Shown here piece after piece: positions 1 to 64,000 of a stretch of DNA of 64,000 nucleotides. The notes beneath the pieces are model-generated. The model searched no databases. It worked only from the letters and a program-made list of their open reading frames with translations, and was not told the DNA's origin. Each line of letters starts with the position of its first letter. Within the stretch, counting starts at the first letter, position 1. The position numbers and the translations under genes were made by a program. This DNA is from Candidatus Latescibacterota bacterium (GTDB lineage Bacteria > Latescibacterota > UBA2968 > UBA8231), in contig OZ241362.1 in the NCBI GenBank assembly GCA_965200315.1, positions 5,120,001-5,184,000 of the forward strand, in the 5' to 3' direction.

Positions 1-2
1 TT

Positions 3-152
3 GTTGAACTTAACTGGAAGCTCGAAGCCCTTTTTCAACTGCATTTGATGAAACTTGCTGGAATGAAGATGGAAAGAATCAAGGAGATTGTTAAGAGAAA
101 CTATCGTCTCCGCAACAAACTGGGATTGCTATCCGATAAGGAGACGGCATAG
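3..152 (+). CDS. 3' end of a gene entering the window; possibly a HEPN/ApeA-like protein C-terminus
   Basis: Open frame VELNWKLEALFQLHLMKLAG...KETA* ending TAG 150-152; AT-rich; family guess from the KLEALFQLHL motif only. Confidence 0.35.
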   Translation, partial: VELNWKLEALFQLHLMKLAGMKMERIKEIVKRNYRLRNKLGLLSDKETA

Positions 153-256
153 CCACTAAACCGAGCTCGCTTAAACTAGAATCTCTCCCCTAAAAGATCC
201 TTCATAATCGCACGAATGCGCCCCGCTTAATGACACCCAACTAGGAGCCACTATCC

Positions 257-1012
257 ATGACCGAAGTAGAGCGATATTTGTTTGACCTACAGGGTTATCT
301 GATCATCGAAGACGTGTTGGATGTGCAAGCTGTCGCCGAGTTGAACCGGCTGATTGATGCTCAAGAGATGGGCTCAGACGTCGAGCAGGCGCAAGGGCGG
401 CTACACACCGGCGGGTTTTTGACGTGGGGCCAGCCCTTTGTCGATTTGCTCGACCACGAGCGCATTATGCCACGGCTCAAGGTGATCTTAGGCGACGGTT
501 TTCGGCTCGACCACTACTATGCGATCTATCTGGAGGCCGGTGCCGAGCGGCTCGGGTTGCACGGCGGCAACACGCCCTACGACCCGCCGGAGTACTACCA
601 CTTCCGCAATGGACAGATGTACAATGGGCTGACGGTGGTCTCTTGGAATTTGGCCGACACCGGGCCGGCGCACGGCGGTTTTTGCTGCATTCCGGGCAGC
701 CACAAGGTCAACTACCCCTGTCCGCAGGAAATCCGCGAAGCCCACGTCGAGGCCGGGTGCGTAGTGGTGCCGCAGGCAAAGGCCGGGTCAGTGGTGATTT
801 TTACCGAGGCACTTACGCACGGCACCGCGCCGTGGCAGGCCGCGCACCAGCGGCGCTCGCTGTTGTTCAAATACAGTCCAGGGCAGCAGTCGTGGTCCAA
901 AAGCCACATTGAGCCGCCGCAGGACGTGGCCTTGACCGAGCGACAGGCACTGCTTTTTGAGCCGCCGTATTTCCATGCGCGGGCCTCGCTTTTTGCCGCG
1001 GGGCAAGCATAA
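257..1012 (+). CDS. Phytanoyl-CoA dioxygenase (PhyH)-like Fe/2OG protein
   Basis: FDLQGYL, LHGG, GGFCCIPGSHK and EALTHGT motifs; AGGAG RBS upstream. Confidence 0.85.
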   Translation: MTEVERYLFDLQGYLIIEDVLDVQAVAELNRLIDAQEMGSDVEQAQGRLHTGGFLTWGQPFVDLLDHERIMPRLKVILGDGFRLDHYYAIYLEAGAERLGLHGGNTPYDPPEYYHFRNGQMYNGLTVVSWNLADTGPAHGGFCCIPGSHKVNYPCPQEIREAHVEAGCVVVPQAKAGSVVIFTEALTHGTAPWQAAHQRRSLLFKYSPGQQSWSKSHIEPPQDVALTERQALLFEPPYFHARASLFAAGQA

Positions 1013-1013
1013 C

Positions 1014-1763
1014 ATGGAAGCGCTGTTTCGCCCCTTTGTATTCGGAGCCGACGAACGGGCTGTGCTCGACCGCGACGGGCACTTCGCGCTGCCGGGCGTC
1101 CTGACTGACGCGGCTTGCGCCGAGTTGACCGCAGCGCTGGCGCGCATCCAAACCCTGCCAAGCGATGACGAGGAATATCGCCCCTCGCGTTTTGCCGCTG
1201 AATTCGACGCCTATTTGGAGGGCCTGATCGGGCATCCGCAACTGCTAAACTTGGTGCGCCGAGTGCTGGGGCCAGAAGTCCGCTACGACCACTGCGTGGC
1301 GTTGAACCGCGAAGGGGGCAATCCGGGGAGCCATTGGCACAGCCACGAGTACGCCGACGACGATCCGGCTCTGGGTTTTGTGCGGGTGTTTTTTTACGTC
1401 AATGGCTTCGCGGCCGACGATGGCGGGTTGAAGGTGGTGCCGGGGAGCCATCTGTATCGGGATCCGGGCATTAACGCAGAATCGGATGCTGCGTTGGCTC
1501 AGGCGTGGATGGCGGGGAAGGCGCATCCGGTTAGCGGTCAACCGCTCGCGATTGAGGAGTTGTCGGTGCCAAAGGGGACGGTGGTGTTGATGTGGACGCA
1601 CGCGGCGCATGGGGTCAATCCGCGCAAAGAAGCCAGCGACACTCGGTGGTGCGTGGTGTATGCGTATCGCAATCCGGGGCGGGAGTCGCACGCGCGGTGG
1701 CTTAGTCCGAGCTTTGCAAACAAGCAGATCAAAGGCGCAGAAGGATTGATGAGTTTGTACTAG
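1014..1763 (+). CDS. PhyH-like Fe/2OG dioxygenase
   Basis: ATG 1014 right after the previous stop; DRDGHF, WHSH, GGLKVVPGSH and THAAHGV motifs. Confidence 0.8.
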   Translation: MEALFRPFVFGADERAVLDRDGHFALPGVLTDAACAELTAALARIQTLPSDDEEYRPSRFAAEFDAYLEGLIGHPQLLNLVRRVLGPEVRYDHCVALNREGGNPGSHWHSHEYADDDPALGFVRVFFYVNGFAADDGGLKVVPGSHLYRDPGINAESDAALAQAWMAGKAHPVSGQPLAIEELSVPKGTVVLMWTHAAHGVNPRKEASDTRWCVVYAYRNPGRESHARWLSPSFANKQIKGAEGLMSLY

Positions 1764-1769
1764 AGAGGA

Positions 1770-2897
1770 ATGAAAATGAAAATGAAAATCACCGAGATTC
1801 GGACGTTTTTAGTGGGCAGGTTTTTGTTGGTCCGGGTCTATACCGATGAGGGCATCGTCGGCAATGGGGAGGCCGGGTTGTGGGCGCATCACGGGGTGGT
1901 GAAAGAGGCGCTGAGGGAGTTGAGTGATTACTACGTGGGCAAGGACCCGCTGCGCATTGAGCATCACTATCAGGTGGTGTCGCGGTCGGCCCATTTCATG
2001 GGCGCGGCGATGGGCGCGGCGATGAGCGCGATCGACATGGCACTGTGGGACCTATTCGGCAAGGCTGTGGGTTTGCCCGTGTACCAGTTGTTGGGCGGCA
2101 AGTGCCGCGACAAGGTAAAGGTGTACGAAAACGTCGGCGGACAGACGCCGGCGGCAGTGCGGGAGAGTGTGCAGGCGCGGGTGGAGGAGGGGTTTACGTC
2201 GTTTCGGATGGGGCCGTTTGTCAGCGGGTTTGAGCAGCGCACCAGCACGGCCAACATCTCGACGGCCGTGGAATTGGTGGCCGCGGCGCGGGAGGCGCTA
2301 GGGGACGAGATGGATTTGGGGTTGGAGATCCACCGGAACTTGCGGCCGGAGGAGGCGATTGCACTGGCCACGGAGTTGACGCCTTTTAAAATACTGTACT
2401 ACGAAGACCCGCTGCCGCCTCAGAGCTTTGAGGCCCTTGAGTACGTCGCCCAGAACATCAACATCCCAATCGCCACGGGCGAGCGGTGCTACAATCCCTT
2501 CCAGTTTAAGGATTTGATCGATCGCCAGATCGTCAGTTTTATTCGGCCGGACGTGTCGTTGGCCGGCGGATTTACGCAGGTGAAGAAAATTGCCGCGCTG
2601 GCGGAGACGGCTTTCGTCGGGGTGTTCCCCCATCTGATGGGCAGCCCCATCAACAACGCTGCTTTCGCGCAGCTAGGCGCGGCCATTCCCAACTACACGC
2701 ACACCGAGCACAATGCCCTCAACGGGCCGATGATCGAGATCGTCGATGAGCAGCTACAAGTCGAAGGCGGCTATCGGCTGCTGACCGATCGGCCGGGTAT
2801 TGGGATTGAGATCGTCGAAGACGCGCTGGCAAAATATCCGTACGAGCGCTGGGCGATTAAGGGGAGTTTCCACGCCGACGGCTCGGTCGCGCATTAA
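1770..2897 (+). CDS. Mandelate racemase/muconate lactonizing (galactonate dehydratase-like) enolase-superfamily enzyme
   Basis: MKITEI N-terminus, SAIDMALWD..GK..G.PVYQLLGG, YEDP, IATGE, RPGIG. Confidence 0.85.
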   Translation: MKMKMKITEIRTFLVGRFLLVRVYTDEGIVGNGEAGLWAHHGVVKEALRELSDYYVGKDPLRIEHHYQVVSRSAHFMGAAMGAAMSAIDMALWDLFGKAVGLPVYQLLGGKCRDKVKVYENVGGQTPAAVRESVQARVEEGFTSFRMGPFVSGFEQRTSTANISTAVELVAAAREALGDEMDLGLEIHRNLRPEEAIALATELTPFKILYYEDPLPPQSFEALEYVAQNINIPIATGERCYNPFQFKDLIDRQIVSFIRPDVSLAGGFTQVKKIAALAETAFVGVFPHLMGSPINNAAFAQLGAAIPNYTHTEHNALNGPMIEIVDEQLQVEGGYRLLTDRPGIGIEIVEDALAKYPYERWAIKGSFHADGSVAH

Positions 2898-2918
2898 TTC
2901 ACTACGAAGCGGGAGAAT

Positions 2919-3833
2919 GTGATGATTGACCCTGCCTTGCGGGATCAGCTAAAGGATGTCCACGCCTATGCGCTGACTATTTATCAGCGCGATGATCTCT
3001 ACGCACTCGATTTGGACGGGTTTGCGCGCAATATCGCGTGGGCTGCTGACCGGGGGGTGCGGGTTTTTGTGGTGGCCGGCGGGACCGGCGAAAACGACGC
3101 GTTGGCTCCGCCCGAGCGCGTGGCGCTGGCCGAGTGTGCGCTGGCGACGGTGGGTGAACAGGCGCTGGTGGTGCCGACTTTGCCCGGCAATTTGGGCGAG
3201 GCCGCGGACTTAGCTCCGCGCTACGAGGCGTTGGGATTGCGCGTGGTGCTGGCCATGGCACCCTACACGCGCCACCAAGTGCCCGAAGACCCCGCAGGCG
3301 TGTACCAGTACTACGAGGCGCTGGGTGCGCGGTCGGGGCTGGCGTTGATGCCCTACAATACGCAGGGCTGGTCGGCCGAACTTTTCGAGCGGCTGGCCGA
3401 GGTGCCGCAGATCGCTGCGATCAAGGACCCCTGCGTTGAGCCGCATCACCTCTTCCGCGCCATCAAGCGGCTCGGCGATCGCTTCGTCTGGATCGGCAAC
3501 AAGCGCCACGATCCGGGCGTGTTGCACTTTCGCTTCCAAGCCGGGATCGAGGGCTTTACCGCTGGTTTTGTCAACTTCGCTCCGCAGCTCGAACTGGCGC
3601 TTTTCTCGGCCGCGCAACAACAGGATTGGCCGCAGATGATCGAGTCGCAGGAGCAGTTGGCTCCCTTGGAGCGATTGCGCTCGCGCTTTGACGACGCCGG
3701 TATGCTCAAGACGACGATGGAGCTGATGGGGCTGGCTGGGGGTGCGGTGCGCCCGCCCCGCATCAACGTGCCGCCAGCCGGGCGCGAGGCGATCAAACAG
3801 GAGCTGCAACGCCTAGGGGTCTTAAGCGCGTAG
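2919..3833 (+). CDS. Dihydrodipicolinate synthase (DHDPS)-family aldolase/dehydratase
   Basis: AGGTGE, MPYN, Schiff-base Lys in AIKD, VRPP C-terminus. Confidence 0.8.
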   Translation: MMIDPALRDQLKDVHAYALTIYQRDDLYALDLDGFARNIAWAADRGVRVFVVAGGTGENDALAPPERVALAECALATVGEQALVVPTLPGNLGEAADLAPRYEALGLRVVLAMAPYTRHQVPEDPAGVYQYYEALGARSGLALMPYNTQGWSAELFERLAEVPQIAAIKDPCVEPHHLFRAIKRLGDRFVWIGNKRHDPGVLHFRFQAGIEGFTAGFVNFAPQLELALFSAAQQQDWPQMIESQEQLAPLERLRSRFDDAGMLKTTMELMGLAGGAVRPPRINVPPAGREAIKQELQRLGVLSA

Positions 3834-3867
3834 GTAATGGAGTTCAGCGGGCATTCGCTAGGTTCTG

Positions 3868-5745
3868 ATGGACGATTCCGCCGTGCGAAAGCAAATGTTG
3901 CCCTTATTCCCCATCACCTTGCTCGGAGTGGCCGTTGATCTGTGGCTGCGGCCAGCGCTCGACTTGCGCCCGACGCAGTGGGCGTGGTGGTGGCTGTCGG
4001 TGGCGTTTTCGTTGGTGATGTGGCAGGGCCTTTTTGCGCTCAGCAGCCGGTTGCGCCCGCGCGGGCAAGCCGCGTTTGTCCTCGTCGTCGGCGCGGTGAC
4101 GGCTGGGCTGGCGATGGTGTGGCTTGACTTCCACGCGATATTTTACTGCTGGCCGACGGCCTACGCGCTCGTGCATTCGGCGGGTCATCCGCGCGAGGCT
4201 TGGGAGTATATCCGCAATGAAGCCGATTGGGGGGACGCGGTCGTCTTTGTGGCGGTGGTCGTCTTTGTGGTGGGCTGGTGGCGGTACAAGCTGCGTCCGG
4301 GCCGCCAGTTAGCGCACGGCAGAGTTTTACGACCTCAGTATTGGGGCCGCATTTTGGCCGCGCTGTGCTTGGCCGGAGCGGTGGCTTTTGGCGCAGTGCA
4401 TCGCCACGCGAGCATCATGGTGCCGGATGCCGCGGCTGCGAAGCTGGCCATTGACTTTGCCATCCACTCGCTCGTCGGCGGAGTACACGGGCGCTTGTTG
4501 CAAGCGAGCCGTCCGGCGGCGGCGGCCATGTACAGCGGCCCGCTCGTGGATGCCAGTGCTCCCAACCTCATCGTGGTGATCGGGGAAAGCGTCGCGCTCA
4601 GCCGCATGGATATCTACGGGTACAAGCGACAAACCACGCCTCGGCTGGCGGCGTTGCGCAAGGTGCGGCCAGCCGATTGGGTGCAGATGGAAAAGGCCGT
4701 GTCCAATGCCACGGCGACCAAGGTGGCGCTGCCGGCCATGCTGACCGGATTGTTCCCATCGCGGACGCCTGTGGAGCAGCATACCTTCCCGTTGCTGTGG
4801 CACTACGCCCACGCTGCTGGCTACCAGACCGCGCTGATCTCGGCGCAGAGCTACGCATGGAACAATCTCGAAGGTTTTTTCGTCGATGATGCGCTGGATT
4901 ATGTGTTTACGCTCGAGCGCTCGGACGCTGAGATCGTCAATTCCGAAGGCATGGACGACCGCCGGATGATGGCGGAGGCCCTTGCAACTATCGACCGCTT
5001 TGCCGCACGCGGCCCGTTTTTGGTGGCCCTGCAATTCAATTGCACACATTATCCGGGGTACTCACCGCCGGATTGGCAGCCGTGGCCGGACGCGAGCTAC
5101 GATAATGCGGTGGCCTATATGGACCACTTGCTCGGACGGCTGTTCGACCACCTCGCCGCACAGGGGCTAGCGGAGAATACAATTGTGCTATTTGTGGCCG
5201 ACCACGGCGAAGACCTCGACAGCGTCCACAAACTCCATCGCACGGATTCTTATTACCAGACTGCGATTGCCGTCCCGTTTTTTGCCGTCGTGCCCGAGCG
5301 GCAGCGGCAGCGGTTGGGAACGGGTTGGGGGCAATGGCACCAGAATGCGCAGATGCGCGTCGCGCTGACGGACTTGGTGCCGACCGCGTTGGACCTCCTC
5401 GGGTTGTCCGCCGATTCCACGGTCGCGGCGTGGCAGGAGCAGCTAGACGGCCGCTCGCTCCTGAGTCCGCTTTCTCCCGAGCGCCTGCTCGTGGTGGTCA
5501 ACACGGACGAACACGTACAGTGGTCGCGCAAAGGCTATGCGGTCGTGGCCGACGATTGGAAGTACATCAATTATAGTTGGCGCGGCTCCATGTTGTTCGA
5601 CTTGGCGGCCGACGCGCTGGAGCAGCGCGATTTGCTGGCGGGGGGCGAGTCTGCGCTGGGCCGGGCTGCAAAGCGGCATCTGCGCCGCGTGCGTGCTTTG
5701 GTCGCCAAAACGCCCGTGCTGGCCGACATCCACGTGGAGTATTGA
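3868..5745 (+). CDS. Membrane-anchored sulfatase-like/phosphoethanolamine transferase-family protein
   Basis: About 4 N-terminal TM segments; VIGES, SNATAT (Thr nucleophile region), YDNAV, DHGE. Confidence 0.75.
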   Translation: MDDSAVRKQMLPLFPITLLGVAVDLWLRPALDLRPTQWAWWWLSVAFSLVMWQGLFALSSRLRPRGQAAFVLVVGAVTAGLAMVWLDFHAIFYCWPTAYALVHSAGHPREAWEYIRNEADWGDAVVFVAVVVFVVGWWRYKLRPGRQLAHGRVLRPQYWGRILAALCLAGAVAFGAVHRHASIMVPDAAAAKLAIDFAIHSLVGGVHGRLLQASRPAAAAMYSGPLVDASAPNLIVVIGESVALSRMDIYGYKRQTTPRLAALRKVRPADWVQMEKAVSNATATKVALPAMLTGLFPSRTPVEQHTFPLLWHYAHAAGYQTALISAQSYAWNNLEGFFVDDALDYVFTLERSDAEIVNSEGMDDRRMMAEALATIDRFAARGPFLVALQFNCTHYPGYSPPDWQPWPDASYDNAVAYMDHLLGRLFDHLAAQGLAENTIVLFVADHGEDLDSVHKLHRTDSYYQTAIAVPFFAVVPERQRQRLGTGWGQWHQNAQMRVALTDLVPTALDLLGLSADSTVAAWQEQLDGRSLLSPLSPERLLVVVNTDEHVQWSRKGYAVVADDWKYINYSWRGSMLFDLAADALEQRDLLAGGESALGRAAKRHLRRVRALVAKTPVLADIHVEY

Positions 5746-5748
5746 AGT

Positions 5749-7875
5749 TTGCAGCGGTCCATTCCCTCCACTTTTGCCGCTTCCCCTGAGCTCCGCCCGG
5801 CGGCCGCAGTCGGCATAACTTGGCGCGGCTTTTGGACGGGAACCTTCCTCAGCTTCTTCCTCGCCATTGGCGCACCATACGCCAACATGGCCATGCACGC
5901 GACCTTTATGGCGTGGGATTTCAATACTCCAGGCGCGATTTTCCTGTTCCTCGTACTCATTGGCTTGCTCAACGTTCTGTTCAAGGTGGTGGCACGGAAC
6001 GGGCTCTGGGCGCTAGGAGCGGCTGTGATAGTGCTGGGCCTCTATCTGGCGTATTACCTACCCCAGCCGCAGATCGACCTGTTCAAGCCGGGCCTGTGGT
6101 TGGCCTCCTTTTTGGTGGCCTCGGCCCTGCTCAACGCGGCCTTGGTCTGGCGCGGCCGATCGTTGGCTCTTGCCAGTGCCGACTTGGTCTTGGTGTACAT
6201 CATGCTCTTGATGGTCTCGGCCCTGTGTACTATGGGCATGAGCCAGCAGTTGCTGCCCATTCTCGCGGCCTTTGCGTACTACGGTACGCCGCAAAACGAG
6301 TGGCAGGAAAAGCTCGGCCCGCTGTTGCCTGAACGCGCGATTTTGGTTGACGACGGCGAGGACAACCGCGCCTTCTTCGAGGGCGGAGAAATCCCTTATG
6401 GGGCTTGGGCCGAGCCGCTGTTGTGGTGGGCGGTGTTTCTCATTGCACTCTACGCGACGATGGTGGCCGCGGCCGTGATCTTGCGGCGGCAGTGGATGGA
6501 CCGCGAGCGGCTGGCGTACCCGGTGGCGCAGGTGGGGGCGGCCATGGTGCAGGGCGAGGGCCGGGGTTTGGTCAACCGCTTTTTTAAGAGCCGGGCCATG
6601 TGGTATGGCTGTGCCATTCCAGTGCTGTGGGGGTCGCTTGAGGCCCTGCACCAGTACGAGCCGTCTATGCCCAACGTAAACTTGCAGTGGAGCATGCCCT
6701 ATTTCGGCCAGCGCCTGCAACTGCGAGTTATCTTCGCGATGGTGGGCTTTTCTTATTTGATCAACACGAGCATCTCGGCTGGCCTGTGGATTTTCCAGCT
6801 CTTGGTGCGGGCTGAGTCCGAGGTCCTGCTGCTGCTGGGCCTGACGTCCAAGCAGAAGTTCGTCTATGGCATTGCCTCCCAACCCTATCTGGCCTATCAG
6901 GGCGGTGGCGCGTTACTGGTGCTGGTGCTGGCTGGTCTATGGGTGGGCCGCGAACACCTGAAGCGGGTGTTCCGCAAGGCGTTGTGGGGCGCGCGCGACA
7001 TCGACGATGGCGCTGAGATCGTCCCGTATCGCGGCGCGGTTTGCGCTTTGATAGCTGGCGTGGCGACGATGGTGGGGTGGTTGTGGCTGATGGGGGTACA
7101 GTTGTGGGTGGCGGCGATGTTTATTGGATTGGCGCTGTTGATTTTTATTGGGATTAGCCGGATCGTGGCCGAGGCTGGGTTGGCGGCTGTGCGCTCGCCG
7201 ATGATCGCGCCAGACCTGATGATACACGGCTTGGGCGTCAACGCGATTGGCACCAGCGGGGTGTTCAATTTGTCGCTGGCCTATATCTGGTGTGCCGACA
7301 TCCGCATCTTTATAATGGCGCTCTTGGCCAACGGGCTGAAGCTGGTCGAGGACATGACGCGGCCGAGTCGGCGGGTGGTGATGTGGGGGGTGTGCTTGGC
7401 GATATTGATTGGCGCGGTTGGCTCGTGCTGGATGGTGCTGCACATGGCGTACCGGCACGGGGGGATCAATTTGGTGGAGTGGTTTTTTAAGGGTGGGCCA
7501 TCCACCGTGTACAACTATGCAGTGCGCGGGCTGGAGCCAGCGGGTGTGGCGTGGGATGGACTTGCTTTTTGCGCTGGTGGCGGCGCAGTCATGCTCTTGT
7601 TGATGTGGGCGCGCCATCACGTGCTTTGGTGGCCGTTGCATCCGCTGGGCTTTGCGGTGGCGGCCAATCACCTGATGGACAAGATATGGTTCAGCATCTT
7701 CATTGCTTGGGCGGTAAAGCGGCTCGTGCTGCGCTTTGGCGGGCCGGCGATTTACGCGGCGAGTGTGCGCTTCTTCTTGGGGCTGATTATGGGCGAGAGC
7801 CTGTGCAACGGCCTGTGGATCGTTATCGACTACTTTACAGGCAAGACTGGCAACAAGGTCTTTATCATCGGTTAA
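5749..7875 (+). CDS. Multi-pass membrane protein, DUF6785/DUF6784-like (putative transporter)
   Basis: Many TM helices; RRQW.DRERL.YP and WWPLHPLGF motifs. Confidence 0.7.
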   Translation: MQRSIPSTFAASPELRPAAAVGITWRGFWTGTFLSFFLAIGAPYANMAMHATFMAWDFNTPGAIFLFLVLIGLLNVLFKVVARNGLWALGAAVIVLGLYLAYYLPQPQIDLFKPGLWLASFLVASALLNAALVWRGRSLALASADLVLVYIMLLMVSALCTMGMSQQLLPILAAFAYYGTPQNEWQEKLGPLLPERAILVDDGEDNRAFFEGGEIPYGAWAEPLLWWAVFLIALYATMVAAAVILRRQWMDRERLAYPVAQVGAAMVQGEGRGLVNRFFKSRAMWYGCAIPVLWGSLEALHQYEPSMPNVNLQWSMPYFGQRLQLRVIFAMVGFSYLINTSISAGLWIFQLLVRAESEVLLLLGLTSKQKFVYGIASQPYLAYQGGGALLVLVLAGLWVGREHLKRVFRKALWGARDIDDGAEIVPYRGAVCALIAGVATMVGWLWLMGVQLWVAAMFIGLALLIFIGISRIVAEAGLAAVRSPMIAPDLMIHGLGVNAIGTSGVFNLSLAYIWCADIRIFIMALLANGLKLVEDMTRPSRRVVMWGVCLAILIGAVGSCWMVLHMAYRHGGINLVEWFFKGGPSTVYNYAVRGLEPAGVAWDGLAFCAGGGAVMLLLMWARHHVLWWPLHPLGFAVAANHLMDKIWFSIFIAWAVKRLVLRFGGPAIYAASVRFFLGLIMGESLCNGLWIVIDYFTGKTGNKVFIIG

Positions 7876-7883
7876 TAGCAACG

Positions 7884-7899
7884 TATGTACATGTGCATA
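7884..7899. promoter_or_regulatory. Palindromic operator candidate upstream of brnTA remnant
   Basis: TATGTACATGTGCATA matches its reverse complement at 14/16 positions; 10 bp upstream of the toxin start. Confidence 0.4.
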
Positions 7900-7908
7900 T
7901 ATTCAATC

Positions 7909-8168
7909 GTGGACATCAGATGGGAGCCGCCTAAAGCAAGCGCAAATTTTGCCAAGCATGGCGTTGCTTTTCGGATGCAGAACCTGTGTTATTCGATCCT
8001 ATGGCGTGACGATTGAAGATGATCGGATCGATGAAGAGCAGAGGTTCGCAACGATAAGCTTAGATGCTTTAGGGCGTATCCTCGCCGTAGTGTATGCAAA
8101 CTATTAGGCTTATATCAGCTCGGAGAGCCACTCAAGCGGAGCAGCGAAATTATGGAGAAGGAATATGA
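7909..8168 (+). pseudogene. brnT: BrnT-family toxin, frameshifted
   Basis: Pieces in different frames: VDIRWEPPKASANFAKHGVAF / TIEDDRIDEEQRFATISLDALGRILAVVY / IRLISARRATQAEQRNY. Confidence 0.75.
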
Positions 8169-8391
8169 TTTCAGTCAGGGGAAGCGGGGGCCGGTCGCAG
8201 CCGAGAGCGGCAAAACCCGCGTTACCATTTATCTCGATAACGAGGTGCTGAATAGCTTTAGCACTCGGTCGGGAAGCGAAGGCATGGGCTGCCAAACCAT
8301 GGTTAAAGTACCTCAAGCGCAGAGTGACGCCCTTGACGAAACCACGCTGCGCCGGGTCAGACGCGAAGAATTGCAAAGCGTTGGTCGGTAG
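8152..8391 (+). CDS. brnA: BrnA-family antitoxin (possibly degraded)
   Basis: MEKEYDFSQGKRG...KTRVTIYLDNEV; overlaps the brnT remnant. Confidence 0.7.
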   Translation: MEKEYDFSQGKRGPVAAESGKTRVTIYLDNEVLNSFSTRSGSEGMGCQTMVKVPQAQSDALDETTLRRVRREELQSVGR

Positions 8392-8405
8392 TCAGGAGAG
8401 ATACT

Positions 8406-9131
8406 GTGATTGACCAAGCGCTTATTTTGGCCGCTGGGCACGGCTCTCGCTTGCGAGGCCACGTTCCGGTAGCGCACAAATCTCTAGTGGAAATAGAAGG
8501 CGAGCCGCTGTTGGTGCGCACCTGCCGGATGCTAGAGAGAAGCGGCTTGCAGGAGATCGTCGTGGTCACGGGCCATTGCGGCGCCGATGTGTGTGCGGCC
8601 TTGAACGCGGCGAGCGGTCTGGGGATCGGGCTACGGTTTGTCGAGAATGTGCAATGGAAGCTAGCCAATGGGATTTCGGTGTTGGCGGCCACCGAGATGC
8701 TCGCGGAGAGATTCCTCCTCCTGATGGCCGATCATCTCTTCGACCCGGCGATTATTGCCGCGATGCGCGGCGTCAGCCTGAGCCCCGGTGAGGTGGTGCT
8801 GGCGGTGGATCGCAAACTGGACGCGATTTACGACATGGACGACGCGACAAAGGTGCGGCTAGAAGGCGAGCGCATTGCGGCGATTGGCAAGGAACTGATG
8901 GGTTTCAACGCCGTTGATACTGGCCTGTTTGCTTGTAGCGACACATTGGTGGCGCACCTCAGCGAGTTGGTCGCGCGCCGGGGCGATTGCAGTTTGACCG
9001 ATGGGATGAGGGCCCTGATAGAGCAGGGTCGGTTGCGCGCTTGGGATATTGGCGCGGCTTGGTGGCAGGATGTGGATACGCCGGGGGCGTTGGCGCACGG
9101 GATGCAGCTATTGAGAGAGCACGGGCGCTAG
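8406..9131 (+). CDS. NTP transferase (phosphocholine/inositol-1-phosphate cytidylyltransferase-like)
   Basis: ALILAAGHGSRL, NGISVL, LLMADH, DDATKV, VDTG.F, WQDVDTP. Confidence 0.8.
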   Translation: MIDQALILAAGHGSRLRGHVPVAHKSLVEIEGEPLLVRTCRMLERSGLQEIVVVTGHCGADVCAALNAASGLGIGLRFVENVQWKLANGISVLAATEMLAERFLLLMADHLFDPAIIAAMRGVSLSPGEVVLAVDRKLDAIYDMDDATKVRLEGERIAAIGKELMGFNAVDTGLFACSDTLVAHLSELVARRGDCSLTDGMRALIEQGRLRAWDIGAAWWQDVDTPGALAHGMQLLREHGR

Positions 9132-9355
9132 GGTAACTCTTCCTTGCTTTGTTTGCGTTTGTTTTTGCGGCGGTACAGCACGTAAAAGGGATACGAGGCC
9201 ACGAGCGCGGCGGCCAGGACCACGGCGGCGACCCAACCGAACATGCTGCCGATGGCGCCGATGATGATGATGGGGCCGATGTAGGCGTGCGCAGTGCTGC
9301 TACACAGGAGCAGAAGGGCGCAAACGAGGCTAATTTTCGAGAAATGACAGGGCAT
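9128..9355 (-). CDS. Small membrane protein: signal peptide, AYIGP motif, TM helix, basic tail
   Basis: AHA|YIGP..., hydrophobic stretch, RRKNKRK; overlaps the 3' end of the upstream arylsulfotransferase. Confidence 0.6.
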   Translation of the reverse strand: MPCHFSKISLVCALLLLCSSTAHAYIGPIIIIGAIGSMFGWVAAVVLAAALVASYPFYVLYRRKNKRKQSKEELP

Positions 9356-10655
9356 CTTGGGGTATCCTTTGGGCTTGGGTCATCATGCCGCGCAGGGGTT
9401 TGCCTTGGTATTCGGCGCGGTCTGGGTTGTAGTATTCCCACGCGATTTCGCCGGCGGGCGAGACTTCGAGCAGGCGGCCGCGTTGCGATTCTGTGATGAG
9501 GGTGTTGCCGTTGGGCAGCCGCTGTTGGGCGCCGCGAATCCAACTGTCGAAAATCTGCTCGGCGCTGGTGCCTTTGTATTCCCAGTAAATTTCGTGCGTA
9601 AATAGATCGATTTCCAGTATGCGGCTTGGGCCGAAGGGGCTACCGCGCAGACCCTGATTGTCGAAGAGTAGCACGCGGCCGTTGGGCAAGAGGTCGGGGT
9701 CGTGCTGCTGTTTCCAGATTCCTTCTCCATACCAGATCACTTGTTGCTCGGTGGGATTGACGATGATGAGGGCGTTGGGATTGCGCAGGGAGATGAGCAG
9801 ATCGCCGGCTTTGGCGCGTGGGATGTGAGCGGCCGCGGCCCAATTCGGCGGGATGAGGCGAATGGCGTTGGTGTGGGTGATTTCGCTGTGGCGGGTGGTT
9901 TGCCAGCGGTCGAATACGCTGCGATACGGCGAGTTTTGCAGGGCGCGGAAGATGGAAAAGCGCCGCTTCTCTTGGCCGGTTACTCCGTCGATGACCACGG
10001 CAAAATCTTCAATGTACGGGGGCTGGATGTTGCCGATGGGTGTGGTGCCGATTTCTTGGACGAGGGTGTAGATGTTGCCTTGGTCGTCCAAGTCGAAGTC
10101 GTGGTGGGCGGTGCCGGTGTATTTCCAGATGACCTGTGAGTTTTTGTCGAGTTTGACGAGGCCGTATCCATAGGGGTAGTGGTTGACGTAGTCGTGGTTG
10201 GCGAGCAGGTCGCCGTTGGGGTAGAGGTGGGTGCGATGCCAGTGCAACATGTCGGGCTGCTGCGGGAAGGCGGCGAAGTCGTCTTCGTCAAAGGCGGCCG
10301 CAAAGTCGCATTGCCACTGGTGGACGATGTTGCCGAGCGAGTCCATGAGCACGGCGGCGGTGGCGTTTTTGGACACGAGCGTTAGGCCGGGCTGCATGGC
10401 GGCGGCGTTGTGGATGATCGCCCCGGACGGTGTGCTGGCGTCTTCAAACCACATGGTGCTGGTGAATTGGTTTTTGCTGTCGGTGAGGCTTTCGTAGAAA
10501 TAGGCGAGGTGGCCGTAGGCGTTGATGGCGTGGATGCGGATGTCGGGCGCGGGGGCGAGGTGGAAGATCGCCGATACTACGCCGTAGATGAAGGCGAGGA
10601 ATAGGAGGCAACAGATAAGGGTGGCGATGTAGGCTTTGTGGAGGAAGGACGCCAT
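9330..10655 (-). CDS. Arylsulfotransferase (ASST)-family protein
   Basis: N-terminal TM; AHHDF, THTNAI, QQHDP, FDN.G, QRLPNGNTLITES, WEY. Confidence 0.8.
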   Translation of the reverse strand: MASFLHKAYIATLICCLLFLAFIYGVVSAIFHLAPAPDIRIHAINAYGHLAYFYESLTDSKNQFTSTMWFEDASTPSGAIIHNAAAMQPGLTLVSKNATAAVLMDSLGNIVHQWQCDFAAAFDEDDFAAFPQQPDMLHWHRTHLYPNGDLLANHDYVNHYPYGYGLVKLDKNSQVIWKYTGTAHHDFDLDDQGNIYTLVQEIGTTPIGNIQPPYIEDFAVVIDGVTGQEKRRFSIFRALQNSPYRSVFDRWQTTRHSEITHTNAIRLIPPNWAAAAHIPRAKAGDLLISLRNPNALIIVNPTEQQVIWYGEGIWKQQHDPDLLPNGRVLLFDNQGLRGSPFGPSRILEIDLFTHEIYWEYKGTSAEQIFDSWIRGAQQRLPNGNTLITESQRGRLLEVSPAGEIAWEYYNPDRAEYQGKPLRGMMTQAQRIPQDALSFLEN

Positions 10656-10658
10656 GGG

Positions 10659-11720
10659 CTAGCTCTGGTTGGTGCTGACGAGGACGGTGGAGGGGTCTAT
10701 GCCGAACTCATTGAGGAGCCAGCAGGCGTGGTTGTGGGTGTTCATTGAGTTGAAATTGGTGGTCAACCATAGCTTCCCGATTGGCCGCTTGCCCACAAAC
10801 TCCTTGCCGTTCGAGTGAGTCGGTTCAGTGTGTACAAGGTATAGTTTTGACTTCTCCTTACGTACTGGACAATCCCGCGCTGACAGTTTACCTGTTTCAA
10901 CCAAGTGCTTGGCAACATTTTCCAACAGATTGGCCCAATACTTGAGCTGTTTTTCATTTGCATTCGGAAATTTGATGTATGCCGGAGGTTTCTGACCTCT
11001 TTCTATCTTCAATGACGTAAGCGGCACCCAATCGCCGTTATTGGACAGTTCAACGGTCTCCTGTTCGCTGCTTGGTACTGTTGACGATGGCAGAGGCGTC
11101 GCAGGCTCTGATTGATTCGTCAATGATCCGGCGCGTGTGGCTTTTTCTGTCAGTACGGGCGTCGCCGCTTCCTGTGGTTTGCCACTCGCCAAATTTGGCC
11201 GCCATAGCCTCAAAGCCTGTAACGCGCAAGCGTAAGGCTCGTGTTGCGTCAATTGGAAACTCATCAGGATTCGATCGTCGAGTCGCCCTCTCTCAAACAC
11301 GTCGAACATCTCCCAATGGTCTCCGTTCGTGACGGCCATGTAGTCAATGCCAGCCGTGTTGGCGTAGTTGAGGACCTGCATTTTCTCGTCGTCTTTCAGT
11401 GCTTTCCCTAGGGTCTTGGCTTCGATCACGGCTATCGGTCGTCCACTTTCCATCAGCGCGTAGTCAGCCCACTTTCGCTCGATCTCGTATTCGAGTCCGA
11501 CGGAATTGGGGTCTTCAACCTCCCAGCCTAGGGCGCGAAGCATGGGATCGATGAGTGCCTGCCGCGTCCGCGTCTCATTACCTTCCAAATAGGCGCGATG
11601 CGCCTGAATGCGCTCTCGTAGCCAATCAGTGCGCCAATCGTGGCATTCGTCTCGGCAATTTTCATGATCCCCTCGTCGAAAGTTACGAGCTATCTTTATA
11701 TATTGTGAATACTTTTCCAC
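10659..11720 (-). CDS. Type I restriction enzyme HsdR N-terminal-domain (PD-(D/E)xK nuclease) protein; start uncertain
   Basis: NETRTR.ALIDP.L.ALGW, EY, ADYAL, IEAK, Q..NYA, VTNG..W; lower GC than the flanking genes. Confidence 0.75.
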   Translation of the reverse strand: MEKYSQYIKIARNFRRGDHENCRDECHDWRTDWLRERIQAHRAYLEGNETRTRQALIDPMLRALGWEVEDPNSVGLEYEIERKWADYALMESGRPIAVIEAKTLGKALKDDEKMQVLNYANTAGIDYMAVTNGDHWEMFDVFERGRLDDRILMSFQLTQHEPYACALQALRLWRPNLASGKPQEAATPVLTEKATRAGSLTNQSEPATPLPSSTVPSSEQETVELSNNGDWVPLTSLKIERGQKPPAYIKFPNANEKQLKYWANLLENVAKHLVETGKLSARDCPVRKEKSKLYLVHTEPTHSNGKEFVGKRPIGKLWLTTNFNSMNTHNHACWLLNEFGIDPSTVLVSTNQS

Positions 11721-11737
11721 CGACTTTTCAATAAGCT

Positions 11738-12823
11738 ATGGAAACGGATTTTAATCAAACGCGGCTGATGCGCTTTTGCGGCTGGCTGATACATGCGCAT
11801 CCGAACTTTTGGATTGACGTGGGCAAGCTGGAGACGCGGTTGTTGCAGAGCCGATTCAAGGCAGTCGAAGCGCCCATTTACATCACGGGACTGGCGCGCG
11901 CCGGCACGACTCTGCTGCTGAACATACTGGCGTCTCACCCGCGCCTCACCTCGTTCAAATACTGCGATTACTACGGAGCGTTTACGCCCTTTTGGGCCGA
12001 CCACATCTTCCGCGCCGCTGGATTGGGCGCGGTGCGCAAACAAGAGCGGGCACATGCCGACGGCGTGATGGTCAACGCATACAGTCCAGAGGCCATGGAA
12101 GAAATCCTGTGGATGCAGTTTTTCGCGTACCTACACAATCCCGCCGAGAACAATGTGGTCGAACGGCAGACCAACCACCCGGAATTTGAGGCGGTTTACG
12201 CGGCGACCTTGGCGAAGCTGTTGCTGTGCCGCGACGCGGAGCGCATTGTCTCCAAAAACAACTACAATATCACGCGGATCGCGTATCTGGCCAAGCTGTA
12301 CGAGGACGCGCGTTTTGTCATTGCCGTGCGCCATCCAATCGCGCACATCGCGTCCATGGCGCGTCAGCACCAGCGCAACTTGGCCCATTTCTCATCCCCG
12401 ATTCACCGCCAGTACCTGCGCAACGCCGGCCACTTCGAGTTCGGCCACGAGCGCATTCCCATTACCATCGACGCGGAGAAAACGCGGCACATCCAAACGC
12501 TGTGGGGCGCAGGGCGCGATGCCGAAGGGTGGGCTGAATACTGGAATGCGATATACGCTTGGACCTACGAGGAGGTGCTGCAGCACGAGGCGCTCAAGAC
12601 GCGCTGTTTGGTGGTGCCGTTTGAGCAGTTGTGCGCGGCAGCCGAGCAAAAAATTGCGGACATTCTGGCATTTTGCAACTTGGATGCCGACGAAGCGTGG
12701 GTGAAGGGCTGGGGCGAACAGGTCGCGTATCAGCCCCAATACGAAGCGGCGTTTAGTACCGCCGAGCGCGACGCCATCATGCAGATATGCGGCGCGACCG
12801 CGAAGAATTATGGGCTGTACTAG
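11738..12823 (+). CDS. Sulfotransferase-family protein
   Basis: PIYITGLARAGTT (PAPS-binding loop), SPEAMEE, SKNN, RHP...AS. Confidence 0.85.
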   Translation: METDFNQTRLMRFCGWLIHAHPNFWIDVGKLETRLLQSRFKAVEAPIYITGLARAGTTLLLNILASHPRLTSFKYCDYYGAFTPFWADHIFRAAGLGAVRKQERAHADGVMVNAYSPEAMEEILWMQFFAYLHNPAENNVVERQTNHPEFEAVYAATLAKLLLCRDAERIVSKNNYNITRIAYLAKLYEDARFVIAVRHPIAHIASMARQHQRNLAHFSSPIHRQYLRNAGHFEFGHERIPITIDAEKTRHIQTLWGAGRDAEGWAEYWNAIYAWTYEEVLQHEALKTRCLVVPFEQLCAAAEQKIADILAFCNLDADEAWVKGWGEQVAYQPQYEAAFSTAERDAIMQICGATAKNYGLY

Positions 12824-12889
12824 CGAGAATTTAGCTGCGGGTTTATAACAAAGACGATGTTGTGAGATTCTTCTTGAGAAGTGTTCTTA

Positions 12890-13004
12890 GAAGCCCTAAC
12901 GCTTGCTGGGAGCGCGGGCGTCTCGCCCGCCCGTTGTCATTCCCGCAAAAGAACGTCACCCCGTGCCCCGACACGGGGCGGGAATCCAGTTTGGTTAGGG
13001 CCTC
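12890..13004. mobile_element. 115-bp MITE-like element containing REP-like hairpins
   Basis: Ends GAAGCCCTAAC ... GTTAGGGCCTC (10/11 inverted repeat) flanked by TTA on both sides; internal stems GCGGGCG/CGCCCGC, ATTCCCGC/GCGGGAAT and CCCCGTG/CACGGGG. Confidence 0.6.
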
Positions 13005-13091
13005 TTAAAACCTCCGTTGGGTTGCTTGGCTGAGGCGGGCCAGCGGAACCGAAAAATCCCAAGTCGCCCCAAACCGATATGAGGTCATCCA

Positions 13092-13904
13092 ATGAATCAG
13101 CTTGAAGGACAAATCGCCGTCGTCACGGGCGGTGCCCAAGGCTTAGGACTAGGAATTGCCCGGCAATTGGCCAGCGACGGGGCCAGCGTGGTCATCGCCG
13201 ACCGGCAGGAGGACAAGGCGTGCGAGGAGGCCGCGAAGCTCCAAGAAGAGGACCTAACCGTACGGGCCGTGGCGCTCGATATAACCGACAGCACTGCGGT
13301 GACTTCCTTTTTCGCCGAGCTAGCTGCCGAAGAGGAGCGGGTGGACATCCTGATCAACAACGCTGGCACGGGTCAGCAGGTCGCCCCGATAGTCGAGCTA
13401 GAGGACGCCGAATGGCACCGGGTGATGGACGTGACTCTGACTGGAGCCTTTTACTGCTGCCGCGCTGCTGGACGCATCATGGAAGAACAGGAGTCCGGTT
13501 GCATCGTCAACATCTCCTCGATCAACGGCCAGAATCCGGCGGCGCTCGTGGCCGCGTATAACATCGCCAAGGCCGGTATCATCAGCCTCACCCGAACCTT
13601 GGCGCTGGAATTGGCCGCGTACGGTGTGCGGGTCAATGCCGTGTGTCCGGGGCCGGTGTACACGGAATTCAACCAGCGCAACATGGCCCAACGCCGCGTC
13701 ACGTTAGGGATAACCGAAGAAGAAATGATTGAGCGCATTCGCACGGCCATTCCCTTGGGACGCTGGGGCGAGCCAGAAGATATTGCCCAAGGCGTGGCCT
13801 TCTTGTGCAGCCCGGCGGCCGCGTGGATCACCGGCGAAGTGCTCCGCGTCAGCGGCGGCATGGAAGGCGTGTCGGCCACACCGCCGAAAAGGCCGCGCCA
13901 ATAG
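13092..13904 (+). CDS. SDR-family oxidoreductase (FabG-like)
   Basis: TGGAQGLG, NNAG, YNIAK, NAVCPG. Confidence 0.9.
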   Translation: MNQLEGQIAVVTGGAQGLGLGIARQLASDGASVVIADRQEDKACEEAAKLQEEDLTVRAVALDITDSTAVTSFFAELAAEEERVDILINNAGTGQQVAPIVELEDAEWHRVMDVTLTGAFYCCRAAGRIMEEQESGCIVNISSINGQNPAALVAAYNIAKAGIISLTRTLALELAAYGVRVNAVCPGPVYTEFNQRNMAQRRVTLGITEEEMIERIRTAIPLGRWGEPEDIAQGVAFLCSPAAAWITGEVLRVSGGMEGVSATPPKRPRQ

Positions 13905-13914
13905 GGGATATCGC

Positions 13915-15876
13915 ATGACTACGACTAATCAGGCGCAATGGACGTCCTATCTGCTGCCCCTGCCGCACGAGATTAGCATTGCCGACAGCGTTCGCTGTAA
14001 GTCGGGCGAAGTGGGCATCGCGCTGCGGGATCAAGCCGGGCCAATCGAGAAGCAGGGGGCCACCGAACTGGAGGCACTGTTCATTGAAAAGGGAAAAGTA
14101 CAGCCAAATGGTGGGGCCTTCACCATCGACATTGGCGTAGCCGCGGCAAACAGCGCGGCGATTGAACGGCTCCAGAGCTTGCAAAATAAGGCCCAAGCGT
14201 ACCTCATTAAGCCACGGGGGCGAGACGGTCTGGTGCTGACGGGTTTAGACGAGCGCGGCGTGTACTATGCCTGCCAGACCCTGATCCAATTGCTCGAACC
14301 CGAAATGAGTCCAGAGCAGGTGCATATCCCCTTGGCCGAGGTGATCGACTGGCCCGACATGGACGAGCGGGGCTTGTGGAATTTTCCCGAGCCTGCGACT
14401 TGGATCCCGTGGCTGGCCGCGCTCAAATTGAACTACGGCAAGATGGCCTCGACGCAATTGCATCCCATTGAACGCGGTCAGCGCAACCGGGCTACCATCG
14501 ACCGAGAACAGTTCAAAGCGGCGCGGCAACGGGCTTTCAATTATCTGCCCTATATCCTGCACCTCAACTTCCTGCACGAGTGCGGCCTTTTCAGGGCTTA
14601 TCCCGAACTAGCTGGCAAGGGAGACAGTGCTCTGACTGGGCGCTATTTCGCCCACAAGACAGGCAATCAGCATCGGGCTCCCTGCGCTTCGCAGCCGCTG
14701 TTGGTGCAAATCATACAAGAGTGGATGGAGGATATCGCTGAGCAGGGGGCCGCGGAAATAAGCTGTTGGTTGAGCGAACGGCCGGGGCAGTGCGGCTGTC
14801 TGGAATGCACGGCTGTAGGGCAGTTTGTGCTGGAATCGCGGGCTTTTGTCGCGGCTTGGCGGCAGGCCCAAAAGCACTATCCCAATTTGCAGATTCGCAT
14901 CTTTTTATCCACCACCACCACCGTGCGCAACTATCGGGTGCTGGACGAATTGCCCCCAGAGGTGAAGATCGAGCGGGCCTGTGCCACCGAACTGGAGCGC
15001 GTGTTGCACAGGCCGCGCGATTTAATGGCCAATCCGCTGCTAGATCACTATGCCGCCGAGGGGCGCTGGATCGCCAGTTACGACGTGCCCATTGCAGCCA
15101 ACGGCCGGGTCGATACACCCGAGTTTAAGGTGCCGCAGCGCTCGGCGCACCGCATGAGGGATTACGTCGGCCAATTGGTGCGGCGGGGCTATAGCGGAGC
15201 GTACGCCATGATGGCTTGGGGCGGTCCAGAGCGCCAGATTTGCAGTTTCAATATCCACGCCTTGGCCGAGTGGGCTTGGCATATGCAGGGCCGCGACGAG
15301 AAGGAATTCGCCTTGGCTTGGGCCCGGCGGGAAGGCTATGCCCAGCCAGAAGCTGTGGCCGAGTGGGCTGTCTTGATAGGGCCGGTGGAATTCGACGTGT
15401 ACGATTCCGATTTCCCAATATGCTATTCTTGGGGCAAGGCCGCGGAGATGGTGCGGCAACGGCAGCGGCCCTATTTGGGCGAGGGGATGTTCCGCTATTA
15501 TCTCAGCGTCGAGGACTTCGATGCCAAAGTCGCGATTTGCGACCGGGCCTTGGAAATTGTCGAGGGCCTTGGGGAAGCGGAGCTGGCCCACGAGACGCGG
15601 GTGGTGCGGTCCTATGTGGAATTGGCGCACGGCGTCTATTGGGTAGCCGAGCAGATGGCCACACTCGACCTAGCGGATATGGAAAACCAAGCACTGGTGT
15701 GTGCCAGTCTTGATCAGTTGCAAAAGGCGGGGCAGGACAATGCTCAGGCCATTGGGGATTGGCGCGCTGGCTTGGGCAGTGAGCCGTGGCACTACCGGGT
15801 ACACGATGCCATTAAGGGCACGGAGACGACCGTGGCGGAGATCGTCCAATGCGTCGCTGATAGTTATTTGTATTGA
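13915..15876 (+). CDS. Hypothetical protein with N-terminal GH20-type zincin-like domain
   Basis: LLPLPHEI, QAYLI, G.DERGVYYA.QTL.QL, DWPD...RG; ATG 13915 after the SDR stop. Confidence 0.6.
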   Translation: MTTTNQAQWTSYLLPLPHEISIADSVRCKSGEVGIALRDQAGPIEKQGATELEALFIEKGKVQPNGGAFTIDIGVAAANSAAIERLQSLQNKAQAYLIKPRGRDGLVLTGLDERGVYYACQTLIQLLEPEMSPEQVHIPLAEVIDWPDMDERGLWNFPEPATWIPWLAALKLNYGKMASTQLHPIERGQRNRATIDREQFKAARQRAFNYLPYILHLNFLHECGLFRAYPELAGKGDSALTGRYFAHKTGNQHRAPCASQPLLVQIIQEWMEDIAEQGAAEISCWLSERPGQCGCLECTAVGQFVLESRAFVAAWRQAQKHYPNLQIRIFLSTTTTVRNYRVLDELPPEVKIERACATELERVLHRPRDLMANPLLDHYAAEGRWIASYDVPIAANGRVDTPEFKVPQRSAHRMRDYVGQLVRRGYSGAYAMMAWGGPERQICSFNIHALAEWAWHMQGRDEKEFALAWARREGYAQPEAVAEWAVLIGPVEFDVYDSDFPICYSWGKAAEMVRQRQRPYLGEGMFRYYLSVEDFDAKVAICDRALEIVEGLGEAELAHETRVVRSYVELAHGVYWVAEQMATLDLADMENQALVCASLDQLQKAGQDNAQAIGDWRAGLGSEPWHYRVHDAIKGTETTVAEIVQCVADSYLY

Positions 15877-15895
15877 TAGAGATTAGGCATAATAC

Positions 15896-16110
15896 TTGTT
15901 AGATCAGTATCGCCGATTGTGGAGAGTACAACATGCTGATGACCGCAACCATTGGCTGCGCCTAGGTCGGACCGATTTGCTTTATGGTGTATTGTCTGTT
16001 GCCGGCACTCTGACAATTTGGTGTTACGCAATTTTCCGTGGTCTCATGGGCATGATCACCATCGGCGATGTTAGCTTGGCCTTCCAAGCTGCCGAGCAAG
16101 GACGTTCCCG
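15896..16110 (+). pseudogene. Internal fragment of an ABC exporter transmembrane domain
   Basis: ...WCYAIFRGLMGMITIGDVSLAFQAAEQGRS; no plausible start and no ATPase domain. Confidence 0.5.
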
Positions 16111-16200
16111 TTATGGTTGGTTTTTCTGTTCGTATCATGGTAGCGATCTGTCAAGAAGACCGCGGCAAGATGTGCGGCATTCCACGCGCCCTGAACCTCC

Positions 16201-18441
16201 TCACCTCTGCCAATAGTACGACACTTTGAGTTGCAATGAGCGGCTGGCTTGTTGCAGCCCTCCCTCCGCATCCCAGACCTGATTGTACACAATGAACAGA
16301 TCGCTGCCGGGCAGGTAGCGGTAGTTGAATAGGAAATTGCCACCCACTAGCTCTTGGGCGCTGTTCCACTGCAAGAAGCCGCGCCCGAACATATGGGGCG
16401 AGAAGGAATAGAGGAAGCGGTGCCCGAACAAGTGGGTGTTGAAGGCACCGTTGGGCAGGTTGATGTGGTTGAACTCGTAGGTGCCTTCCAGTGCTAGGCG
16501 GGCATTGTAGCGCCAGACGGCCTCGGTGGAGACGCGCTGGCGGGTGCCGTTGAAGAAATCGCCGTATTCGTACGAAGCGCGGCCCGAGAGGCGGCGGCTC
16601 GAATTGGCGAAGAAATTGAACTGGTAGCTGCCAAATTCGTACGGGCCCGGAGGGATTTCTTGGTCGTCGCGTATCTCAAAAGACTCGTCCAAAAACTCGT
16701 AGCGCTGCTGGTAGCGCACCCCTAACCAGTCGCCTATTGCCAAATTGACAAAAGCGGAGAATTGAAAGTCGCGGCTTTGTAAGGTGTTGCCCCGATCCAT
16801 CAGGTAGGTAAAGCGCGGCCCGAGCGAGAACATGCGGATCCAGCCGATGTCTGGACGGGGCCGGTAGCGCCCGCTGCCTTTGAAGCGACGGATGTCAGTG
16901 CGCGGTACAAAGCCCACTTCGGGCACAAAGTCCTCTTCCACATCCAGATAGCTCAGGCGGGTCTCAAAGCGGCCTTGGCGGTAGTCCAGTTCCAGCAGGC
17001 CGGCCCGGTCGCGGCCCTCCACTTGGGGAGTCCAAGTCTTGGCGGCAAAGCCGCGCAGGTTGAAGGCGGCTTGCCACAGCGACACAGTGAAATCCACGCC
17101 GCCGGTGCGGTTGTAGTCGGCTTCGGAGCCGGGTTGCTTGTCAATGGCTATAAAGCCGAGGTTGGAACGGCCCAGTATGTCGCGCTTGATACGCAGGACT
17201 GTAAAGTCGGTCTGGGCTACGTGCAGGGTGTCGACGATGGTGTCCCCACTTAGATCGACTTGGGCCTCGTGCTCTTCCTCTTCATCGACAAAGGTCATGG
17301 CTTGGGTGGTCATGCGCAGGGCACCAATTTGGTAGGGGCCAGCTCGTCCGGTGAGTTTGCCTCCGGCCAATACGGGCAGATTGTGGCCATCTTCAATGCC
17401 AATGCGACGGCTGTAGAACAGCAGGGTGGGTGGCCGGCCGCCGAAGCCCTGCCTTTCGACTCGTTCGCCAAATTCAAAAATGCCGGCTCCTTCGAGGAAG
17501 AAGTCGCGTTTTTCGGGGAAGAACAGGCTGAAGCGGGTGAGGTTTATTTGCTCTTGGTCGGCTTCTACTTGGGCGAAGTCGGTTTTGTAGGACAGGTCTA
17601 AAGTCAGCGAAGGCGTGAGGCCGTATTTGAAATCTAGGCCCGGGTCTAGGTCGCGTTCCGCAGAGCTGTCGGCGTTAAAATCGCGCCGGGAGCCGCTTAG
17701 CAAGAAGGGGACGACCGCTAGGGGTGGGCGGCTCTGCAACCGACCCAAACCTGTCAGGACGGCCAGACGCGAGGTGCGGTAGCGGCCTCTAAAGCCATAG
17801 GATTGGGGCGGGGGAACGAGGAAGACTTCCTCGTTTTTGCGGCGAATGGCGCGGCCAATGTTAATGCCCCACACGGCTTGGTCACTGTCGGGATAGCGCA
17901 CTTGATCGAAGGGAATGACCACTTCGGCGCTCCAACCCAAACTGTCGATACGGGTGCGGCTCTGCCAGACGCTGTCCCAGGCTTGATTGCGGGTGCGGCC
18001 CTCGTCAGTAAGCAGCAGGTCTTGGCGTGCGCCCAAGGGATTGGTGCTAAAGTAAAAGCCGCCGCGGCGGTCGTTATAGGGATCGAGGATAATCTGGATA
18101 TTGTCGTTTTCGTCCAACTCGGCATCGCGCCGCATTTGGTTGGCCACTAGGCGATCTGCCTCGCTGTCGAAACAGCGCAGGGCAAAGTACAGGTGATCGT
18201 CGTCAAAGAGGATGCGGACTTGGGTCTGCTCGGTGGGCGGGGCACCTTCGACGGGCTCGCGCTGGAAAAAGTCGGCTATGGTCGGGGCTTGGTGCCAGAC
18301 TGGATCGTCGAGGCGACCGTCGATGTTAGGGGGCGTGGGGGTGCGGGTGGCTTGGACGACGGGGGTTTCCCGGGCTTGGCTTGGTGCGGCGAGTAGCGCT
18401 AGGACGGCGGCACTTTTGGCAATGGACGGTAGAAGGTTCAA
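16201..18441 (-). CDS. CBM9-like + DUF5916 outer-membrane beta-barrel protein
   Basis: Signal peptide, IDGRLDDPVW, TDFAQVEAD..QINLTRFSLFFPEKRDFFLEG, aromatic C-terminus. Confidence 0.85.
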   Translation of the reverse strand: MNLLPSIAKSAAVLALLAAPSQARETPVVQATRTPTPPNIDGRLDDPVWHQAPTIADFFQREPVEGAPPTEQTQVRILFDDDHLYFALRCFDSEADRLVANQMRRDAELDENDNIQIILDPYNDRRGGFYFSTNPLGARQDLLLTDEGRTRNQAWDSVWQSRTRIDSLGWSAEVVIPFDQVRYPDSDQAVWGINIGRAIRRKNEEVFLVPPPQSYGFRGRYRTSRLAVLTGLGRLQSRPPLAVVPFLLSGSRRDFNADSSAERDLDPGLDFKYGLTPSLTLDLSYKTDFAQVEADQEQINLTRFSLFFPEKRDFFLEGAGIFEFGERVERQGFGGRPPTLLFYSRRIGIEDGHNLPVLAGGKLTGRAGPYQIGALRMTTQAMTFVDEEEEHEAQVDLSGDTIVDTLHVAQTDFTVLRIKRDILGRSNLGFIAIDKQPGSEADYNRTGGVDFTVSLWQAAFNLRGFAAKTWTPQVEGRDRAGLLELDYRQGRFETRLSYLDVEEDFVPEVGFVPRTDIRRFKGSGRYRPRPDIGWIRMFSLGPRFTYLMDRGNTLQSRDFQFSAFVNLAIGDWLGVRYQQRYEFLDESFEIRDDQEIPPGPYEFGSYQFNFFANSSRRLSGRASYEYGDFFNGTRQRVSTEAVWRYNARLALEGTYEFNHINLPNGAFNTHLFGHRFLYSFSPHMFGRGFLQWNSAQELVGGNFLFNYRYLPGSDLFIVYNQVWDAEGGLQQASRSLQLKVSYYWQR

Positions 18442-18460
18442 GATACAGGCTCAGGGTTTC

Positions 18461-18575
18461 TCACTTGAGCGAGTGAAGCACTTTTGCCTGTACAGATTCT
18501 ACAATCGAATCCCGCATAAAGTCCCTGGCCTTGAGGATTTCAATGCCGATGAGTTCACCTTTGTCGTTGTATTCT
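18461..18575 (-). pseudogene. C-terminal fragment of a DUF2283-like small protein
   Basis: EYNDKGELIGIEILKARDF...HSLK* with no matching start. Confidence 0.55.
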
Positions 18576-18606
18576 GCTGTGCCGCCTCGAACAGCTCTAT
18601 AACTGC

Positions 18607-18900
18607 ATGGACGCGGTTATTGCCGACGGCCGCATCCTCGGCACGGAACTGCGCTTGCATCTCACTGATTATGAAGGCTGCATGGACCGCATTTTCTGCC
18701 GGGTCAACGATAGCGCTGTCTCACGCGCCGATGCCGCCAAGCTGGAAAACCAACTCGGCACTTGGCTCGTGGTGAAAAATCCCCCCATCCAGCGCGGCGA
18801 AAACCTCGTGCTCCTAGGACTTGACGGTTTGCAAACACCCGATCCGTGGCCGGTGCTGCACCAGTGCGAGGTGATGGTGCTGGGGTGCGATAGCGCCTAG
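18607..18900 (+). pseudogene. Orphan ORF, probably a gene fragment
   Basis: 97-aa ORF with coding-like codon usage lying among other debris; family not recognised. Confidence 0.25.
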
Positions 18901-18911
18901 GAACGCTACAG

Positions 18912-18962
18912 TAGGCGAATTGTCATTCTGAGCGGAGCGCAGCAGAGTCGAAGAATCGCCTA
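18912..18962. repeat. Palindromic repeat of the GTCATTCTGAGC...GAAGAATC type
   Basis: TAGGCGA...TCGCCTA outer stem around TGTCATTCTGAGCGGAGCGCAGCAGAGTCGAAGAATC; CGCCTAGG occurs at 18894 and 18957. Confidence 0.55.
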
Positions 18963-19056
18963 GGGCCATGACTAGGGGACAGTGCTCGTTCGGTTCGTAG
19001 CGGATGTTTGCGTTGGCGCGGGCTGATGACAAAAGAGACTCAGCTTTCCGTCGGGA

Positions 19057-20316
19057 TCACGGCGCGAATTGGTACACCACCGGCACCAGCGCAGGATCCG
19101 TAATGCTCGAGTCTGTGTGGTGATAGATATTGACGCGCCCGGTGCCGCAGTCGCCAAAGTCGTCGCAGGAGAGTACGCCGGCAAGCCCCTGAAAGCCGGC
19201 CGTCGCCCCAAGCCCCTCGCGCAGCGCGGCGCGATCCAAGTGCAACTTTCCGCCCTCCGCCACCGCAGTGGACTTGATGGCACTAAGCAGCACTGTCGTG
19301 GCGTCGTAGGCAAACGCCCAGAACACGGAGATAGGCGGTCCACCGTAGGTGGCTTCATACGCGGCGAGCACTTCGTCAGCACTCTTGCCGGTCGCCATAT
19401 TGACGTTTGAGCCGTGGCCCGACGCTACTGCGGCAAAATACATGTCCTCGGACTGTGGCTTACCGAGGAACCCGGACACGAAGCTAGCCGAGCCCGCAAT
19501 GAGCGTGGCATCTGCTAGACCGTCGAATGCCCGCGCCTGCTCGGCGAAAAGCGAGCCTTCCACTTCAAAGAGCGGAAAGAAGATGCCGTCCGGCCCCGCT
19601 TCCGCAAATTCTGTGAGGACGGACGTCATGTCCGCCTCGCCCTTCTCAATCGCAGCGGCGACTGCGACCTCACCGCCGAGGTCGCGGAACGCATTGCTAA
19701 ACGCGCCCACGAGGGCTGTGGTGTACGGGTCGCCGTCGTCGAGGACCGCCATGCGCCGCAGGTCCAATTCGCCGTAGGCGAAGTCGGCGAGCGCGTTCGC
19801 CTGATAGAGGTCGTTGTTATTGGTGCGGAAATAGCCGGGGTGATAGTGGGCATTGGCGTTGCCGGCGAGGTCGGATGTGAGCAAAGGCGATGAGTTGGAT
19901 GGCGAGATCATGGTCAGACCCGCCTCGCTGATGACCGGTGAGGCCGCTACGGCTGAAGCCGAGCACGCCGTGCCGACGACGCCAATCACCTGCGGGTTGG
20001 TGCTGATTTGCTCGGCCCCGGTGCGCCCGCCCTCTGGCGAACACATGGCGTCGATAGATGCTCCAAGGTTGATCTCGTGCCCGTGGATGTCGCCGAAGTC
20101 GCGGACGGCCAACTCGACGCCACGCCGCGTTACCTCGCCCAGCGACGCCGCGCCGGTGATTGAGAGCAACGAACGGATCTGCACGGCTTCACCCGCGCCA
20201 ACCTCGACTGCGCCGAGCGGTCCGGCCTCAAAGCCGAGCGGTTCATCGTCGCCGCCGCACGCTGCGACGAAAGCGGCCAGTAGCGCAATGTAGAATTTCC
20301 CAAGTGTATTACTCAT
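19057..20316 (-). CDS. Branched-chain amino acid ABC transporter substrate-binding lipoprotein (orphan)
   Basis: Lipobox VAAC, VVGTACS, ISPSNSSP.LT, FRT..ND..QA, AYDA. Confidence 0.85.
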   Translation of the reverse strand: MSNTLGKFYIALLAAFVAACGGDDEPLGFEAGPLGAVEVGAGEAVQIRSLLSITGAASLGEVTRRGVELAVRDFGDIHGHEINLGASIDAMCSPEGGRTGAEQISTNPQVIGVVGTACSASAVAASPVISEAGLTMISPSNSSPLLTSDLAGNANAHYHPGYFRTNNNDLYQANALADFAYGELDLRRMAVLDDGDPYTTALVGAFSNAFRDLGGEVAVAAAIEKGEADMTSVLTEFAEAGPDGIFFPLFEVEGSLFAEQARAFDGLADATLIAGSASFVSGFLGKPQSEDMYFAAVASGHGSNVNMATGKSADEVLAAYEATYGGPPISVFWAFAYDATTVLLSAIKSTAVAEGGKLHLDRAALREGLGATAGFQGLAGVLSCDDFGDCGTGRVNIYHHTDSSITDPALVPVVYQFAP

Positions 20317-21679
20317 AGTCGTTCACCTCCTGATTAGGTGCTGGATAGATGCCCAAAAATTCGCGTGCTGGGTGGTGCGGCTCCGAGGGCGAGCGAGCGT
20401 CGGGATCGTTGACTACCGAGGTAGCGGGCGGCACTACGGGTTGCCCGTGGGCTAGGGGGTCGTCGGTGTTTTGCATCCACTGGTCGAGGCGCTGGCGCAG
20501 CTCCGCTAGGTGATCTTGGCAATTGGGGTCTGCGGCCAAGTTGTGGGTTTCGTGCGGATCGAAGACCAAGTCGTAGAGCCGTTCTCTCTCTAGAGGGCGT
20601 TGCTGCCAACCTTGATCGATAAAATAGTCTTTGGTTAGGCTGTCGTCGCAATTGGGCAGGACTGGATATTGGCGCTGGTCAAAGCGACGGATGTACTTGA
20701 AGCGCGGCGTGCGGATGCAGCGCTGGGGTTCGTAGTAGGTGTGGTAGTTTACTTCGGCGAAAATTTCGCCGCGGATTTCTTGCGCTTGGCCGTTTACCAG
20801 CGGCAGGAGCGAGGTGCCTTGCACGTGCCCGGGCAATGCGATCCCGGCGAGGGCGCAGATCGTCGGATAGATATCAACTTGGCTGACCAAGGCATCAACC
20901 ACTTGGCCGCCGCTGAAGCCGCCCGGGCCGCGCAGCACTAGCATGACGCCAATACCGTGGTCGGTGAGGTTGCACTTCATGGTGGGGAAGGCAAGGCCGT
21001 GGTCCGTGGTGCATAAGACGAGGGTATTGTCGGCCAAGCCGTTGTCTTGCAGGGCGGCGAAGACGCGGCCCATTTTGGCGTCGAGGGTGCGGGCCGCGTC
21101 GATGTAGGCGGCCAAGTCGCGGCGCGTCGCGGGTGTATCGGGGAAGGGCGCGGGCGGTCGCACATAGCGCGAATCGGTGGGGTCCTCGCCTTGGGGCTGG
21201 GGCGCAAAACCGCGTCCTTGGCGGTGGGTTTCGCCAAAGCCCACGTCCAAATAGAAGGGCGTGCGATGAGCTTCGGCCAAAAAAGCGGCGGCCCGCTCCT
21301 CGGTTTGGGTGTCGGGTGCCTCTTGGGGCAACAGGCGGGTGAAGCCGCCGTCGTTGACGTCCGCTACCACGTGCTGGAAGCCGGCCATGGCCGTGGTGTA
21401 GCCGGCCTTTTGCAGAGTGTGGGCCAGCAGCCGTTCGGGGTGGGGCAAAGTCCAGCCGCGATTGACCAAGCCGGTCATGCCACAGGAATGGGCCCACTGG
21501 CCGGTGAGCAGGCAGGCGCGGCTGGGCGAGCAGGTGGGGTTGGCGCAAAAGGCTTGGCGGAAGAGGACGCCTTCCTCGGCTAACTGCTGGATGTGCGGCG
21601 TGGGTATGGCGTAGCCGTAGGGTTGGACGTAGCGGCCAGTGTCGTGTGAGTGGATATAGACGATATTGGGGGCTGGCAT
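20309..21679 (-). CDS. Formylglycine-dependent sulfatase
   Basis: PNIVYIHSHD, CSPSR (CxPxR), TTDHG, LYDL.FDP.E..NLA. Confidence 0.9.
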   Translation of the reverse strand: MPAPNIVYIHSHDTGRYVQPYGYAIPTPHIQQLAEEGVLFRQAFCANPTCSPSRACLLTGQWAHSCGMTGLVNRGWTLPHPERLLAHTLQKAGYTTAMAGFQHVVADVNDGGFTRLLPQEAPDTQTEERAAAFLAEAHRTPFYLDVGFGETHRQGRGFAPQPQGEDPTDSRYVRPPAPFPDTPATRRDLAAYIDAARTLDAKMGRVFAALQDNGLADNTLVLCTTDHGLAFPTMKCNLTDHGIGVMLVLRGPGGFSGGQVVDALVSQVDIYPTICALAGIALPGHVQGTSLLPLVNGQAQEIRGEIFAEVNYHTYYEPQRCIRTPRFKYIRRFDQRQYPVLPNCDDSLTKDYFIDQGWQQRPLERERLYDLVFDPHETHNLAADPNCQDHLAELRQRLDQWMQNTDDPLAHGQPVVPPATSVVNDPDARSPSEPHHPAREFLGIYPAPNQEVNDYE

Positions 21680-21749
21680 GGGAACCTGTCGTTGGTCAAT
21701 GGTGAGAAGAGAAATGGGCACCCGTCTGTGGGTAGCACCTCATTTTTTG

Positions 21750-22356
21750 ATGAAAAAAATAAATCCCATCATCAACTGCAATTCCCCAGACAATACCCAA
21801 TGCGGCTACCCGCTGATGTGCATCTTCGACTGTTTGCTTTTCGACGATGGCACCTTCCCAGACTATGCGGCTGACCACTCCCTCGACATCAAAGACATGG
21901 TCAACGCGGCCGTCTGGACCTACCAAAAAATAGGAGGGTATGCCACGGACTTGGTACAAAGGACTCCAATTCCGAACGCCTCTGATCTATTATTTTGCGC
22001 AAGGCATCGACGGCCAAGTCTTTGTAGTCAATGTGCAGGTAATCGGGGAAGTGGGACCGCAAGGCATCGAGGAACTGATTGTTGGCCGCGCCTTGGCCGG
22101 AAAAGCGGAGGGACTGAGGCTGGTGAGGGTAAGTCTGCGTTGATGTGCAATTGGTCTCCCGGTTCCAGAAACAGCTTGACCTTCTCGCCGGCCATCTGCG
22201 CTTCCGTAAAACGACAGTTCTACCGAGAGGCAGCCCTTTTCGTAGTGGGACTTCGACGGTGACGGGCATATGGTAGATGGGCGTTTGCTGATACTCGAAG
22301 GCAATGCTGAGACGCTCCGCAGCATTGGTTAGCGCGGCGGTGACGCGATGCCGTGG
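21750..22356. pseudogene. Two gene remnants (X on + about 21750-21945; Y on - about 21990-22356), left copy
   Basis: Frameshifted; homologous to 23960-24356 (22-nt identity 21842-21863 = 24054-24075; 22/23 at 22279-22301 vs 24270-24292). Confidence 0.6.
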
Positions 22357-22517
22357 GAAATTTCCTCTCTTGGGAATGCGGCTTGTGGACAGGAGCCAAA
22401 TTTCGTATTTCGCTTCCGAGCCTCGAATGGGTGCTCTAGGTGAATAGGAGATGGAATTTTTCGGGACTCTATCAATGCTCCTCAGGCATTGATCACACGC
22501 TAATAAGGAGGTCCACT

Positions 22518-23246
22518 GTGACTGAGAACAGAGAAGTTATGCTACAGAATTACACCCGGCGCGAATTTCGCCAAGGTCTTGAGGCCGGGAGATTCAAGGC
22601 CGCTGTCATCCCCACCGGCAGCATTGAGCAGCACCTCGAACACCTGCCCTTTGAACACGATATCGCCTCGTCAACTTGGGTGGCGCGCCAAGCGGCTCTG
22701 AACATGTACCCAAAAGTGATCGTGGCCGTGCCCATGGCCGTGGGTATTTCCGAGCACCACATGAAGCACAAGGGCAGCCTCACGGCCAAGCCGGGCTCGT
22801 GGCTGTCAGTACTCTTCGATGCGGTGGAGTGTTTTGCCCGCCACGGCATTGAGAACATCCTAATCCTCAATGGTCACGGCGGCAATGTGCAACCCGTAAA
22901 TAGCATACTCCGTCAGTGGCGTCTCTTTTTTGAATCCACAGCTCCGGGGGTGAATCTGCACTTCCACCCTTATTGGAACTTAATTCCGCGGGCGCTCATC
23001 GACGAGCACATGGTCACCAAAAGCGCGCCGGGACACGCCACGGAATTCGAAACCTCGTTGGCGATGCACATGTTCCCGGAGAAAGTCCGGCGGGACGCCA
23101 TGCAGGATCAGGAAGACCAGACACCCTTGGAGGCTAGTGCGGAAAAGGGAAGGATTTTGTCCGAAGAAGCAGTCAAGCGGACCGTGGAATACCTCGAGGC
23201 GATGATGGAGGGGAAAACCCTATTGGAAGTGGGGGAGCGATACTAG
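22518..23246 (+). CDS. Creatininase-family amidohydrolase
   Basis: PTGSIEQH..HLP...D, G.SEHH, NGHGGN, GHATEFETS; AGGAGG then GTG 22518. Confidence 0.85.
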   Translation: MTENREVMLQNYTRREFRQGLEAGRFKAAVIPTGSIEQHLEHLPFEHDIASSTWVARQAALNMYPKVIVAVPMAVGISEHHMKHKGSLTAKPGSWLSVLFDAVECFARHGIENILILNGHGGNVQPVNSILRQWRLFFESTAPGVNLHFHPYWNLIPRALIDEHMVTKSAPGHATEFETSLAMHMFPEKVRRDAMQDQEDQTPLEASAEKGRILSEEAVKRTVEYLEAMMEGKTLLEVGERY

Positions 23247-23258
23247 CAGAACTACCTA

Positions 23259-23298
23259 GGGGCATCCGCAGGCCATTGCAAGCCGCATCGGATGCCCC
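23259..23298. terminator. Hairpin between convergent genes
   Basis: GGGGCATCCG / CGGATGCCCC perfect 10-bp stem. Confidence 0.55.
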
Positions 23299-23334
23299 CA
23301 GTCAGTTGCTTATCGCTTGTTCAAGTGCGTTTGG

Positions 23335-23892
23335 CTAGAAGCGACTTTTGAGCTGTCCCCAAGATTGGTCTTCAACTGCCGTAGAAGCGGAGCCCGGATA
23401 ATAGCCAGCGCCTAAAACAAAATCTTGGCCGAGGGCGGAATAGGGGATGGCGTAGCTCACTTTAGGGGAACCAGGGTCTCCTTCTACTGACGGATCGGGC
23501 CAAATATACTCGACGTAGCCGCCTCCATCAGCCGCCACTGCGATGAGCTCTTGGACAATTTTGACTCCGTTGGTGTCTTCGAGGTCAATCAAGTTTTGGC
23601 CCTCGAAGTCTGGATTAGCTCCGTGCAGGATGAAGAGACCTTCAGTAGAAAAAACAAAGAGGTAGATGGCCCCTTGGTTCCAAGGTCCTTCGGTTCTGAA
23701 TTCCTGCAAGACACCCAGGTACTCGGGAAGGCTTGTGGCGTTATCCGCGTACGCCTTAGCGGTGTATACAAAGGCCTTCAGGGTTTCCCGGTCCACTACC
23801 TCACTGGCCGTTATCTCCTCGTCTTGGGCGATGGCGGGATGCGCGACGGGCAAGACGCTGGCCAGCATGAGTACTGCTGTCAGACGCTTCAT
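23335..23892 (-). CDS. Secreted stand-alone Cache-domain protein with C-terminal WGQLK motif
   Basis: Signal peptide MKRLTAV..AIA; YLFVF, G.NL.DL.D.NG, GGGYVEY.W.DP, K.SY, GAGYY; ends TAVEDQSWGQLKSRF. Confidence 0.8.
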   Translation of the reverse strand: MKRLTAVLMLASVLPVAHPAIAQDEEITASEVVDRETLKAFVYTAKAYADNATSLPEYLGVLQEFRTEGPWNQGAIYLFVFSTEGLFILHGANPDFEGQNLIDLEDTNGVKIVQELIAVAADGGGYVEYIWPDPSVEGDPGSPKVSYAIPYSALGQDFVLGAGYYPGSASTAVEDQSWGQLKSRF

Positions 23893-23959
23893 GATGATCT
23901 CCTTTATTTGGATTTGGCCAATTATGGCACATAATATACGCCATATACGCCCGATTCCA

Positions 23960-24356
23960 AAAAAATCCATCAAATAAGCCCACCTGTAAAAGACGTGTTC
24001 CCCAGACGGCTCAATGCGGTTATCTCTTGATAATTACCCGATTGTCCGCTTTGCGACGATGGCACCTTCCCAGACGCTACCTCCTCGACGTCAGATACAT
24101 CGTCAACGCGGCCATCTATCCGGCCGTCTGTTCCTACTATAATAGTCTGCGGGGAGGTCTGGACGATTCCGTTCGTTTTGCATCTCGTAATTGATCGGAT
24201 AAGAGACTATCGAGTTGGCCCATTCATAGGTGAGCAGCCCTTTTCGTCGAGTGGGACTTCGTTGGTGACGGGCGTTTGCTGGTACTCGAAGGTGATGTTG
24301 CGATGCTCTGCAGCATTCGCTAGTGTGGAGGTGACGCGGGTGGGGAGTGGTGCCAT
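23960..24356. repeat. Right, more deleted copy of the X/Y remnants
   Basis: Same order and orientation as 21750-22356; lacks 15 nt between two GGGC repeats. Confidence 0.6.
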
Positions 24357-24462
24357 GAGATGGAGCTTCCGGTTAAAATTATTGACAAGCTGATGAGGCC
24401 AAACGTAGCTTAACCCCGACAACAGGGCCAACCTTCCCATCCGCCGAAAGAGGGGGTGCAAA

Positions 24463-25641
24463 ATGACTACCGAGCAATCTCCGGTGAAGGAGACCTACCG
24501 AGCCACAGCTTTTGCCGACTCCAAACCCGAACTCGCTGCTCCCGGAGCCACGCCCGAGCGGTTGGAACACTTGCGGGAGCATGGTTTCGTCATCATCACC
24601 GACTTTGTCGATAACCCGTGGATTCCCGTGCTCCGCGAGGCTGGTCGCCGCGTCACCGAAGCGTGTGCGCCCGAGCATGGTTACAGTAAGATCGACTGCT
24701 CAAAGGGCTACGTACATCGCGCCGGCGGCAATGAGCCGTGGGCGATTCGGGGGCTCATCCATCCCGCCTTTGAGGAGCCTTGCTTTGCCGAGTTCCACGG
24801 CTCGGACGATTTCCTCAATTTCGTCGCCTCTTGGTGCGATGGGCTTGGGCCCGAAGATATGACGCTGAGTGGTCTGCTGCTGTGGTGCAATCCCCGACGG
24901 CACGAGAATGGGCCGAGTTGGCACCGCGACGTGACGTGGTGGGGCGAGGGCAAGCCCTATTTTTCTCAGCGAGACAACCGAGGGGAAAGCCCGGAGGATT
25001 ATTCCGCAGAAGTCGAAAAAGTCCGCTGGGCAGAAATCCGCGCCAATAATGCCAAGTCGCTCGCGGAGCGAAACGGCGTGAGCATGTTCTTGGCACTGGT
25101 GGACGACGAGTGCCACGAACTCATCCCCGGCAGCCACGAGCGCTGGCGTACGCCGTTTGAGCACGACGTGCTCTTGCCGCAATCCATGAAGGACCAAGGG
25201 GTGCCACACACGCCTAGCTGGAATAGGAAGGACCCGTTGCCGGGCCAAGTGGCGATCCGGCTCAAGCCCGGGGAAGCCCTCATCCGCAATGGGGTCACGA
25301 TCCACACCGGGCACACCGTCCCCGAGCGCGAGCGCAACACCTTGTCCATCGGCTGGTCGAAGTGGTCGGGTCCGTTTGCCGGGGAGCCGGCGGTGGCGGA
25401 CGCGCGCAGTGCGTGGCAACTCGATCCTGCGGTGCGAGAAGCATTGCCGCACGAGTGGATGAAGACGGCGTGGGACCGTTGGGCTGAAACCCAGCAGTTA
25501 GGGGATACGCTCGAAGATCGGTACGCGGGGTTTGATATCCAGCGCATCAAAGCGGGGGAGGTCGTGGGTTGGCGCAGCGAGTTGGAACGCGAGGCGGCTG
25601 CCGCTGGCGAGGCGTGGGAGCGGTTTCAGACGGTGGTGTGA
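24463..25641 (+). CDS. PhyH-like dioxygenase
   Basis: LREHGFVI, WHRD, LIPGSH.R, LKPGE, TIHTG. Confidence 0.7.
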   Translation: MTTEQSPVKETYRATAFADSKPELAAPGATPERLEHLREHGFVIITDFVDNPWIPVLREAGRRVTEACAPEHGYSKIDCSKGYVHRAGGNEPWAIRGLIHPAFEEPCFAEFHGSDDFLNFVASWCDGLGPEDMTLSGLLLWCNPRRHENGPSWHRDVTWWGEGKPYFSQRDNRGESPEDYSAEVEKVRWAEIRANNAKSLAERNGVSMFLALVDDECHELIPGSHERWRTPFEHDVLLPQSMKDQGVPHTPSWNRKDPLPGQVAIRLKPGEALIRNGVTIHTGHTVPERERNTLSIGWSKWSGPFAGEPAVADARSAWQLDPAVREALPHEWMKTAWDRWAETQQLGDTLEDRYAGFDIQRIKAGEVVGWRSELEREAAAAGEAWERFQTVV

Positions 25642-25717
25642 GGTGCGATAGGACTTGTCTTTTTATACATTTTTTCGTCCATAAGGATCAATCCCAATAA
25701 GTGGAGGAGAATATATA

Positions 25718-27640
25718 GTGGAACTTATTCTTGTTTTATGTGCCGTAGCAACTGTTGGCGGTTCCGTTGCCATAGTAGGACGGAAATATGGCCTAAAAAG
25801 AGAGGTAGACGGCCAAGCCCGAGCTGTGCGTACACCACGGGACTTGGGGGCCTTGGTACTGGCTGAGCGGTTTGGCCAGCCCGACCCTCAATCTGAAGAC
25901 CGAGCCGATAATAACGGTGTACAGGGTGCGGATTCTGTCGTTGATGAATCAGATGATTCAACTTCTGCCTTTTCTTCGTATGCCGCTCCTCCACCATCCG
26001 TACCCTCCTTCGCCGTTAAACGACCCCAAGATCCTTATGCTGCGCTTACTGCTGCTGCACAGGGTGCTTGGTTCGGTAAGGACGCTCTCCAGAACTTGAT
26101 GAGCATAGACGAACATGTGTACACGGCTATGAGCCAGCTTGCCGGAAGACAGCTTGAATCGGTAGGGGACCTACATAACGAACTTTCAGGTTGGCCCTCG
26201 GCAGAGATAGGGGAAGCACTTCCTGAAGGGGCTTTGAACAAGCTAATGGGCCATTTAGCTGAACCCATTGTTGGCCAGCATATAGAAGATTTAGGCATCC
26301 CGGTAAAGATGCCAGACCTATCTAACCAATCGGGATATGACCTAATACTGAATGGAGAACATGCGGTTAATGTTAAAACCGTTGCCGACGTCAGTTCGCT
26401 CTCTGATCATTTTGAACGGTACCCCGATATTCCTGTTGTCGTGCCCGGAGATATGGCAGGCATACCTGAAAATGCCATCCATCTTGATGCGGCCGGTTCT
26501 CTCGACCAACTCGACGCAAGGGTGAATTTAGGCGAAGAGAATATCGTCCTAGTGGATGACGCCCTGTCCCACGCTGAGATGATGGAACATACCGAAAGTG
26601 TAAGCGATGCGCTTTTGGATAATATAGATGTGGGTGGCCTCCCATTTATTACATTAGCCCTCTCCAGTTACCGAGAGGTCAAACTGTTAAAAAATAGCGA
26701 CACCGATACAACTAATGCCGTGAAGAATATCGGGCTGGACCTCGCTGGGACAGGCGGCGGAGCCGCTGCTGGAGCCGCTGTTGGAGCCGCTGCTGGCTCT
26801 ATAGTTCCAGTCATTGGCACGACCATTGGGGCTATCGTTGGTGGCATTGCAGGTGCCATAGGGGGCCGCAAAGCCACCAACGCTATCAAAGAGCAACCTT
26901 TTCAAGATGCCCACCAAGCCTACCAGAATACGATGAGTGAAGCGAAGGAGAAAATTGCTACAGTACAGGCGGAAGCTAAAGAGCAGTACACTCAGACGGT
27001 AGAAAGCGAAGAAAAAAGCCTCGCCCAAACTGTGGCGAGTAGCAAACGCAAGGTCCAGCAGTGGCAAAATGCTTTAGTCAAGGAGCGAAAAGATGGCTAT
27101 GAGCTTGAATCGGCAGAGGCACGACAGCTCTTAAAGACTGCTCTCGACGACCTGTCATCGCACACCACTAGCGTCCGAGCCCAGCTAGCCAATATACCCT
27201 CTTGGAAACAGACGTTCTGGCCCGACGGATACACTGTTTTGCTCCAGCAGTCTGTCCAACATCTCGAAAAACTGACCGATATCCTTACAGAAAAGGCGCG
27301 ATTGATCTTGTATGATAAACCATCGCCGAAGCTGACGGGAGACCATGCCGAATCTTTCCTACAGCTCCTATTGGCCGTCGATGGTGCAACGCCTAATATC
27401 CGTGAGTTAATCGTCGCTCACGAAGAACGTCGCCAAGATCGAGAAGCCCGATGGCGTGCCAATATAGAGCAGATTCGGCTCGAGGTCGCAGATCGCAGAT
27501 ATCAATGTTTCCAAAAACTCGCCGAAACCGTTGAAGAGTTGCAAAAAAGGACAGAAGCAACGATAAAACCTCTCGTTAAAAAAGTAGAAAATGCCTCGAA
27601 ATCTGTACGCACTGAGGCCGCTCGGCTAGGCAAAACGTAG
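25718..27640 (+). CDS. Hypothetical protein: N-terminal TM, nuclease-like segment, glycine zipper, coiled coil
   Basis: 640-aa lower-GC ORF with GGAGGA RBS; GHLAE..GYD..VNVK; GAAAGAAVGAAAGS..GAIVGGIAGAIGG. Confidence 0.65.
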   Translation: MELILVLCAVATVGGSVAIVGRKYGLKREVDGQARAVRTPRDLGALVLAERFGQPDPQSEDRADNNGVQGADSVVDESDDSTSAFSSYAAPPPSVPSFAVKRPQDPYAALTAAAQGAWFGKDALQNLMSIDEHVYTAMSQLAGRQLESVGDLHNELSGWPSAEIGEALPEGALNKLMGHLAEPIVGQHIEDLGIPVKMPDLSNQSGYDLILNGEHAVNVKTVADVSSLSDHFERYPDIPVVVPGDMAGIPENAIHLDAAGSLDQLDARVNLGEENIVLVDDALSHAEMMEHTESVSDALLDNIDVGGLPFITLALSSYREVKLLKNSDTDTTNAVKNIGLDLAGTGGGAAAGAAVGAAAGSIVPVIGTTIGAIVGGIAGAIGGRKATNAIKEQPFQDAHQAYQNTMSEAKEKIATVQAEAKEQYTQTVESEEKSLAQTVASSKRKVQQWQNALVKERKDGYELESAEARQLLKTALDDLSSHTTSVRAQLANIPSWKQTFWPDGYTVLLQQSVQHLEKLTDILTEKARLILYDKPSPKLTGDHAESFLQLLLAVDGATPNIRELIVAHEERRQDREARWRANIEQIRLEVADRRYQCFQKLAETVEELQKRTEATIKPLVKKVENASKSVRTEAARLGKT

Positions 27641-27793
27641 TATTGAGATGCGGAAGAAGCTCAAATACACTACCCGGATGAAGCCGCTGAACTCGAAGTC
27701 ATCGCCTATGCAGCTTAGAAAGCTGAAGTGTATCGTTGATCTTGCTGACGCCTTGAGGATGTTATGAAATGGATCCCCAATCTGCGTTACCCG

Positions 27794-28642
27794 CTAAGTG
27801 GGGTATGCTGATTTCTTTTTGGCTAGCCCGGCCTTGCGCTCGACAAATGCTTGGGGTGGGGGCGTCAGAATCGCACGTTTGCGCTCGTCGATTCCTTCCC
27901 ATTGGTCGGCGTCCGTTGGGCTGAAAAAATTATCCGGGCCCGAATAGGCCTCCCCGCGCTCTGTGTATTTGTAAAAGAGCGTGGTCCGCGTGCTCGGTGC
28001 CGTCCACGGCAGAGTGACGTGAAAAAGAGCCTCGGTGAAGATAATGGCGGTGCCAGCGCGGGCCGGTACGCGCGTGACCATCGGATGTACGCCCTTGGAC
28101 AAATCGATCCACGCTTCCGGGACGGGATAATGTCCCTTGTGCGAGCCCGCCAAACAGCCGAATCCACCCCCGTTACAAATAGTATCCTCTAGTTCGTACG
28201 CCACGGTGACCAGACCGTTGGAGAACGTCCCGCTTGCGGGATCGCGCGCGAAGTAATGCGTGACTAGCTCGTGCGGCCGATTGGGATGTAGCAAGCGGCC
28301 GTTGCCGCCGTGGATGATGCCTCCGGCGAGATTTTTGTTGAAGGTGCCGTGCGTGTGGACGTTGATGTGGTCGATGCGGAAGGGCGGGAGCACTCCGGCA
28401 CGTTGATCGCCGTAAATCTCGGCTAGAATTTTTGAAATCACCGGAACGTCCAGTAAATCGACGAAAGCCTGCGACCAGAAGCCGCCGCGGTCCGCGTGCT
28501 GCGAGTGGAGTTCCGGGCCTTTTGCAGCGACCGTGGTCTTGAGGTCGGCAACCTGCTCGGGGGTAATCGCGTCCGCCACTGTGAGGAAGCCCCACGTATC
28601 AAAAGCAAAGCGCTGTTCCTCATTCATATTCAAAAAGTCCAC
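27794..28642 (-). CDS. PhyH-like dioxygenase (start may be ATG 28627)
   Basis: FDTWGFL, IHGG, GGFGCLAGSHK, FTEALFH. Confidence 0.8.
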   Translation of the reverse strand: MDFLNMNEEQRFAFDTWGFLTVADAITPEQVADLKTTVAAKGPELHSQHADRGGFWSQAFVDLLDVPVISKILAEIYGDQRAGVLPPFRIDHINVHTHGTFNKNLAGGIIHGGNGRLLHPNRPHELVTHYFARDPASGTFSNGLVTVAYELEDTICNGGGFGCLAGSHKGHYPVPEAWIDLSKGVHPMVTRVPARAGTAIIFTEALFHVTLPWTAPSTRTTLFYKYTERGEAYSGPDNFFSPTDADQWEGIDERKRAILTPPPQAFVERKAGLAKKKSAYPT

Positions 28643-28820
28643 TTATTGGTTGGAATTCGGCTGGCGAGGTGTGATTTAGCTGCGGCTACATTGTAGTACA
28701 CTCGCTGGAGACCTTGGCGACTAGAAAGCAGAATAAAGGAGCTTTGTTGATAATCAGTCAAGTTTTTGGCAGCTTTTTGCCGGGCGATCCATCTCACCCG
28801 CCACAATCACAGGAGTCTCT

Positions 28821-30827
28821 ATGCAAGCTCTCACTTCTCGCGCTCCCACCCTCCCGCCGACCCCGCACCCGCGCGTGGCCTATTACGATTTGGGCATCCC
28901 CTTTGTCGGTGCTGTGTGGAGCGGCTTCTCAATCACCTACGACCCGGCCACTGGGCACACCTTGGCTTGGGGGGCCGAGTTTTCCCAAGATGGGGCCTAC
29001 TACTTTTGCAACGACCTCGACACCGGCCGCTTGGAAGTCTTTCCCATGCCTTGCCGCGAGCACGGCCCGGTCTTTCAGGCCGAAGACGGCACCATTTACG
29101 CCCGGATCATGTCCGGCCTGTCGGCCGACCACGGCCACCATCTCATGGTATTTGACGCTCAGGCCCGCACCTTCAGCAATCTGGGGCGTCCCGCCCCCGG
29201 CGATCAGCGCCTCCTGTGCATGGAGGAGCGCGACGGCCTGTTGTACATGGGCGGCCACGAACTGGCTGAACTGTTCTGCTACGACCCGCAAAAGCGGTGC
29301 TTTGACAAGCTCTGCCGCCCATTTGCCCCACCCACCGACCGCCTAGTGAACATCCAATTGCTGCCCGACGGTCGGCTGCTGCTCAGCGGCTACCCGGCTG
29401 TCCCGGCCAAGCTCTACGATGTGGAAAGCGGTCAGTTGAGCGATGTGCCGACCGCAGCCAAGGGGATTGCAAGCGCGGTATCCGAAGGGGATCGCCTGTT
29501 TTTGACCGCTGGCGAGCAAATGCGTGTCCTCAACGCCGATTTTACCGAAGTGGCCCGCCTCGACAGTCCCGTTGCTGGCGCGGTGCTCGTGCCCTTGGCC
29601 TTGGGCCGCAATAGCCGCGCCAGTGATCGCGAGGTGGTGTACGCTTGGGCTGGGGATCAATTGGTGGCTATCGACGCCCAGACCTTGGACCTCCGCTTCA
29701 TTTGCCAAGGTCCTTTCACCGGCATATCGGGGCTGAGCAAAGACGGCCATTTGGTCTTTGCCCAAGTTGAGGAAGGCTGCGCCACTATCGTCAATTCCGA
29801 TACCGGCGACCGGGAAGAGCGCAGTTTTGAGGTCTATCGAGGCCGCCGCGGCGGCGCGGTATGCGCCTTAGGTAGAGGGCCGGAGGGCAAAATTTACGGC
29901 ACCAACATCTACGGCATGCACCTGTGCGCCATAGACCCCGAGACCGATGCCATAGAGGATTTGGGGTACACTTGGTCCGGCGGCGAACTCTACCACGTTC
30001 ACGCCCACAAAGACAAGCTCTACGTCGGCAGCTACGGCGGCTCCAACATCGGCGTGTACGACCCGAATAGGCCGTGGAACCCCGGCTCGGAGCGCGACAG
30101 CAATCCGCGCAACTGGGGTCCGTTGGGCCAAAACCAGAACCGCCCCTTTGAGGCGGTGACCGGCCCCGACGGCCGCATTTATGTGGCCAACCGCAGCAAT
30201 TATGGCGTTCCCGGCGGCTCGTTGGCTTCGTACGATCCCGATACTGGTCTCGAGCACCGGGAAATCTACCGCGACCCCGAGCAAAGTGTGCAATGCGTGG
30301 CCGCGGATCAGCACTATGTGTACGGAGGCACCAGCATTTACGGGGGACGCGGCTCGCAGATCACCACCCGCGACGGCTTGTTATTCGTCTTTGACCCCCA
30401 GACGAAACAGCGCATTTGCCAACTCCGCCCGGTCGAAGGGGCCAATACGGTCACCAGTTTGGCCGTCCATCCCTCGGGACTGGTTTTTGGCACTACGGAC
30501 AATCGCCGCTTGTTCGCGTTTGACCCGGAGCGGTTTGTGGTAGAAGACGTGCTGGGTCCCCTGCGCTCGGAGGGGACCAGATTGATGGGTGTGCCCGAAG
30601 GGGTGGAGATGTTCCCGCTGATCTGCGCCGCCGACGGCTTTATCTACGGCCTGACGCGCTTTGACCTGTTCCGCCTAGACGGCTCGTCCCGCGTCCTGAC
30701 CTATCTCAACGATCCGCCCCTGCCCGAACTTTACGCTCTGACCGAAGGGAATCCCGGGGTGCTCTACATGAGCGCCGGCACCCACGTCATTAAGTGCCTG
30801 CTGAGGCCGCCGCCCTTTTACCGCTAA
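28821..30827 (+). CDS. Beta-propeller repeat protein
   Basis: Repeated LY.G..../..YDP blades (GPEGKIYG, GPDGRIY, LFVFDP); AGGAG RBS. Confidence 0.65.
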   Translation: MQALTSRAPTLPPTPHPRVAYYDLGIPFVGAVWSGFSITYDPATGHTLAWGAEFSQDGAYYFCNDLDTGRLEVFPMPCREHGPVFQAEDGTIYARIMSGLSADHGHHLMVFDAQARTFSNLGRPAPGDQRLLCMEERDGLLYMGGHELAELFCYDPQKRCFDKLCRPFAPPTDRLVNIQLLPDGRLLLSGYPAVPAKLYDVESGQLSDVPTAAKGIASAVSEGDRLFLTAGEQMRVLNADFTEVARLDSPVAGAVLVPLALGRNSRASDREVVYAWAGDQLVAIDAQTLDLRFICQGPFTGISGLSKDGHLVFAQVEEGCATIVNSDTGDREERSFEVYRGRRGGAVCALGRGPEGKIYGTNIYGMHLCAIDPETDAIEDLGYTWSGGELYHVHAHKDKLYVGSYGGSNIGVYDPNRPWNPGSERDSNPRNWGPLGQNQNRPFEAVTGPDGRIYVANRSNYGVPGGSLASYDPDTGLEHREIYRDPEQSVQCVAADQHYVYGGTSIYGGRGSQITTRDGLLFVFDPQTKQRICQLRPVEGANTVTSLAVHPSGLVFGTTDNRRLFAFDPERFVVEDVLGPLRSEGTRLMGVPEGVEMFPLICAADGFIYGLTRFDLFRLDGSSRVLTYLNDPPLPELYALTEGNPGVLYMSAGTHVIKCLLRPPPFYR

Positions 30828-31606
30828 AGCTCAATGGCTTCCCGCACCACTTGTCCGGCCCAATCCGGTGCTGGTGCCACGTTTAGTAAAGCGGCAATGG
30901 TCGTCGGGTTGTCGATGATGCTCACCGGCTCCTGTAGGCGTCGCCCGGCGGCCACCGACGGACCGGCGATTAGCCACGGAATGGTCATGTCCTCGTCCAT
31001 TTCCGTGCCGTGGGTGCGCTCGTGCCCTCCGTGGTCGCTGGTGACGATGGCCACGGTTTCTTCTTGGACTGCCTCCAGCACCGCGCCAATGGCTGTATCG
31101 GCCCGCCCAATAGTGGCCAGATATTCGGCCGACATCCAGCCGTGGTCGTGGCCGGCTATATCGGTGCAGCCTAGATAGACAAAGGCGAAATCGGGCGTCC
31201 ATTCCCGCAGCGTCGCCGCGGCCAAGCTGGCCAATTCCCAATCGCCGTCCGGCTCGTGGCAGTTGTTCATATAGTAAGAGCGGTCCAGCGAGCCTGGGTC
31301 GGCCAGATCGCGGAGTTGTTCCCAGTTGTAGAAGAAGGCCGTGCGCTTGCCAGCTCGATGCAGCACGTCAACTAGGCTGGGCACGGGTCTGACTTGGGGC
31401 ACCCAAGTGTTGGTGGTAATGCCGTGCCGTTGTGGGGTTACGCCGCGAAACATGGAGGTGTGGCAGGGCAAGGTGGACGAGGGCATCACGGTGCGAGCTG
31501 CATAGGTAGTGGCACCCCGGCTGATCAAGCGATCGACGTGGGGGGTGGCGGCCTGTTGCAAGCCGTCGGGCCGCAGTCCGTCGAGGACAAAGAGAATGAC
31601 GCGCAT
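30824..31606 (-). CDS. Alkaline phosphatase/nucleotide pyrophosphatase-family protein
   Basis: LDGLRPD, TLPCHTSM, D.AGH.HGW, SDHGG. Confidence 0.85.
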   Translation of the reverse strand: MRVILFVLDGLRPDGLQQAATPHVDRLISRGATTYAARTVMPSSTLPCHTSMFRGVTPQRHGITTNTWVPQVRPVPSLVDVLHRAGKRTAFFYNWEQLRDLADPGSLDRSYYMNNCHEPDGDWELASLAAATLREWTPDFAFVYLGCTDIAGHDHGWMSAEYLATIGRADTAIGAVLEAVQEETVAIVTSDHGGHERTHGTEMDEDMTIPWLIAGPSVAAGRRLQEPVSIIDNPTTIAALLNVAPAPDWAGQVVREAIEL

Positions 31607-31641
31607 GGGATTCCTTTCTTTGGGGGGCGATAGCTACTTTT

Positions 31642-32691
31642 TTACGCGCTGGCGCACAGCGTTGCGTCGTGCGGTTGCAGTGGATATCTCGGTACTACAC
31701 CTTGGTTGACGATGTTTTCCGGCGCTGGCCAGTGGCCCTTGAGGACGGAGGCCAGATTGCAGACGCCCGTGCGCGCCACATCTTCGCTAGACTGCACCGA
31801 GTGGGCGGAGACGTGGGACGTCATCAGGACGTTGTCCAGCGCCATGAGGGGATGCTGCAAGGTCTGATCCTCGTCCGTGAACACGTTGAGCCACTCGTAG
31901 GTGTCCAGCGCCGCGCCGGCCAGTGGCCCATCCCGCAGGACTCTCACCAGCGCATCTTCATCCACCAAGGCACCGCGGGACGTGTTGATTAGGTAGGACC
32001 CCGGCTTCATCTTGCTCAGTAGCTCTTCGTCGAACATGTGGTAGGTGTCCGCGCTTAGGGGAACCTGCAAGGAGACGAAGTCAGACTCGGCCAGTAGCGT
32101 TGCTAGGTCCACTATTTCGACGTCCAAGTCGGGCGGCAGCGGTGCCTGCAAGTTTCTGCGCGTGGCCAAGACTCGGAGGCCAAAGGCGCTGGCGCGGCGG
32201 GCGACCATCTCGCCGGTGGCGCCGAAACCGACGATGCCCAGCGCACAGGTGGAGAGCCGCTGCAACTCGGTGGCCGCGGCGCGGGCTTGGCGGAAGCGGC
32301 CAGCGCGCATGAACTGCTCCATCCTCGGCAGTTGGCGGGCCAAGGACAGCAGCATGGCCATGATGTGGTCGGTCATTTCCTCGGCGCAGAAGAACGGGGC
32401 ATTGGAGACGACGATGCCGCATTCCGTGGCCTTGGCCACGGCGATTTTATCGGTGCCGTTGCCGAGGCGAGAAATCAGGCGGCAGCGGTTCAGCGCTGCG
32501 ACCACGGCCGCGGGTAAGCCGGTCGAGACAACGGCGACGGCGTCGCAGTTAGCTAGCTGGCGAATGAGTTCCTGCGGGTTTTCTTCCTCGACGTATTCAG
32601 GTTCGATGCCGAACTTGGCGTACAGCGAGCGCTCCAGACCTCCGGCTGGGTACAGGGTCGCGTTGAGGCGGACAAAGCGGAAAGACGCCAT
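31642..32691 (-). CDS. D-2-hydroxyacid dehydrogenase-family protein
   Basis: G.G.DKI, GIVGFGATG, INTSRG.LVDE, TSHVS. Confidence 0.85.
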   Translation of the reverse strand: MASFRFVRLNATLYPAGGLERSLYAKFGIEPEYVEEENPQELIRQLANCDAVAVVSTGLPAAVVAALNRCRLISRLGNGTDKIAVAKATECGIVVSNAPFFCAEEMTDHIMAMLLSLARQLPRMEQFMRAGRFRQARAAATELQRLSTCALGIVGFGATGEMVARRASAFGLRVLATRRNLQAPLPPDLDVEIVDLATLLAESDFVSLQVPLSADTYHMFDEELLSKMKPGSYLINTSRGALVDEDALVRVLRDGPLAGAALDTYEWLNVFTDEDQTLQHPLMALDNVLMTSHVSAHSVQSSEDVARTGVCNLASVLKGHWPAPENIVNQGVVPRYPLQPHDATLCASA

Positions 32692-32704
32692 GACTCTGAA
32701 CCGA

Positions 32705-33568
32705 TCACCAAGCCACTGCCATCATGTCCCGCGCCCAGTACAGCGGCCCGGCGAAGACGCTTTTTACCTCGGCGATTCCCTCGGTAGTCTCTTCTGCGGG
32801 GTCGAGAGTTATTGACTGGTGATTGATGACCAAGCGCTTGGCCCCGGCCTCGGCGGCCATGCGCCCGGCATTGAGGGTGCCGGTTTCGGAGATGACGCTG
32901 GGGAAGGTTTGGATCTTCTCCTCTCGATGCACGGCTTCCATCACGAATAGGTCTGCATCCCGCGCTAGCTCGACTACGGACTCGATCGGCGCGGTATCGC
33001 CGCTGAAGGCGACGACGCCTTCTTCGGTCTCAAAGCGCAAGCCATAGCATTCGATGTAGGGCTGGGCGTGCTTGACTTCGCGCGCATAGCAGGTCCAGCC
33101 TTCCCCGGCGGCCACTTTTCCCGCGGCGTATTCGGCTGCGTGGACTACTGGTTCCGGCCTAAAATCGCCCACGCCGCCGCGCATTTGGTAGGCGTGGACG
33201 CTCATGGGATGATTGGTGCGGGCGATCACGTCGTACCAGAAGAGGCCGTTGGGACTCCAAATGCCGTCGGTGATGCGCTTGATCGGGGGCGGCCCATAGA
33301 CGTGGAGGTCTGGCTCGGTGCCGATGCACTGGTCGAAGCGCGTCATCAGGAAGCAGAGATAATCGGAGATGTGGTCGGAGTGCAGGTGGGTAAAAAACAG
33401 GTTGTGTACCGAAGTGCAGGGGATGCCCAAGCGGTGCATCTTAAAGGTCGATGCGGGGCCGCAGTCGATCATCAGCCGCTGGTCGCAGATTTCGAGGATG
33501 AAACAGGTGCCCCAGCGGTCGCGCGTGGGGGTGGGCGTACCGGCGCCGACAATGTTTAGCTTTGGCAT
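32705..33568 (-). CDS. MBL-fold metallohydrolase (RNase Z-like)
   Basis: IDCG, THLHSDH, VKH, FSGDT, LVINH. Confidence 0.85.
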   Translation of the reverse strand: MPKLNIVGAGTPTPTRDRWGTCFILEICDQRLMIDCGPASTFKMHRLGIPCTSVHNLFFTHLHSDHISDYLCFLMTRFDQCIGTEPDLHVYGPPPIKRITDGIWSPNGLFWYDVIARTNHPMSVHAYQMRGGVGDFRPEPVVHAAEYAAGKVAAGEGWTCYAREVKHAQPYIECYGLRFETEEGVVAFSGDTAPIESVVELARDADLFVMEAVHREEKIQTFPSVISETGTLNAGRMAAEAGAKRLVINHQSITLDPAEETTEGIAEVKSVFAGPLYWARDMMAVAW

Positions 33569-33665
33569 GGGATCGTCTCCAGATTGTAGGGAAAATAAAT
33601 AGGCATTATTGGTAGGGGGTCAAGCTGGCCGCTAGTATTTTAAGCGACTGCTTCTCGCGGGAACT

Positions 33666-33767
33666 ATGCCCCTCAACACCCACACCCCCCGCCTGCCCCT
33701 GCGTCCCATGACGGATGCCGATTGGGACATCTTATTGCGCTGGAACCAAGACTCCGAGGTGTTGTAG
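33666..33767 (+). repeat. Diverged copy of the 5' end of the GNAT gene at 34466
   Basis: MPLNTHTPRLPLRPMTDADWDILLRWNQDSEVL* vs MSPSLNTHCVHLHTSRLHLRPMTDADWDILLRWNQDADVLY. Confidence 0.9.
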
Positions 33768-34074
33768 CGCGCTCGACCAGCTTCGGTCAGTATTGGTGAT
33801 TAGAGGTTGTCCGATCATCACTACCGGATTGGTGATCTTAGCGATATGGATCGTGCTTAGTTACCTACGTCACTACGCATTTTTTGCAAAGAACGATCCC
33901 GACAGGTTACAATCGGAGGAGTACCGATACGAAACGGCGCGGATGCAGATGATCGCAGCCAAGGAGTTACGCAATCCAGTTCCCTCAGAGGATCTTCCAG
34001 ACCCGAAGGAAAAGCCAGACGCGCCTAGACCGTCTTCCTATTCAACTGATGCAGATGAGGAAAATGTCGCATGA
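33768..34074 (+). pseudogene. Probably 5'-truncated small membrane protein
   Basis: TM segment LVILAIWIVLSY followed by DPDRLQSEEY; no own start after the GNAT remnant; ATGA overlap with the next gene. Confidence 0.5.
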
Positions 34075-34427
34075 AATCCCATCTCTTTACGTTCAGCCAA
34101 GCCTGCACACAGGCGCACACGCACACCGTGCTCAACAACATTGAGGAAGTTAAAACATGGATTGCGCCGTTTCCGTACTCCGCTATCCTCGTCTCCAGAC
34201 TCAATGCCCAGGACCTCAGTGCCATTCTTCGCGAGCGACTGCCCGACGTGTGGTTCATGGTCGCAGAAATGGACCCCCAGACCGTGAATGGCTGGCTGCC
34301 CGGAAATCTCTGGGAGTACGTAAACGACCCGCAGAAGGCGTGGTCTCAGCAATTGATCAGGACTATCGCCGATCCAAAGTATCTTCGTCGTCCCGTCGCC
34401 GATGCCGACAGAATGACGGGGACGTAG
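34071..34427 (+). CDS. Small hypothetical protein, possibly ferredoxin-like (VapD/Cas2-like) fold
   Basis: 118 aa; GAGG RBS; ends NGWLP..LWEYV. Confidence 0.55.
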   Translation: MKSHLFTFSQACTQAHTHTVLNNIEEVKTWIAPFPYSAILVSRLNAQDLSAILRERLPDVWFMVAEMDPQTVNGWLPGNLWEYVNDPQKAWSQQLIRTIADPKYLRRPVADADRMTGT

Positions 34428-34465
34428 ATCTGCCTAGCCCCGATCAGTTTGGGCTTCACAGCACC

Positions 34466-35035
34466 ATGTCGCCCTCCCTCAACACCCACTGCGTCCACCT
34501 GCACACATCCCGCCTGCACCTGCGTCCCATGACCGATGCCGATTGGGACATTTTGCTGCGCTGGAACCAAGATGCCGACGTGTTGTATTACGCCGATGGC
34601 TCAGATGTGACGGCCTATACGCTTGGCCAGATCAAGCGCATGTACGGCGGTATCTCGCAAGCCGCCTGCTGCTTTATCGCTGAGCTCGACGGTCAGCCCA
34701 TCGCCGAGGCCTGGTTGCAGGCTATGAATCTGGCGCGCATTATCGCAGCTCATCCCGGCTGCGACTGCCGCCGTATTGACCTGTCCATTGGCGAGAAGCA
34801 GTACTGGAACAAAGGCTTGGGGAGCGAAATAATCCGCGCATTGGTCGATTTCGGTTTTGCCGAGGAAAAGGCCGATTTTATCTTCGCCTGCGACATTGCC
34901 GATTACAACCCCCGCAGCCGCGCTGCGTTTGCCAAATCGGGCTTCCGCGTCGTGGCCCACAGCGCCCAACCGCCCGGCAGCAAGGCGCGTTCCACCTGCG
35001 ATATGCGCATCGCCCAAACCGAGTGGGCGGTCTAA
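34466..35035 (+). CDS. GNAT (RimJ/RimL-like) N-acetyltransferase
   Basis: T.RL.LRP, IGEK.YWNKGLG, YNPRS..AF.K.GF. Confidence 0.85.
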   Translation: MSPSLNTHCVHLHTSRLHLRPMTDADWDILLRWNQDADVLYYADGSDVTAYTLGQIKRMYGGISQAACCFIAELDGQPIAEAWLQAMNLARIIAAHPGCDCRRIDLSIGEKQYWNKGLGSEIIRALVDFGFAEEKADFIFACDIADYNPRSRAAFAKSGFRVVAHSAQPPGSKARSTCDMRIAQTEWAV

Positions 35036-35051
35036 TTCCAGCGAGGATATC

Positions 35052-35110
35052 GACCCATGCGCCTAGTCATCTTGTCGTACAGCCACCACGGCCGCGGCAT
35101 CGGCCAGACC
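35052..35110 (+). repeat. Copy of the 5' end of the Gfo/Idh/MocA gene (36669-36727)
   Basis: 58/59 identical by eye; retains a GAGGA RBS upstream. Confidence 0.9.
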
Positions 35111-35111
35111 A

Positions 35112-35177
35112 TCCTTGGCGCAATAGCCGTTGGCGGAGGGCGGAATCGGTCAGCAGGTGCTGCATGCCGGCGGCGAT
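35112..35177 (-). repeat. Diverged copy of glycosyltransferase segment 42297-42362
   Basis: 66 bp, 8 differences; IAAGMQHLLTDSALRQRLLRQG vs IAAGMQRLLTDSALRQRLSHQG. Confidence 0.9.
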
Positions 35178-36587
35178 TTATTTTTTAAAAAATGTCGCGA
35201 TGTCGTTTGGGTCCCAAAGGTAGAGGTGCGGGTCGCGGAGATTTTTGAGGGTGTTGGTAAAGCCGGATTTGGAGGTAATAAGATAAAAAGCGTTTGCAGT
35301 CGGGAGGTTTTGGGCGCGGTGTTTGAGGGTTTGCAAAACGTCGGTGCCAACAGGAGTGGATGTCCATTTGCATTCGACAAAGAGAGTTTGCCGGGTTTCG
35401 GAGTTGAGGGCGACGAGGTCTATTTCGCTTTGTCTGTCCCACCAGCGTCCGATTCGGTGAAAGTAGAAGGGGGCGCGGTTGTGAAGGTTGAGCTTGAGCA
35501 AAAGTTCTCGCGTGATATTTTCAAAGGCAAAGCCCATAAATTCCGCTACGCAGGTATTTAGGCGGTTGAGAAAATACGGAAAATTGCCTGATTCGTAGAT
35601 ACTCAATTGACGGTAGATGAATCGCATCCAGAAAGTGATAAAGGGATCGCGGATTTTATAGCGACTTTTTTTGGTTTTCCAGGATTGCTCAGTAATGGGC
35701 ACTTCGCGTTCGATGAGGTCAAACAAGTCAGACAATTCGCGCAGGTATTTGGACAAGCTAGTGGCCGGCAGTCCGGCGGGGCCGGCAATTTCAGAGCGGC
35801 GGGTTTTTCCAGTGGCGATGGCTTCGAGGATTGCCAAATAGGTGTGGGCAGTGCCGCCAAATTCGGAGAGGATGATATCTCGCATTTCATTGCGAAAGGG
35901 GGCAAAGGGGGTGAACAGTGCTTGATGGAGAATTTGGTGGATGGTGCTGCCGCCCAATCCCATGCTTTCTATAATTTCGTAATACCGGGGCATGCCGCCA
36001 AAGATGCCGTAAAGGGTAAGTACGTCTGTGGACGATTGAAAGCCGAGATCTGTAGCAATTTGATAGATGGCTTCGATGGGTAAAGGGCTGAGATCAACTT
36101 CCCGGGTGAGACGACCATAGAGGGGTTCTTTGGCGTCTTGGAAAACTTTTTTCATCAGGCCCACGACAGAACCTATGGCAATGAGATGTATTCTGGATTG
36201 TTTGTGCCATGTGTCCCACACGCCTTGGAGGATGGAATAGATGGCGGGATCGACAGTGAGAAAGTTTTGAAATTCATCGAAGACGACGATCAGGTGTCGG
36301 TGCTGGGTTTCGGCAAAGAGAAAAACGAAAAAATCCTGCCAACTTGTAAATGTGGGCGCGTGGGCAATGTGCGATTTGAGGGTAGCCGAAAATTCGGCGA
36401 GGAGGGCATTTGCAGGGCGTTTTTCAACAAAAAAATAGATGCCGCCATTCTGGATATGTTGGCGCACGAGTTCTGTTTTTCCCACACGCCGTCGCCCAAA
36501 GATCGCGGTGAACTGAGAAAATTGGGCCGATCTTTCGGTTAGGTCGCGAAGAAGTGTCAGTTCTGTTTCTCGGTCGTAGAATCTCAT
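35178..36587 (-). CDS. Archaeal-type AAA ATPase with DUF234/PD-(D/E)xK C-terminal domain
   Basis: FYDRE.EL, GRRRVGKT, FDEFQ, GG.P.Y, FE, G.WW, EIDLV, ECKW; lower GC. Confidence 0.85.
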   Translation of the reverse strand: MRFYDRETELTLLRDLTERSAQFSQFTAIFGRRRVGKTELVRQHIQNGGIYFFVEKRPANALLAEFSATLKSHIAHAPTFTSWQDFFVFLFAETQHRHLIVVFDEFQNFLTVDPAIYSILQGVWDTWHKQSRIHLIAIGSVVGLMKKVFQDAKEPLYGRLTREVDLSPLPIEAIYQIATDLGFQSSTDVLTLYGIFGGMPRYYEIIESMGLGGSTIHQILHQALFTPFAPFRNEMRDIILSEFGGTAHTYLAILEAIATGKTRRSEIAGPAGLPATSLSKYLRELSDLFDLIEREVPITEQSWKTKKSRYKIRDPFITFWMRFIYRQLSIYESGNFPYFLNRLNTCVAEFMGFAFENITRELLLKLNLHNRAPFYFHRIGRWWDRQSEIDLVALNSETRQTLFVECKWTSTPVGTDVLQTLKHRAQNLPTANAFYLITSKSGFTNTLKNLRDPHLYLWDPNDIATFFKK

Positions 36588-36673
36588 TATTATTCTTTTA
36601 ATAATTATTTTATTTAGAATAATAACAGACATGGAGACAAGTGTCAATGCAAGACAAGCCTGCTAAAAGACCC

Positions 36674-37735
36674 ATGCGCCTAGTCATCTTGTCGTACAGC
36701 CACCACGGCCGCAGCATCGGCCAGACCGTTCGCGCCTTGGGGCACGATATAATCGGGGTCATGGACGGGGAAGAAGCCCCGCGCCAACAACTAGCAGAGA
36801 TTTTCCAATGTCCGGGTTTTGCCACGGCGGGCGAGTGCCTTGACGCTGTGCAGCCCGACGCCGCTTTAGTCGCTGGCAAGCACATTGAAATGGCGGCTCA
36901 CGTGCAGGCCTGCGTCGAGCGGCGCATCCCCTACCTGCTCGACAAGCCCTTTGCCGATTGCGCTGCTCGGCTCCGCCCCGCGGCCGCAGCTTCGGCCAAA
37001 CACGGAGTCTTCAGTGCCCTCACGCTGCCCAACCGCGCCAGCCGCATCGTCGCCACGGTGGAGCGTCTGTTAGCTGACGGCACGCTGGGCGATCTGGTCC
37101 AGTATAGCTGCCGCCTCAATAACGGCCCGCCCTCGCGCTACGACCCGACGCCGTCGGCTTGGCACAACGATCCGGCCATTTCCGGCGGCGGTAGCTGGGC
37201 CGTAGAGGCGGCCCACGGCATTGACACCTTCCTGCAATTCGTCGGCGAGCAGACGGTACACGTGGTCGGCGCCATCATGTCCAATGCCACCCACGGCCGT
37301 ATTGTGGAGGATATCGGCTTGGGAATGCTGCGCACGGATGGGGGCGTGACCGGCGTTATCGAAAGCGGCTACGCCTATCCGTCAGGGGTGCGTAGCGGCG
37401 ACCACTTCTTCCGCTTTATCGGCACTCGCGCCATGGTGTTCCAGCAGTACGGCCAAGCAGGCGATCCTCTCATCGAAGTCCACACCACCGAGGGCGTGGA
37501 GTTCAGTGAGGATTTGTCGCACGGCGAGCGCATGACGACCATAGTCGATCGAGCTCTGACCGCTTTGGCAGATGGGCGGTCCTTCACCCCCAATATCGAC
37601 CAAGCCGTGCGCATCCTCGAAGTACAGGACGCGGTGTACGACCACGCCCGCCGAAGCCCGCTGACCAACGGCCCATACCCTATGGGCACCCCGGCTATGG
37701 CATCTAATGATGCGAATATGCAGGGCGGCGAATAG
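36674..37735 (+). CDS. Gfo/Idh/MocA-family oxidoreductase (start may be 36641 or 36647)
   Basis: H..M, LLDKP, SGGG, H.ID, VED motifs. Confidence 0.8.
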   Translation: MRLVILSYSHHGRSIGQTVRALGHDIIGVMDGEEAPRQQLAEIFQCPGFATAGECLDAVQPDAALVAGKHIEMAAHVQACVERRIPYLLDKPFADCAARLRPAAAASAKHGVFSALTLPNRASRIVATVERLLADGTLGDLVQYSCRLNNGPPSRYDPTPSAWHNDPAISGGGSWAVEAAHGIDTFLQFVGEQTVHVVGAIMSNATHGRIVEDIGLGMLRTDGGVTGVIESGYAYPSGVRSGDHFFRFIGTRAMVFQQYGQAGDPLIEVHTTEGVEFSEDLSHGERMTTIVDRALTALADGRSFTPNIDQAVRILEVQDAVYDHARRSPLTNGPYPMGTPAMASNDANMQGGE

Positions 37736-37831
37736 CTACGGTTTATAGCCGCTTATACAACTGAATAGTTCGCTGGGCCGCGCCTTCCCACGTAAAGGCT
37801 GCGGCCCGTTGTATAGCCGTTGGCGGAGCGC
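37736..37831 (-). repeat. Copy of the 3' end of the glycosyltransferase (42219-42326)
   Basis: Starts at the CTA stop directly after the Gfo TAG; about 70 bp identical, then a 13-bp deletion and 19 more bp with 2 differences. Confidence 0.9.
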
Positions 37832-37940
37832 GACGCGATTATGGGAACAGGCGAGAGGAACGCAGATTTACAGGATGTGTTCTGCCGTTAGATATGGCTT
37901 GGGACGGGCGTTGGGGTGTCGAAAGGGCGGCTTAAAAAGA

Positions 37941-38133
37941 TCATTTCAAAAGCCCAAGACGCTCGAGGTCGTTCTCACCCCACCGAACTTGTTGCTCAAT
38001 GATTGACTTGAGAGTACCGATAGCAAAGGTCTGGTTCATATTGTGCAGGTGAATAGTCGTCGTTCTCCCATCTCGGTGGATAAAAAGACGGGGCACGCCT
38101 TTTCTTTTGTATTCGCAAAACCCATCTCTTTTT
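37941..38133 (-). pseudogene. hicA: HicA toxin, 3' part (interrupted by the IS)
   Basis: RDGFCEYKRKGVPRLFIHRDGRTTTIHLH..TFAIGTLKSII..W..NDLERLGLLK*. Confidence 0.85.
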
Positions 38134-38155
38134 CGGAATTTCCTAATTTAAGGTC

Positions 38156-38184
38156 TTGACTTTCCATTTTGCAACCCCTATTTT
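38156..38184 (+). promoter_or_regulatory. Inward sigma70-like promoter for the methylase operon
   Basis: TTGACT-17 bp-TATTTT, overlapping the inner end of the TIR. Confidence 0.5.
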
Positions 38185-38220
38185 ACGGGCTATCCGCTAC
38201 GGCTAAACGAAAGGAAAATA

Positions 38221-39039
38221 ATGAAGTCCGACTGGATGAATGACGTTCATATCGGAAACTGCCTTGATGTTATGCAGGATTTCCCAGACGAAAGCATTGA
38301 TCTTATCGTAACTTCTCCGCCCTATGCCGACGCGAGAAAACACACCTATGGAGGCGTCCACCCCGATCTCTATGTCGAATGGTTTCTTCCGATAGGAGAG
38401 CAGATGCTACGAGTGCTAAAGCCATCGGGTTCCTTTGTGCTGAACATCAAAGAAAGGGCCGCCAATGGAGAAAGACACCTCTACGTCTTAGACCTGATAA
38501 GTGCGCTCAAAAGAGAAGTCGGTTTCAGGTGGGTCGAGGAGTATATCTGGCACAAGACGACATCGGCACCCGGCAAGTGGAAGTATCGGTTTCGAGATGG
38601 ATGGGAAAGACTTTTGCATTTTTCCAAGACCAACGAGTTCAAAATGAACCAAGAAAACGTCATGGTGCCAGCCGGAGAATGGACAAAAGCTCGACTAAAG
38701 AACATGGGTGAAAGAGATTACACACGTAATAATTCTGCGACCAAATCAGGGATTGGTCGCAACATCTCCGCTTGGTCTGGTCGAGAAAAGGTGTATCCTA
38801 GCAACGTCCTACACAAAGCACCCGTCTGCCATAATACCGGTCATTCTGCGGCCTTTCCCGAATGGCTACCAACCTTTTTTATCGAACTATTCACGGATCC
38901 CGGTGATGTTGTCCTAGATCCCTTTCTTGGATCAGGAACAACTTTTAGAGTTGCCCTGAAGCTCAATCGCACCCCTGTCGGCATTGAGCTAGAAGCCGAA
39001 AACGTAAAGGATACTGCATATGCTCCCTTGGGTTTCTGA
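38221..39039 (+). CDS. Beta-class N4-C/N6-A DNA methyltransferase
   Basis: TSPPY precedes DPFLGSGT; HSAAFP; AAGGA RBS. Confidence 0.9.
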   Translation: MKSDWMNDVHIGNCLDVMQDFPDESIDLIVTSPPYADARKHTYGGVHPDLYVEWFLPIGEQMLRVLKPSGSFVLNIKERAANGERHLYVLDLISALKREVGFRWVEEYIWHKTTSAPGKWKYRFRDGWERLLHFSKTNEFKMNQENVMVPAGEWTKARLKNMGERDYTRNNSATKSGIGRNISAWSGREKVYPSNVLHKAPVCHNTGHSAAFPEWLPTFFIELFTDPGDVVLDPFLGSGTTFRVALKLNRTPVGIELEAENVKDTAYAPLGF

Positions 39040-39655
39040 GGCTGACTTTGAGCGAGAACTTGAACGGCTGAAAACAAGCTACAAAGACGCACTCAATAAG
39101 GCGGAGGAGAGAAGAAAAAGGAATGTCGTTGATCCGTTTTCAAGTCTTATGATTGCAGAAACATTCGGAATGACGACAGCCGAAGAATTGAGCTTCTCAC
39201 AAGACACTGAATCTGCCACGCGAGGATCGAGCAATGCAATAGGCCACTTTCACCAAGGGATACTAGGGTCCGTAGCAGGGTGGGAAAACTATAATCGTGG
39301 CTATGATTTGAGGTCTGAAAAACAAAAGATGATTGTTGAGCTAAAGAATAAGCACAACACCTTGAATGATAACGACAAAAAAGGCACTATACGAAAACTG
39401 TCTAGCTCAATTAGCAGAGAACCGACTGACTGGACAGCCGCCCTTGTCTTAATCATTCCCAAAACGCCCATACGATACCAAACAACCATCGCACACAGAG
39501 TTATTGAGATGGAAGGCGCGAGCTTCTATCACTTAGTCACTGGACATCGTAATGCCATTCACCAACTCTTTGAACATCTATCCAATAGATTATCTCCCTC
39601 CGATGAAATCAGACGATATTGCAAGGCTATTTTAGACCATTCATTGCCACCATGA
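39020..39655 (+). CDS. Eco47II-like type II restriction endonuclease
   Basis: DPF, N.IG.FHQ.ILG...GW, GYD, ELKNKHNT, G.SFY.LVTG. Confidence 0.7.
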   Translation: MLPWVSEADFERELERLKTSYKDALNKAEERRKRNVVDPFSSLMIAETFGMTTAEELSFSQDTESATRGSSNAIGHFHQGILGSVAGWENYNRGYDLRSEKQKMIVELKNKHNTLNDNDKKGTIRKLSSSISREPTDWTAALVLIIPKTPIRYQTTIAHRVIEMEGASFYHLVTGHRNAIHQLFEHLSNRLSPSDEIRRYCKAILDHSLPP

Positions 39656-39861
39656 AAAGTAGAGACAGGCGAAATAGGAGCCGCAGACAATGCGGAAACA
39701 TCAGGGAAAACGGAAAGAGATGTGGAAATAGAACATCAAACTTTGAAGATGCCCTATATTGCCCGCGCTGTGATATAGCATTGATGCAAAAAGATCATCC
39801 TTTATTAGACGCCTTTGAATCCATTTTAGACAGCGAATCTTCTCGTTACTCAATCCTCTAA
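39652..39861 (+). CDS. Small basic Cys-rich protein (69 aa)
   Basis: ATGA overlap with the endonuclease stop; C-x9-C...CPRC. Confidence 0.4.
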   Translation: MKSRDRRNRSRRQCGNIRENGKRCGNRTSNFEDALYCPRCDIALMQKDHPLLDAFESILDSESSRYSIL

Positions 39862-40755
39862 CAATAACTCAAGTTGCTGCTCGCCCTTTGGAAGTGCTCG
39901 ATTCAGATTACGCATAAAGATGTTCCAGTTAGACGATGCCTTCATCAAGGCAGCAACGGCGGCCAGATGCTCTTTGAGCTTGGGGTGGCCCAGATCGGGT
40001 GTGAACCACTGGTGGTGCGTGTTGCGGCGACCCTTGCCGCTGGGGAGCGTAGGATTGACACGCCGCAGCTCGTCGAGGACGCCCGGCGCTAGGCGACTGT
40101 ACACAATGTCATTGGTGTAATGGCCTATTACGGACGGCCGCGCAACACCATTGGGGCCGGGCCAGCCCTTGAGGCGAAATATCTGATTGTAGAACTCGTA
40201 GGGAAATGTCTTGGTCCAAGGTTGAAACTCTTTGGCGATGAACTTCTCAAGAATGGTTGCAAGGGCGCGTTCTTCGCGTATGCGCTGGTAGCCCGTCGCC
40301 TCGTCCACAAGGGCAATTACGCCCACTGTGGCAAGGCTACGCATAAGTATCTCGGCCTGAACTGCGACATGAGCTTGATTAGGTAGCAGCATATTAGCAT
40401 CGCGGGCTTTGAGATACACTTCACAAACTTGGGGCAGTAGAATCGCATCATATCCAAGCGCAATTCTTCCTCCTGTTGGGAGTCTAAATCTAACCGGAGT
40501 TAGCGACTTGCTTAAAGTATTGGAAATGAATGGTTTAAGGCGTTCAGAGCGCAAAAAAGCGGGCAAGTCTGCGACTTGCTGCTCTGCTCCGGGGCCTGTA
40601 GGCTTGGGAGAACGCCCTAGTGCCTCTGAAAATCCTGCTTGAGTAAGAACGCGCGTTTCATCTTCCAGCACATAGCAAGGTATTTCAACTTCGCCGATTA
40701 CCAAAGGTCGATCTGGTGCTCCGGCGATTACTTTCAGCGGTTCCTGTTTGCTCAT
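39850..40755 (-). CDS. P63C-domain protein
   Basis: IPCYVLED.TRVL, VG.IALVDEATGYQ, W.KTFP.EFY, HHQW.T...G.P.L. Confidence 0.85.
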   Translation of the reverse strand: MSKQEPLKVIAGAPDRPLVIGEVEIPCYVLEDETRVLTQAGFSEALGRSPKPTGPGAEQQVADLPAFLRSERLKPFISNTLSKSLTPVRFRLPTGGRIALGYDAILLPQVCEVYLKARDANMLLPNQAHVAVQAEILMRSLATVGVIALVDEATGYQRIREERALATILEKFIAKEFQPWTKTFPYEFYNQIFRLKGWPGPNGVARPSVIGHYTNDIVYSRLAPGVLDELRRVNPTLPSGKGRRNTHHQWFTPDLGHPKLKEHLAAVAALMKASSNWNIFMRNLNRALPKGEQQLELLLED

Positions 40756-40757
40756 CT

Positions 40758-41639
40758 TTACACTCCCAATGCTCGATTGATCGTGAGGTTAAAAGCGAAC
40801 TCAGGCGTTGCTCTGCGGAGGTTGTAGCGATAGCAAAACTCATCGACGTAGCGTTGTAGGTGTCGCCTCGATACACTGTGGAACTGGCCGAACATGCCAC
40901 GCTTGAGCAGTGCCCAAAAACTCTCGATGGTGTTGGTGTGAACATCGCCGTCCACGTACCAATCAGAATGGCGGATCACCGAATGAGGGAGCACCTTAGA
41001 CATACCCATGTAGGCTTTGTACTCGTCGGTGTAGAGGCTCGATTCCTCGGTGTTGACGTGCTGGCGGACGAAAGCCCGCATATTGCGACCCTTCATGTTC
41101 TTCTTATCGACGGCTTTGGCCGCGACCGAGCCTTCACGCTCAACGGCTCCAATGACAGGGGCTTTCTTTGTGCCGCGACCGGGCTTATGCTTGCCATCTT
41201 TCCCATCGCCCTTAGTGCCTTTGCGGGGCTTACCTCCGATATAGGTTTCATCCATCTCGACGATACCTTGCAAGATGTTGCGATGCTCGACTTGGTTCAT
41301 CGCTTTACGAATTTGCATGTTCATTCGCCAAGCCGTGTTCTTGTTCACTTTTAGATCGCGGGAAAGTTGGAGCGCAGAGATTCCCTTCTTGGCATTAATC
41401 ATCAGCATAATTGCCAAGAACCACTTTTGTAGGGGTAAATGAGTATGGTGAAAGATGGTGCCGACCGTTACACTAAACGAGGTTTTACAGTTGTAGCAAC
41501 GGTGGCGATGTTCTGCGGGGGCCGTGCGCTCGCTCTGGCAATAGGGGCAAACAACCGTATCGCCCCAACGCACTTTTTCGAGATACTTGATGCAGGATTC
41601 TTGAGTAGGGAACTGCTCGAAAACTTCTAAGATGTTCAT
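40758..41639 (-). CDS. IS1595-family transposase
   Basis: CPYC..CYNC zinc ribbon, GTIF, EMDETY.GG, TDEY..Y, HTNTIESFW, Y.DEF.YRYN.R. Confidence 0.95.
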   Translation of the reverse strand: MNILEVFEQFPTQESCIKYLEKVRWGDTVVCPYCQSERTAPAEHRHRCYNCKTSFSVTVGTIFHHTHLPLQKWFLAIMLMINAKKGISALQLSRDLKVNKNTAWRMNMQIRKAMNQVEHRNILQGIVEMDETYIGGKPRKGTKGDGKDGKHKPGRGTKKAPVIGAVEREGSVAAKAVDKKNMKGRNMRAFVRQHVNTEESSLYTDEYKAYMGMSKVLPHSVIRHSDWYVDGDVHTNTIESFWALLKRGMFGQFHSVSRRHLQRYVDEFCYRYNLRRATPEFAFNLTINRALGV

Positions 41640-41668
41640 GGCATCTTCTCCTATCATTAACTACATAG

Positions 41669-41697
41669 AAGATACCAAAAACAGGCAAAGAAGTCAA
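41669..41697 (-). promoter_or_regulatory. Inward sigma70-like promoter for the transposase
   Basis: TTGACT-17 bp-TATCTT with a TG extension, minus strand. Confidence 0.5.
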
Positions 41698-41728
41698 GAA
41701 CTAAAAGACCTTAAAGTAGGAAATTCCG

Positions 41729-41793
41729 CTTTTTAATGCTTGTATCAATCTGCGTACTGTCAGCGAACGAAGTCTGCTATAATCAATGGCCAT
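41729..41793 (-). pseudogene. hicA: HicA toxin, 5' part
   Basis: MAIDYSRLRSLTVRRLIQALK starts 1 nt after the hicB stop and runs into the TIR. Confidence 0.85.
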
Positions 41794-41794
41794 A

Positions 41795-42064
41795 CTAGAT
41801 GGCTACGGCGACCAAAGGAACATCGCTGACCTGAATCTGCGAAGGTGGGTCCGTAGGTATGTCTTCGCCAATTTCTAGCAGATGTGCAACGAGAAGATCA
41901 ACAGCATTTTCTAAATTCTCTAAAGCCTCTTTCTCAGTATATCCCCAACTCGCAGCCCCTTTATGCTCTAGCTCGGGAATATAGGCTCGCCAGACCGCTT
42001 TCTCATCGGGCTCATCGGGCCACTTGTCTTGCTCTAAAACAGCCTGAAACAAATACGTTTTCAT
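41795..42064 (-). CDS. hicB: HicB-family antitoxin
   Basis: AYIPEL..GAASWG.T..EAL.NL..A.....GEDIP; AGGAGG RBS. Confidence 0.85.
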   Translation of the reverse strand: MKTYLFQAVLEQDKWPDEPDEKAVWRAYIPELEHKGAASWGYTEKEALENLENAVDLLVAHLLEIGEDIPTDPPSQIQVSDVPLVAVAI

Positions 42065-42218
42065 ACATATCCCTCCTTTTTATTCGCGCTTCGGACCCCT
42101 CGACAGGACCCGCCAGCTTCCTCAACTAGTAATAGTTTACAACTCGCGGCAAATAGACCCAAATGTGAAACGGACCGGACGCGATGCCATCATACGACTG
42201 CGGCGCGGCAGCGAAAAA

Positions 42219-43376
42219 CTACGGGTATAGCCGCTTATACAACTGAATAGTTCGCTGGGCCGCGCCTTCCCACGTAAAGGCTGCGGCCCGTTGTCGTCCT
42301 TGGTGCGAGAGCCGTTGGCGAAGCGCAGAATCGGTCAGCAGGCGCTGCATCCCGGCGGCGATGGCGGCGGTGTCGAGCGGATCGACGAGCACCGCATCTT
42401 CTCCGGCGACTTCGACGAGCGACGAACCGTTCGACGTAAGCACCGGACAGCCGCTGGCCATTGCTTCAAGCACGGGCAGCCCGAATCCTTCTATCAGCGA
42501 TGGGAAGGCGAAAAAGAGCGCACGGGCAAGACAGGTGCGGATTTGCTCGTCGCTGAGCTGACCGACCAAGAGCACCCGATCGCTCAGGCCGAGTTGATGC
42601 GCCAGCCGCGCGAGCGCAGCGTTGCCCTCGCCGCGGCCCGCAAACACCAGCGCGAGATCGGGATGGGCCGGGGCGACTTGGGCAAAGGCGCGTACCAGCC
42701 GAGGTAAGTTTTTGTACGGCAAGCTGTTGCCCAAGCCAAAGGCAAAAGGCCGTTCTGCAAGGCTGTCGAGCATATCCTGCTGCACATGGTCTTGAGCGGT
42801 CGCTTTGCCCAAGCCAAACAGGGCCGGTGCCGCGTTGCCCGAATGCCAAGCAGGGGCCACGCCGTGGAGGATGGCGGTTACTTTGTCGGCTGGTACGCCG
42901 TGGTCGAGTGCCGCTTGGCGCGTGCTTGCGGAGACGGCGACGATGTGGTCGGCTGTGGCGATGGCCCGGCGAATGCCGAAGCTGCCTAGGGAGCCCTTGA
43001 CCCAGCGCCGCCAGCGTCGGCCGTCGGCGAGGTGGGGGTGATCAACCCATATCAGGTCGTGTAGGGTGATGACGACGCGCCGAGCGCGTACGCCGATGGG
43101 GAGAAAGTGGAACAGGGAGTGATATACGTCGGCGTCGAGCCCGTTGATGACCCGAGCACCGGCGAGGATGTTGTGCGGCGAGGAAATGTCGTGCGGTGAG
43201 AAAATCTCCCTGAAGTTGGCCTGATCGGCGATGGGACCGTGGCGCGACGGTCGGCGGACGATGATGTACTCGTTTTCGCGGTCCAGCTTGGCGATGTGGC
43301 TGACGAGGTCGGCGGCGTAGCGGCCGAGGCTGGTGGGTACGTCGCGCAGAGAGCGAGCGTCGATGCAGATCCTCAT
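42219..43376 (-). CDS. GT4-family glycosyltransferase
   Basis: MRICIDAR, TLHDL, KNL..L..AF, PSL.EGFGLPVLEAMASG.PV. Confidence 0.9.
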   Translation of the reverse strand: MRICIDARSLRDVPTSLGRYAADLVSHIAKLDRENEYIIVRRPSRHGPIADQANFREIFSPHDISSPHNILAGARVINGLDADVYHSLFHFLPIGVRARRVVITLHDLIWVDHPHLADGRRWRRWVKGSLGSFGIRRAIATADHIVAVSASTRQAALDHGVPADKVTAILHGVAPAWHSGNAAPALFGLGKATAQDHVQQDMLDSLAERPFAFGLGNSLPYKNLPRLVRAFAQVAPAHPDLALVFAGRGEGNAALARLAHQLGLSDRVLLVGQLSDEQIRTCLARALFFAFPSLIEGFGLPVLEAMASGCPVLTSNGSSLVEVAGEDAVLVDPLDTAAIAAGMQRLLTDSALRQRLSHQGRQRAAAFTWEGAAQRTIQLYKRLYP

Positions 43377-44122
43377 GGGGGGAGGCCGGCACAGTAGTTG
43401 GGGATGTGCGCCAGTGCTGCCCGCGGCCAGACCCGGAAGTCAGCATAGGCGGCCGCGGCGTACCCCCGAGTTGAATTGGCATCGGTGAGCAAGGCGATGC
43501 CAATGGTTTTTTGGGGCAGGTTGGACGACAAGACGCGCTCGTGATCCTTTTCTAGATCGACCCATTCTTGGAGCCATTGCCCCAACTTCTCCGGCCCGCT
43601 TTGGAGCACGACAAACCAAGGGCGGGCAATTCCTTTGCGGCGGGAGACGGTACCCGGAGCCAAGGTCGTGCTCCACACGTATTTGATCTGTCGCGGGATG
43701 CCGAGGAGGTTGCGCGAAAAAATGACGTGTACCCCAGCGGCGCTGTCGTTGGTCTCGGTATAGCGCTCGTCGCCCCCCGGCGGCAGGGCGTCGGCGCGCC
43801 AGCACCAAGTCATAATGGGGTATTGCCGAGGGTCCCAGTGGAATCTCTTCATGAGGACGACCGAGTGGCCGGTGTCCTGTGCGGCTAAATAGCGGCGGCC
43901 GTTGGCCTCGCGGACGGCGTAGAGCTTGGGTTTGTCGTCGTCCTTGCCGCGCCAGCGCCAGGCCCGGGGTAGGCTGTCTAGGGGCGTGGTGGCAAAGTCT
44001 TCGATGACGATGTAGGGGGTGGCTCCGCGCTCACCTCCATCCGGCGGCGCGTTCTGGGCAGAGGCAGTATAGATAGAGAGGACGCAGTAGCCCGCTAGGC
44101 AAGCGAGTATGTGTCGACGCAT
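43373..44122 (-). CDS. DUF3047-like secreted protein
   Basis: Signal peptide; W.WR...LP.G.DE, DSAA.V.V.F, IKYVWS, LTDA. Confidence 0.7.
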   Translation of the reverse strand: MRRHILACLAGYCVLSIYTASAQNAPPDGGERGATPYIVIEDFATTPLDSLPRAWRWRGKDDDKPKLYAVREANGRRYLAAQDTGHSVVLMKRFHWDPRQYPIMTWCWRADALPPGGDERYTETNDSAAGVHVIFSRNLLGIPRQIKYVWSTTLAPGTVSRRKGIARPWFVVLQSGPEKLGQWLQEWVDLEKDHERVLSSNLPQKTIGIALLTDANSTRGYAAAAYADFRVWPRAALAHIPNYCAGLPP

Positions 44123-44140
44123 TGCTCTACCTCTCGCGGG

Positions 44141-45172
44141 TCAGCGCGGATTTTCTTGTTCCTGCAGCATCGTTAAGGCCGTTGTGGGGCGGCGCTGGAG
44201 CGCGGTGCGGCTCATGTAGCTGAGAAAAGTCCAGCCGATGAAAATCCAGAACACGCGGCGCAGACGGCGCGTAAGACCCAAAGACAGGCCCAAAGACGGG
44301 TCTAACCCCAAGCTGGAAAACAAGAATACGAGGCCGCCTTCCATGACCCCGATATTGGAGGGCATGAAGAAAAACAGGCCGTTGATGACCGCGCCCAAGG
44401 CGTTGAGCAGAAAACAAAACCAAAAACCAATACCCGCGTCCAGTGCCCAGAGGATGGCGTAGGTCTCACAGGTGCCCATAAACCAGCCGATGCTCTGAAA
44501 GAACAAGGCGCGCAGGAAGCGGGTGCGGTGAGTGCGGTAAAAGGCCCCGATGTTGGTGTCGATGCGCGCCGCGCGTCCCATGTTGCGCTCGATTATGTCG
44601 GTGCGCAAGCCGGCCGAGCGGAGCAGTTTGAGCAGGGACGTGAACAGGTGCTCTTGACGCTTGTAGAAAACCCAGAAGGCCGCCAAGCTGACGATGAGCA
44701 GACACGCGAACAAGATCCGGTATTCCAAGGGGATAAGCTCGGACACGTCGTGGTAGTAGAACAACAGCCCTAGGCCGAGGACGGTAAAAGACAGGCCAAC
44801 CGCAATTTGCGCGGTTTTGTCGACGACCACCGAGGCCATGCCGCGCGGGCCGGGTGTTCGGTGAGTGAGCAAATAGGCCTTGACTGGCTCGCCGCCGAGA
44901 TTGGCCAGCGGCGTGAGTTGATTAACTGCCTCGCCGGCCAGCTTGGCCGCAAAAAGGGTGGGTAGCCGCGGTTTGAAGGCGTCGGGCGGGAAGGCGAAGT
45001 TCCAAGCGATAGTGTTGGAGAGGTGCCAAGCGCATGAGGGCAGCAACAGCAAGGGGAACGTCCACTTGATCGCATCTAAGTGGTGGAGGACCTCATCAGC
45101 CCCGAGCTCGCCGACGAGATAGCCCAGCAGCAGGAAGCCAAAGGCGACCATGAAAATTTGCAAAGCTTTCAC
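44141..45172 (-). CDS. Lysylphosphatidylglycerol-synthase-TM/flippase-like membrane protein
   Basis: GTG 45172 overlapping the upstream stop; GEAVNQLTP...GGEPVK, P..IGV.EGG. Confidence 0.8.
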   Translation of the reverse strand: MKALQIFMVAFGFLLLGYLVGELGADEVLHHLDAIKWTFPLLLLPSCAWHLSNTIAWNFAFPPDAFKPRLPTLFAAKLAGEAVNQLTPLANLGGEPVKAYLLTHRTPGPRGMASVVVDKTAQIAVGLSFTVLGLGLLFYYHDVSELIPLEYRILFACLLIVSLAAFWVFYKRQEHLFTSLLKLLRSAGLRTDIIERNMGRAARIDTNIGAFYRTHRTRFLRALFFQSIGWFMGTCETYAILWALDAGIGFWFCFLLNALGAVINGLFFFMPSNIGVMEGGLVFLFSSLGLDPSLGLSLGLTRRLRRVFWIFIGWTFLSYMSRTALQRRPTTALTMLQEQENPR

Positions 45173-46455
45173 GCGGGATCCTCTCGGTTGACGGCCGGTG
45201 CCGGAAGCGCGGCAATCTGCCGCTCGGCGGCGCGCTGGTTGCCCGTCAGCCGGTAGTGGGTGGTCAAAACGCCGAGGGCCGCCGCGTGCAGCAGGACGAC
45301 GAGGAGCCAATAAACAACCGATAATAGATTGGCCACCAAGCCGATGGCAATGAACAATGAGAGGAAGTCCCGCTTGGTAATAAAACCGGTGCGCTCTAGA
45401 AAGCGATAGCTCCAGTCCTTTTCGCCATCGGACACCTTGTTGGATAGGTCGCCGAGGTAGTACTGCAGGCTGCCGCTGCCGGTTTTCAGGGCGTAGCTGT
45501 AGAGCAGGGCTAAGGTCAAGACCAGCGAGGCGATGGCGGAGACGCCGGCGTAGATGGGCAAGTAGTTGTCGGGATCGAGCCGCCACATACCAGCCATCAG
45601 CGCGGCGTATCCGAAGAGATAGGCAAGGTTGTCGGTGACCGTGTCGAACCATGCGCCGAATTTGGTCTCGGCCAGCTTGACGCGGGCTATTTCGCCGTCG
45701 CAGCCGTCGAGGATAGAGGCGAGTTGCCAGAGGATACCGCCACAGGCAAGCCGCAGGTAGTCGTCGGGCTGCGACGCCAGATAGGCGGCGAACAGACCCG
45801 GGCACAGGACCATGCAGAAGGTCACCATGTTGGGCGAGATGCCAGTATTGATGATGAGCTTGCTGATGGGCACGGAGATGTGCACGTTGAGCAGGCGCGC
45901 TACCGTGCCGCTGGTGGCCTTGCTCACTTGGTCGAAGAGCATGGTCTTAGCGGCGCGTGCGCTGCGCTTGTCGGTCACGCGTTGCCACAGGTGCGGCGCG
46001 ATGTCTTCGCGTCGCTGCGGACGCGCTGCGAGCGAACTCCAGATGTCGCCGGTTAGCATATCCGAGGACAACGCGCCCGTAGCGCAGAGGAACGCCCCGC
46101 TGCTGGTGCCTTGGCTGGCTTGGGCGACGAGGTCGTCTCGCTGTAGGCCCGCGTCAATGAGGGCTTGCAGCGAGGAATGGTGGTGGACGCAATCGCCCCT
46201 GAGTAGCAGCAAGGGGGCGTTGGGTAGGCGAGCGGCCTCAGGGGTGGTTTGCTCTATTTGGATGTCGAGGTCGGGGGTTAAGGACTTGCTGCTGGGGGCG
46301 TGGCCGGGGGGAAGCACGACCAAGACGCGCTCGATGCCCACGCGGGCCAAGGTGCGAACCCCGCGTTGGAGGAGGGTGCGGCCAGCAACCTGCACATCGG
46401 TTGCCGCGCCAGCGGGAAAGACCAAAATTCCTTGTTCAATTGCGCGCTTTCGCAT
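45169..46455 (-). CDS. CDP-alcohol phosphatidyltransferase with degenerate N-terminal NTP-transferase-like domain
   Basis: SPN.VT and DGCDGEIAR....T.FGAWFD signature. Confidence 0.85.
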   Translation of the reverse strand: MRKRAIEQGILVFPAGAATDVQVAGRTLLQRGVRTLARVGIERVLVVLPPGHAPSSKSLTPDLDIQIEQTTPEAARLPNAPLLLLRGDCVHHHSSLQALIDAGLQRDDLVAQASQGTSSGAFLCATGALSSDMLTGDIWSSLAARPQRREDIAPHLWQRVTDKRSARAAKTMLFDQVSKATSGTVARLLNVHISVPISKLIINTGISPNMVTFCMVLCPGLFAAYLASQPDDYLRLACGGILWQLASILDGCDGEIARVKLAETKFGAWFDTVTDNLAYLFGYAALMAGMWRLDPDNYLPIYAGVSAIASLVLTLALLYSYALKTGSGSLQYYLGDLSNKVSDGEKDWSYRFLERTGFITKRDFLSLFIAIGLVANLLSVVYWLLVVLLHAAALGVLTTHYRLTGNQRAAERQIAALPAPAVNREDPA

Positions 46456-46593
46456 GCGTTTGCCGTTCACATTTGGGGATGTAAATAAAAGAAGCACTTT
46501 ATAGAGAAACTCCTAGTATAAGGAATTTTGCATCGTTTGTCGGACCTTAAATTCACGTGACTATTGTGTTACAATGGACAAAAAAGGCGCGTC

Positions 46594-49133
46594 ATGGGGG
46601 TTAAGGCTTGCGCGTGGCTGCTTCTAATCTGCTGGGCGACGGCTGGCAGTGCCCAACGACAGAGTTGGCAAATCGGCGGTGCGGGCTTGGCTTGGAGCGA
46701 GGGCGATTCCTTGGTGGTGCTCGTCGATTTTGACTCGGTGCCCGGCGCGATTCAGCCCGTCTATATCGAGCCTGACAAGAGCTTGCTCTCGCTTTTTACC
46801 GGCTGGGAACCACTCAAAGAGCCGCGCGAGTTGACCTATGTCGAAGGCGAGACGCCACGGGCTTGGAAGGGGTCGCAGGGCAACGAGACCCCCGCCCACA
46901 ATGGGACCTATATGGTTGATGGCGACAGCATGACCTTTAACCCGCCGGTGTCGTCCAATCCCGAGTCGGTTTGGTACACTATCGATTTAGCCGTGCCAGT
47001 ACCGGCGCACCGCTTTGGTTTTTTTACGCCGCCGCGCGGCTTCCGCGCCGACGGCATTCCCTTTGCCCAAGATGCTGTTCCTGCTTACGAAGTTTCCATT
47101 GCGGCGGAAGGCGACCCGAGTTGGCTGGTGGGCAATCAGCCGTATCGGCGCATTGGCCCGCTAATCGCCGCTGTCGCCGAAAACTTTGCCGCCCGGGTGC
47201 AAATTGAGTTTCCGAGGCAATACGTGCGCTTTGTGCGCTACAAGCGGAAGACGTCGCTGTTGGATTCGGCCGAGGGGCAGACCTATAGTACCGGCTCTGG
47301 GGCGGCGTTCAAAGGCTCGATCGGCGATTTTGAGCTTTTCGGCGCGGGCGTACCGCGCCGGGTGGTGTACCGCTCGCGGATTTTCGACTTAGGTGCGCCC
47401 CGCAATTTCGGTCGTCTTTTTTGGGCGGCGACGCCGCTGCGCGTGGTTGATGGGGCACTGGTGGAGGCGTCCGATGCCGAAGTAGGGGTGGAGGTGGAAG
47501 TGCGCACGGGGCGCGACGGGGATCCGAACATCTACCAAGAGTACACGGACCGCGGCGGCGAAGAAGTGGTGACGCGCGAGCGCTACGATTCGGTGCTACA
47601 GCCGCGCTGGCGCGCCGGTCGCCTGCGCGATCCCCGGCCGGGAATGCGCGCCTCTATTCAGTACGATAGCGACAATTGGTCTTTTTGGTCGCTGCCCTTT
47701 GCCGAGTCAGGGCAGGCGATTGACCTCAAGGGGGGGACTCATTTTCAGTTGCGGATCACGCTCAAAAGCGAGGACTTTGCCGCATTTGTGCGGCTGGACT
47801 CACTGTGGATTGAGACCGCGCCGCTTTTGGCCCGCCGGGTCTTGGGAGAGGTCGCGCTGTTGGGCGATGCCCAGCCGGCGGGAGGCTTGACCCAAGTGCC
47901 GTTGGGGGCGGCGGAGTTCGCCTACGATATTCGCGGCGAATTCACCGGTGAGGGGGCCGGCTTTGACGCGCTGAGGATTCGCACCGGGACGCGGGCTGCG
48001 TTTACTCGGCTAGAGATGGGGGAGCCCCCTAGAGTGGTTGAGCCGGTTGCAGTCACCGAGGGCGACGAGGAACTAGCGGTGGTGTTGCCGGAGCGGATCG
48101 GGCCGGGGTACGCGGCCGGTGCGCGCGTCGTCTTTGTCGCCGATGTGTTCTCGCTGGCTTGGACGTTCTCGGGCGAGGTTTATAATGACGGCGTCGATGC
48201 GCTGCCCCAGCCCATCGAACCGGGCGATGCCAGCGCCGAACTGGGGACCAATAGTCTGCGGGTCTTGGGGATGGCCGGACAAGGCGATGGGCCGGTGGTG
48301 GGATTGGATTTTTCCACTAGGGTGCTGACGCCCAATGGCGACGGGGTCCACGACGAGGTCGAGATCGGCTATGCGCTGGTAGGACTGCCCGAGGATGTCC
48401 CCGTGGTGTTCAAGGTGTATTCGCTCGACGGGAGGCGAGTAGCCAAGCGGTCATTAGGTGCGCAGCGCTCTGGTGCGCAGCGGGTGCGCTGGGATGGGCG
48501 CGATGAGGACGGAGCCGAGGACCTGCACGTGGCTCCCTCCGTAGATGCGCTGGCGATTGAATTTGTCGATGCTTTGGTACAAGAAGCGCGCGGACGAATC
48601 TGGCCGCGTGAGGCCCGGCTCAACGAGGATACGCGCTTTACCTATAAGCTGTGGACGGACGCCGACGAGCAGGACAGTGGCTTCGATCTTCTGCGCTTTC
48701 ACATGCCCGGCGCGACCACAGGTAACGTGGTCCTGCGGATCGGCGGGGAGGAGGTAGCGCCCGCGGCGGTGAGATTGCACGGCGATTCACTGTGGGTCTC
48801 GTTGCCGCGCACAGTGGTCGCCGATTCGGTGGAGGTGGATTTTACGGCGCGGCTTTGGGACAACGCTGCGCTGTTCGCGCTCGACTTGGGCATGAGGGAG
48901 CGCCTTGGTATCTGGCAGTCGGTGATGCCGAGCGAGCGTCGGGCCAATCTGCGCTCGTCGGTCGGTTGGTGGCGCAGCCCGCTGGAAGCGAGGGGGTTGG
49001 ACGCTGGCACTTTCGCTGGTCGGGGCAGACTGCCAATGGCGCGTTGGCGTTGCCGGGAATTTACCTCTGCCGGATTGACCCGGGGACGAGCGGTAGCGCG
49101 GCGATTTTGCGGCCTCTCGCCTTGGCCTATTAG
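46594..49133 (+). pseudogene. Chimera of FlgD-like surface protein genes, with a frameshift near the 3' end
   Basis: TPNGDG..D and WDGRDEDG are followed abruptly by a second paralog-like block; the natural end (WSGQ..NG....PGIYLCRI..PLALAY*) is in another frame. Confidence 0.6.
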
Positions 49134-49165
49134 TTCCTCAACCCGAAAAAGCAAAGGGAGATAGC

Positions 49166-50191
49166 ATGGCGGTTAAGACGTGTTTGATGATCGGTGCCAG
49201 CGGCATGGCTGGTGGTTGGATCGAGCGGATGACCCAGCAACTCGGCGACCGGATCCAGATCGTCGGCTTGGTGGATGTCAACGAGGAAGTGCTGGCAGCG
49301 CAGGGAGCCAAGCTCGGCTTGGGTGCCAATCAGCTCTTTGCCGATTACCAAGAGGCTTGCGCCAAGGTGCCGGCCGATTTCTGCGGCATTGCCACTCCGC
49401 CGCAATTCCACAGCCCGCAGGCTATTGCCGCGCTGGAAGCGGGGATGCCGGTTATCTGCGAGAAGCCGATTGCCGATACGCTGGCCGCGGCCAAGGCCAT
49501 GGCCGCCAAGGCCGAGGAGACGGGGTTGCCGTGCGCGATTATCCAGAATTACCGCTACGCGCCCAACAAGCAGGAGGTGGTGCGGATCCGCGAGGAAGGG
49601 CGACTGGGGAGGCTACAGCACATCGTCGGCCGCTACGCCTGCGACTATCGCCAATACAAGGCATGGGGCAAGGAGTGGCGACACGACATGGATTTCAGCC
49701 TGCTCTTTGAGGGTTCGGTGCATCATTTCGATATGATGCGCTTTTTGGCCGGAGGGGATTGCGAGGTGTTGCAAGGGTTTGGGTGGAACCCGGCGTGGTC
49801 GAGTTTTAAGCACTATTCGAGCGGGTTTTATCTGATGAGGATGGACAATGGAGTACACACGGCGTACGAAGGGAACAGTTCGGCGGCGGGGATTACGAGC
49901 TGTTGGCACCGCGAGTACTATCGCTTGGAGTTCGAGGAGGGGACGGTGGAAATAGGGGCGGGAGACGAGGTGCGAATTTATCGGGTGGGGCAGGAGGTCG
50001 AGGTGTATGCGGCACCGGCCATGGAGTGGACCAGTCACGGCTATTTGTTCAAGGAGTTTGTGGATTGGCTGGCGGGGGGCAAGGCGTCGGCGACGAGGAT
50101 TGAAGATAATTTGCAGAGTTTCGCGCTGGTGATTGCGGCGCTGGAGACGACGGTGGATGGACAGCCCAAGCGAATTGCGGATTATGTGTAA
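49166..50191 (+). CDS. Gfo/Idh/MocA-family oxidoreductase
   Basis: TPP..H, CEKP, QNYR, SVHHFD. Confidence 0.88.
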   Translation: MAVKTCLMIGASGMAGGWIERMTQQLGDRIQIVGLVDVNEEVLAAQGAKLGLGANQLFADYQEACAKVPADFCGIATPPQFHSPQAIAALEAGMPVICEKPIADTLAAAKAMAAKAEETGLPCAIIQNYRYAPNKQEVVRIREEGRLGRLQHIVGRYACDYRQYKAWGKEWRHDMDFSLLFEGSVHHFDMMRFLAGGDCEVLQGFGWNPAWSSFKHYSSGFYLMRMDNGVHTAYEGNSSAAGITSCWHREYYRLEFEEGTVEIGAGDEVRIYRVGQEVEVYAAPAMEWTSHGYLFKEFVDWLAGGKASATRIEDNLQSFALVIAALETTVDGQPKRIADYV

Positions 50192-50269
50192 GAAGCAATC
50201 CGCTTGGGAGCATCTGCCGTTGCTTCTGAACTGATTGCTGGAAGCGCCGGTCTAGCCGTCGTTGCCACC

Positions 50270-50575
50270 ACGTCGCGGTAATCGCGCCCGACGGCGATGT
50301 GTACTTTCCCCCCGCGCCGGCCAAGCTCTGGTTGGTCGGGTCGAAGCCGACCCAGCCCAGCTCTGGCAGCCGGCATTCGACCCAAGCGTGCGTGGCGTTG
50401 CTTGACGCCTGCTCGCCGGGGTTCAGGTAGCCCGAGACATAGCGGGCGGGGATGCCCAAGAGCGCGCAATGGCGAGCATGAGATGGGCGTAGTCTTGGCA
50501 GACGCCGCGACCGGTTTTGAGGATGTGCTCGACGGGGGATTCCGCTGTGGTGCTGCCCGGGATGTATTGCAAGCA
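50270..50575 (-). pseudogene. Transglutaminase-family fragment
   Basis: GVCQDYAH, GIPARYVSGYL, THAWVE..GFDPTN, GRDY.DV; N-terminus missing; frameshifts. Confidence 0.8.
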
Positions 50576-51189
50576 GTCGTGGAGCGCCGTAGTCACGAGT
50601 GTGTGGAGCTTCCGGCACTCCTCGCCCACTTGCGCGAGGAGTGCTTCCCGATCTTCTCGGTCCGGCCACTCGTAGCGGATTAGAGTACACAGCCGGCCGG
50701 CGAGCCGCTCGGCCGCGGCTCCCGCGTGCGAGTCAGGGCTTTCGCTAATAGCAGCCAACTCCGCCGCCAGCACGTCGAGCGCACAGCACAATGAGCTGGG
50801 CAGCAGGGGATCGGTAACGAGCACCTCTATTACCCGATCCGGCTGAATCTCAATGCTGTAGCTGCGCTTGTAGGCGTAGAATGCTTGGCATGAACGCAAC
50901 AGGCTCGTCCAGTCTGTGTCCGCAGTCTCGCCCTGGGGACGGCTGGCGGCGAACTGGGCGAGGAGCAATGCGACTAAAAGCTGGGCGCGCTCGATGAACC
51001 AGCCAAGCCGCATGAAGTGCCAGCCCTCGTCGCGGTACATGGTCGCGTCGGCCACACCGGTGAAGGTGTTGATCTCCTGAGTGGTCTCCGCGTAGAAGCT
51101 CTCTGCAAGCGCAGCAGACGGCACAAATGTTCGGCCCGCTCGAGGTAGCGGCCCATCCAGTACAGCCCTTGAGCACTGCGCGAGAGCAT
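50576..51189 (-). pseudogene. Alpha-E domain protein with internal deletion
   Basis: MLSRSAQGLYWMGRYLERAE jumps to TMYRDEGWHFMRLG..IERA in another frame. Confidence 0.8.
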
Positions 51190-51191
51190 TC

Positions 51192-51415
51192 CACGTCCTC
51201 TAGGAAGCGGTTCAGTGCGCTGATGCGCTGGGTTAGGCCGCTTTCTATATGCCGCCACTCGGCACCCGAGAGGATCCGGGGTACGCAGTCGATGGGAATG
51301 ATGCGCTCGTCGGCCTCGTCGTCGCCATAGACTGTGAAGGTGATGCCTTCGGTGGAGAAGGAGTGCGTTACGCGCTCTTGGATCGCGCCGAGTTCTTCGG
51401 CGGAAAGCCGCTCCG
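51192..51415 (-). pseudogene. N-terminal fragment of a circularly permuted type 2 ATP-grasp protein
   Basis: EGITFTVYGD....ERIIPID.VPRI....W..IE.GL.QR..ALN.FL.DV. Confidence 0.8.
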
Positions 51416-51422
51416 GGCCGCC

Positions 51423-52676
51423 TCATTCCGCGGTCATCACCGGCGACTCGGCGGCGCGGGCGTGGAGCTTGGCGAATTCAGCGCTGCCGTCGTCGTCGAC
51501 TAGCTCGGTGCTCGATCCCCATTCGTCAACCGGGTGATTGCCGCTCTGAAAGAAGGCCCACTTCTGCCCGGAGTTGGCAAAGTAGATGTTGATGCCGCCG
51601 GCGCGGGCTACCTTGACCAGCCGTTTGGGTAGGCTGTGGTCGGCTTGATCGACTCGGTACTTTGCCAGCGCCTCTTCGTCGATCTCAATGCCCAAACCCG
51701 GTGATTCGGGCACCCGGGCGTGGCCGCCGATGACCTCGATTCGCTGGTTGAGCAGGCTGTGCTCGTACAGCTCGTGGCAGGTGATAGTCGGCCACTGGGC
51801 TTGGACTAGCACCGCGCTCAGGTGCAGCGAAAGGGCAGTGGTTGGCCCGGCACCGACCATCTGCAGGAAGAAGGGCATGCGCAGCGCCTCGCACGTGCGG
51901 CCTTGGCTGATGATCCCGTTGACGCCGCCGCCCAAGATCCAGCCGTCACAGACGCCGCCGAGCTCCATGGCCTCGCGGGGGTGGATTACGCCGTAGTGAT
52001 GGGCGATGGCGGTGCTGATTTGGGTGCGTAGGAAGCGGTTGCCAGAGGCGTCGTGGCGCGGAATGGGGTCTTCAAAAATCTTGATTTTGGGGAAGGTCTG
52101 CTCCAGCTCGCGCAGCAAGGGGATGGCGTTGGAGGCGTTGTTCAAAAAGGCGTTCCAGTCGGCGTCGATGCGGAAGTGGTCGGGGGTGACGGCGCTGATT
52201 TGGCGGATGGTCTCGCGGACATCGAACCACGGTCGGGTCTTGATCTTTATGCTGTTGTAGCCGAGTTCGACCGCGGTTTGCGCCTCAATGGCGTAGCGCT
52301 CCGGCGACATATCGTGATCCCAAAACGAGATGGCGCACCAGTCGCGGCACTTGGTGCCCAACAGCTTGTAGAGCGGTACGCCGGCTAGTTTCCCAGCAGC
52401 GTCGAAGAGGGCCATCTGCAAGCCAGCGCCCAAGGAGTCGTCCCACATGACGGCAAAGGGCGATTGGCCGAGGACGCGCTCGTGGGTTTGGACGCGGCCC
52501 CAAGTGTAGTTCTGAATGGTCTCGCCCCAGCCGACGGCGCCGGCGTCGGTTTCGACGCGGGTGATTTCGAGCTCGGACCAAGTGTGGATGCCAGCGCGTT
52601 CCATGTCGCGGCGGACGCGTTCGACAAACGGCACTTGCAGGGTGAAGCGTTCGACGTGGGTGATTTTGGCGGTCAT
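51423..52676 (-). CDS. Enolase-superfamily (mandelate racemase-like) protein
   Basis: G.GE, ALFD..GK..GVP.Y.LLG, KIK, DAD.N, FEDP, PGLG. Confidence 0.8.
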   Translation of the reverse strand: MTAKITHVERFTLQVPFVERVRRDMERAGIHTWSELEITRVETDAGAVGWGETIQNYTWGRVQTHERVLGQSPFAVMWDDSLGAGLQMALFDAAGKLAGVPLYKLLGTKCRDWCAISFWDHDMSPERYAIEAQTAVELGYNSIKIKTRPWFDVRETIRQISAVTPDHFRIDADWNAFLNNASNAIPLLRELEQTFPKIKIFEDPIPRHDASGNRFLRTQISTAIAHHYGVIHPREAMELGGVCDGWILGGGVNGIISQGRTCEALRMPFFLQMVGAGPTTALSLHLSAVLVQAQWPTITCHELYEHSLLNQRIEVIGGHARVPESPGLGIEIDEEALAKYRVDQADHSLPKRLVKVARAGGINIYFANSGQKWAFFQSGNHPVDEWGSSTELVDDDGSAEFAKLHARAAESPVMTAE

Positions 52677-52826
52677 GGGTGGGCCTTCCTTGGCGTTGGA
52701 TGATATGGCGCAGGTAGTGTCGAATGAGGTAGCGGCGGTGTCAAGGCGGCTGTGGCTGATGCCCGCTTGACGGCCCAAGCACACCTCCCTTAATTCCCCG
52801 CCTCACACAGCTACAAGGAATGCCCT

Positions 52827-53786
52827 ATGCCTGCCACTACTTGGCGCTATCACCCCTGGGCGGGTGTGTTCCCCGCGACCCTGTGCCCCTTCCACGCCGA
52901 CGAGTCGATTGACGAAGAAGGGCTGCGGGACTATATCGCCGAATTGGCCGCGGTCAATGGCGTCGATGGCTTGACCTGCAATGGCCACACCGGCGAGATC
53001 ATGTCGCTGCGTCCGGCCGAGCGCAATCGAGTGACGCAGATTGTGGCCGAGACGGTCAAGGCTGCTGGGCGCACGGTGAAGACGATCTCCGGCGTGTCGG
53101 TTGAGGGCAGCTTGGAGGGCATGGACCACGCGCTCGCGGCCAAGGAAGCCGGGGCCGATGCGATCTTGTTGATGCCGCCGCACCACTGGTTGCGCTTCGG
53201 CCGCTCGAGCCAGACGGCCGTGGGCTTTTTTGAGGATGTGGCCTCGGCCGGGGTCGACATGGTGGTGCATCAGTATCCAGCGTGGACCAAGGCCGGCTAT
53301 ACGCTCGCCGAGATGAAGGCGCTGGTGCAGATTCCCCAAGTCAAGTGCATCAAGATGGGCACCCGCGATATGAGCCGCTGGCTCTACGACTACCAAGAGT
53401 TGAAAAAAGTGAACCCCGACGTGCCGATTATCACCTGCCACGACGAATTCTTGTTGCCCAGCTTGCTGGAGGCGGCCGATGGGGCGCTGGTCGGCTTTGC
53501 CGGTTTTGTGCCCGAGCTGATCGTCGAGTTGGTGCAGCGGGCGTTGGACGGGGATTTGGCGAGAGCCAAGGAAGTGCAGAAAAAGGTCGAGCCGCTCAAC
53601 CGCATCGTCTATGCTTTTGGCGAGCCATCGTCGAGCGCGCATCAGCGCATGAAGTGCGCCCGCTGGCTGCTGGGCAAGTTCCCCTCGCCCAAGATGCGGC
53701 GGCCCCTGCGGGATTTGCCTCCGGCGGAGATCGCAGGCATTCGGCAGGGGTTGGAGGCGCTTGGTTACGAGTGCGTCTGCAAATGA
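52827..53786 (+). CDS. DHDPS-family protein
   Basis: GVFPA...PF..D.SID, NGHTGE, CIK, RRPL; AAGGA RBS. Confidence 0.88.
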   Translation: MPATTWRYHPWAGVFPATLCPFHADESIDEEGLRDYIAELAAVNGVDGLTCNGHTGEIMSLRPAERNRVTQIVAETVKAAGRTVKTISGVSVEGSLEGMDHALAAKEAGADAILLMPPHHWLRFGRSSQTAVGFFEDVASAGVDMVVHQYPAWTKAGYTLAEMKALVQIPQVKCIKMGTRDMSRWLYDYQELKKVNPDVPIITCHDEFLLPSLLEAADGALVGFAGFVPELIVELVQRALDGDLARAKEVQKKVEPLNRIVYAFGEPSSSAHQRMKCARWLLGKFPSPKMRRPLRDLPPAEIAGIRQGLEALGYECVCK

Positions 53787-53876
53787 TAGCAATCTTACGT
53801 CGTTTATAAGGTGATCCGCAGATGGACGTCTAGCCACTTCTCGGATCGTTCAAATCCTATAAGAGAGCAGGTGGTC

Positions 53877-55157
53877 ATGGAAGTCCCCAAGTTAGATAAC
53901 CCCGTAAAAGTCGCCCTGATCGGCACGGGCAATCGCGCCCGCACCATTTATCAGCCCTTGCTGCCGGCGCTCACAGACTGGGTTGAAGTGGTGGCCTGCG
54001 TCGATCCGGTGCAAGCGCATTGCGACCGGGCGGCCGCCGCGCTCGGCGCACGGGCTTATTACGACGTGCGAGAGTTGGTCAAGGACGGAATCGCCGAGGC
54101 GGCCTTGGTCGTCACGCCGGTGCCCTCGCACTACGCTTATTCGATATATCTGTCGAGCCACGGCATCCACAACATGTGCGAGACGACTTGGTGCAGCTTG
54201 ATAGCCCAAGCGCGGGCAATGATCCGCGTGGCGCGGGAGCAGGGGGTGGTGGTGCGCGTGGCGGAAAACTTCTTCCGCTTTGCCTGCGACCGCTTCGCCC
54301 TGACCGTGAAAGACAGCGGATTTATCGGTCGCATTGGCCGCATCTTCAGCTACGCCGACCACACCGGGTATCACAACAACTCGCGCTGGGTGCGCTTTTT
54401 TGGCCATCCAATGTGGGCGCAGGCCATTGGGCATTCGATGGCGACGCCGTCCTTCCGCTCCATGCCGCACCGCTTTCACTCCGGCGAGCACTTCAAGGCG
54501 CATTACTTCGGCTTTGCCGCTGGCGAGATGGTCGCCGATCAACTCGCCAATGGCAAAGGTTGGTTGGGGCGGCATCCGCGGCCTGGGTACACCGAATGGC
54601 AGGGCGAGCGGGGGACGCTGCTCTACCGAGCGCAGGACCCGGGGGTGGGAGCGAGCAAAGGGGGCTTTACGCTGGCCCAGATGCAGCTTCGGCGCTGTTC
54701 GGATGCGGGCATGGACCCTGAGCACGGAGTGGCGACGATTCGCTCGATTGCCGACGAGATCATCGACGTCATCGACGAGGACGACGGCTGTAGCTGGACC
54801 CGGACCTATGCCGACACCAGCACGGGCCGGCTCGAGTACAAAAATCCCTTCCGCACCCATGAGTATTCGAATCTGCGCAAGGACTATGGCGCGTCGGCCA
54901 TGAGCCATATCGCCGACTTTGCGCTCGCCGTGCGGGGGGTGCAGCAGAGCGAGTTTGACGACGAAGACGCGTTGATGTCGCTGGTGATGGACGTGGCCTG
55001 CGATTTGTCGGCGCAGAACGAGGGGCAGCGGATAGCCCTGCCATTGGCCGACGAGGCGGCCGCGGACGCCCCGCAGCACCAGAGCCTAGCCAAACAGTAC
55101 GGCATCGATCCCATGGACGTAGAGGGCATGATGTCGGTCAACTACGCCCAGCCCTGA
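53877..55157 (+). CDS. Gfo/Idh/MocA-family oxidoreductase
   Basis: ALIGTG.R, VTP..SH, CET, VAENF. Confidence 0.75.
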   Translation: MEVPKLDNPVKVALIGTGNRARTIYQPLLPALTDWVEVVACVDPVQAHCDRAAAALGARAYYDVRELVKDGIAEAALVVTPVPSHYAYSIYLSSHGIHNMCETTWCSLIAQARAMIRVAREQGVVVRVAENFFRFACDRFALTVKDSGFIGRIGRIFSYADHTGYHNNSRWVRFFGHPMWAQAIGHSMATPSFRSMPHRFHSGEHFKAHYFGFAAGEMVADQLANGKGWLGRHPRPGYTEWQGERGTLLYRAQDPGVGASKGGFTLAQMQLRRCSDAGMDPEHGVATIRSIADEIIDVIDEDDGCSWTRTYADTSTGRLEYKNPFRTHEYSNLRKDYGASAMSHIADFALAVRGVQQSEFDDEDALMSLVMDVACDLSAQNEGQRIALPLADEAAADAPQHQSLAKQYGIDPMDVEGMMSVNYAQP

Positions 55158-55159
55158 CC

Positions 55160-56260
55160 ATGGGACGGGGCACACTGTATCCGCCCGAGTCGCGGACTTG
55201 GCGCGACGCCCAGACGGGTGCTGAAGTCCGCCAAGTTACGGCGCACCCGTCGATCCACCACCATCCGTTCTATTATATTCCCGCGTACGACGACGCCATG
55301 CAGCATCTGGTGTTTGTCTCGCACCGCACGGGCCGGGCGGAGCTTTTCCTTGAATTGCGCCATTCCGGGCAGTTGCTACAGCTAACCGAGCACGAGGGGC
55401 TGGCCGAGTTTTCGATTTCGCCGTCGCACGATGGCCGCTATGTCTATTTCACCGATGGGCAGGGGGCTTGGCGAGTAGATACCGAGACCTGCCGGGAAGA
55501 GCAGGTGGCTTCTTTTGCTACGGCGGCCATGCGCGAAAAAGGCATGGCCGCAGCGGCGATGGGCACGACGGCACTCAGTTACGACGATGCGTGGTGGGCG
55601 GTGCCGGTGAAGGTGGGCGATGCGGCGCGCTTGGTGGTGGTCGATACCTGTAGTGGCGCGAGTGAGGTGATCGTGGAGCGGGATTCGATTGGCCATCCAG
55701 AATTTCATCCCAATGATAGTTCACTACTGCGCTATGCCGGGCCGTATTACGAGCGGATGTGGGTGGTAAATCGGGACGGCAGCGACCATCGGCTGGCGTA
55801 CGTGCGCGAGGGGAACGAGTGGATCGTCCACGAGACTTGGCATCCGCGCAAGCGGGAGCTGCTGACGACGCGCTGGCCGCACGGGGTCATCGGCGTGGAT
55901 GTCGATAGCGGAGCCGTGCGGCCGGTCTGTTCGTTCAACGCTTGGCATCCGATGGTCCGCCGCGACGGTACACGGATGGTGGCGGATACCACGTTTCCCG
56001 ATAGCGGCTTGCAGGTGTTGGACCCCAACGACGGCGTCGGCGCACCGCAACTGCTCTGTTTGTCGCAGTCGAGCAACGAGGGCAAACACTGGAACATTGA
56101 TCACTGTCCGTACGACGACGGCCCGGTCGAAGTCTATGCGCCGCAGCACACGCATCCGCACCCGAATTTTTCGCCGGATGGGTGCTACGTGGTTTTTGCG
56201 TCGGATCGGAGTGGGTGGGCGCAGGTGTATGAGTGTAGGGTGCCGGATGCGATGCGTTAA
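55160..56260 (+). CDS. Oligogalacturonate lyase-family beta-propeller
   Basis: D..TG..V.Q.T, H.FY, GHPEF.P, HE.W, HPHP.FSPDG..V.F.SD. Confidence 0.75.
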   Translation: MGRGTLYPPESRTWRDAQTGAEVRQVTAHPSIHHHPFYYIPAYDDAMQHLVFVSHRTGRAELFLELRHSGQLLQLTEHEGLAEFSISPSHDGRYVYFTDGQGAWRVDTETCREEQVASFATAAMREKGMAAAAMGTTALSYDDAWWAVPVKVGDAARLVVVDTCSGASEVIVERDSIGHPEFHPNDSSLLRYAGPYYERMWVVNRDGSDHRLAYVREGNEWIVHETWHPRKRELLTTRWPHGVIGVDVDSGAVRPVCSFNAWHPMVRRDGTRMVADTTFPDSGLQVLDPNDGVGAPQLLCLSQSSNEGKHWNIDHCPYDDGPVEVYAPQHTHPHPNFSPDGCYVVFASDRSGWAQVYECRVPDAMR

Positions 56261-56282
56261 ATTTTATTGGGGAGATAGCTAG

Positions 56283-57113
56283 ATGCCTACTTCCACTATT
56301 TTGTTGGGCGATTGCCGCGAAAAACTCGGCGGGGTCGCGTCCGAATCCGCCGACTTGATCGTCACTTCGCCGCCGTATGCCAATCAGCGCGCTAGCACCT
56401 ATGGTGGGGTAAAGCCCGACGAGTACGTGGCGTGGTTTTTGCCGATTGCCGACGAGTTGCAGCGCGTACTCAAGCCGAGCGGCACTTTTGTTTTGAATAT
56501 CAAGGAATGTGCTGTCAAAGGGGAGCGGCACACCTATGTGCTGGAATTGATACTTGCGCTGCGGCAGCAGGGTTGGCTGTGGACCGAGGAGTTTGTGTGG
56601 CACAAGAAAAACTGCTATCCCGGCAAGTGGCCGAATCGGTTTAGGGATTCTTGGGAGCGGCTGTTGCAGTTCAACAAGCAGCGCCAATTCAAGATGAACC
56701 AAGAAGCCGTGATGGTCCCTGTGGGCGACTGGTATGAACGGAGGATGCACAACCTGAGCGCGACCGATCGCCGGCGCGACGAGTCCAATGTGGGCAGCGG
56801 CTTTGGCAAGAAGGTGGAAAATTGGCTGGGACGCGACAAGGTCTATCCTACCAATGTGCTGCACCGCGCCACCGAATGTGCCAACCGCAGCCATAGTGCG
56901 GCTTTTCCGCGTTGGTTGCCGGAGTGGTTTATAGATTTGTTCACCGACCCCGGCGATGTGGTGTTGGATCCGTTTATTGGCTCGGGGACGACGGCGTTTG
57001 CTGCACTGGATAAGGGGCGGCACGTCATCGGCATTGAGATGCACGAGCCGTATTACGAGGAGTTGCAGCAGAAACTCGACCAAGATCAACCCATTTTACT
57101 GTCGTTTACTTAG
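56283..57113 (+). CDS. Beta-class N4-C/N6-A DNA methyltransferase
   Basis: TSPPY, HSAAFP, DPFIGSGTT; clearly homologous to 38221-39039. Confidence 0.9.
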   Translation: MPTSTILLGDCREKLGGVASESADLIVTSPPYANQRASTYGGVKPDEYVAWFLPIADELQRVLKPSGTFVLNIKECAVKGERHTYVLELILALRQQGWLWTEEFVWHKKNCYPGKWPNRFRDSWERLLQFNKQRQFKMNQEAVMVPVGDWYERRMHNLSATDRRRDESNVGSGFGKKVENWLGRDKVYPTNVLHRATECANRSHSAAFPRWLPEWFIDLFTDPGDVVLDPFIGSGTTAFAALDKGRHVIGIEMHEPYYEELQQKLDQDQPILLSFT

Positions 57114-57131
57114 GGCGAGAATATATTAGCT

Positions 57132-57423
57132 ATGATGACATATAGGGATATAATTACTTCATAAGCTCTTTTCCGATTGAGATTGATACGGATATCCAAT
57201 TAAAGGGAAGACCTCCGACCATGGCGAGTTCGGATTTTCTGACAAATAAAGAACAAGGCGACTGGGCGGAGCAAATTGTACTCAATGCAGTAAATGCACA
57301 TTCTACAGAGTACTGCGCGGTACAATACGGGCGTTCTGACAATCTTGCAGCAGGTGATCCGGGATTTGCCGAATTCTATTCAGAGTATCAAAATGAATTA
57401 AACAGTATAGGCAAGAAGCCAGA
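57132..57423 (+). pseudogene. AccI-family restriction endonuclease, N-terminal remnant
   Basis: PT.ASSDFLTNKEQGDWAE...YG.S..L.AGD.GF..FY..YQ.EL..IGKKP; early frameshift after ATG 57132; the rest is missing. Confidence 0.65.
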
Positions 57424-57436
57424 GAAATTATTGATC

Positions 57437-58936
57437 ATGTCTGATTATCTTCAAATGGTTGGCGAGAAGCACCAGAAGCGGTTTGGACAGTTTTTTACTC
57501 CAGATGCAGTGGCTGCTTTTATGGTGGATTGGGTATTGGATTCAGGAGCGAATGTGGTGTTTGATCCGGCGTTTGGGTTGGGGGCGTTTCACGCGGCGAT
57601 TGATGATCGAGCTGGCGTTCAGTTCACAGGGTGTGAAGTGGATGCTACCATCGTCGAGTTCTGGGAGCAAAACTCAGGGGAACGTGCGGATTTTGTTACA
57701 ATTGAAGACTATTTGCTTTCTTGGGGCGGCCAATACGACAGTATCGTTTGCAACCCACCGTACATGCGCTTTCAGAAGTTTCTCAATAGGGATGTAGTTG
57801 CGTGTGCGTTTGAGGAAAATCTCGGTCTAAAGCTCTCTGGCTATATGAACACCGCGTCGGCCTTTCTGCTCAAGTCACTTTCTGAACTTTCTGAACGTGG
57901 CCGCTTGGCGTATATCATGCCGCTTGAGTTCTTGAATGCGGGATACGGTACGTTGGTAAAGCAAAAACTCGTTGAATCTGGCCACTTGTGCAGCATTATC
58001 AGCTTCGATTGCGAGAAAGACATTTTCCCGGATGCGACCACGTCTGTGGGCATCATTTTATACGACAGAGCGGTTTATCATATCGCGGTCCAGTTTTTCC
58101 GTCTGCAATCTATAGACGAACTCGCCGCATTCGAGAGTCTGCAACCCGTTGCTGAAGTTCCTCGCTCGACATTGGAGCCGCAGGCCAAGTGGCTGCCCCA
58201 TTTCCAAGGAACGGCGTTCAGCGTTGATCGCCAAAAGATGACGACTCTTGCACACTTTGGAAAATTTAGCCGAGGCATTGCCACAGGTGCGAATGCGTTC
58301 TTCGTCCTAAATCCTACGAGTGTAGCAGCAAGCCACCTCGGTGCGGCCGAGTGCGTACCCTGCATTGCCAAGAGTTCGCAGATTAAAACGGCTGTTTTTA
58401 GGGATGCGGATTTTGCGGATAATCCTGTCTTTCTGTTCTCGGTCACAGGCAATCTCTCCAAGGGCGCTGAAGATTACATCAGGTTTGGGGAAAGCGAGGG
58501 CTATCACGAGCGATTTTTGACGAAAAACAGAACGCCGTGGTACAAAACAGAAACGCGAAGTCCGGCGCCCCTTTTGTTCGGCGTGTTCTCACGCGATGGC
58601 TATAAGGTCGTATTAAACAAGACTAAGGCATTGAACTTGACTTGCTACCATGGATTCCAACCCAACCTGTTGGGTGCCGCATACACAGAGCACTTGTTTC
58701 TTTATCTGTCGTCGCAAATAGGAAGGCAGATCGTAGCTCGCTCTATGCGCCAATACGGTCGGGCGCTGGATAAGTTTGAACCTAATGATTTGAATGACGC
58801 TTTGGTGCCCACGGCGGCTTTCTTCGATACCATATCCAAGGAGAAAGTCGCCGAAGCCGTCCGATTTTTGGAGGAGAACGGAGCGTTGCCGGAGTGGATG
58901 GAAGAATTCTTCGCGCCGTTGAAGTGTGAAGAGTAA
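57437..58936 (+). CDS. Gamma-class N6-adenine DNA methyltransferase (in frame with the endonuclease remnant from 57221)
   Basis: GQFFTP, DPAFG.G.F, CNPPY, RGIATGAN.FF; lower GC. Confidence 0.85.
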   Translation: MSDYLQMVGEKHQKRFGQFFTPDAVAAFMVDWVLDSGANVVFDPAFGLGAFHAAIDDRAGVQFTGCEVDATIVEFWEQNSGERADFVTIEDYLLSWGGQYDSIVCNPPYMRFQKFLNRDVVACAFEENLGLKLSGYMNTASAFLLKSLSELSERGRLAYIMPLEFLNAGYGTLVKQKLVESGHLCSIISFDCEKDIFPDATTSVGIILYDRAVYHIAVQFFRLQSIDELAAFESLQPVAEVPRSTLEPQAKWLPHFQGTAFSVDRQKMTTLAHFGKFSRGIATGANAFFVLNPTSVAASHLGAAECVPCIAKSSQIKTAVFRDADFADNPVFLFSVTGNLSKGAEDYIRFGESEGYHERFLTKNRTPWYKTETRSPAPLLFGVFSRDGYKVVLNKTKALNLTCYHGFQPNLLGAAYTEHLFLYLSSQIGRQIVARSMRQYGRALDKFEPNDLNDALVPTAAFFDTISKEKVAEAVRFLEENGALPEWMEEFFAPLKCEE

Positions 58937-58976
58937 AAGATAAATCACTGGTCACTTATATAGAAAGGAAAGGAAC

Positions 58977-59873
58977 ATGCTACCCATCGTCGATACGCAT
59001 CAACACCTGTGGGATTTGGCGCAATTCGCGCTGCCGTGGTTGGAAGGCGAGGGAATGGACTCGCTGCGGAAAAATCACTTGCTGAGCGATTACTTGGCCG
59101 CGGCTGAAGGAGCCGGCATCGCCCGCACCATTTACATGGAAGTCGACGTCGCCGCTGCGCAGCGCATTGCGGAAGCGGAGTTTGTCGCCGGCTTGTGTCG
59201 GGCCGACGACAATCCAATGGCCGCGGCGGTGATCGGGGGCAGTCCGGGGGCGGAGGGTTTCCGCGCTTATATCGACCGCTTTAAGGGCGAGGATGCTATC
59301 AAAGGCGTACGGCAGGTGTTGCACGTGCCCGACGCCGCGCCGGGTCATTGTCGGCAGGAGCGTTTCGTCCGGGATGTGCAGTACCTAGGAGCGCTCGGCA
59401 TGAGCTTCGATCTGTGCCTGCGACCGAGCGAGTTGGGGGATGCGGTGGGCTTGGTGGATCAGTGCCCGGAAACGCGCTTCATCGTCGATCACTGTGGCAA
59501 TGCCGACCCGCAGATCGTCAACGGCGCGGCTGAGCACAATCCGGCCAACCCGTTCAGCCACACCAAAGAGCAGTGGCAGCGCGACATGGCGGCCTTGGCC
59601 GAGCGCGAGCATTCAGTGTGCAAGATATCCGGGATTGTCGCCCGGGCACCCGCCGGGTGGAACGCCGACACGCTGGCACCGACAGTCAATTACTGCTTGG
59701 ACTGCTTCGGGCCGGACCGGGTGGTGTTCGGCGGCGACTGGCCGGTGTGCAACTTCGGGGCGAGTTTGGGTGCGTGGGTGGCTGCGTTGCGGGAGATCGT
59801 CTCCGGGCGGCCGCAGGAAGAACAGGCCAAATTACTCGCCGGCAATGCCGAGCGGCTCTACGGACTGGAGTGA
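58977..59873 (+). CDS. Amidohydrolase-family protein (sugar lactonase-like)
   Basis: DTHQHLWD, KGVR, DHCG, CKISG, FGGDWPV. Confidence 0.88.
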   Translation: MLPIVDTHQHLWDLAQFALPWLEGEGMDSLRKNHLLSDYLAAAEGAGIARTIYMEVDVAAAQRIAEAEFVAGLCRADDNPMAAAVIGGSPGAEGFRAYIDRFKGEDAIKGVRQVLHVPDAAPGHCRQERFVRDVQYLGALGMSFDLCLRPSELGDAVGLVDQCPETRFIVDHCGNADPQIVNGAAEHNPANPFSHTKEQWQRDMAALAEREHSVCKISGIVARAPAGWNADTLAPTVNYCLDCFGPDRVVFGGDWPVCNFGASLGAWVAALREIVSGRPQEEQAKLLAGNAERLYGLE

Positions 59874-59875
59874 GT

Positions 59876-60889
59876 ATGGACCCTTTTGAGAAAGTAGCGA
59901 TTGGCAACACGGGCGTGGAGGTGACGCGGCTGGGGTTGGGCGGCGCGCCGTTGGGTGGGATGGTTCTAGCCGACGGGATTTTTGTGGGTAGCGGCTACGA
60001 CGCGGCCTTGGCCATCATCCGCCGGGCATACGCAATGGGCGTGCGCTACTTTGATACCGCACCGATGTACGGCGACGGGCGCAGCGAGGTGCGCTACGGG
60101 CGGGTGTTAGGCGAGTTCCCACGGGCGTCGTTTGCCATCTCGACCAAGGGATCGCGGGTCTTGCGGCCTGCCAACCCGGATGACTTGGCTCCCTACAGCG
60201 AGGATGGGATTCCGCACTATACCTATGATTTTGACTTCAGCGCCGAGGGCCTGCGGGCTTCGCTCGATTCGAGCTTGGAACGGTTGGGGTTGGCGGCGGT
60301 GGATATTTTCTTCGTCCACGACAGCGACTTTGCGGGGCAGCACACCGACGAGGATTTTATCGAAGCGCTGGAGGCGGCGGTCGAATTGCGGGCCGAGGAC
60401 ACGGTCAAGGCCATCGGCATGGGTATGAACGAATGGGAGCGCACTGGGCGGATGGTTGAGTGCTTTGACTTGGACTACATCCTGCTGGCCGGGCGCTATA
60501 CGCTGCTGGACCAGTCGGCGCTGCCCGAGTTTTTGCCGCTGTGCGTAGAGCGCGGAGTGAAGCTGACTATGGGCGGGCCGTACAACAGCGGCATCCTCGC
60601 CCGCGATTTGAGCCAGCCGGTGTCTTTTGATTACCTGCCCGCGCCTGAGCATCTAGTGCAACAGGCCAAGGCACTCAAGGCGGTCTGCGACCGGCACGGC
60701 GTTGAACTGCGGGCCGCGGCATTGCAATTTCCCTTTGGGGATGAGGCGGTGATTTCGGTAGTGCCCGGTGCGGCGTCGGTAGCCGAGCTGGAGGACAACG
60801 CGCGCGTGATGCAGGCGGAGATACCGTCGGTTCTGTGGGCGGAGTTGAAGGCCGAAGGGCTGTTGCCAGAGGCTGCGCCGACGCCGTGA
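59876..60889 (+). CDS. Aldo/keto reductase (D-threo-aldose dehydrogenase-like)
   Basis: GLGGAPLG, FDTAPMYG.G.SE, STK, HD, AGRYTLL, YNSG.L. Confidence 0.88.
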   Translation: MDPFEKVAIGNTGVEVTRLGLGGAPLGGMVLADGIFVGSGYDAALAIIRRAYAMGVRYFDTAPMYGDGRSEVRYGRVLGEFPRASFAISTKGSRVLRPANPDDLAPYSEDGIPHYTYDFDFSAEGLRASLDSSLERLGLAAVDIFFVHDSDFAGQHTDEDFIEALEAAVELRAEDTVKAIGMGMNEWERTGRMVECFDLDYILLAGRYTLLDQSALPEFLPLCVERGVKLTMGGPYNSGILARDLSQPVSFDYLPAPEHLVQQAKALKAVCDRHGVELRAAALQFPFGDEAVISVVPGAASVAELEDNARVMQAEIPSVLWAELKAEGLLPEAAPTP

Positions 60890-61135
60890 GAAAATGTTAA
60901 AGTTGTAGTTACAATTTCTTGCGGTTAGATCGATCAATCCTACCTCATTCGTGAGATGCGGCGCCTCGCTGGGTGCGCGGGCGGCCCCCCAAGGAGAACC
61001 CCCAAGCACCGGCGGGGCCAAGGCGACGAGAGCACAGCTCGGTAAGCACCGCAAGGCGGCCATCAGCAACACTTTTACCGCGCCTGTCGACAAGGCGACG
61101 AGCAAGAGCATACAAGAGCATAAGCGCGATGAATC

Positions 61136-61906
61136 CTATTTATGGTTTTTGATCTGGCCCCACGTCGTTGTAGTTATCGCGGTGGGCTCTTGTGGCCTTG
61201 ATGCAAGGCGCATCAAGTCAAAGCTAAGACTGTATTCCCATCGTCCTATTTTGCCAAGGGGTGCTGCGGAGTAAGCAATAAAGCCTATGGTAGATCCCGG
61301 AGTTATGTCTTGATGAAGCATAGCTCCGGGATCGGAAAAACTTTCTGACAGTGTGGCGATGCCGACAAGGCAATCCTCATCTTTAAACAAGCGAAACTCA
61401 ATGGTTATATTGGTGAGTATGCCATTAGTATCGTTGTACAATTCGCCTAATATCACCGCTGTTGAATCCGGCCCGAAGGTCGTAAAATTCAAGGACTCCT
61501 CTACTAGTATTAGGCCACCAGTCAAAGACTCGGTATCAGGATCTGGCGATCTGGCATAGCCAGAGAATCTAATACTAAAGTCGTCGTATTGTCCTTGTTC
61601 AAAATCTGTTTCAATGGTAAATGGACAGATCTGACCGGGCTGGATATGCTCGTAAATATCTGGACGGCCAGAGATAACCGCCAAGACTACGCCTTGTAGC
61701 TTGACTGTTACGACTACTTGGATTGGCTGGACTGATTCAAACTCGTCTACGTTTAGAGCTTCGCCTATAAAGGCGATCTTTCCGTTATCGTCTACTACTT
61801 CCTCGACACTAACAATCTTGAAATACTCATCGGAGTAGAAAGCGATAGCGGGGGATGCCGTTAAGAAAACGGCGACAATCAGGCAAATCACGACTTTCGC
61901 GCCCAT
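61136..61906 (-). CDS. Secreted FxLYD-like domain protein with C-terminal WGQIK motif
   Basis: Signal peptide, two GE..N / I.PG...F repeats, FRLFKD; ends PTAITTTTWGQIKNHK; lower GC. Confidence 0.65.
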   Translation of the reverse strand: MGAKVVICLIVAVFLTASPAIAFYSDEYFKIVSVEEVVDDNGKIAFIGEALNVDEFESVQPIQVVVTVKLQGVVLAVISGRPDIYEHIQPGQICPFTIETDFEQGQYDDFSIRFSGYARSPDPDTESLTGGLILVEESLNFTTFGPDSTAVILGELYNDTNGILTNITIEFRLFKDEDCLVGIATLSESFSDPGAMLHQDITPGSTIGFIAYSAAPLGKIGRWEYSLSFDLMRLASRPQEPTAITTTTWGQIKNHK

Positions 61907-62394
61907 CTCTGAGTCTCCTTTACTGGATGGTGGTTGCTTGGCTCCCCGCTGGGAGCCGGGCTATTGCAACCACCTCGCAGAGATTTAGCGGGAAGTCTTA
62001 CCTATTTGCCCTAGCTTAGACGGCCAATCCAAGCTCATTGAGCAGGCTATTGTATTCGGCAAGTAACCCGACATCGGGCCTGCTCGGTGGTTGCAGGCGA
62101 TATAATGGTGTCGGGAGGTCGGATTGTCAACGGTCGAATTTCAAAACGTACCACTACCCAAAATTCCGTGCGCAAGGACTTAGAAGAAATTGAGTTCCAA
62201 CTCGCCAAGGGCCGCCACGACCTCTGCGTGGGAGTGCGCGCCGGCGCGACCCTAGAGTCGCGGCTGGCCATCGAACTAATTCGTTTTAGGCCAGGTAGTC
62301 TTGACCTTTCGGGCAAGGGCGATCTGGCCTTTCTTTACGGCTGGAGGGTGGTAGGTGGTAGCGGATTGATAGCTCATATCATAGGGAGGCAGCT

Positions 62395-63330
62395 ATGGCC
62401 AAACGACTGGTTTACTTCAACGGCGAGTTCGTCCCCGAGCCGGAGGCGCGGATCTCGATTTTTGACTGCGCCCTAATGTATGGGGACATGGTTTTTGAGA
62501 TGACGCGGAGCTTTGGGCAACAGCCCTACCGGCTGCGCGATCATCTGGAGCGGCTGTACGGCTCGCTCAAATACGCGCAGATCGACTGCGGGCTGGACAT
62601 CGACGCAATGGAGGAGGCGACCCACGAAACCATTGCCCGCAACCTGCCCGCGATCGGTGCGCTGGACTTTCAGATCATGCACGACGTCACGCGCGGTGCC
62701 CTGCCGCTGTACGATACTATCGTCAAGGAGGGCACGGCCCCCATTGTCACCATCAACGTCTTTCCGCTGGTGCGGCACATCGGCGGGATGGCGCATTTCT
62801 ATCGGGAGGGGGCGCACTTTGTCGTCCCGCCCCAGCAGTCGGTGCCCTCGCGCTACATTGACCCGAAAGCCAAAAACCGCAGCCGCATCTTCTACAAGAT
62901 CGCCGAGTTGCAAGCCGCGCAGATGGAGGCCGGGGCCCAAGCGCTGCTGACCGACGAGCACGGCTTTATCACCGAGGGAACGGGCAACAACTTCTTCATG
63001 GTGCGCGACGGCCAAGTGATAACGCCCAAAGGGCACAATATCCTGCGCGGCGTATCGCGCGGCGCGTGTATGGAACTGGCCAGCAAGCTCGGCCTTCCCC
63101 TGTGCGAGGCCGACATCGAGCCGTACGACGTGCGTCTGGCTGACGAGGCGTGGTTTACCAGCACTACGATCTGCATGGTGCCAATCACGCGCTTTAACTT
63201 TCAAGCGGTGGGCGACGGCCAAGTGGGGCCGGTGTATAGCGAGTTGCTAGCGGCGTGGTCTGAAGAAGTCGGCGTGGATATTGCCGGTCAGGCGCGTCAA
63301 TACGCCGAGATGGAGGGGTGGCGGCCCTAG
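62395..63330 (+). CDS. Class IV (branched-chain/D-amino acid) aminotransferase
   Basis: YGD.VFE, H..RL, K..SR, EG.G.N.F, L.G.SR, DE.W.TST; GGGAGG RBS. Confidence 0.9.
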   Translation: MAKRLVYFNGEFVPEPEARISIFDCALMYGDMVFEMTRSFGQQPYRLRDHLERLYGSLKYAQIDCGLDIDAMEEATHETIARNLPAIGALDFQIMHDVTRGALPLYDTIVKEGTAPIVTINVFPLVRHIGGMAHFYREGAHFVVPPQQSVPSRYIDPKAKNRSRIFYKIAELQAAQMEAGAQALLTDEHGFITEGTGNNFFMVRDGQVITPKGHNILRGVSRGACMELASKLGLPLCEADIEPYDVRLADEAWFTSTTICMVPITRFNFQAVGDGQVGPVYSELLAAWSEEVGVDIAGQARQYAEMEGWRP

Positions 63331-63411
63331 CAGAGAGGGCTTGCACGTACACGCGCCCTGTGTAGAGTGAAAGGGAGGCGTGGGACCGCCAGCAATGAAA
63401 GGAGGATCGTT

Positions 63412-64000
63412 ATGGCCGACGCTATGGGGAAATTTCAGCAACTGCTGCGCGAGTTGTTCCAGTTTGACTGCGCCGACCTCGATTTTGGCATCTACCGCAT
63501 TATGAACTACAAGCGGGAGGCCATTGAGAAGTTTGTCGCCGAGAAGCTGCCCGACGTCGTCGCCAGCGAATTGAACAGCGGTTCACTGGCGGACCAAGCT
63601 CGGATGGCCGCAGACCTGGAGGAAGTGAAGGAGCAAATTGCGGAATTATTGGGCGAGAACGCTCTCGACGCCAATGACAACCTATCCGAGAGCTTCCATA
63701 GTACTCGGGTGGGCAAGAAGTACTTGAATCTACAGAAGAAGGCGGTGGGTGGTTTCAGCCGTGCGGCCGTTGAAGTTAGCATCTACAATCACCTGTATAC
63801 CTTCTTCAGCCGCTATTATCAGGACGGCGACTTCATTTCTAAGCGCCGCTATTCCAAACGCCACCACTACGCCATTCCGTACAACGGCGAAGAAGTCTAT
63901 CTCCACTGGGCCAACAGCGATCAGTACTACATCAAGACGAGCGAGCACTTTCGCGATTACGACTGGAAAGCCCCTAATGGTGTGGCCGTGCATTTTCGGA
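63412..64000 (+). CDS. Type III-like R-M DNA methyltransferase subunit, runs off the window
   Basis: Not in the ORF track; MADAMGKFQQLLRELFQFDCADLDFGIYRIMN...FFSRYY..GDFISKRRYS..YAIPYNGEEV.LHWAN.DQYYIK; AGGAGG RBS. Confidence 0.8.
   Translation, partial: MADAMGKFQQLLRELFQFDCADLDFGIYRIMNYKREAIEKFVAEKLPDVVASELNSGSLADQARMAADLEEVKEQIAELLGENALDANDNLSESFHSTRVGKKYLNLQKKAVGGFSRAAVEVSIYNHLYTFFSRYYQDGDFISKRRYSKRHHYAIPYNGEEVYLHWANSDQYYIKTSEHFRDYDWKAPNGVAVHFR

Follow-up and report, generated by a model that had tools for sequence, protein, structure and literature searches.

The window (the whole stretch of 64,000 nucleotides that was analyzed) comes from the genome of a sponge-associated Latescibacterota (sponge metagenome) and carries three small defense or toxin-antitoxin blocks between core genes, each beside a leftover end of a neighboring gene. 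The backbone consists of a metallo-β-lactamase-fold gene on the left (MBL; 32705–33568, minus strand; Pfam Lactamase_B_2, 3e-12), an intact GNAT acetyltransferase gene (34466–35035, plus strand; Acetyltransf_3, 3e-14), an intact Gfo/Idh/MocA oxidoreductase gene (36669–37735, plus strand, with its ATG at 36674; GFO_IDH_MocA_C3, 3.5e-16) and, on the right, an intact GT4 glycosyltransferase gene (42219–43376, minus strand; Glycos_transf_1, 4e-35). The MBL gene is 90–95% identical in 18 relatives, and the relatives' copies of GNAT and GT4 are 87–91% and 86–90% identical, respectively. Here, G000 designates the discovery genome and the other G codes designate related species. The MBL, GNAT, Gfo and GT4 backbone is hypervariable in 19 related Latescibacterota species; GNAT and Gfo are adjacent in four species, Gfo and GT4 adjoin or almost adjoin in about 10, and empty sites were found in relatives including G005, G008, G013 and G019. 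The locus is a long-lived variable hotspot within a sugar-modification gene cluster (MBL, GNAT, DRL oxidoreductase, Gfo and GT4), and G000 has lost the DRL oxidoreductase gene.

Cargo 1 (33767–34465, plus strand) contains two small open reading frames (33793–34074 and 34071–34427), the first with a hydrophobic stretch recognized by eye, and gave no Pfam or PADLOC match. Its GC content is 0.50–0.55, as compared with 0.60–0.65 in the flanks, and it also adjoins the GNAT ATG in G014, G020 and G021. Cargo 2 (35178–36668, minus strand) is formed by an ATPase_2 plus DUF234 (nuclease-like) gene (35178–36587; DUF234, 8e-29; ATPase_2, 1e-15) and AT-rich upstream DNA. The gene matches the PADLOC candidate defense family PDC-S27 (2e-54). 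Cargo 2 is 94–96% identical in five congeners, whose backbone is 87–93% identical; it is 88–89% identical at the DNA level in another family and 79% identical at the protein level in a Binatia MAG. The left part of cargo 3 (37833–38133, minus strand) holds the 3′ part of hicA and downstream DNA and is 90–94% identical to G002 and G010, in which hicA is unbroken (the G010 copy matches HicA_toxin at 4e-11). The right part (41729–42218, minus strand) holds the start of hicA, hicB (41795–42064; HicB_lk_antitox, 2e-4) and the upstream region, and its final 12 nt duplicate the Gfo end. None of the three cargos has restriction-modification genes of its own. Elsewhere, a MazF-type module is found at two different loci within the genus. 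Judged from sequence comparison, the cargo is foreign and mobile, because its GC content is low, cargo 2 is more conserved than the backbone around it and has copies in another family, and the MazF-type module occupies two loci. No donor genome was found for the cargo, the closest relative being about 96% identical in it, and therefore no junction could be compared with parental sequences.

The two parts of hicA are separated by a 3.6-kb IS1595-family element with passenger genes (38134–41728). It encodes a transposase with a zinc ribbon (Pfam DDE_Tnp_IS1595, 1e-36 and 1e-9), is bounded by 24-nt terminal inverted repeats and is present in three copies at 100% identity in the genome, including this one. 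The corresponding empty site, a joint of 38127 to 41729 that lacks the element and overlaps by 6 nt, was found in three of four runs (X2, X4 and X18). The passengers are a methylase, an Eco47II-like endonuclease and a P63C protein, and the restriction-modification pair at 38221–39655 belongs to the element. A first-pass annotation of this DNA had described the third cargo as hicBA plus an IS; both are present, and the IS is now refined to this element inside hicA.

The same annotation had placed a copy of the next gene's end to the left of each cargo, and the three repeat pairs were recovered where it had put them. The GNAT 5′ remnant (33666–33766, plus strand) covers the first 34 or so codons and ends in a stop at the junction; positions 33681–33766 match 34502–34587 (86 nt, 88%), and by eye the homology starts at the ATG (33666 vs. 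34466) and includes a 15-nt indel. The Gfo 5′ remnant (35052–35114, plus strand; −5 to +58) repeats the intact gene at 36669–36727 (35052–35110; 59 nt, 98%), and the 4 nt after the repeat (ATCC) agree with the Gfo alleles of G002, G003 and G010. Fused directly to it is a fourth remnant that had been overlooked, an internal fragment of GT4 (35112–35177, minus strand; bases 78–143 from the stop) that is 88% identical over 66 nt to 42297–42362. The joint between Gfo 58 and GT4 78 shows (A/G)TCC microhomology and was the only joint assessable for it. The GT4 3′ remnant (37736–37832, minus strand) is made up of 76 nt, a 13-nt deletion and 20 nt. Its core is perfect (37744–37812 vs. 42226–42294; 69 nt, 100%), BLAST stretches the pair to 37724–37812 vs. 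42207–42294 (89 nt, 94.4%), and the final 20 nt are 95% identical to 35123–35142. On the right, the homology had been said to begin at or within a few base pairs of a start or stop codon; this holds for GNAT (at the ATG) and Gfo (at −5) but not for GT4, where the repeat starts before the stop codon (by 12 nt in G000 and by 17 nt in G002) and takes in the last bases of Gfo. As a control for chance, the 12-kb region has four direct repeats of at least 45 nt; none of 100 first-order Markov simulations of the region produced repeats of at least 45 nt, and the longest simulated repeat was 23 nt.

Independent public contigs from other runs support the junctions in the assembly of G000, which is a MAG. 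Run X4 bridges 32700–35008 and run X20 bridges 36599–39451; X2, X4 and X18 each carry, in a single contig, the DNA from 35066 to 36698 or 36703, which spans the Gfo remnant, the GT4 piece, cargo 2 and the Gfo start. Conspecific strains vary in the presence of the IS element and in the GNAT remnant, for which run X2 shows six substitutions and an insertion of 15 nt. Such variation and the metagenomic source would fit a strain-chimeric consensus, but contigs from two studies bridge most junctions at even depth and the assemblies of other species show the same remnant-cargo-gene layouts, which makes an assembly artifact extremely improbable. Other contigs break inside the repeats, as in short-word graph assemblies.

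Related species were informative in several ways. The first-pass annotation had proposed a comparison across conspecific genomes for empty sites and for alleles matching the remnants; among the related species used here, empty sites exist. Remnants are also present in G013 (GNAT, 90 nt), G001 and G023 (Gfo, 39–45 nt), G010 (Gfo, 17–21 nt) and G002 (GT4, 127 nt). The GT4 internal fragment is 93.9% identical to the GT4 genes of G021 and G023, above its match to the G000 copy. Because this fragment is nearer to the GT4 genes of eight other species than to that of G000 itself, and the GNAT remnant has a two-site Leu-codon haplotype in common with the intact GNAT of G013, the remnants resemble alleles from elsewhere in the genus. 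The junction between cargo 2 and Gfo (−5) is base-identical in all six species with full cargo 2 (G014 retains only its last 62 nt), and that between cargo 1 and the GNAT ATG is identical in four of four species. In contrast, the left junction of cargo 2 has at least four different forms among species. Together with the empty sites, the constant right and varying left junctions support the earlier suggestion of one-sided capture, in which the gene side recombines by homology and the far side closes in a probably irregular joint. The junction between the GT4 remnant and cargo 3 (hicBA) is the same in G002, so that the three insertions noted earlier do not amount to three events within G000. Of seven species that have the cargo 2 junction, six carry T at position 21 of Gfo, whereas none of the 11 without the junction do; therefore, the start of Gfo travels with the cargo. 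In G000 the Gfo remnant reads T21, G45 and ATC60 and the intact copy T21, A45 and GTT60; these three informative sites can be reconciled with pure homology-facilitated illegitimate recombination (HFIR) or with a simple single crossover only if gene conversion is invoked as well.

A scan of the whole 5.4-Mb genome yielded 26 remnant/gene-end pairs, with repeats of 50–316 nt that nearly all begin 0–18 nt from gene ends. Many pairs have diverged (80–96%), and five are 100% identical. Two of the remnants had been described as differing from the intact genes mainly at synonymous sites. At the locus the bias is modest (synonymous vs. non-synonymous codons, six vs. four for GNAT and five vs. three for the GT4 internal piece; the one Gfo difference is non-synonymous and the 69-nt GT4 core has none), and in the larger set the argument is weak, with 51 synonymous vs. 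50 non-synonymous codons. Third codon positions account for 59 of the 111 differences in the 26 pairs, about the share expected of plain duplication with selection on the intact copy alone. At 20 loci examined, toxin-antitoxin, Fic, ATPase-nuclease, restriction-modification or methylase genes make up most of the cargo, which usually measures 0.4–2.3 kb.

The side of the remnants bears on the possibility, raised in the first-pass annotation, of an unrecognized cassette-acquisition system that is polar along the chromosome or with respect to replication. At this locus there are about seven junction types across species and all scars lie on the left: left-end probes hit to the left of the gene 22 times (about 10 of them strongly), a right-end probe hit to its right once, weakly, and three of the junction types stem from species other than G000. 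Genome-wide, the remnant lies on the left in 13 pairs and on the right in 13, and thus the directional mechanism fails the test that the annotation itself had set. A right-side case is found 72 kb from the locus in the same replichore, both polarities occur at a second hotspot (one case each), and with G000 set aside only three of three events are left to speak for polarity here. A test of remnant side against local GC skew, in which the four pairs of this locus entered as separate cases, gave p values that varied with window size (0.43, 0.70 and 0.015), and neither a conserved site nor a candidate enzyme for such a system was found. A directional system is thus considered very unlikely. The feature common to the pairs is the gene 3′ end (21 of 26), not the chromosomal direction.

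When an integrase targets a gene end, as that of e14 does in icd, the displaced end that stays behind differs mostly at silent sites. Decayed site-specific elements of this type (e14 or phage 21 in icd), whose attP brought a substitute gene end and whose integrase later disappeared or works in trans, would account for the displaced ends and for repeats that flank the cargo as attL and attR do. Against this reading, none of the 46 cargo ORFs at the 20 loci matched a recombinase, integrase or transposase family; the whole genome has only four tyrosine recombinases (PF00589), the closest 178 kb away, and no serine recombinases (PF00239), in agreement with the first-pass observation that no integrase is visible. 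Moreover, the cargos are mostly small, the repeats vary in length, one cargo has different left junctions by species, and inspection of 20 oriented junction sets by eye revealed no common junction motif or att/attC-like core. Elements of this type are quite unlikely here. An insertion that duplicates a long stretch of its target, through a staggered break or replication template switching, was also weighed; both copies would then derive from the recipient, be identical at first and diverge later. The five pairs without differences and the third-position share, which is that of one selected and one neutral copy, fit this route, and such a class has been described for restriction-modification genes, with its mechanism given as unknown in the parts of that paper used here (PMC2853133). 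It leaves unexplained why six species share one junction to the base but not the other, why a marker linked to the cargo lies in the first bases of Gfo and why remnants are nearer to alleles of other species than to their own genome's intact copy, and random staggered copies would not begin so close to gene ends nearly always. On balance, a long target duplication is unlikely.

The remnants look like scars of recombinase-free gene capture, not like the product of a new directional insertion machine. Probably, relatives supplied the cargo, which entered by a single homologous exchange within the neighboring gene together with one illegitimate joint, and the old gene end was left as a scar. In detail, modules (the two-gene block of unknown function, the PDC-S27-type ATPase-nuclease and hicBA) would enter from related genomes without a recombinase of their own, each already joined to the end of a neighboring backbone gene. 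Integration would require one RecA-type homologous exchange in the gene end and an illegitimate joint across the cargo; strict HFIR is the case in which this joint forms on the chromosome; alternatively, a trimmed linear fragment may circularize beforehand and integrate by a single crossover. The resident gene end would be displaced to the far side of the cargo as a scar of 50–300 nt while the gene remains whole. Later, the scar could decay (13-nt and 15-nt deletions), undergo gene conversion (the 69-nt perfect core) or be deleted, the last giving the clean gene-cargo-gene layout of most species. We infer this recombination route, as well as the trimming of cargo up to start and stop codons by repeated rounds and selection for intact genes.

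Several observations weigh on capture from relatives. The Gfo allele pattern calls for added gene conversion, the third-position excess is given equally by duplication in situ, and the five identical pairs fit fresh duplication as well as they fit conspecific import or gene conversion. ComEC and DprA are encoded in the genome, but both are also present in non-competent control genomes; therefore, these genes do not establish DNA uptake, which is putative in this host. In a broader and tentative reading, gene-end displacement may be the main route by which toxin-antitoxin and defense modules enter the core-gene hotspots of these symbionts, with a ratchet and a local bias in addition. No recombinase would be needed, and the genome retains at least 26 datable scars. 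Repeated rounds could act as the ratchet that trims cargo to the neighboring start or stop codon, and the exclusively left-sided scars at this locus could reflect a real local bias, for instance unequal end processing of incoming DNA.

How defense and toxin-antitoxin genes enter hotspots without marks of mobile elements was treated as an open question in the portions used here of one paper (PMC10250203). The scars are a natural record of single entry events: they tell the homologous from the non-homologous side and indicate that cargo travels welded to a gene end. With 26 records in one closed genome and dozens more in the genus, the route, rate and directional bias become testable by comparative genomics. 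For annotation, they explain short pseudo-gene fragments beside low-GC genes.

The class of structures is already known, from long target duplications around restriction-modification genes and from Rhs/T6SS displacement arrays; the comparisons below draw on parts of the respective papers. Furuta, Abe and Kobayashi (2010; PMC2853133) described restriction-modification inserts of less than 20 kb, with low GC and no mobility genes, flanked by direct repeats of more than 30 bp that vary in length, are single-copy in the empty genome and in some cases overlap gene 3′ ends; by their criterion the insert holds both restriction and modification genes. The inserts described here agree in size (<20 kb), low GC, lack of a mobility gene and repeats of more than 30 bp that are single-copy in empty genomes. 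They differ in that the cargo is mostly toxin-antitoxin or other defense genes (the restriction-modification pair rides on the IS element), in that many pairs have diverged and in that the species have one junction in common, which favors import with the gene end over target duplication. Displacement arrays of Rhs, CDI and T6SS effector-immunity genes have been explained by HFIR (Kirchberger et al., 2017; PMC5361080) and share with this locus the one-sided homology, the old gene end pushed outward, polar orphan ends and the lack of an integrase. Unlike in those arrays, the anchors here are ordinary enzymes (GNAT, Gfo and GT4) and not polymorphic toxins with a variable tip and an immunity gene, two of the three anchors are 5′ ends, and the scars lie on three adjacent genes instead of a stack on one. 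In E. coli, linear DNA with one-sided homology was mostly trimmed, recircularized and integrated by a RecA-dependent single crossover, with duplications of 109–950 bp in 56 of 60 clones and true HFIR in the other four (Amarir-Bouhram et al., 2011; PMC3240628). As in the anatomy described here, single-crossover duplications of the homologous segment flank foreign DNA; those were laboratory events with engineered substrates in E. coli or competent species, whereas the present ones are natural, old and partly shared among species and have shorter repeats (50–316 nt). Finally, Johnson et al. (2023; PMC10250203) described core defense hotspots without mobile-element marks, suggested homologous recombination in the flanks and left their construction open. 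The present locus likewise has variable defense content between fixed core genes; junction scars are not reported in the portions of that paper used here, whereas at this locus scars mark events in which one flank lacked homology.

The window covers positions 5,120,001-5,184,000 of a 5.36-Mb genome (G000) that consists of one contig. The relatives of this genome are Latescibacterota MAGs; the sequencing runs that contain the window are sponge metagenomes. Four genes assigned with Pfam form the backbone of the locus at 32.7-43.4 kb: a metallo-beta-lactamase-fold gene (minus strand), a GNAT acetyltransferase (plus), a Gfo/Idh/MocA oxidoreductase (plus) and a GT4 glycosyltransferase (minus). Gfo and GT4 abut tail to tail, and GT4 is followed by DUF3047 and then by an LPG-synthase-like gene. 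The backbone is broken up by three low-GC blocks, termed cargos 1 (before GNAT), 2 (before Gfo) and 3 (before GT4).

To the left of each of the three cargos stood a copy of the beginning of the sequence on its right, as the first-pass annotation had reported. The GNAT 5' end was repeated over 86 nt at 88% identity (about 100 nt counted from the ATG if a 15-nt indel is allowed), Gfo over 59 nt at 98% (positions -5 to +54), and the GT4 3' end over 89 nt at 94%, with a perfect core of 69 nt. Repeats of at least 45 nt were found in 0 of 100 simulated sequences, which served as a chance control. A fourth piece, overlooked earlier, lay immediately past the Gfo remnant: 66 nt from the interior of GT4 (bases 78-143 counted from the stop), which match the intact gene at 88% identity and are joined to the Gfo remnant at an (A/G)TCC microhomology. 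The description of the repeats as starting at start or stop codons held for GNAT and Gfo and failed for GT4, whose repeat begins 12-17 nt before the stop codon, inside the end of Gfo. Most junctions were bridged at even depth by contigs of other samples and of a second study; the remaining contigs stopped inside the repeats, as is expected of short-word graphs. In a conspecific strain from sequencing run X2, the GNAT remnant (33671-33697) carried a 15-nt insertion and 6 substitutions in 27 nt, a density of change far above that of the flanks, which suggests gene conversion or slippage within the scar.

The two small ORFs of cargo 1 had no family match in Pfam or PADLOC. The ATPase_2 + DUF234 gene that makes up cargo 2 matched the PADLOC candidate defence family PDC-S27 (2e-54). 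Cargo 3 is hicB-hicA, with hicB whole and hicA interrupted by a 3.6-kb IS1595-family element (38134-41728), whose passengers are a complete Eco47II-like restriction-modification pair and a P63C-domain gene. Three 100% identical copies of the element were present in the genome (window 38134-41728 and, in genome coordinates, C1:4804267-4807874 and C1:3353601-3357202), and the element-free hicA joint was recovered in contigs from 3 of 4 runs. When cargo-less or circular forms of cargo 3 were sought in public contigs, the IS-less joint alone was found among the matches listed, and such contigs cannot prove absence. Some 18 kb downstream, window 56358-56732 shared 67% identity with the element's methylase gene; similar stretches occurred in most relatives.

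The locus was compared across 19 loci from 18 congeneric species. Backbone identity among congeners was 86-95%, and all three intergenic slots varied. GNAT and Gfo were adjacent in 4 species; a DRL-type oxidoreductase gene was present between them in 7 species, and cargo 2 in 6. In about 10 species Gfo and GT4 adjoined each other or nearly did so, and hicBA or pieces of it were present in 6. The main finding was an asymmetry of the junctions: the cargo 2/Gfo junction was base-identical in 6 of 6 species, and to the left of cargo 2 at least four different junctions occurred. Cargo 1 adjoined the GNAT ATG in 4 of 4 species. In one relative (G014), cargo 2 was reduced to its final 62 nt beside Gfo. 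Of the 7 species that have the cargo 2 junction, 6 had a T at Gfo position 21, against 0 of the 11 species that do not have it; because the species are related, this link serves as a lead rather than as a statistic. Cargo 2 identity was 94-96% between species while their backbones differed by 7-13%, and its identity to copies from another family within the class was 88-89%. No flanking direct repeat was found in the 1.5-kb flanks of the ATPase gene loci from that other family (L007-L010). A donor search by sliding identity against five cargo 2-bearing relatives gave about 96% for the cargo and about 92% for Gfo, and no recent tract.

All further remnants at this locus in relatives were located to the left of a cargo. 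They comprised 90 nt of GNAT in G013, 39-45 nt of Gfo before a 575-nt block and the DRL gene in G001 and G023, 17-21 nt of Gfo before cargo 2 in G010, and 127 nt of GT4 in G002, where the cargo 3 junction was exactly as in G000. The event at this shared junction is thus older than the two species or was exchanged between them. Since the two GT4 repeat copies of G002 were only 88% alike, the perfect 69-nt core in G000 is best read as the product of later gene conversion. A spacer in G010 was considered as a further GT4 fragment and rejected, its score being reached by 130 of 500 shuffles. The DRL-type oxidoreductase, which has a SAF domain (L013:3254-4594, between GNAT and Gfo), runs directly into the Gfo start; with counterparts in G006, G010, G011, G012, G022 and G023 it occurs in 7 species, is absent from G000, and looks like part of the ancestral operon. 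The G007 locus (L018), which is without Gfo, carries a long, imperfect tandem array between cargo 1 and GNAT (2450-3880; period about 72 nt, 70-85% identity).

The remnants had been ascribed to a different functional allele on the ground that two of them differ from the intact gene mainly at synonymous sites. Over all pairs, 59 of 111 differences fell at third codon positions, and 51 codons were changed synonymously against 50 non-synonymously. The argument is weak, since much the same would be expected of a simple duplication in which a single copy stays under selection. Relatives offer better evidence for a different allele: the internal GT4 piece resembles the GT4 genes of 8 other species more closely than the intact gene of G000, and the GNAT remnant has a two-site haplotype in common with G013.

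The whole genome was scanned with a custom k-mer script for direct repeats with a length of 45-400 nt, an identity of at least 80% and a spacing of 150-12,000 nt, using genes called by a crude codon-usage caller. The 404 candidate pairs were reduced to 176 isolated pairs, and these to 46 in which one copy lay within a gene and the other did not. A strict gene-end pattern was found in 24 of these, the other 22 being kept outside the counts; two window pairs (GNAT and the internal GT4 piece) were added by hand, giving 26. The gene 3' end was duplicated in 21 of the 26, and the repeat ended 0-18 nt past the stop codon in nearly all. Cargos were annotated at 20 of 22 loci outside the window (4280729 and 5080869 were left out), and 46 cargo ORFs from 19 of the 20 were searched against Pfam. 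Matches of toxin-antitoxin or defence type were to YefM-YoeB, BrnT, MazF-like, PIN, HicB-like, DUF4160/DUF2442, Fic, AAA_21+DUF3226, AAA-ATPase+PDDEXK_9, Schlafen/AlbA_2, a C5 methylase, three dynamin-like GTPases and a type III restriction-modification system, and a few cargos were metabolic; the 375-nt cargo of locus L036 had no ORF of at least 50 aa. No recombinase or transposase family was matched by any of the 46 ORFs. The whole genome encodes four tyrosine recombinases and no serine recombinase. No common motif was seen by eye at the junctions; Ku and RecC were not found in the 95%-complete genome.

Two of these loci were compared across the genus. The MazF-type locus had the same gene-cargo-remnant layout in two relatives (G001 and G042), and in at least five species the module was found at a different locus. 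A further hotspot is the BrnT locus, with empty sites in several species and a remnant on the right in G000 and on the left in G023. Beyond the MazF-locus remnant, L048:1216-1351 (C1:3886115-3886250) belongs to a repeat family of about 100-130 nt with at least 11 other copies in the genome (75-86% identity), which may represent a small non-autonomous element. The stretch C1:5080869-5087213, about 35 kb ahead of the window, holds two facing gene-end scars 4 kb apart, a plus-strand gene with a right-side remnant and a minus-strand gene with a left-side remnant; the second has an AAA-ATPase and a PD-(D/E)XK nuclease as cargo, and the region may be another small hotspot. Outside the window, C1:129,000-147,200 contained very dense 45-76-nt repeats (92-100% identity) and no called genes, and resembles a large array of interspersed repeats, of CRISPR type or other.

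A directional acquisition mechanism had been entertained for the window locus. Genome-wide, remnants were placed at random (13 left, 13 right among the 26 pairs), the very outcome that the first-pass annotation had named as refuting it, and one right-side scar lay 72 kb from the window locus on the same replichore. Within the locus all scars are on the left; once the discovery genome is set aside they represent only three independent junction types, and the left-sidedness is not statistically secure. For replication, dnaA was located at 2.96 Mb, and cumulative GC skew together with the gene-strand switch put the terminus near 0.4 Mb; the origin region was ambiguous from 2.6 to 4.6 Mb, and the direction of replication is clear for part of the genome only. 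In two well-assigned regions, 7 loci agreed and 4 disagreed with a remnant on the origin side, and the outcome of a test of remnant side against skew sign shifted with window size. Replichore polarity, having no robust link with remnant side, was rejected as not established.

A gene-side junction that stays constant, a far-side one that varies, the presence of empty sites and the failure to find a recombinase or core site all fit the one-sided capture proposed at the outset; on these grounds, entry by one homologous exchange and one illegitimate joint is most likely. The cargo would be imported already joined to a gene end, and would integrate by a homologous exchange within that end and an illegitimate joint on the far side. 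This could proceed by homology-facilitated illegitimate recombination (HFIR) or by single crossover of a circle. The E. coli experiments described in PMC3240628 offer an experimental precedent for the exact anatomy of the window scars: linear DNA with one-sided homology was for the most part shortened, closed into a circle and then inserted through a RecA-dependent single crossover, with duplications of 109-950 bp in 56 of 60 clones and HFIR proper in 4 of 60. With no gene-less intermediate, the fused remnant would follow from a circle that held cargo 2 together with 63 nt of Gfo and 66 nt of GT4; it would equally follow from HFIR into a deletion variant. Three informative Gfo sites match neither route cleanly unless gene conversion is allowed, so that either may have operated. 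Selection accounts for the preference for 3' ends, because the gene then keeps its promoter, and selection combined with repeated illegitimate trimming may be the reason why cargos abut start and stop codons.

A narrow literature search returned no description of gene-end scars around toxin-antitoxin cargo, which does not prove its absence. As described in PMC2853133, 'insertion with long target duplication' of restriction-modification genes, its mechanism there unknown, has the same anatomy. The scars also resemble the Rhs, CDI and T6SS displacement arrays that are explained by HFIR in PMC5361080. From both systems the window scars differ in the type of cargo, in having ordinary enzyme genes as anchors, and in the displacement of 5' ends at 2 of 3 genes. 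They also bear on how core defence hotspots are constructed, a question that PMC10250203 poses as open.
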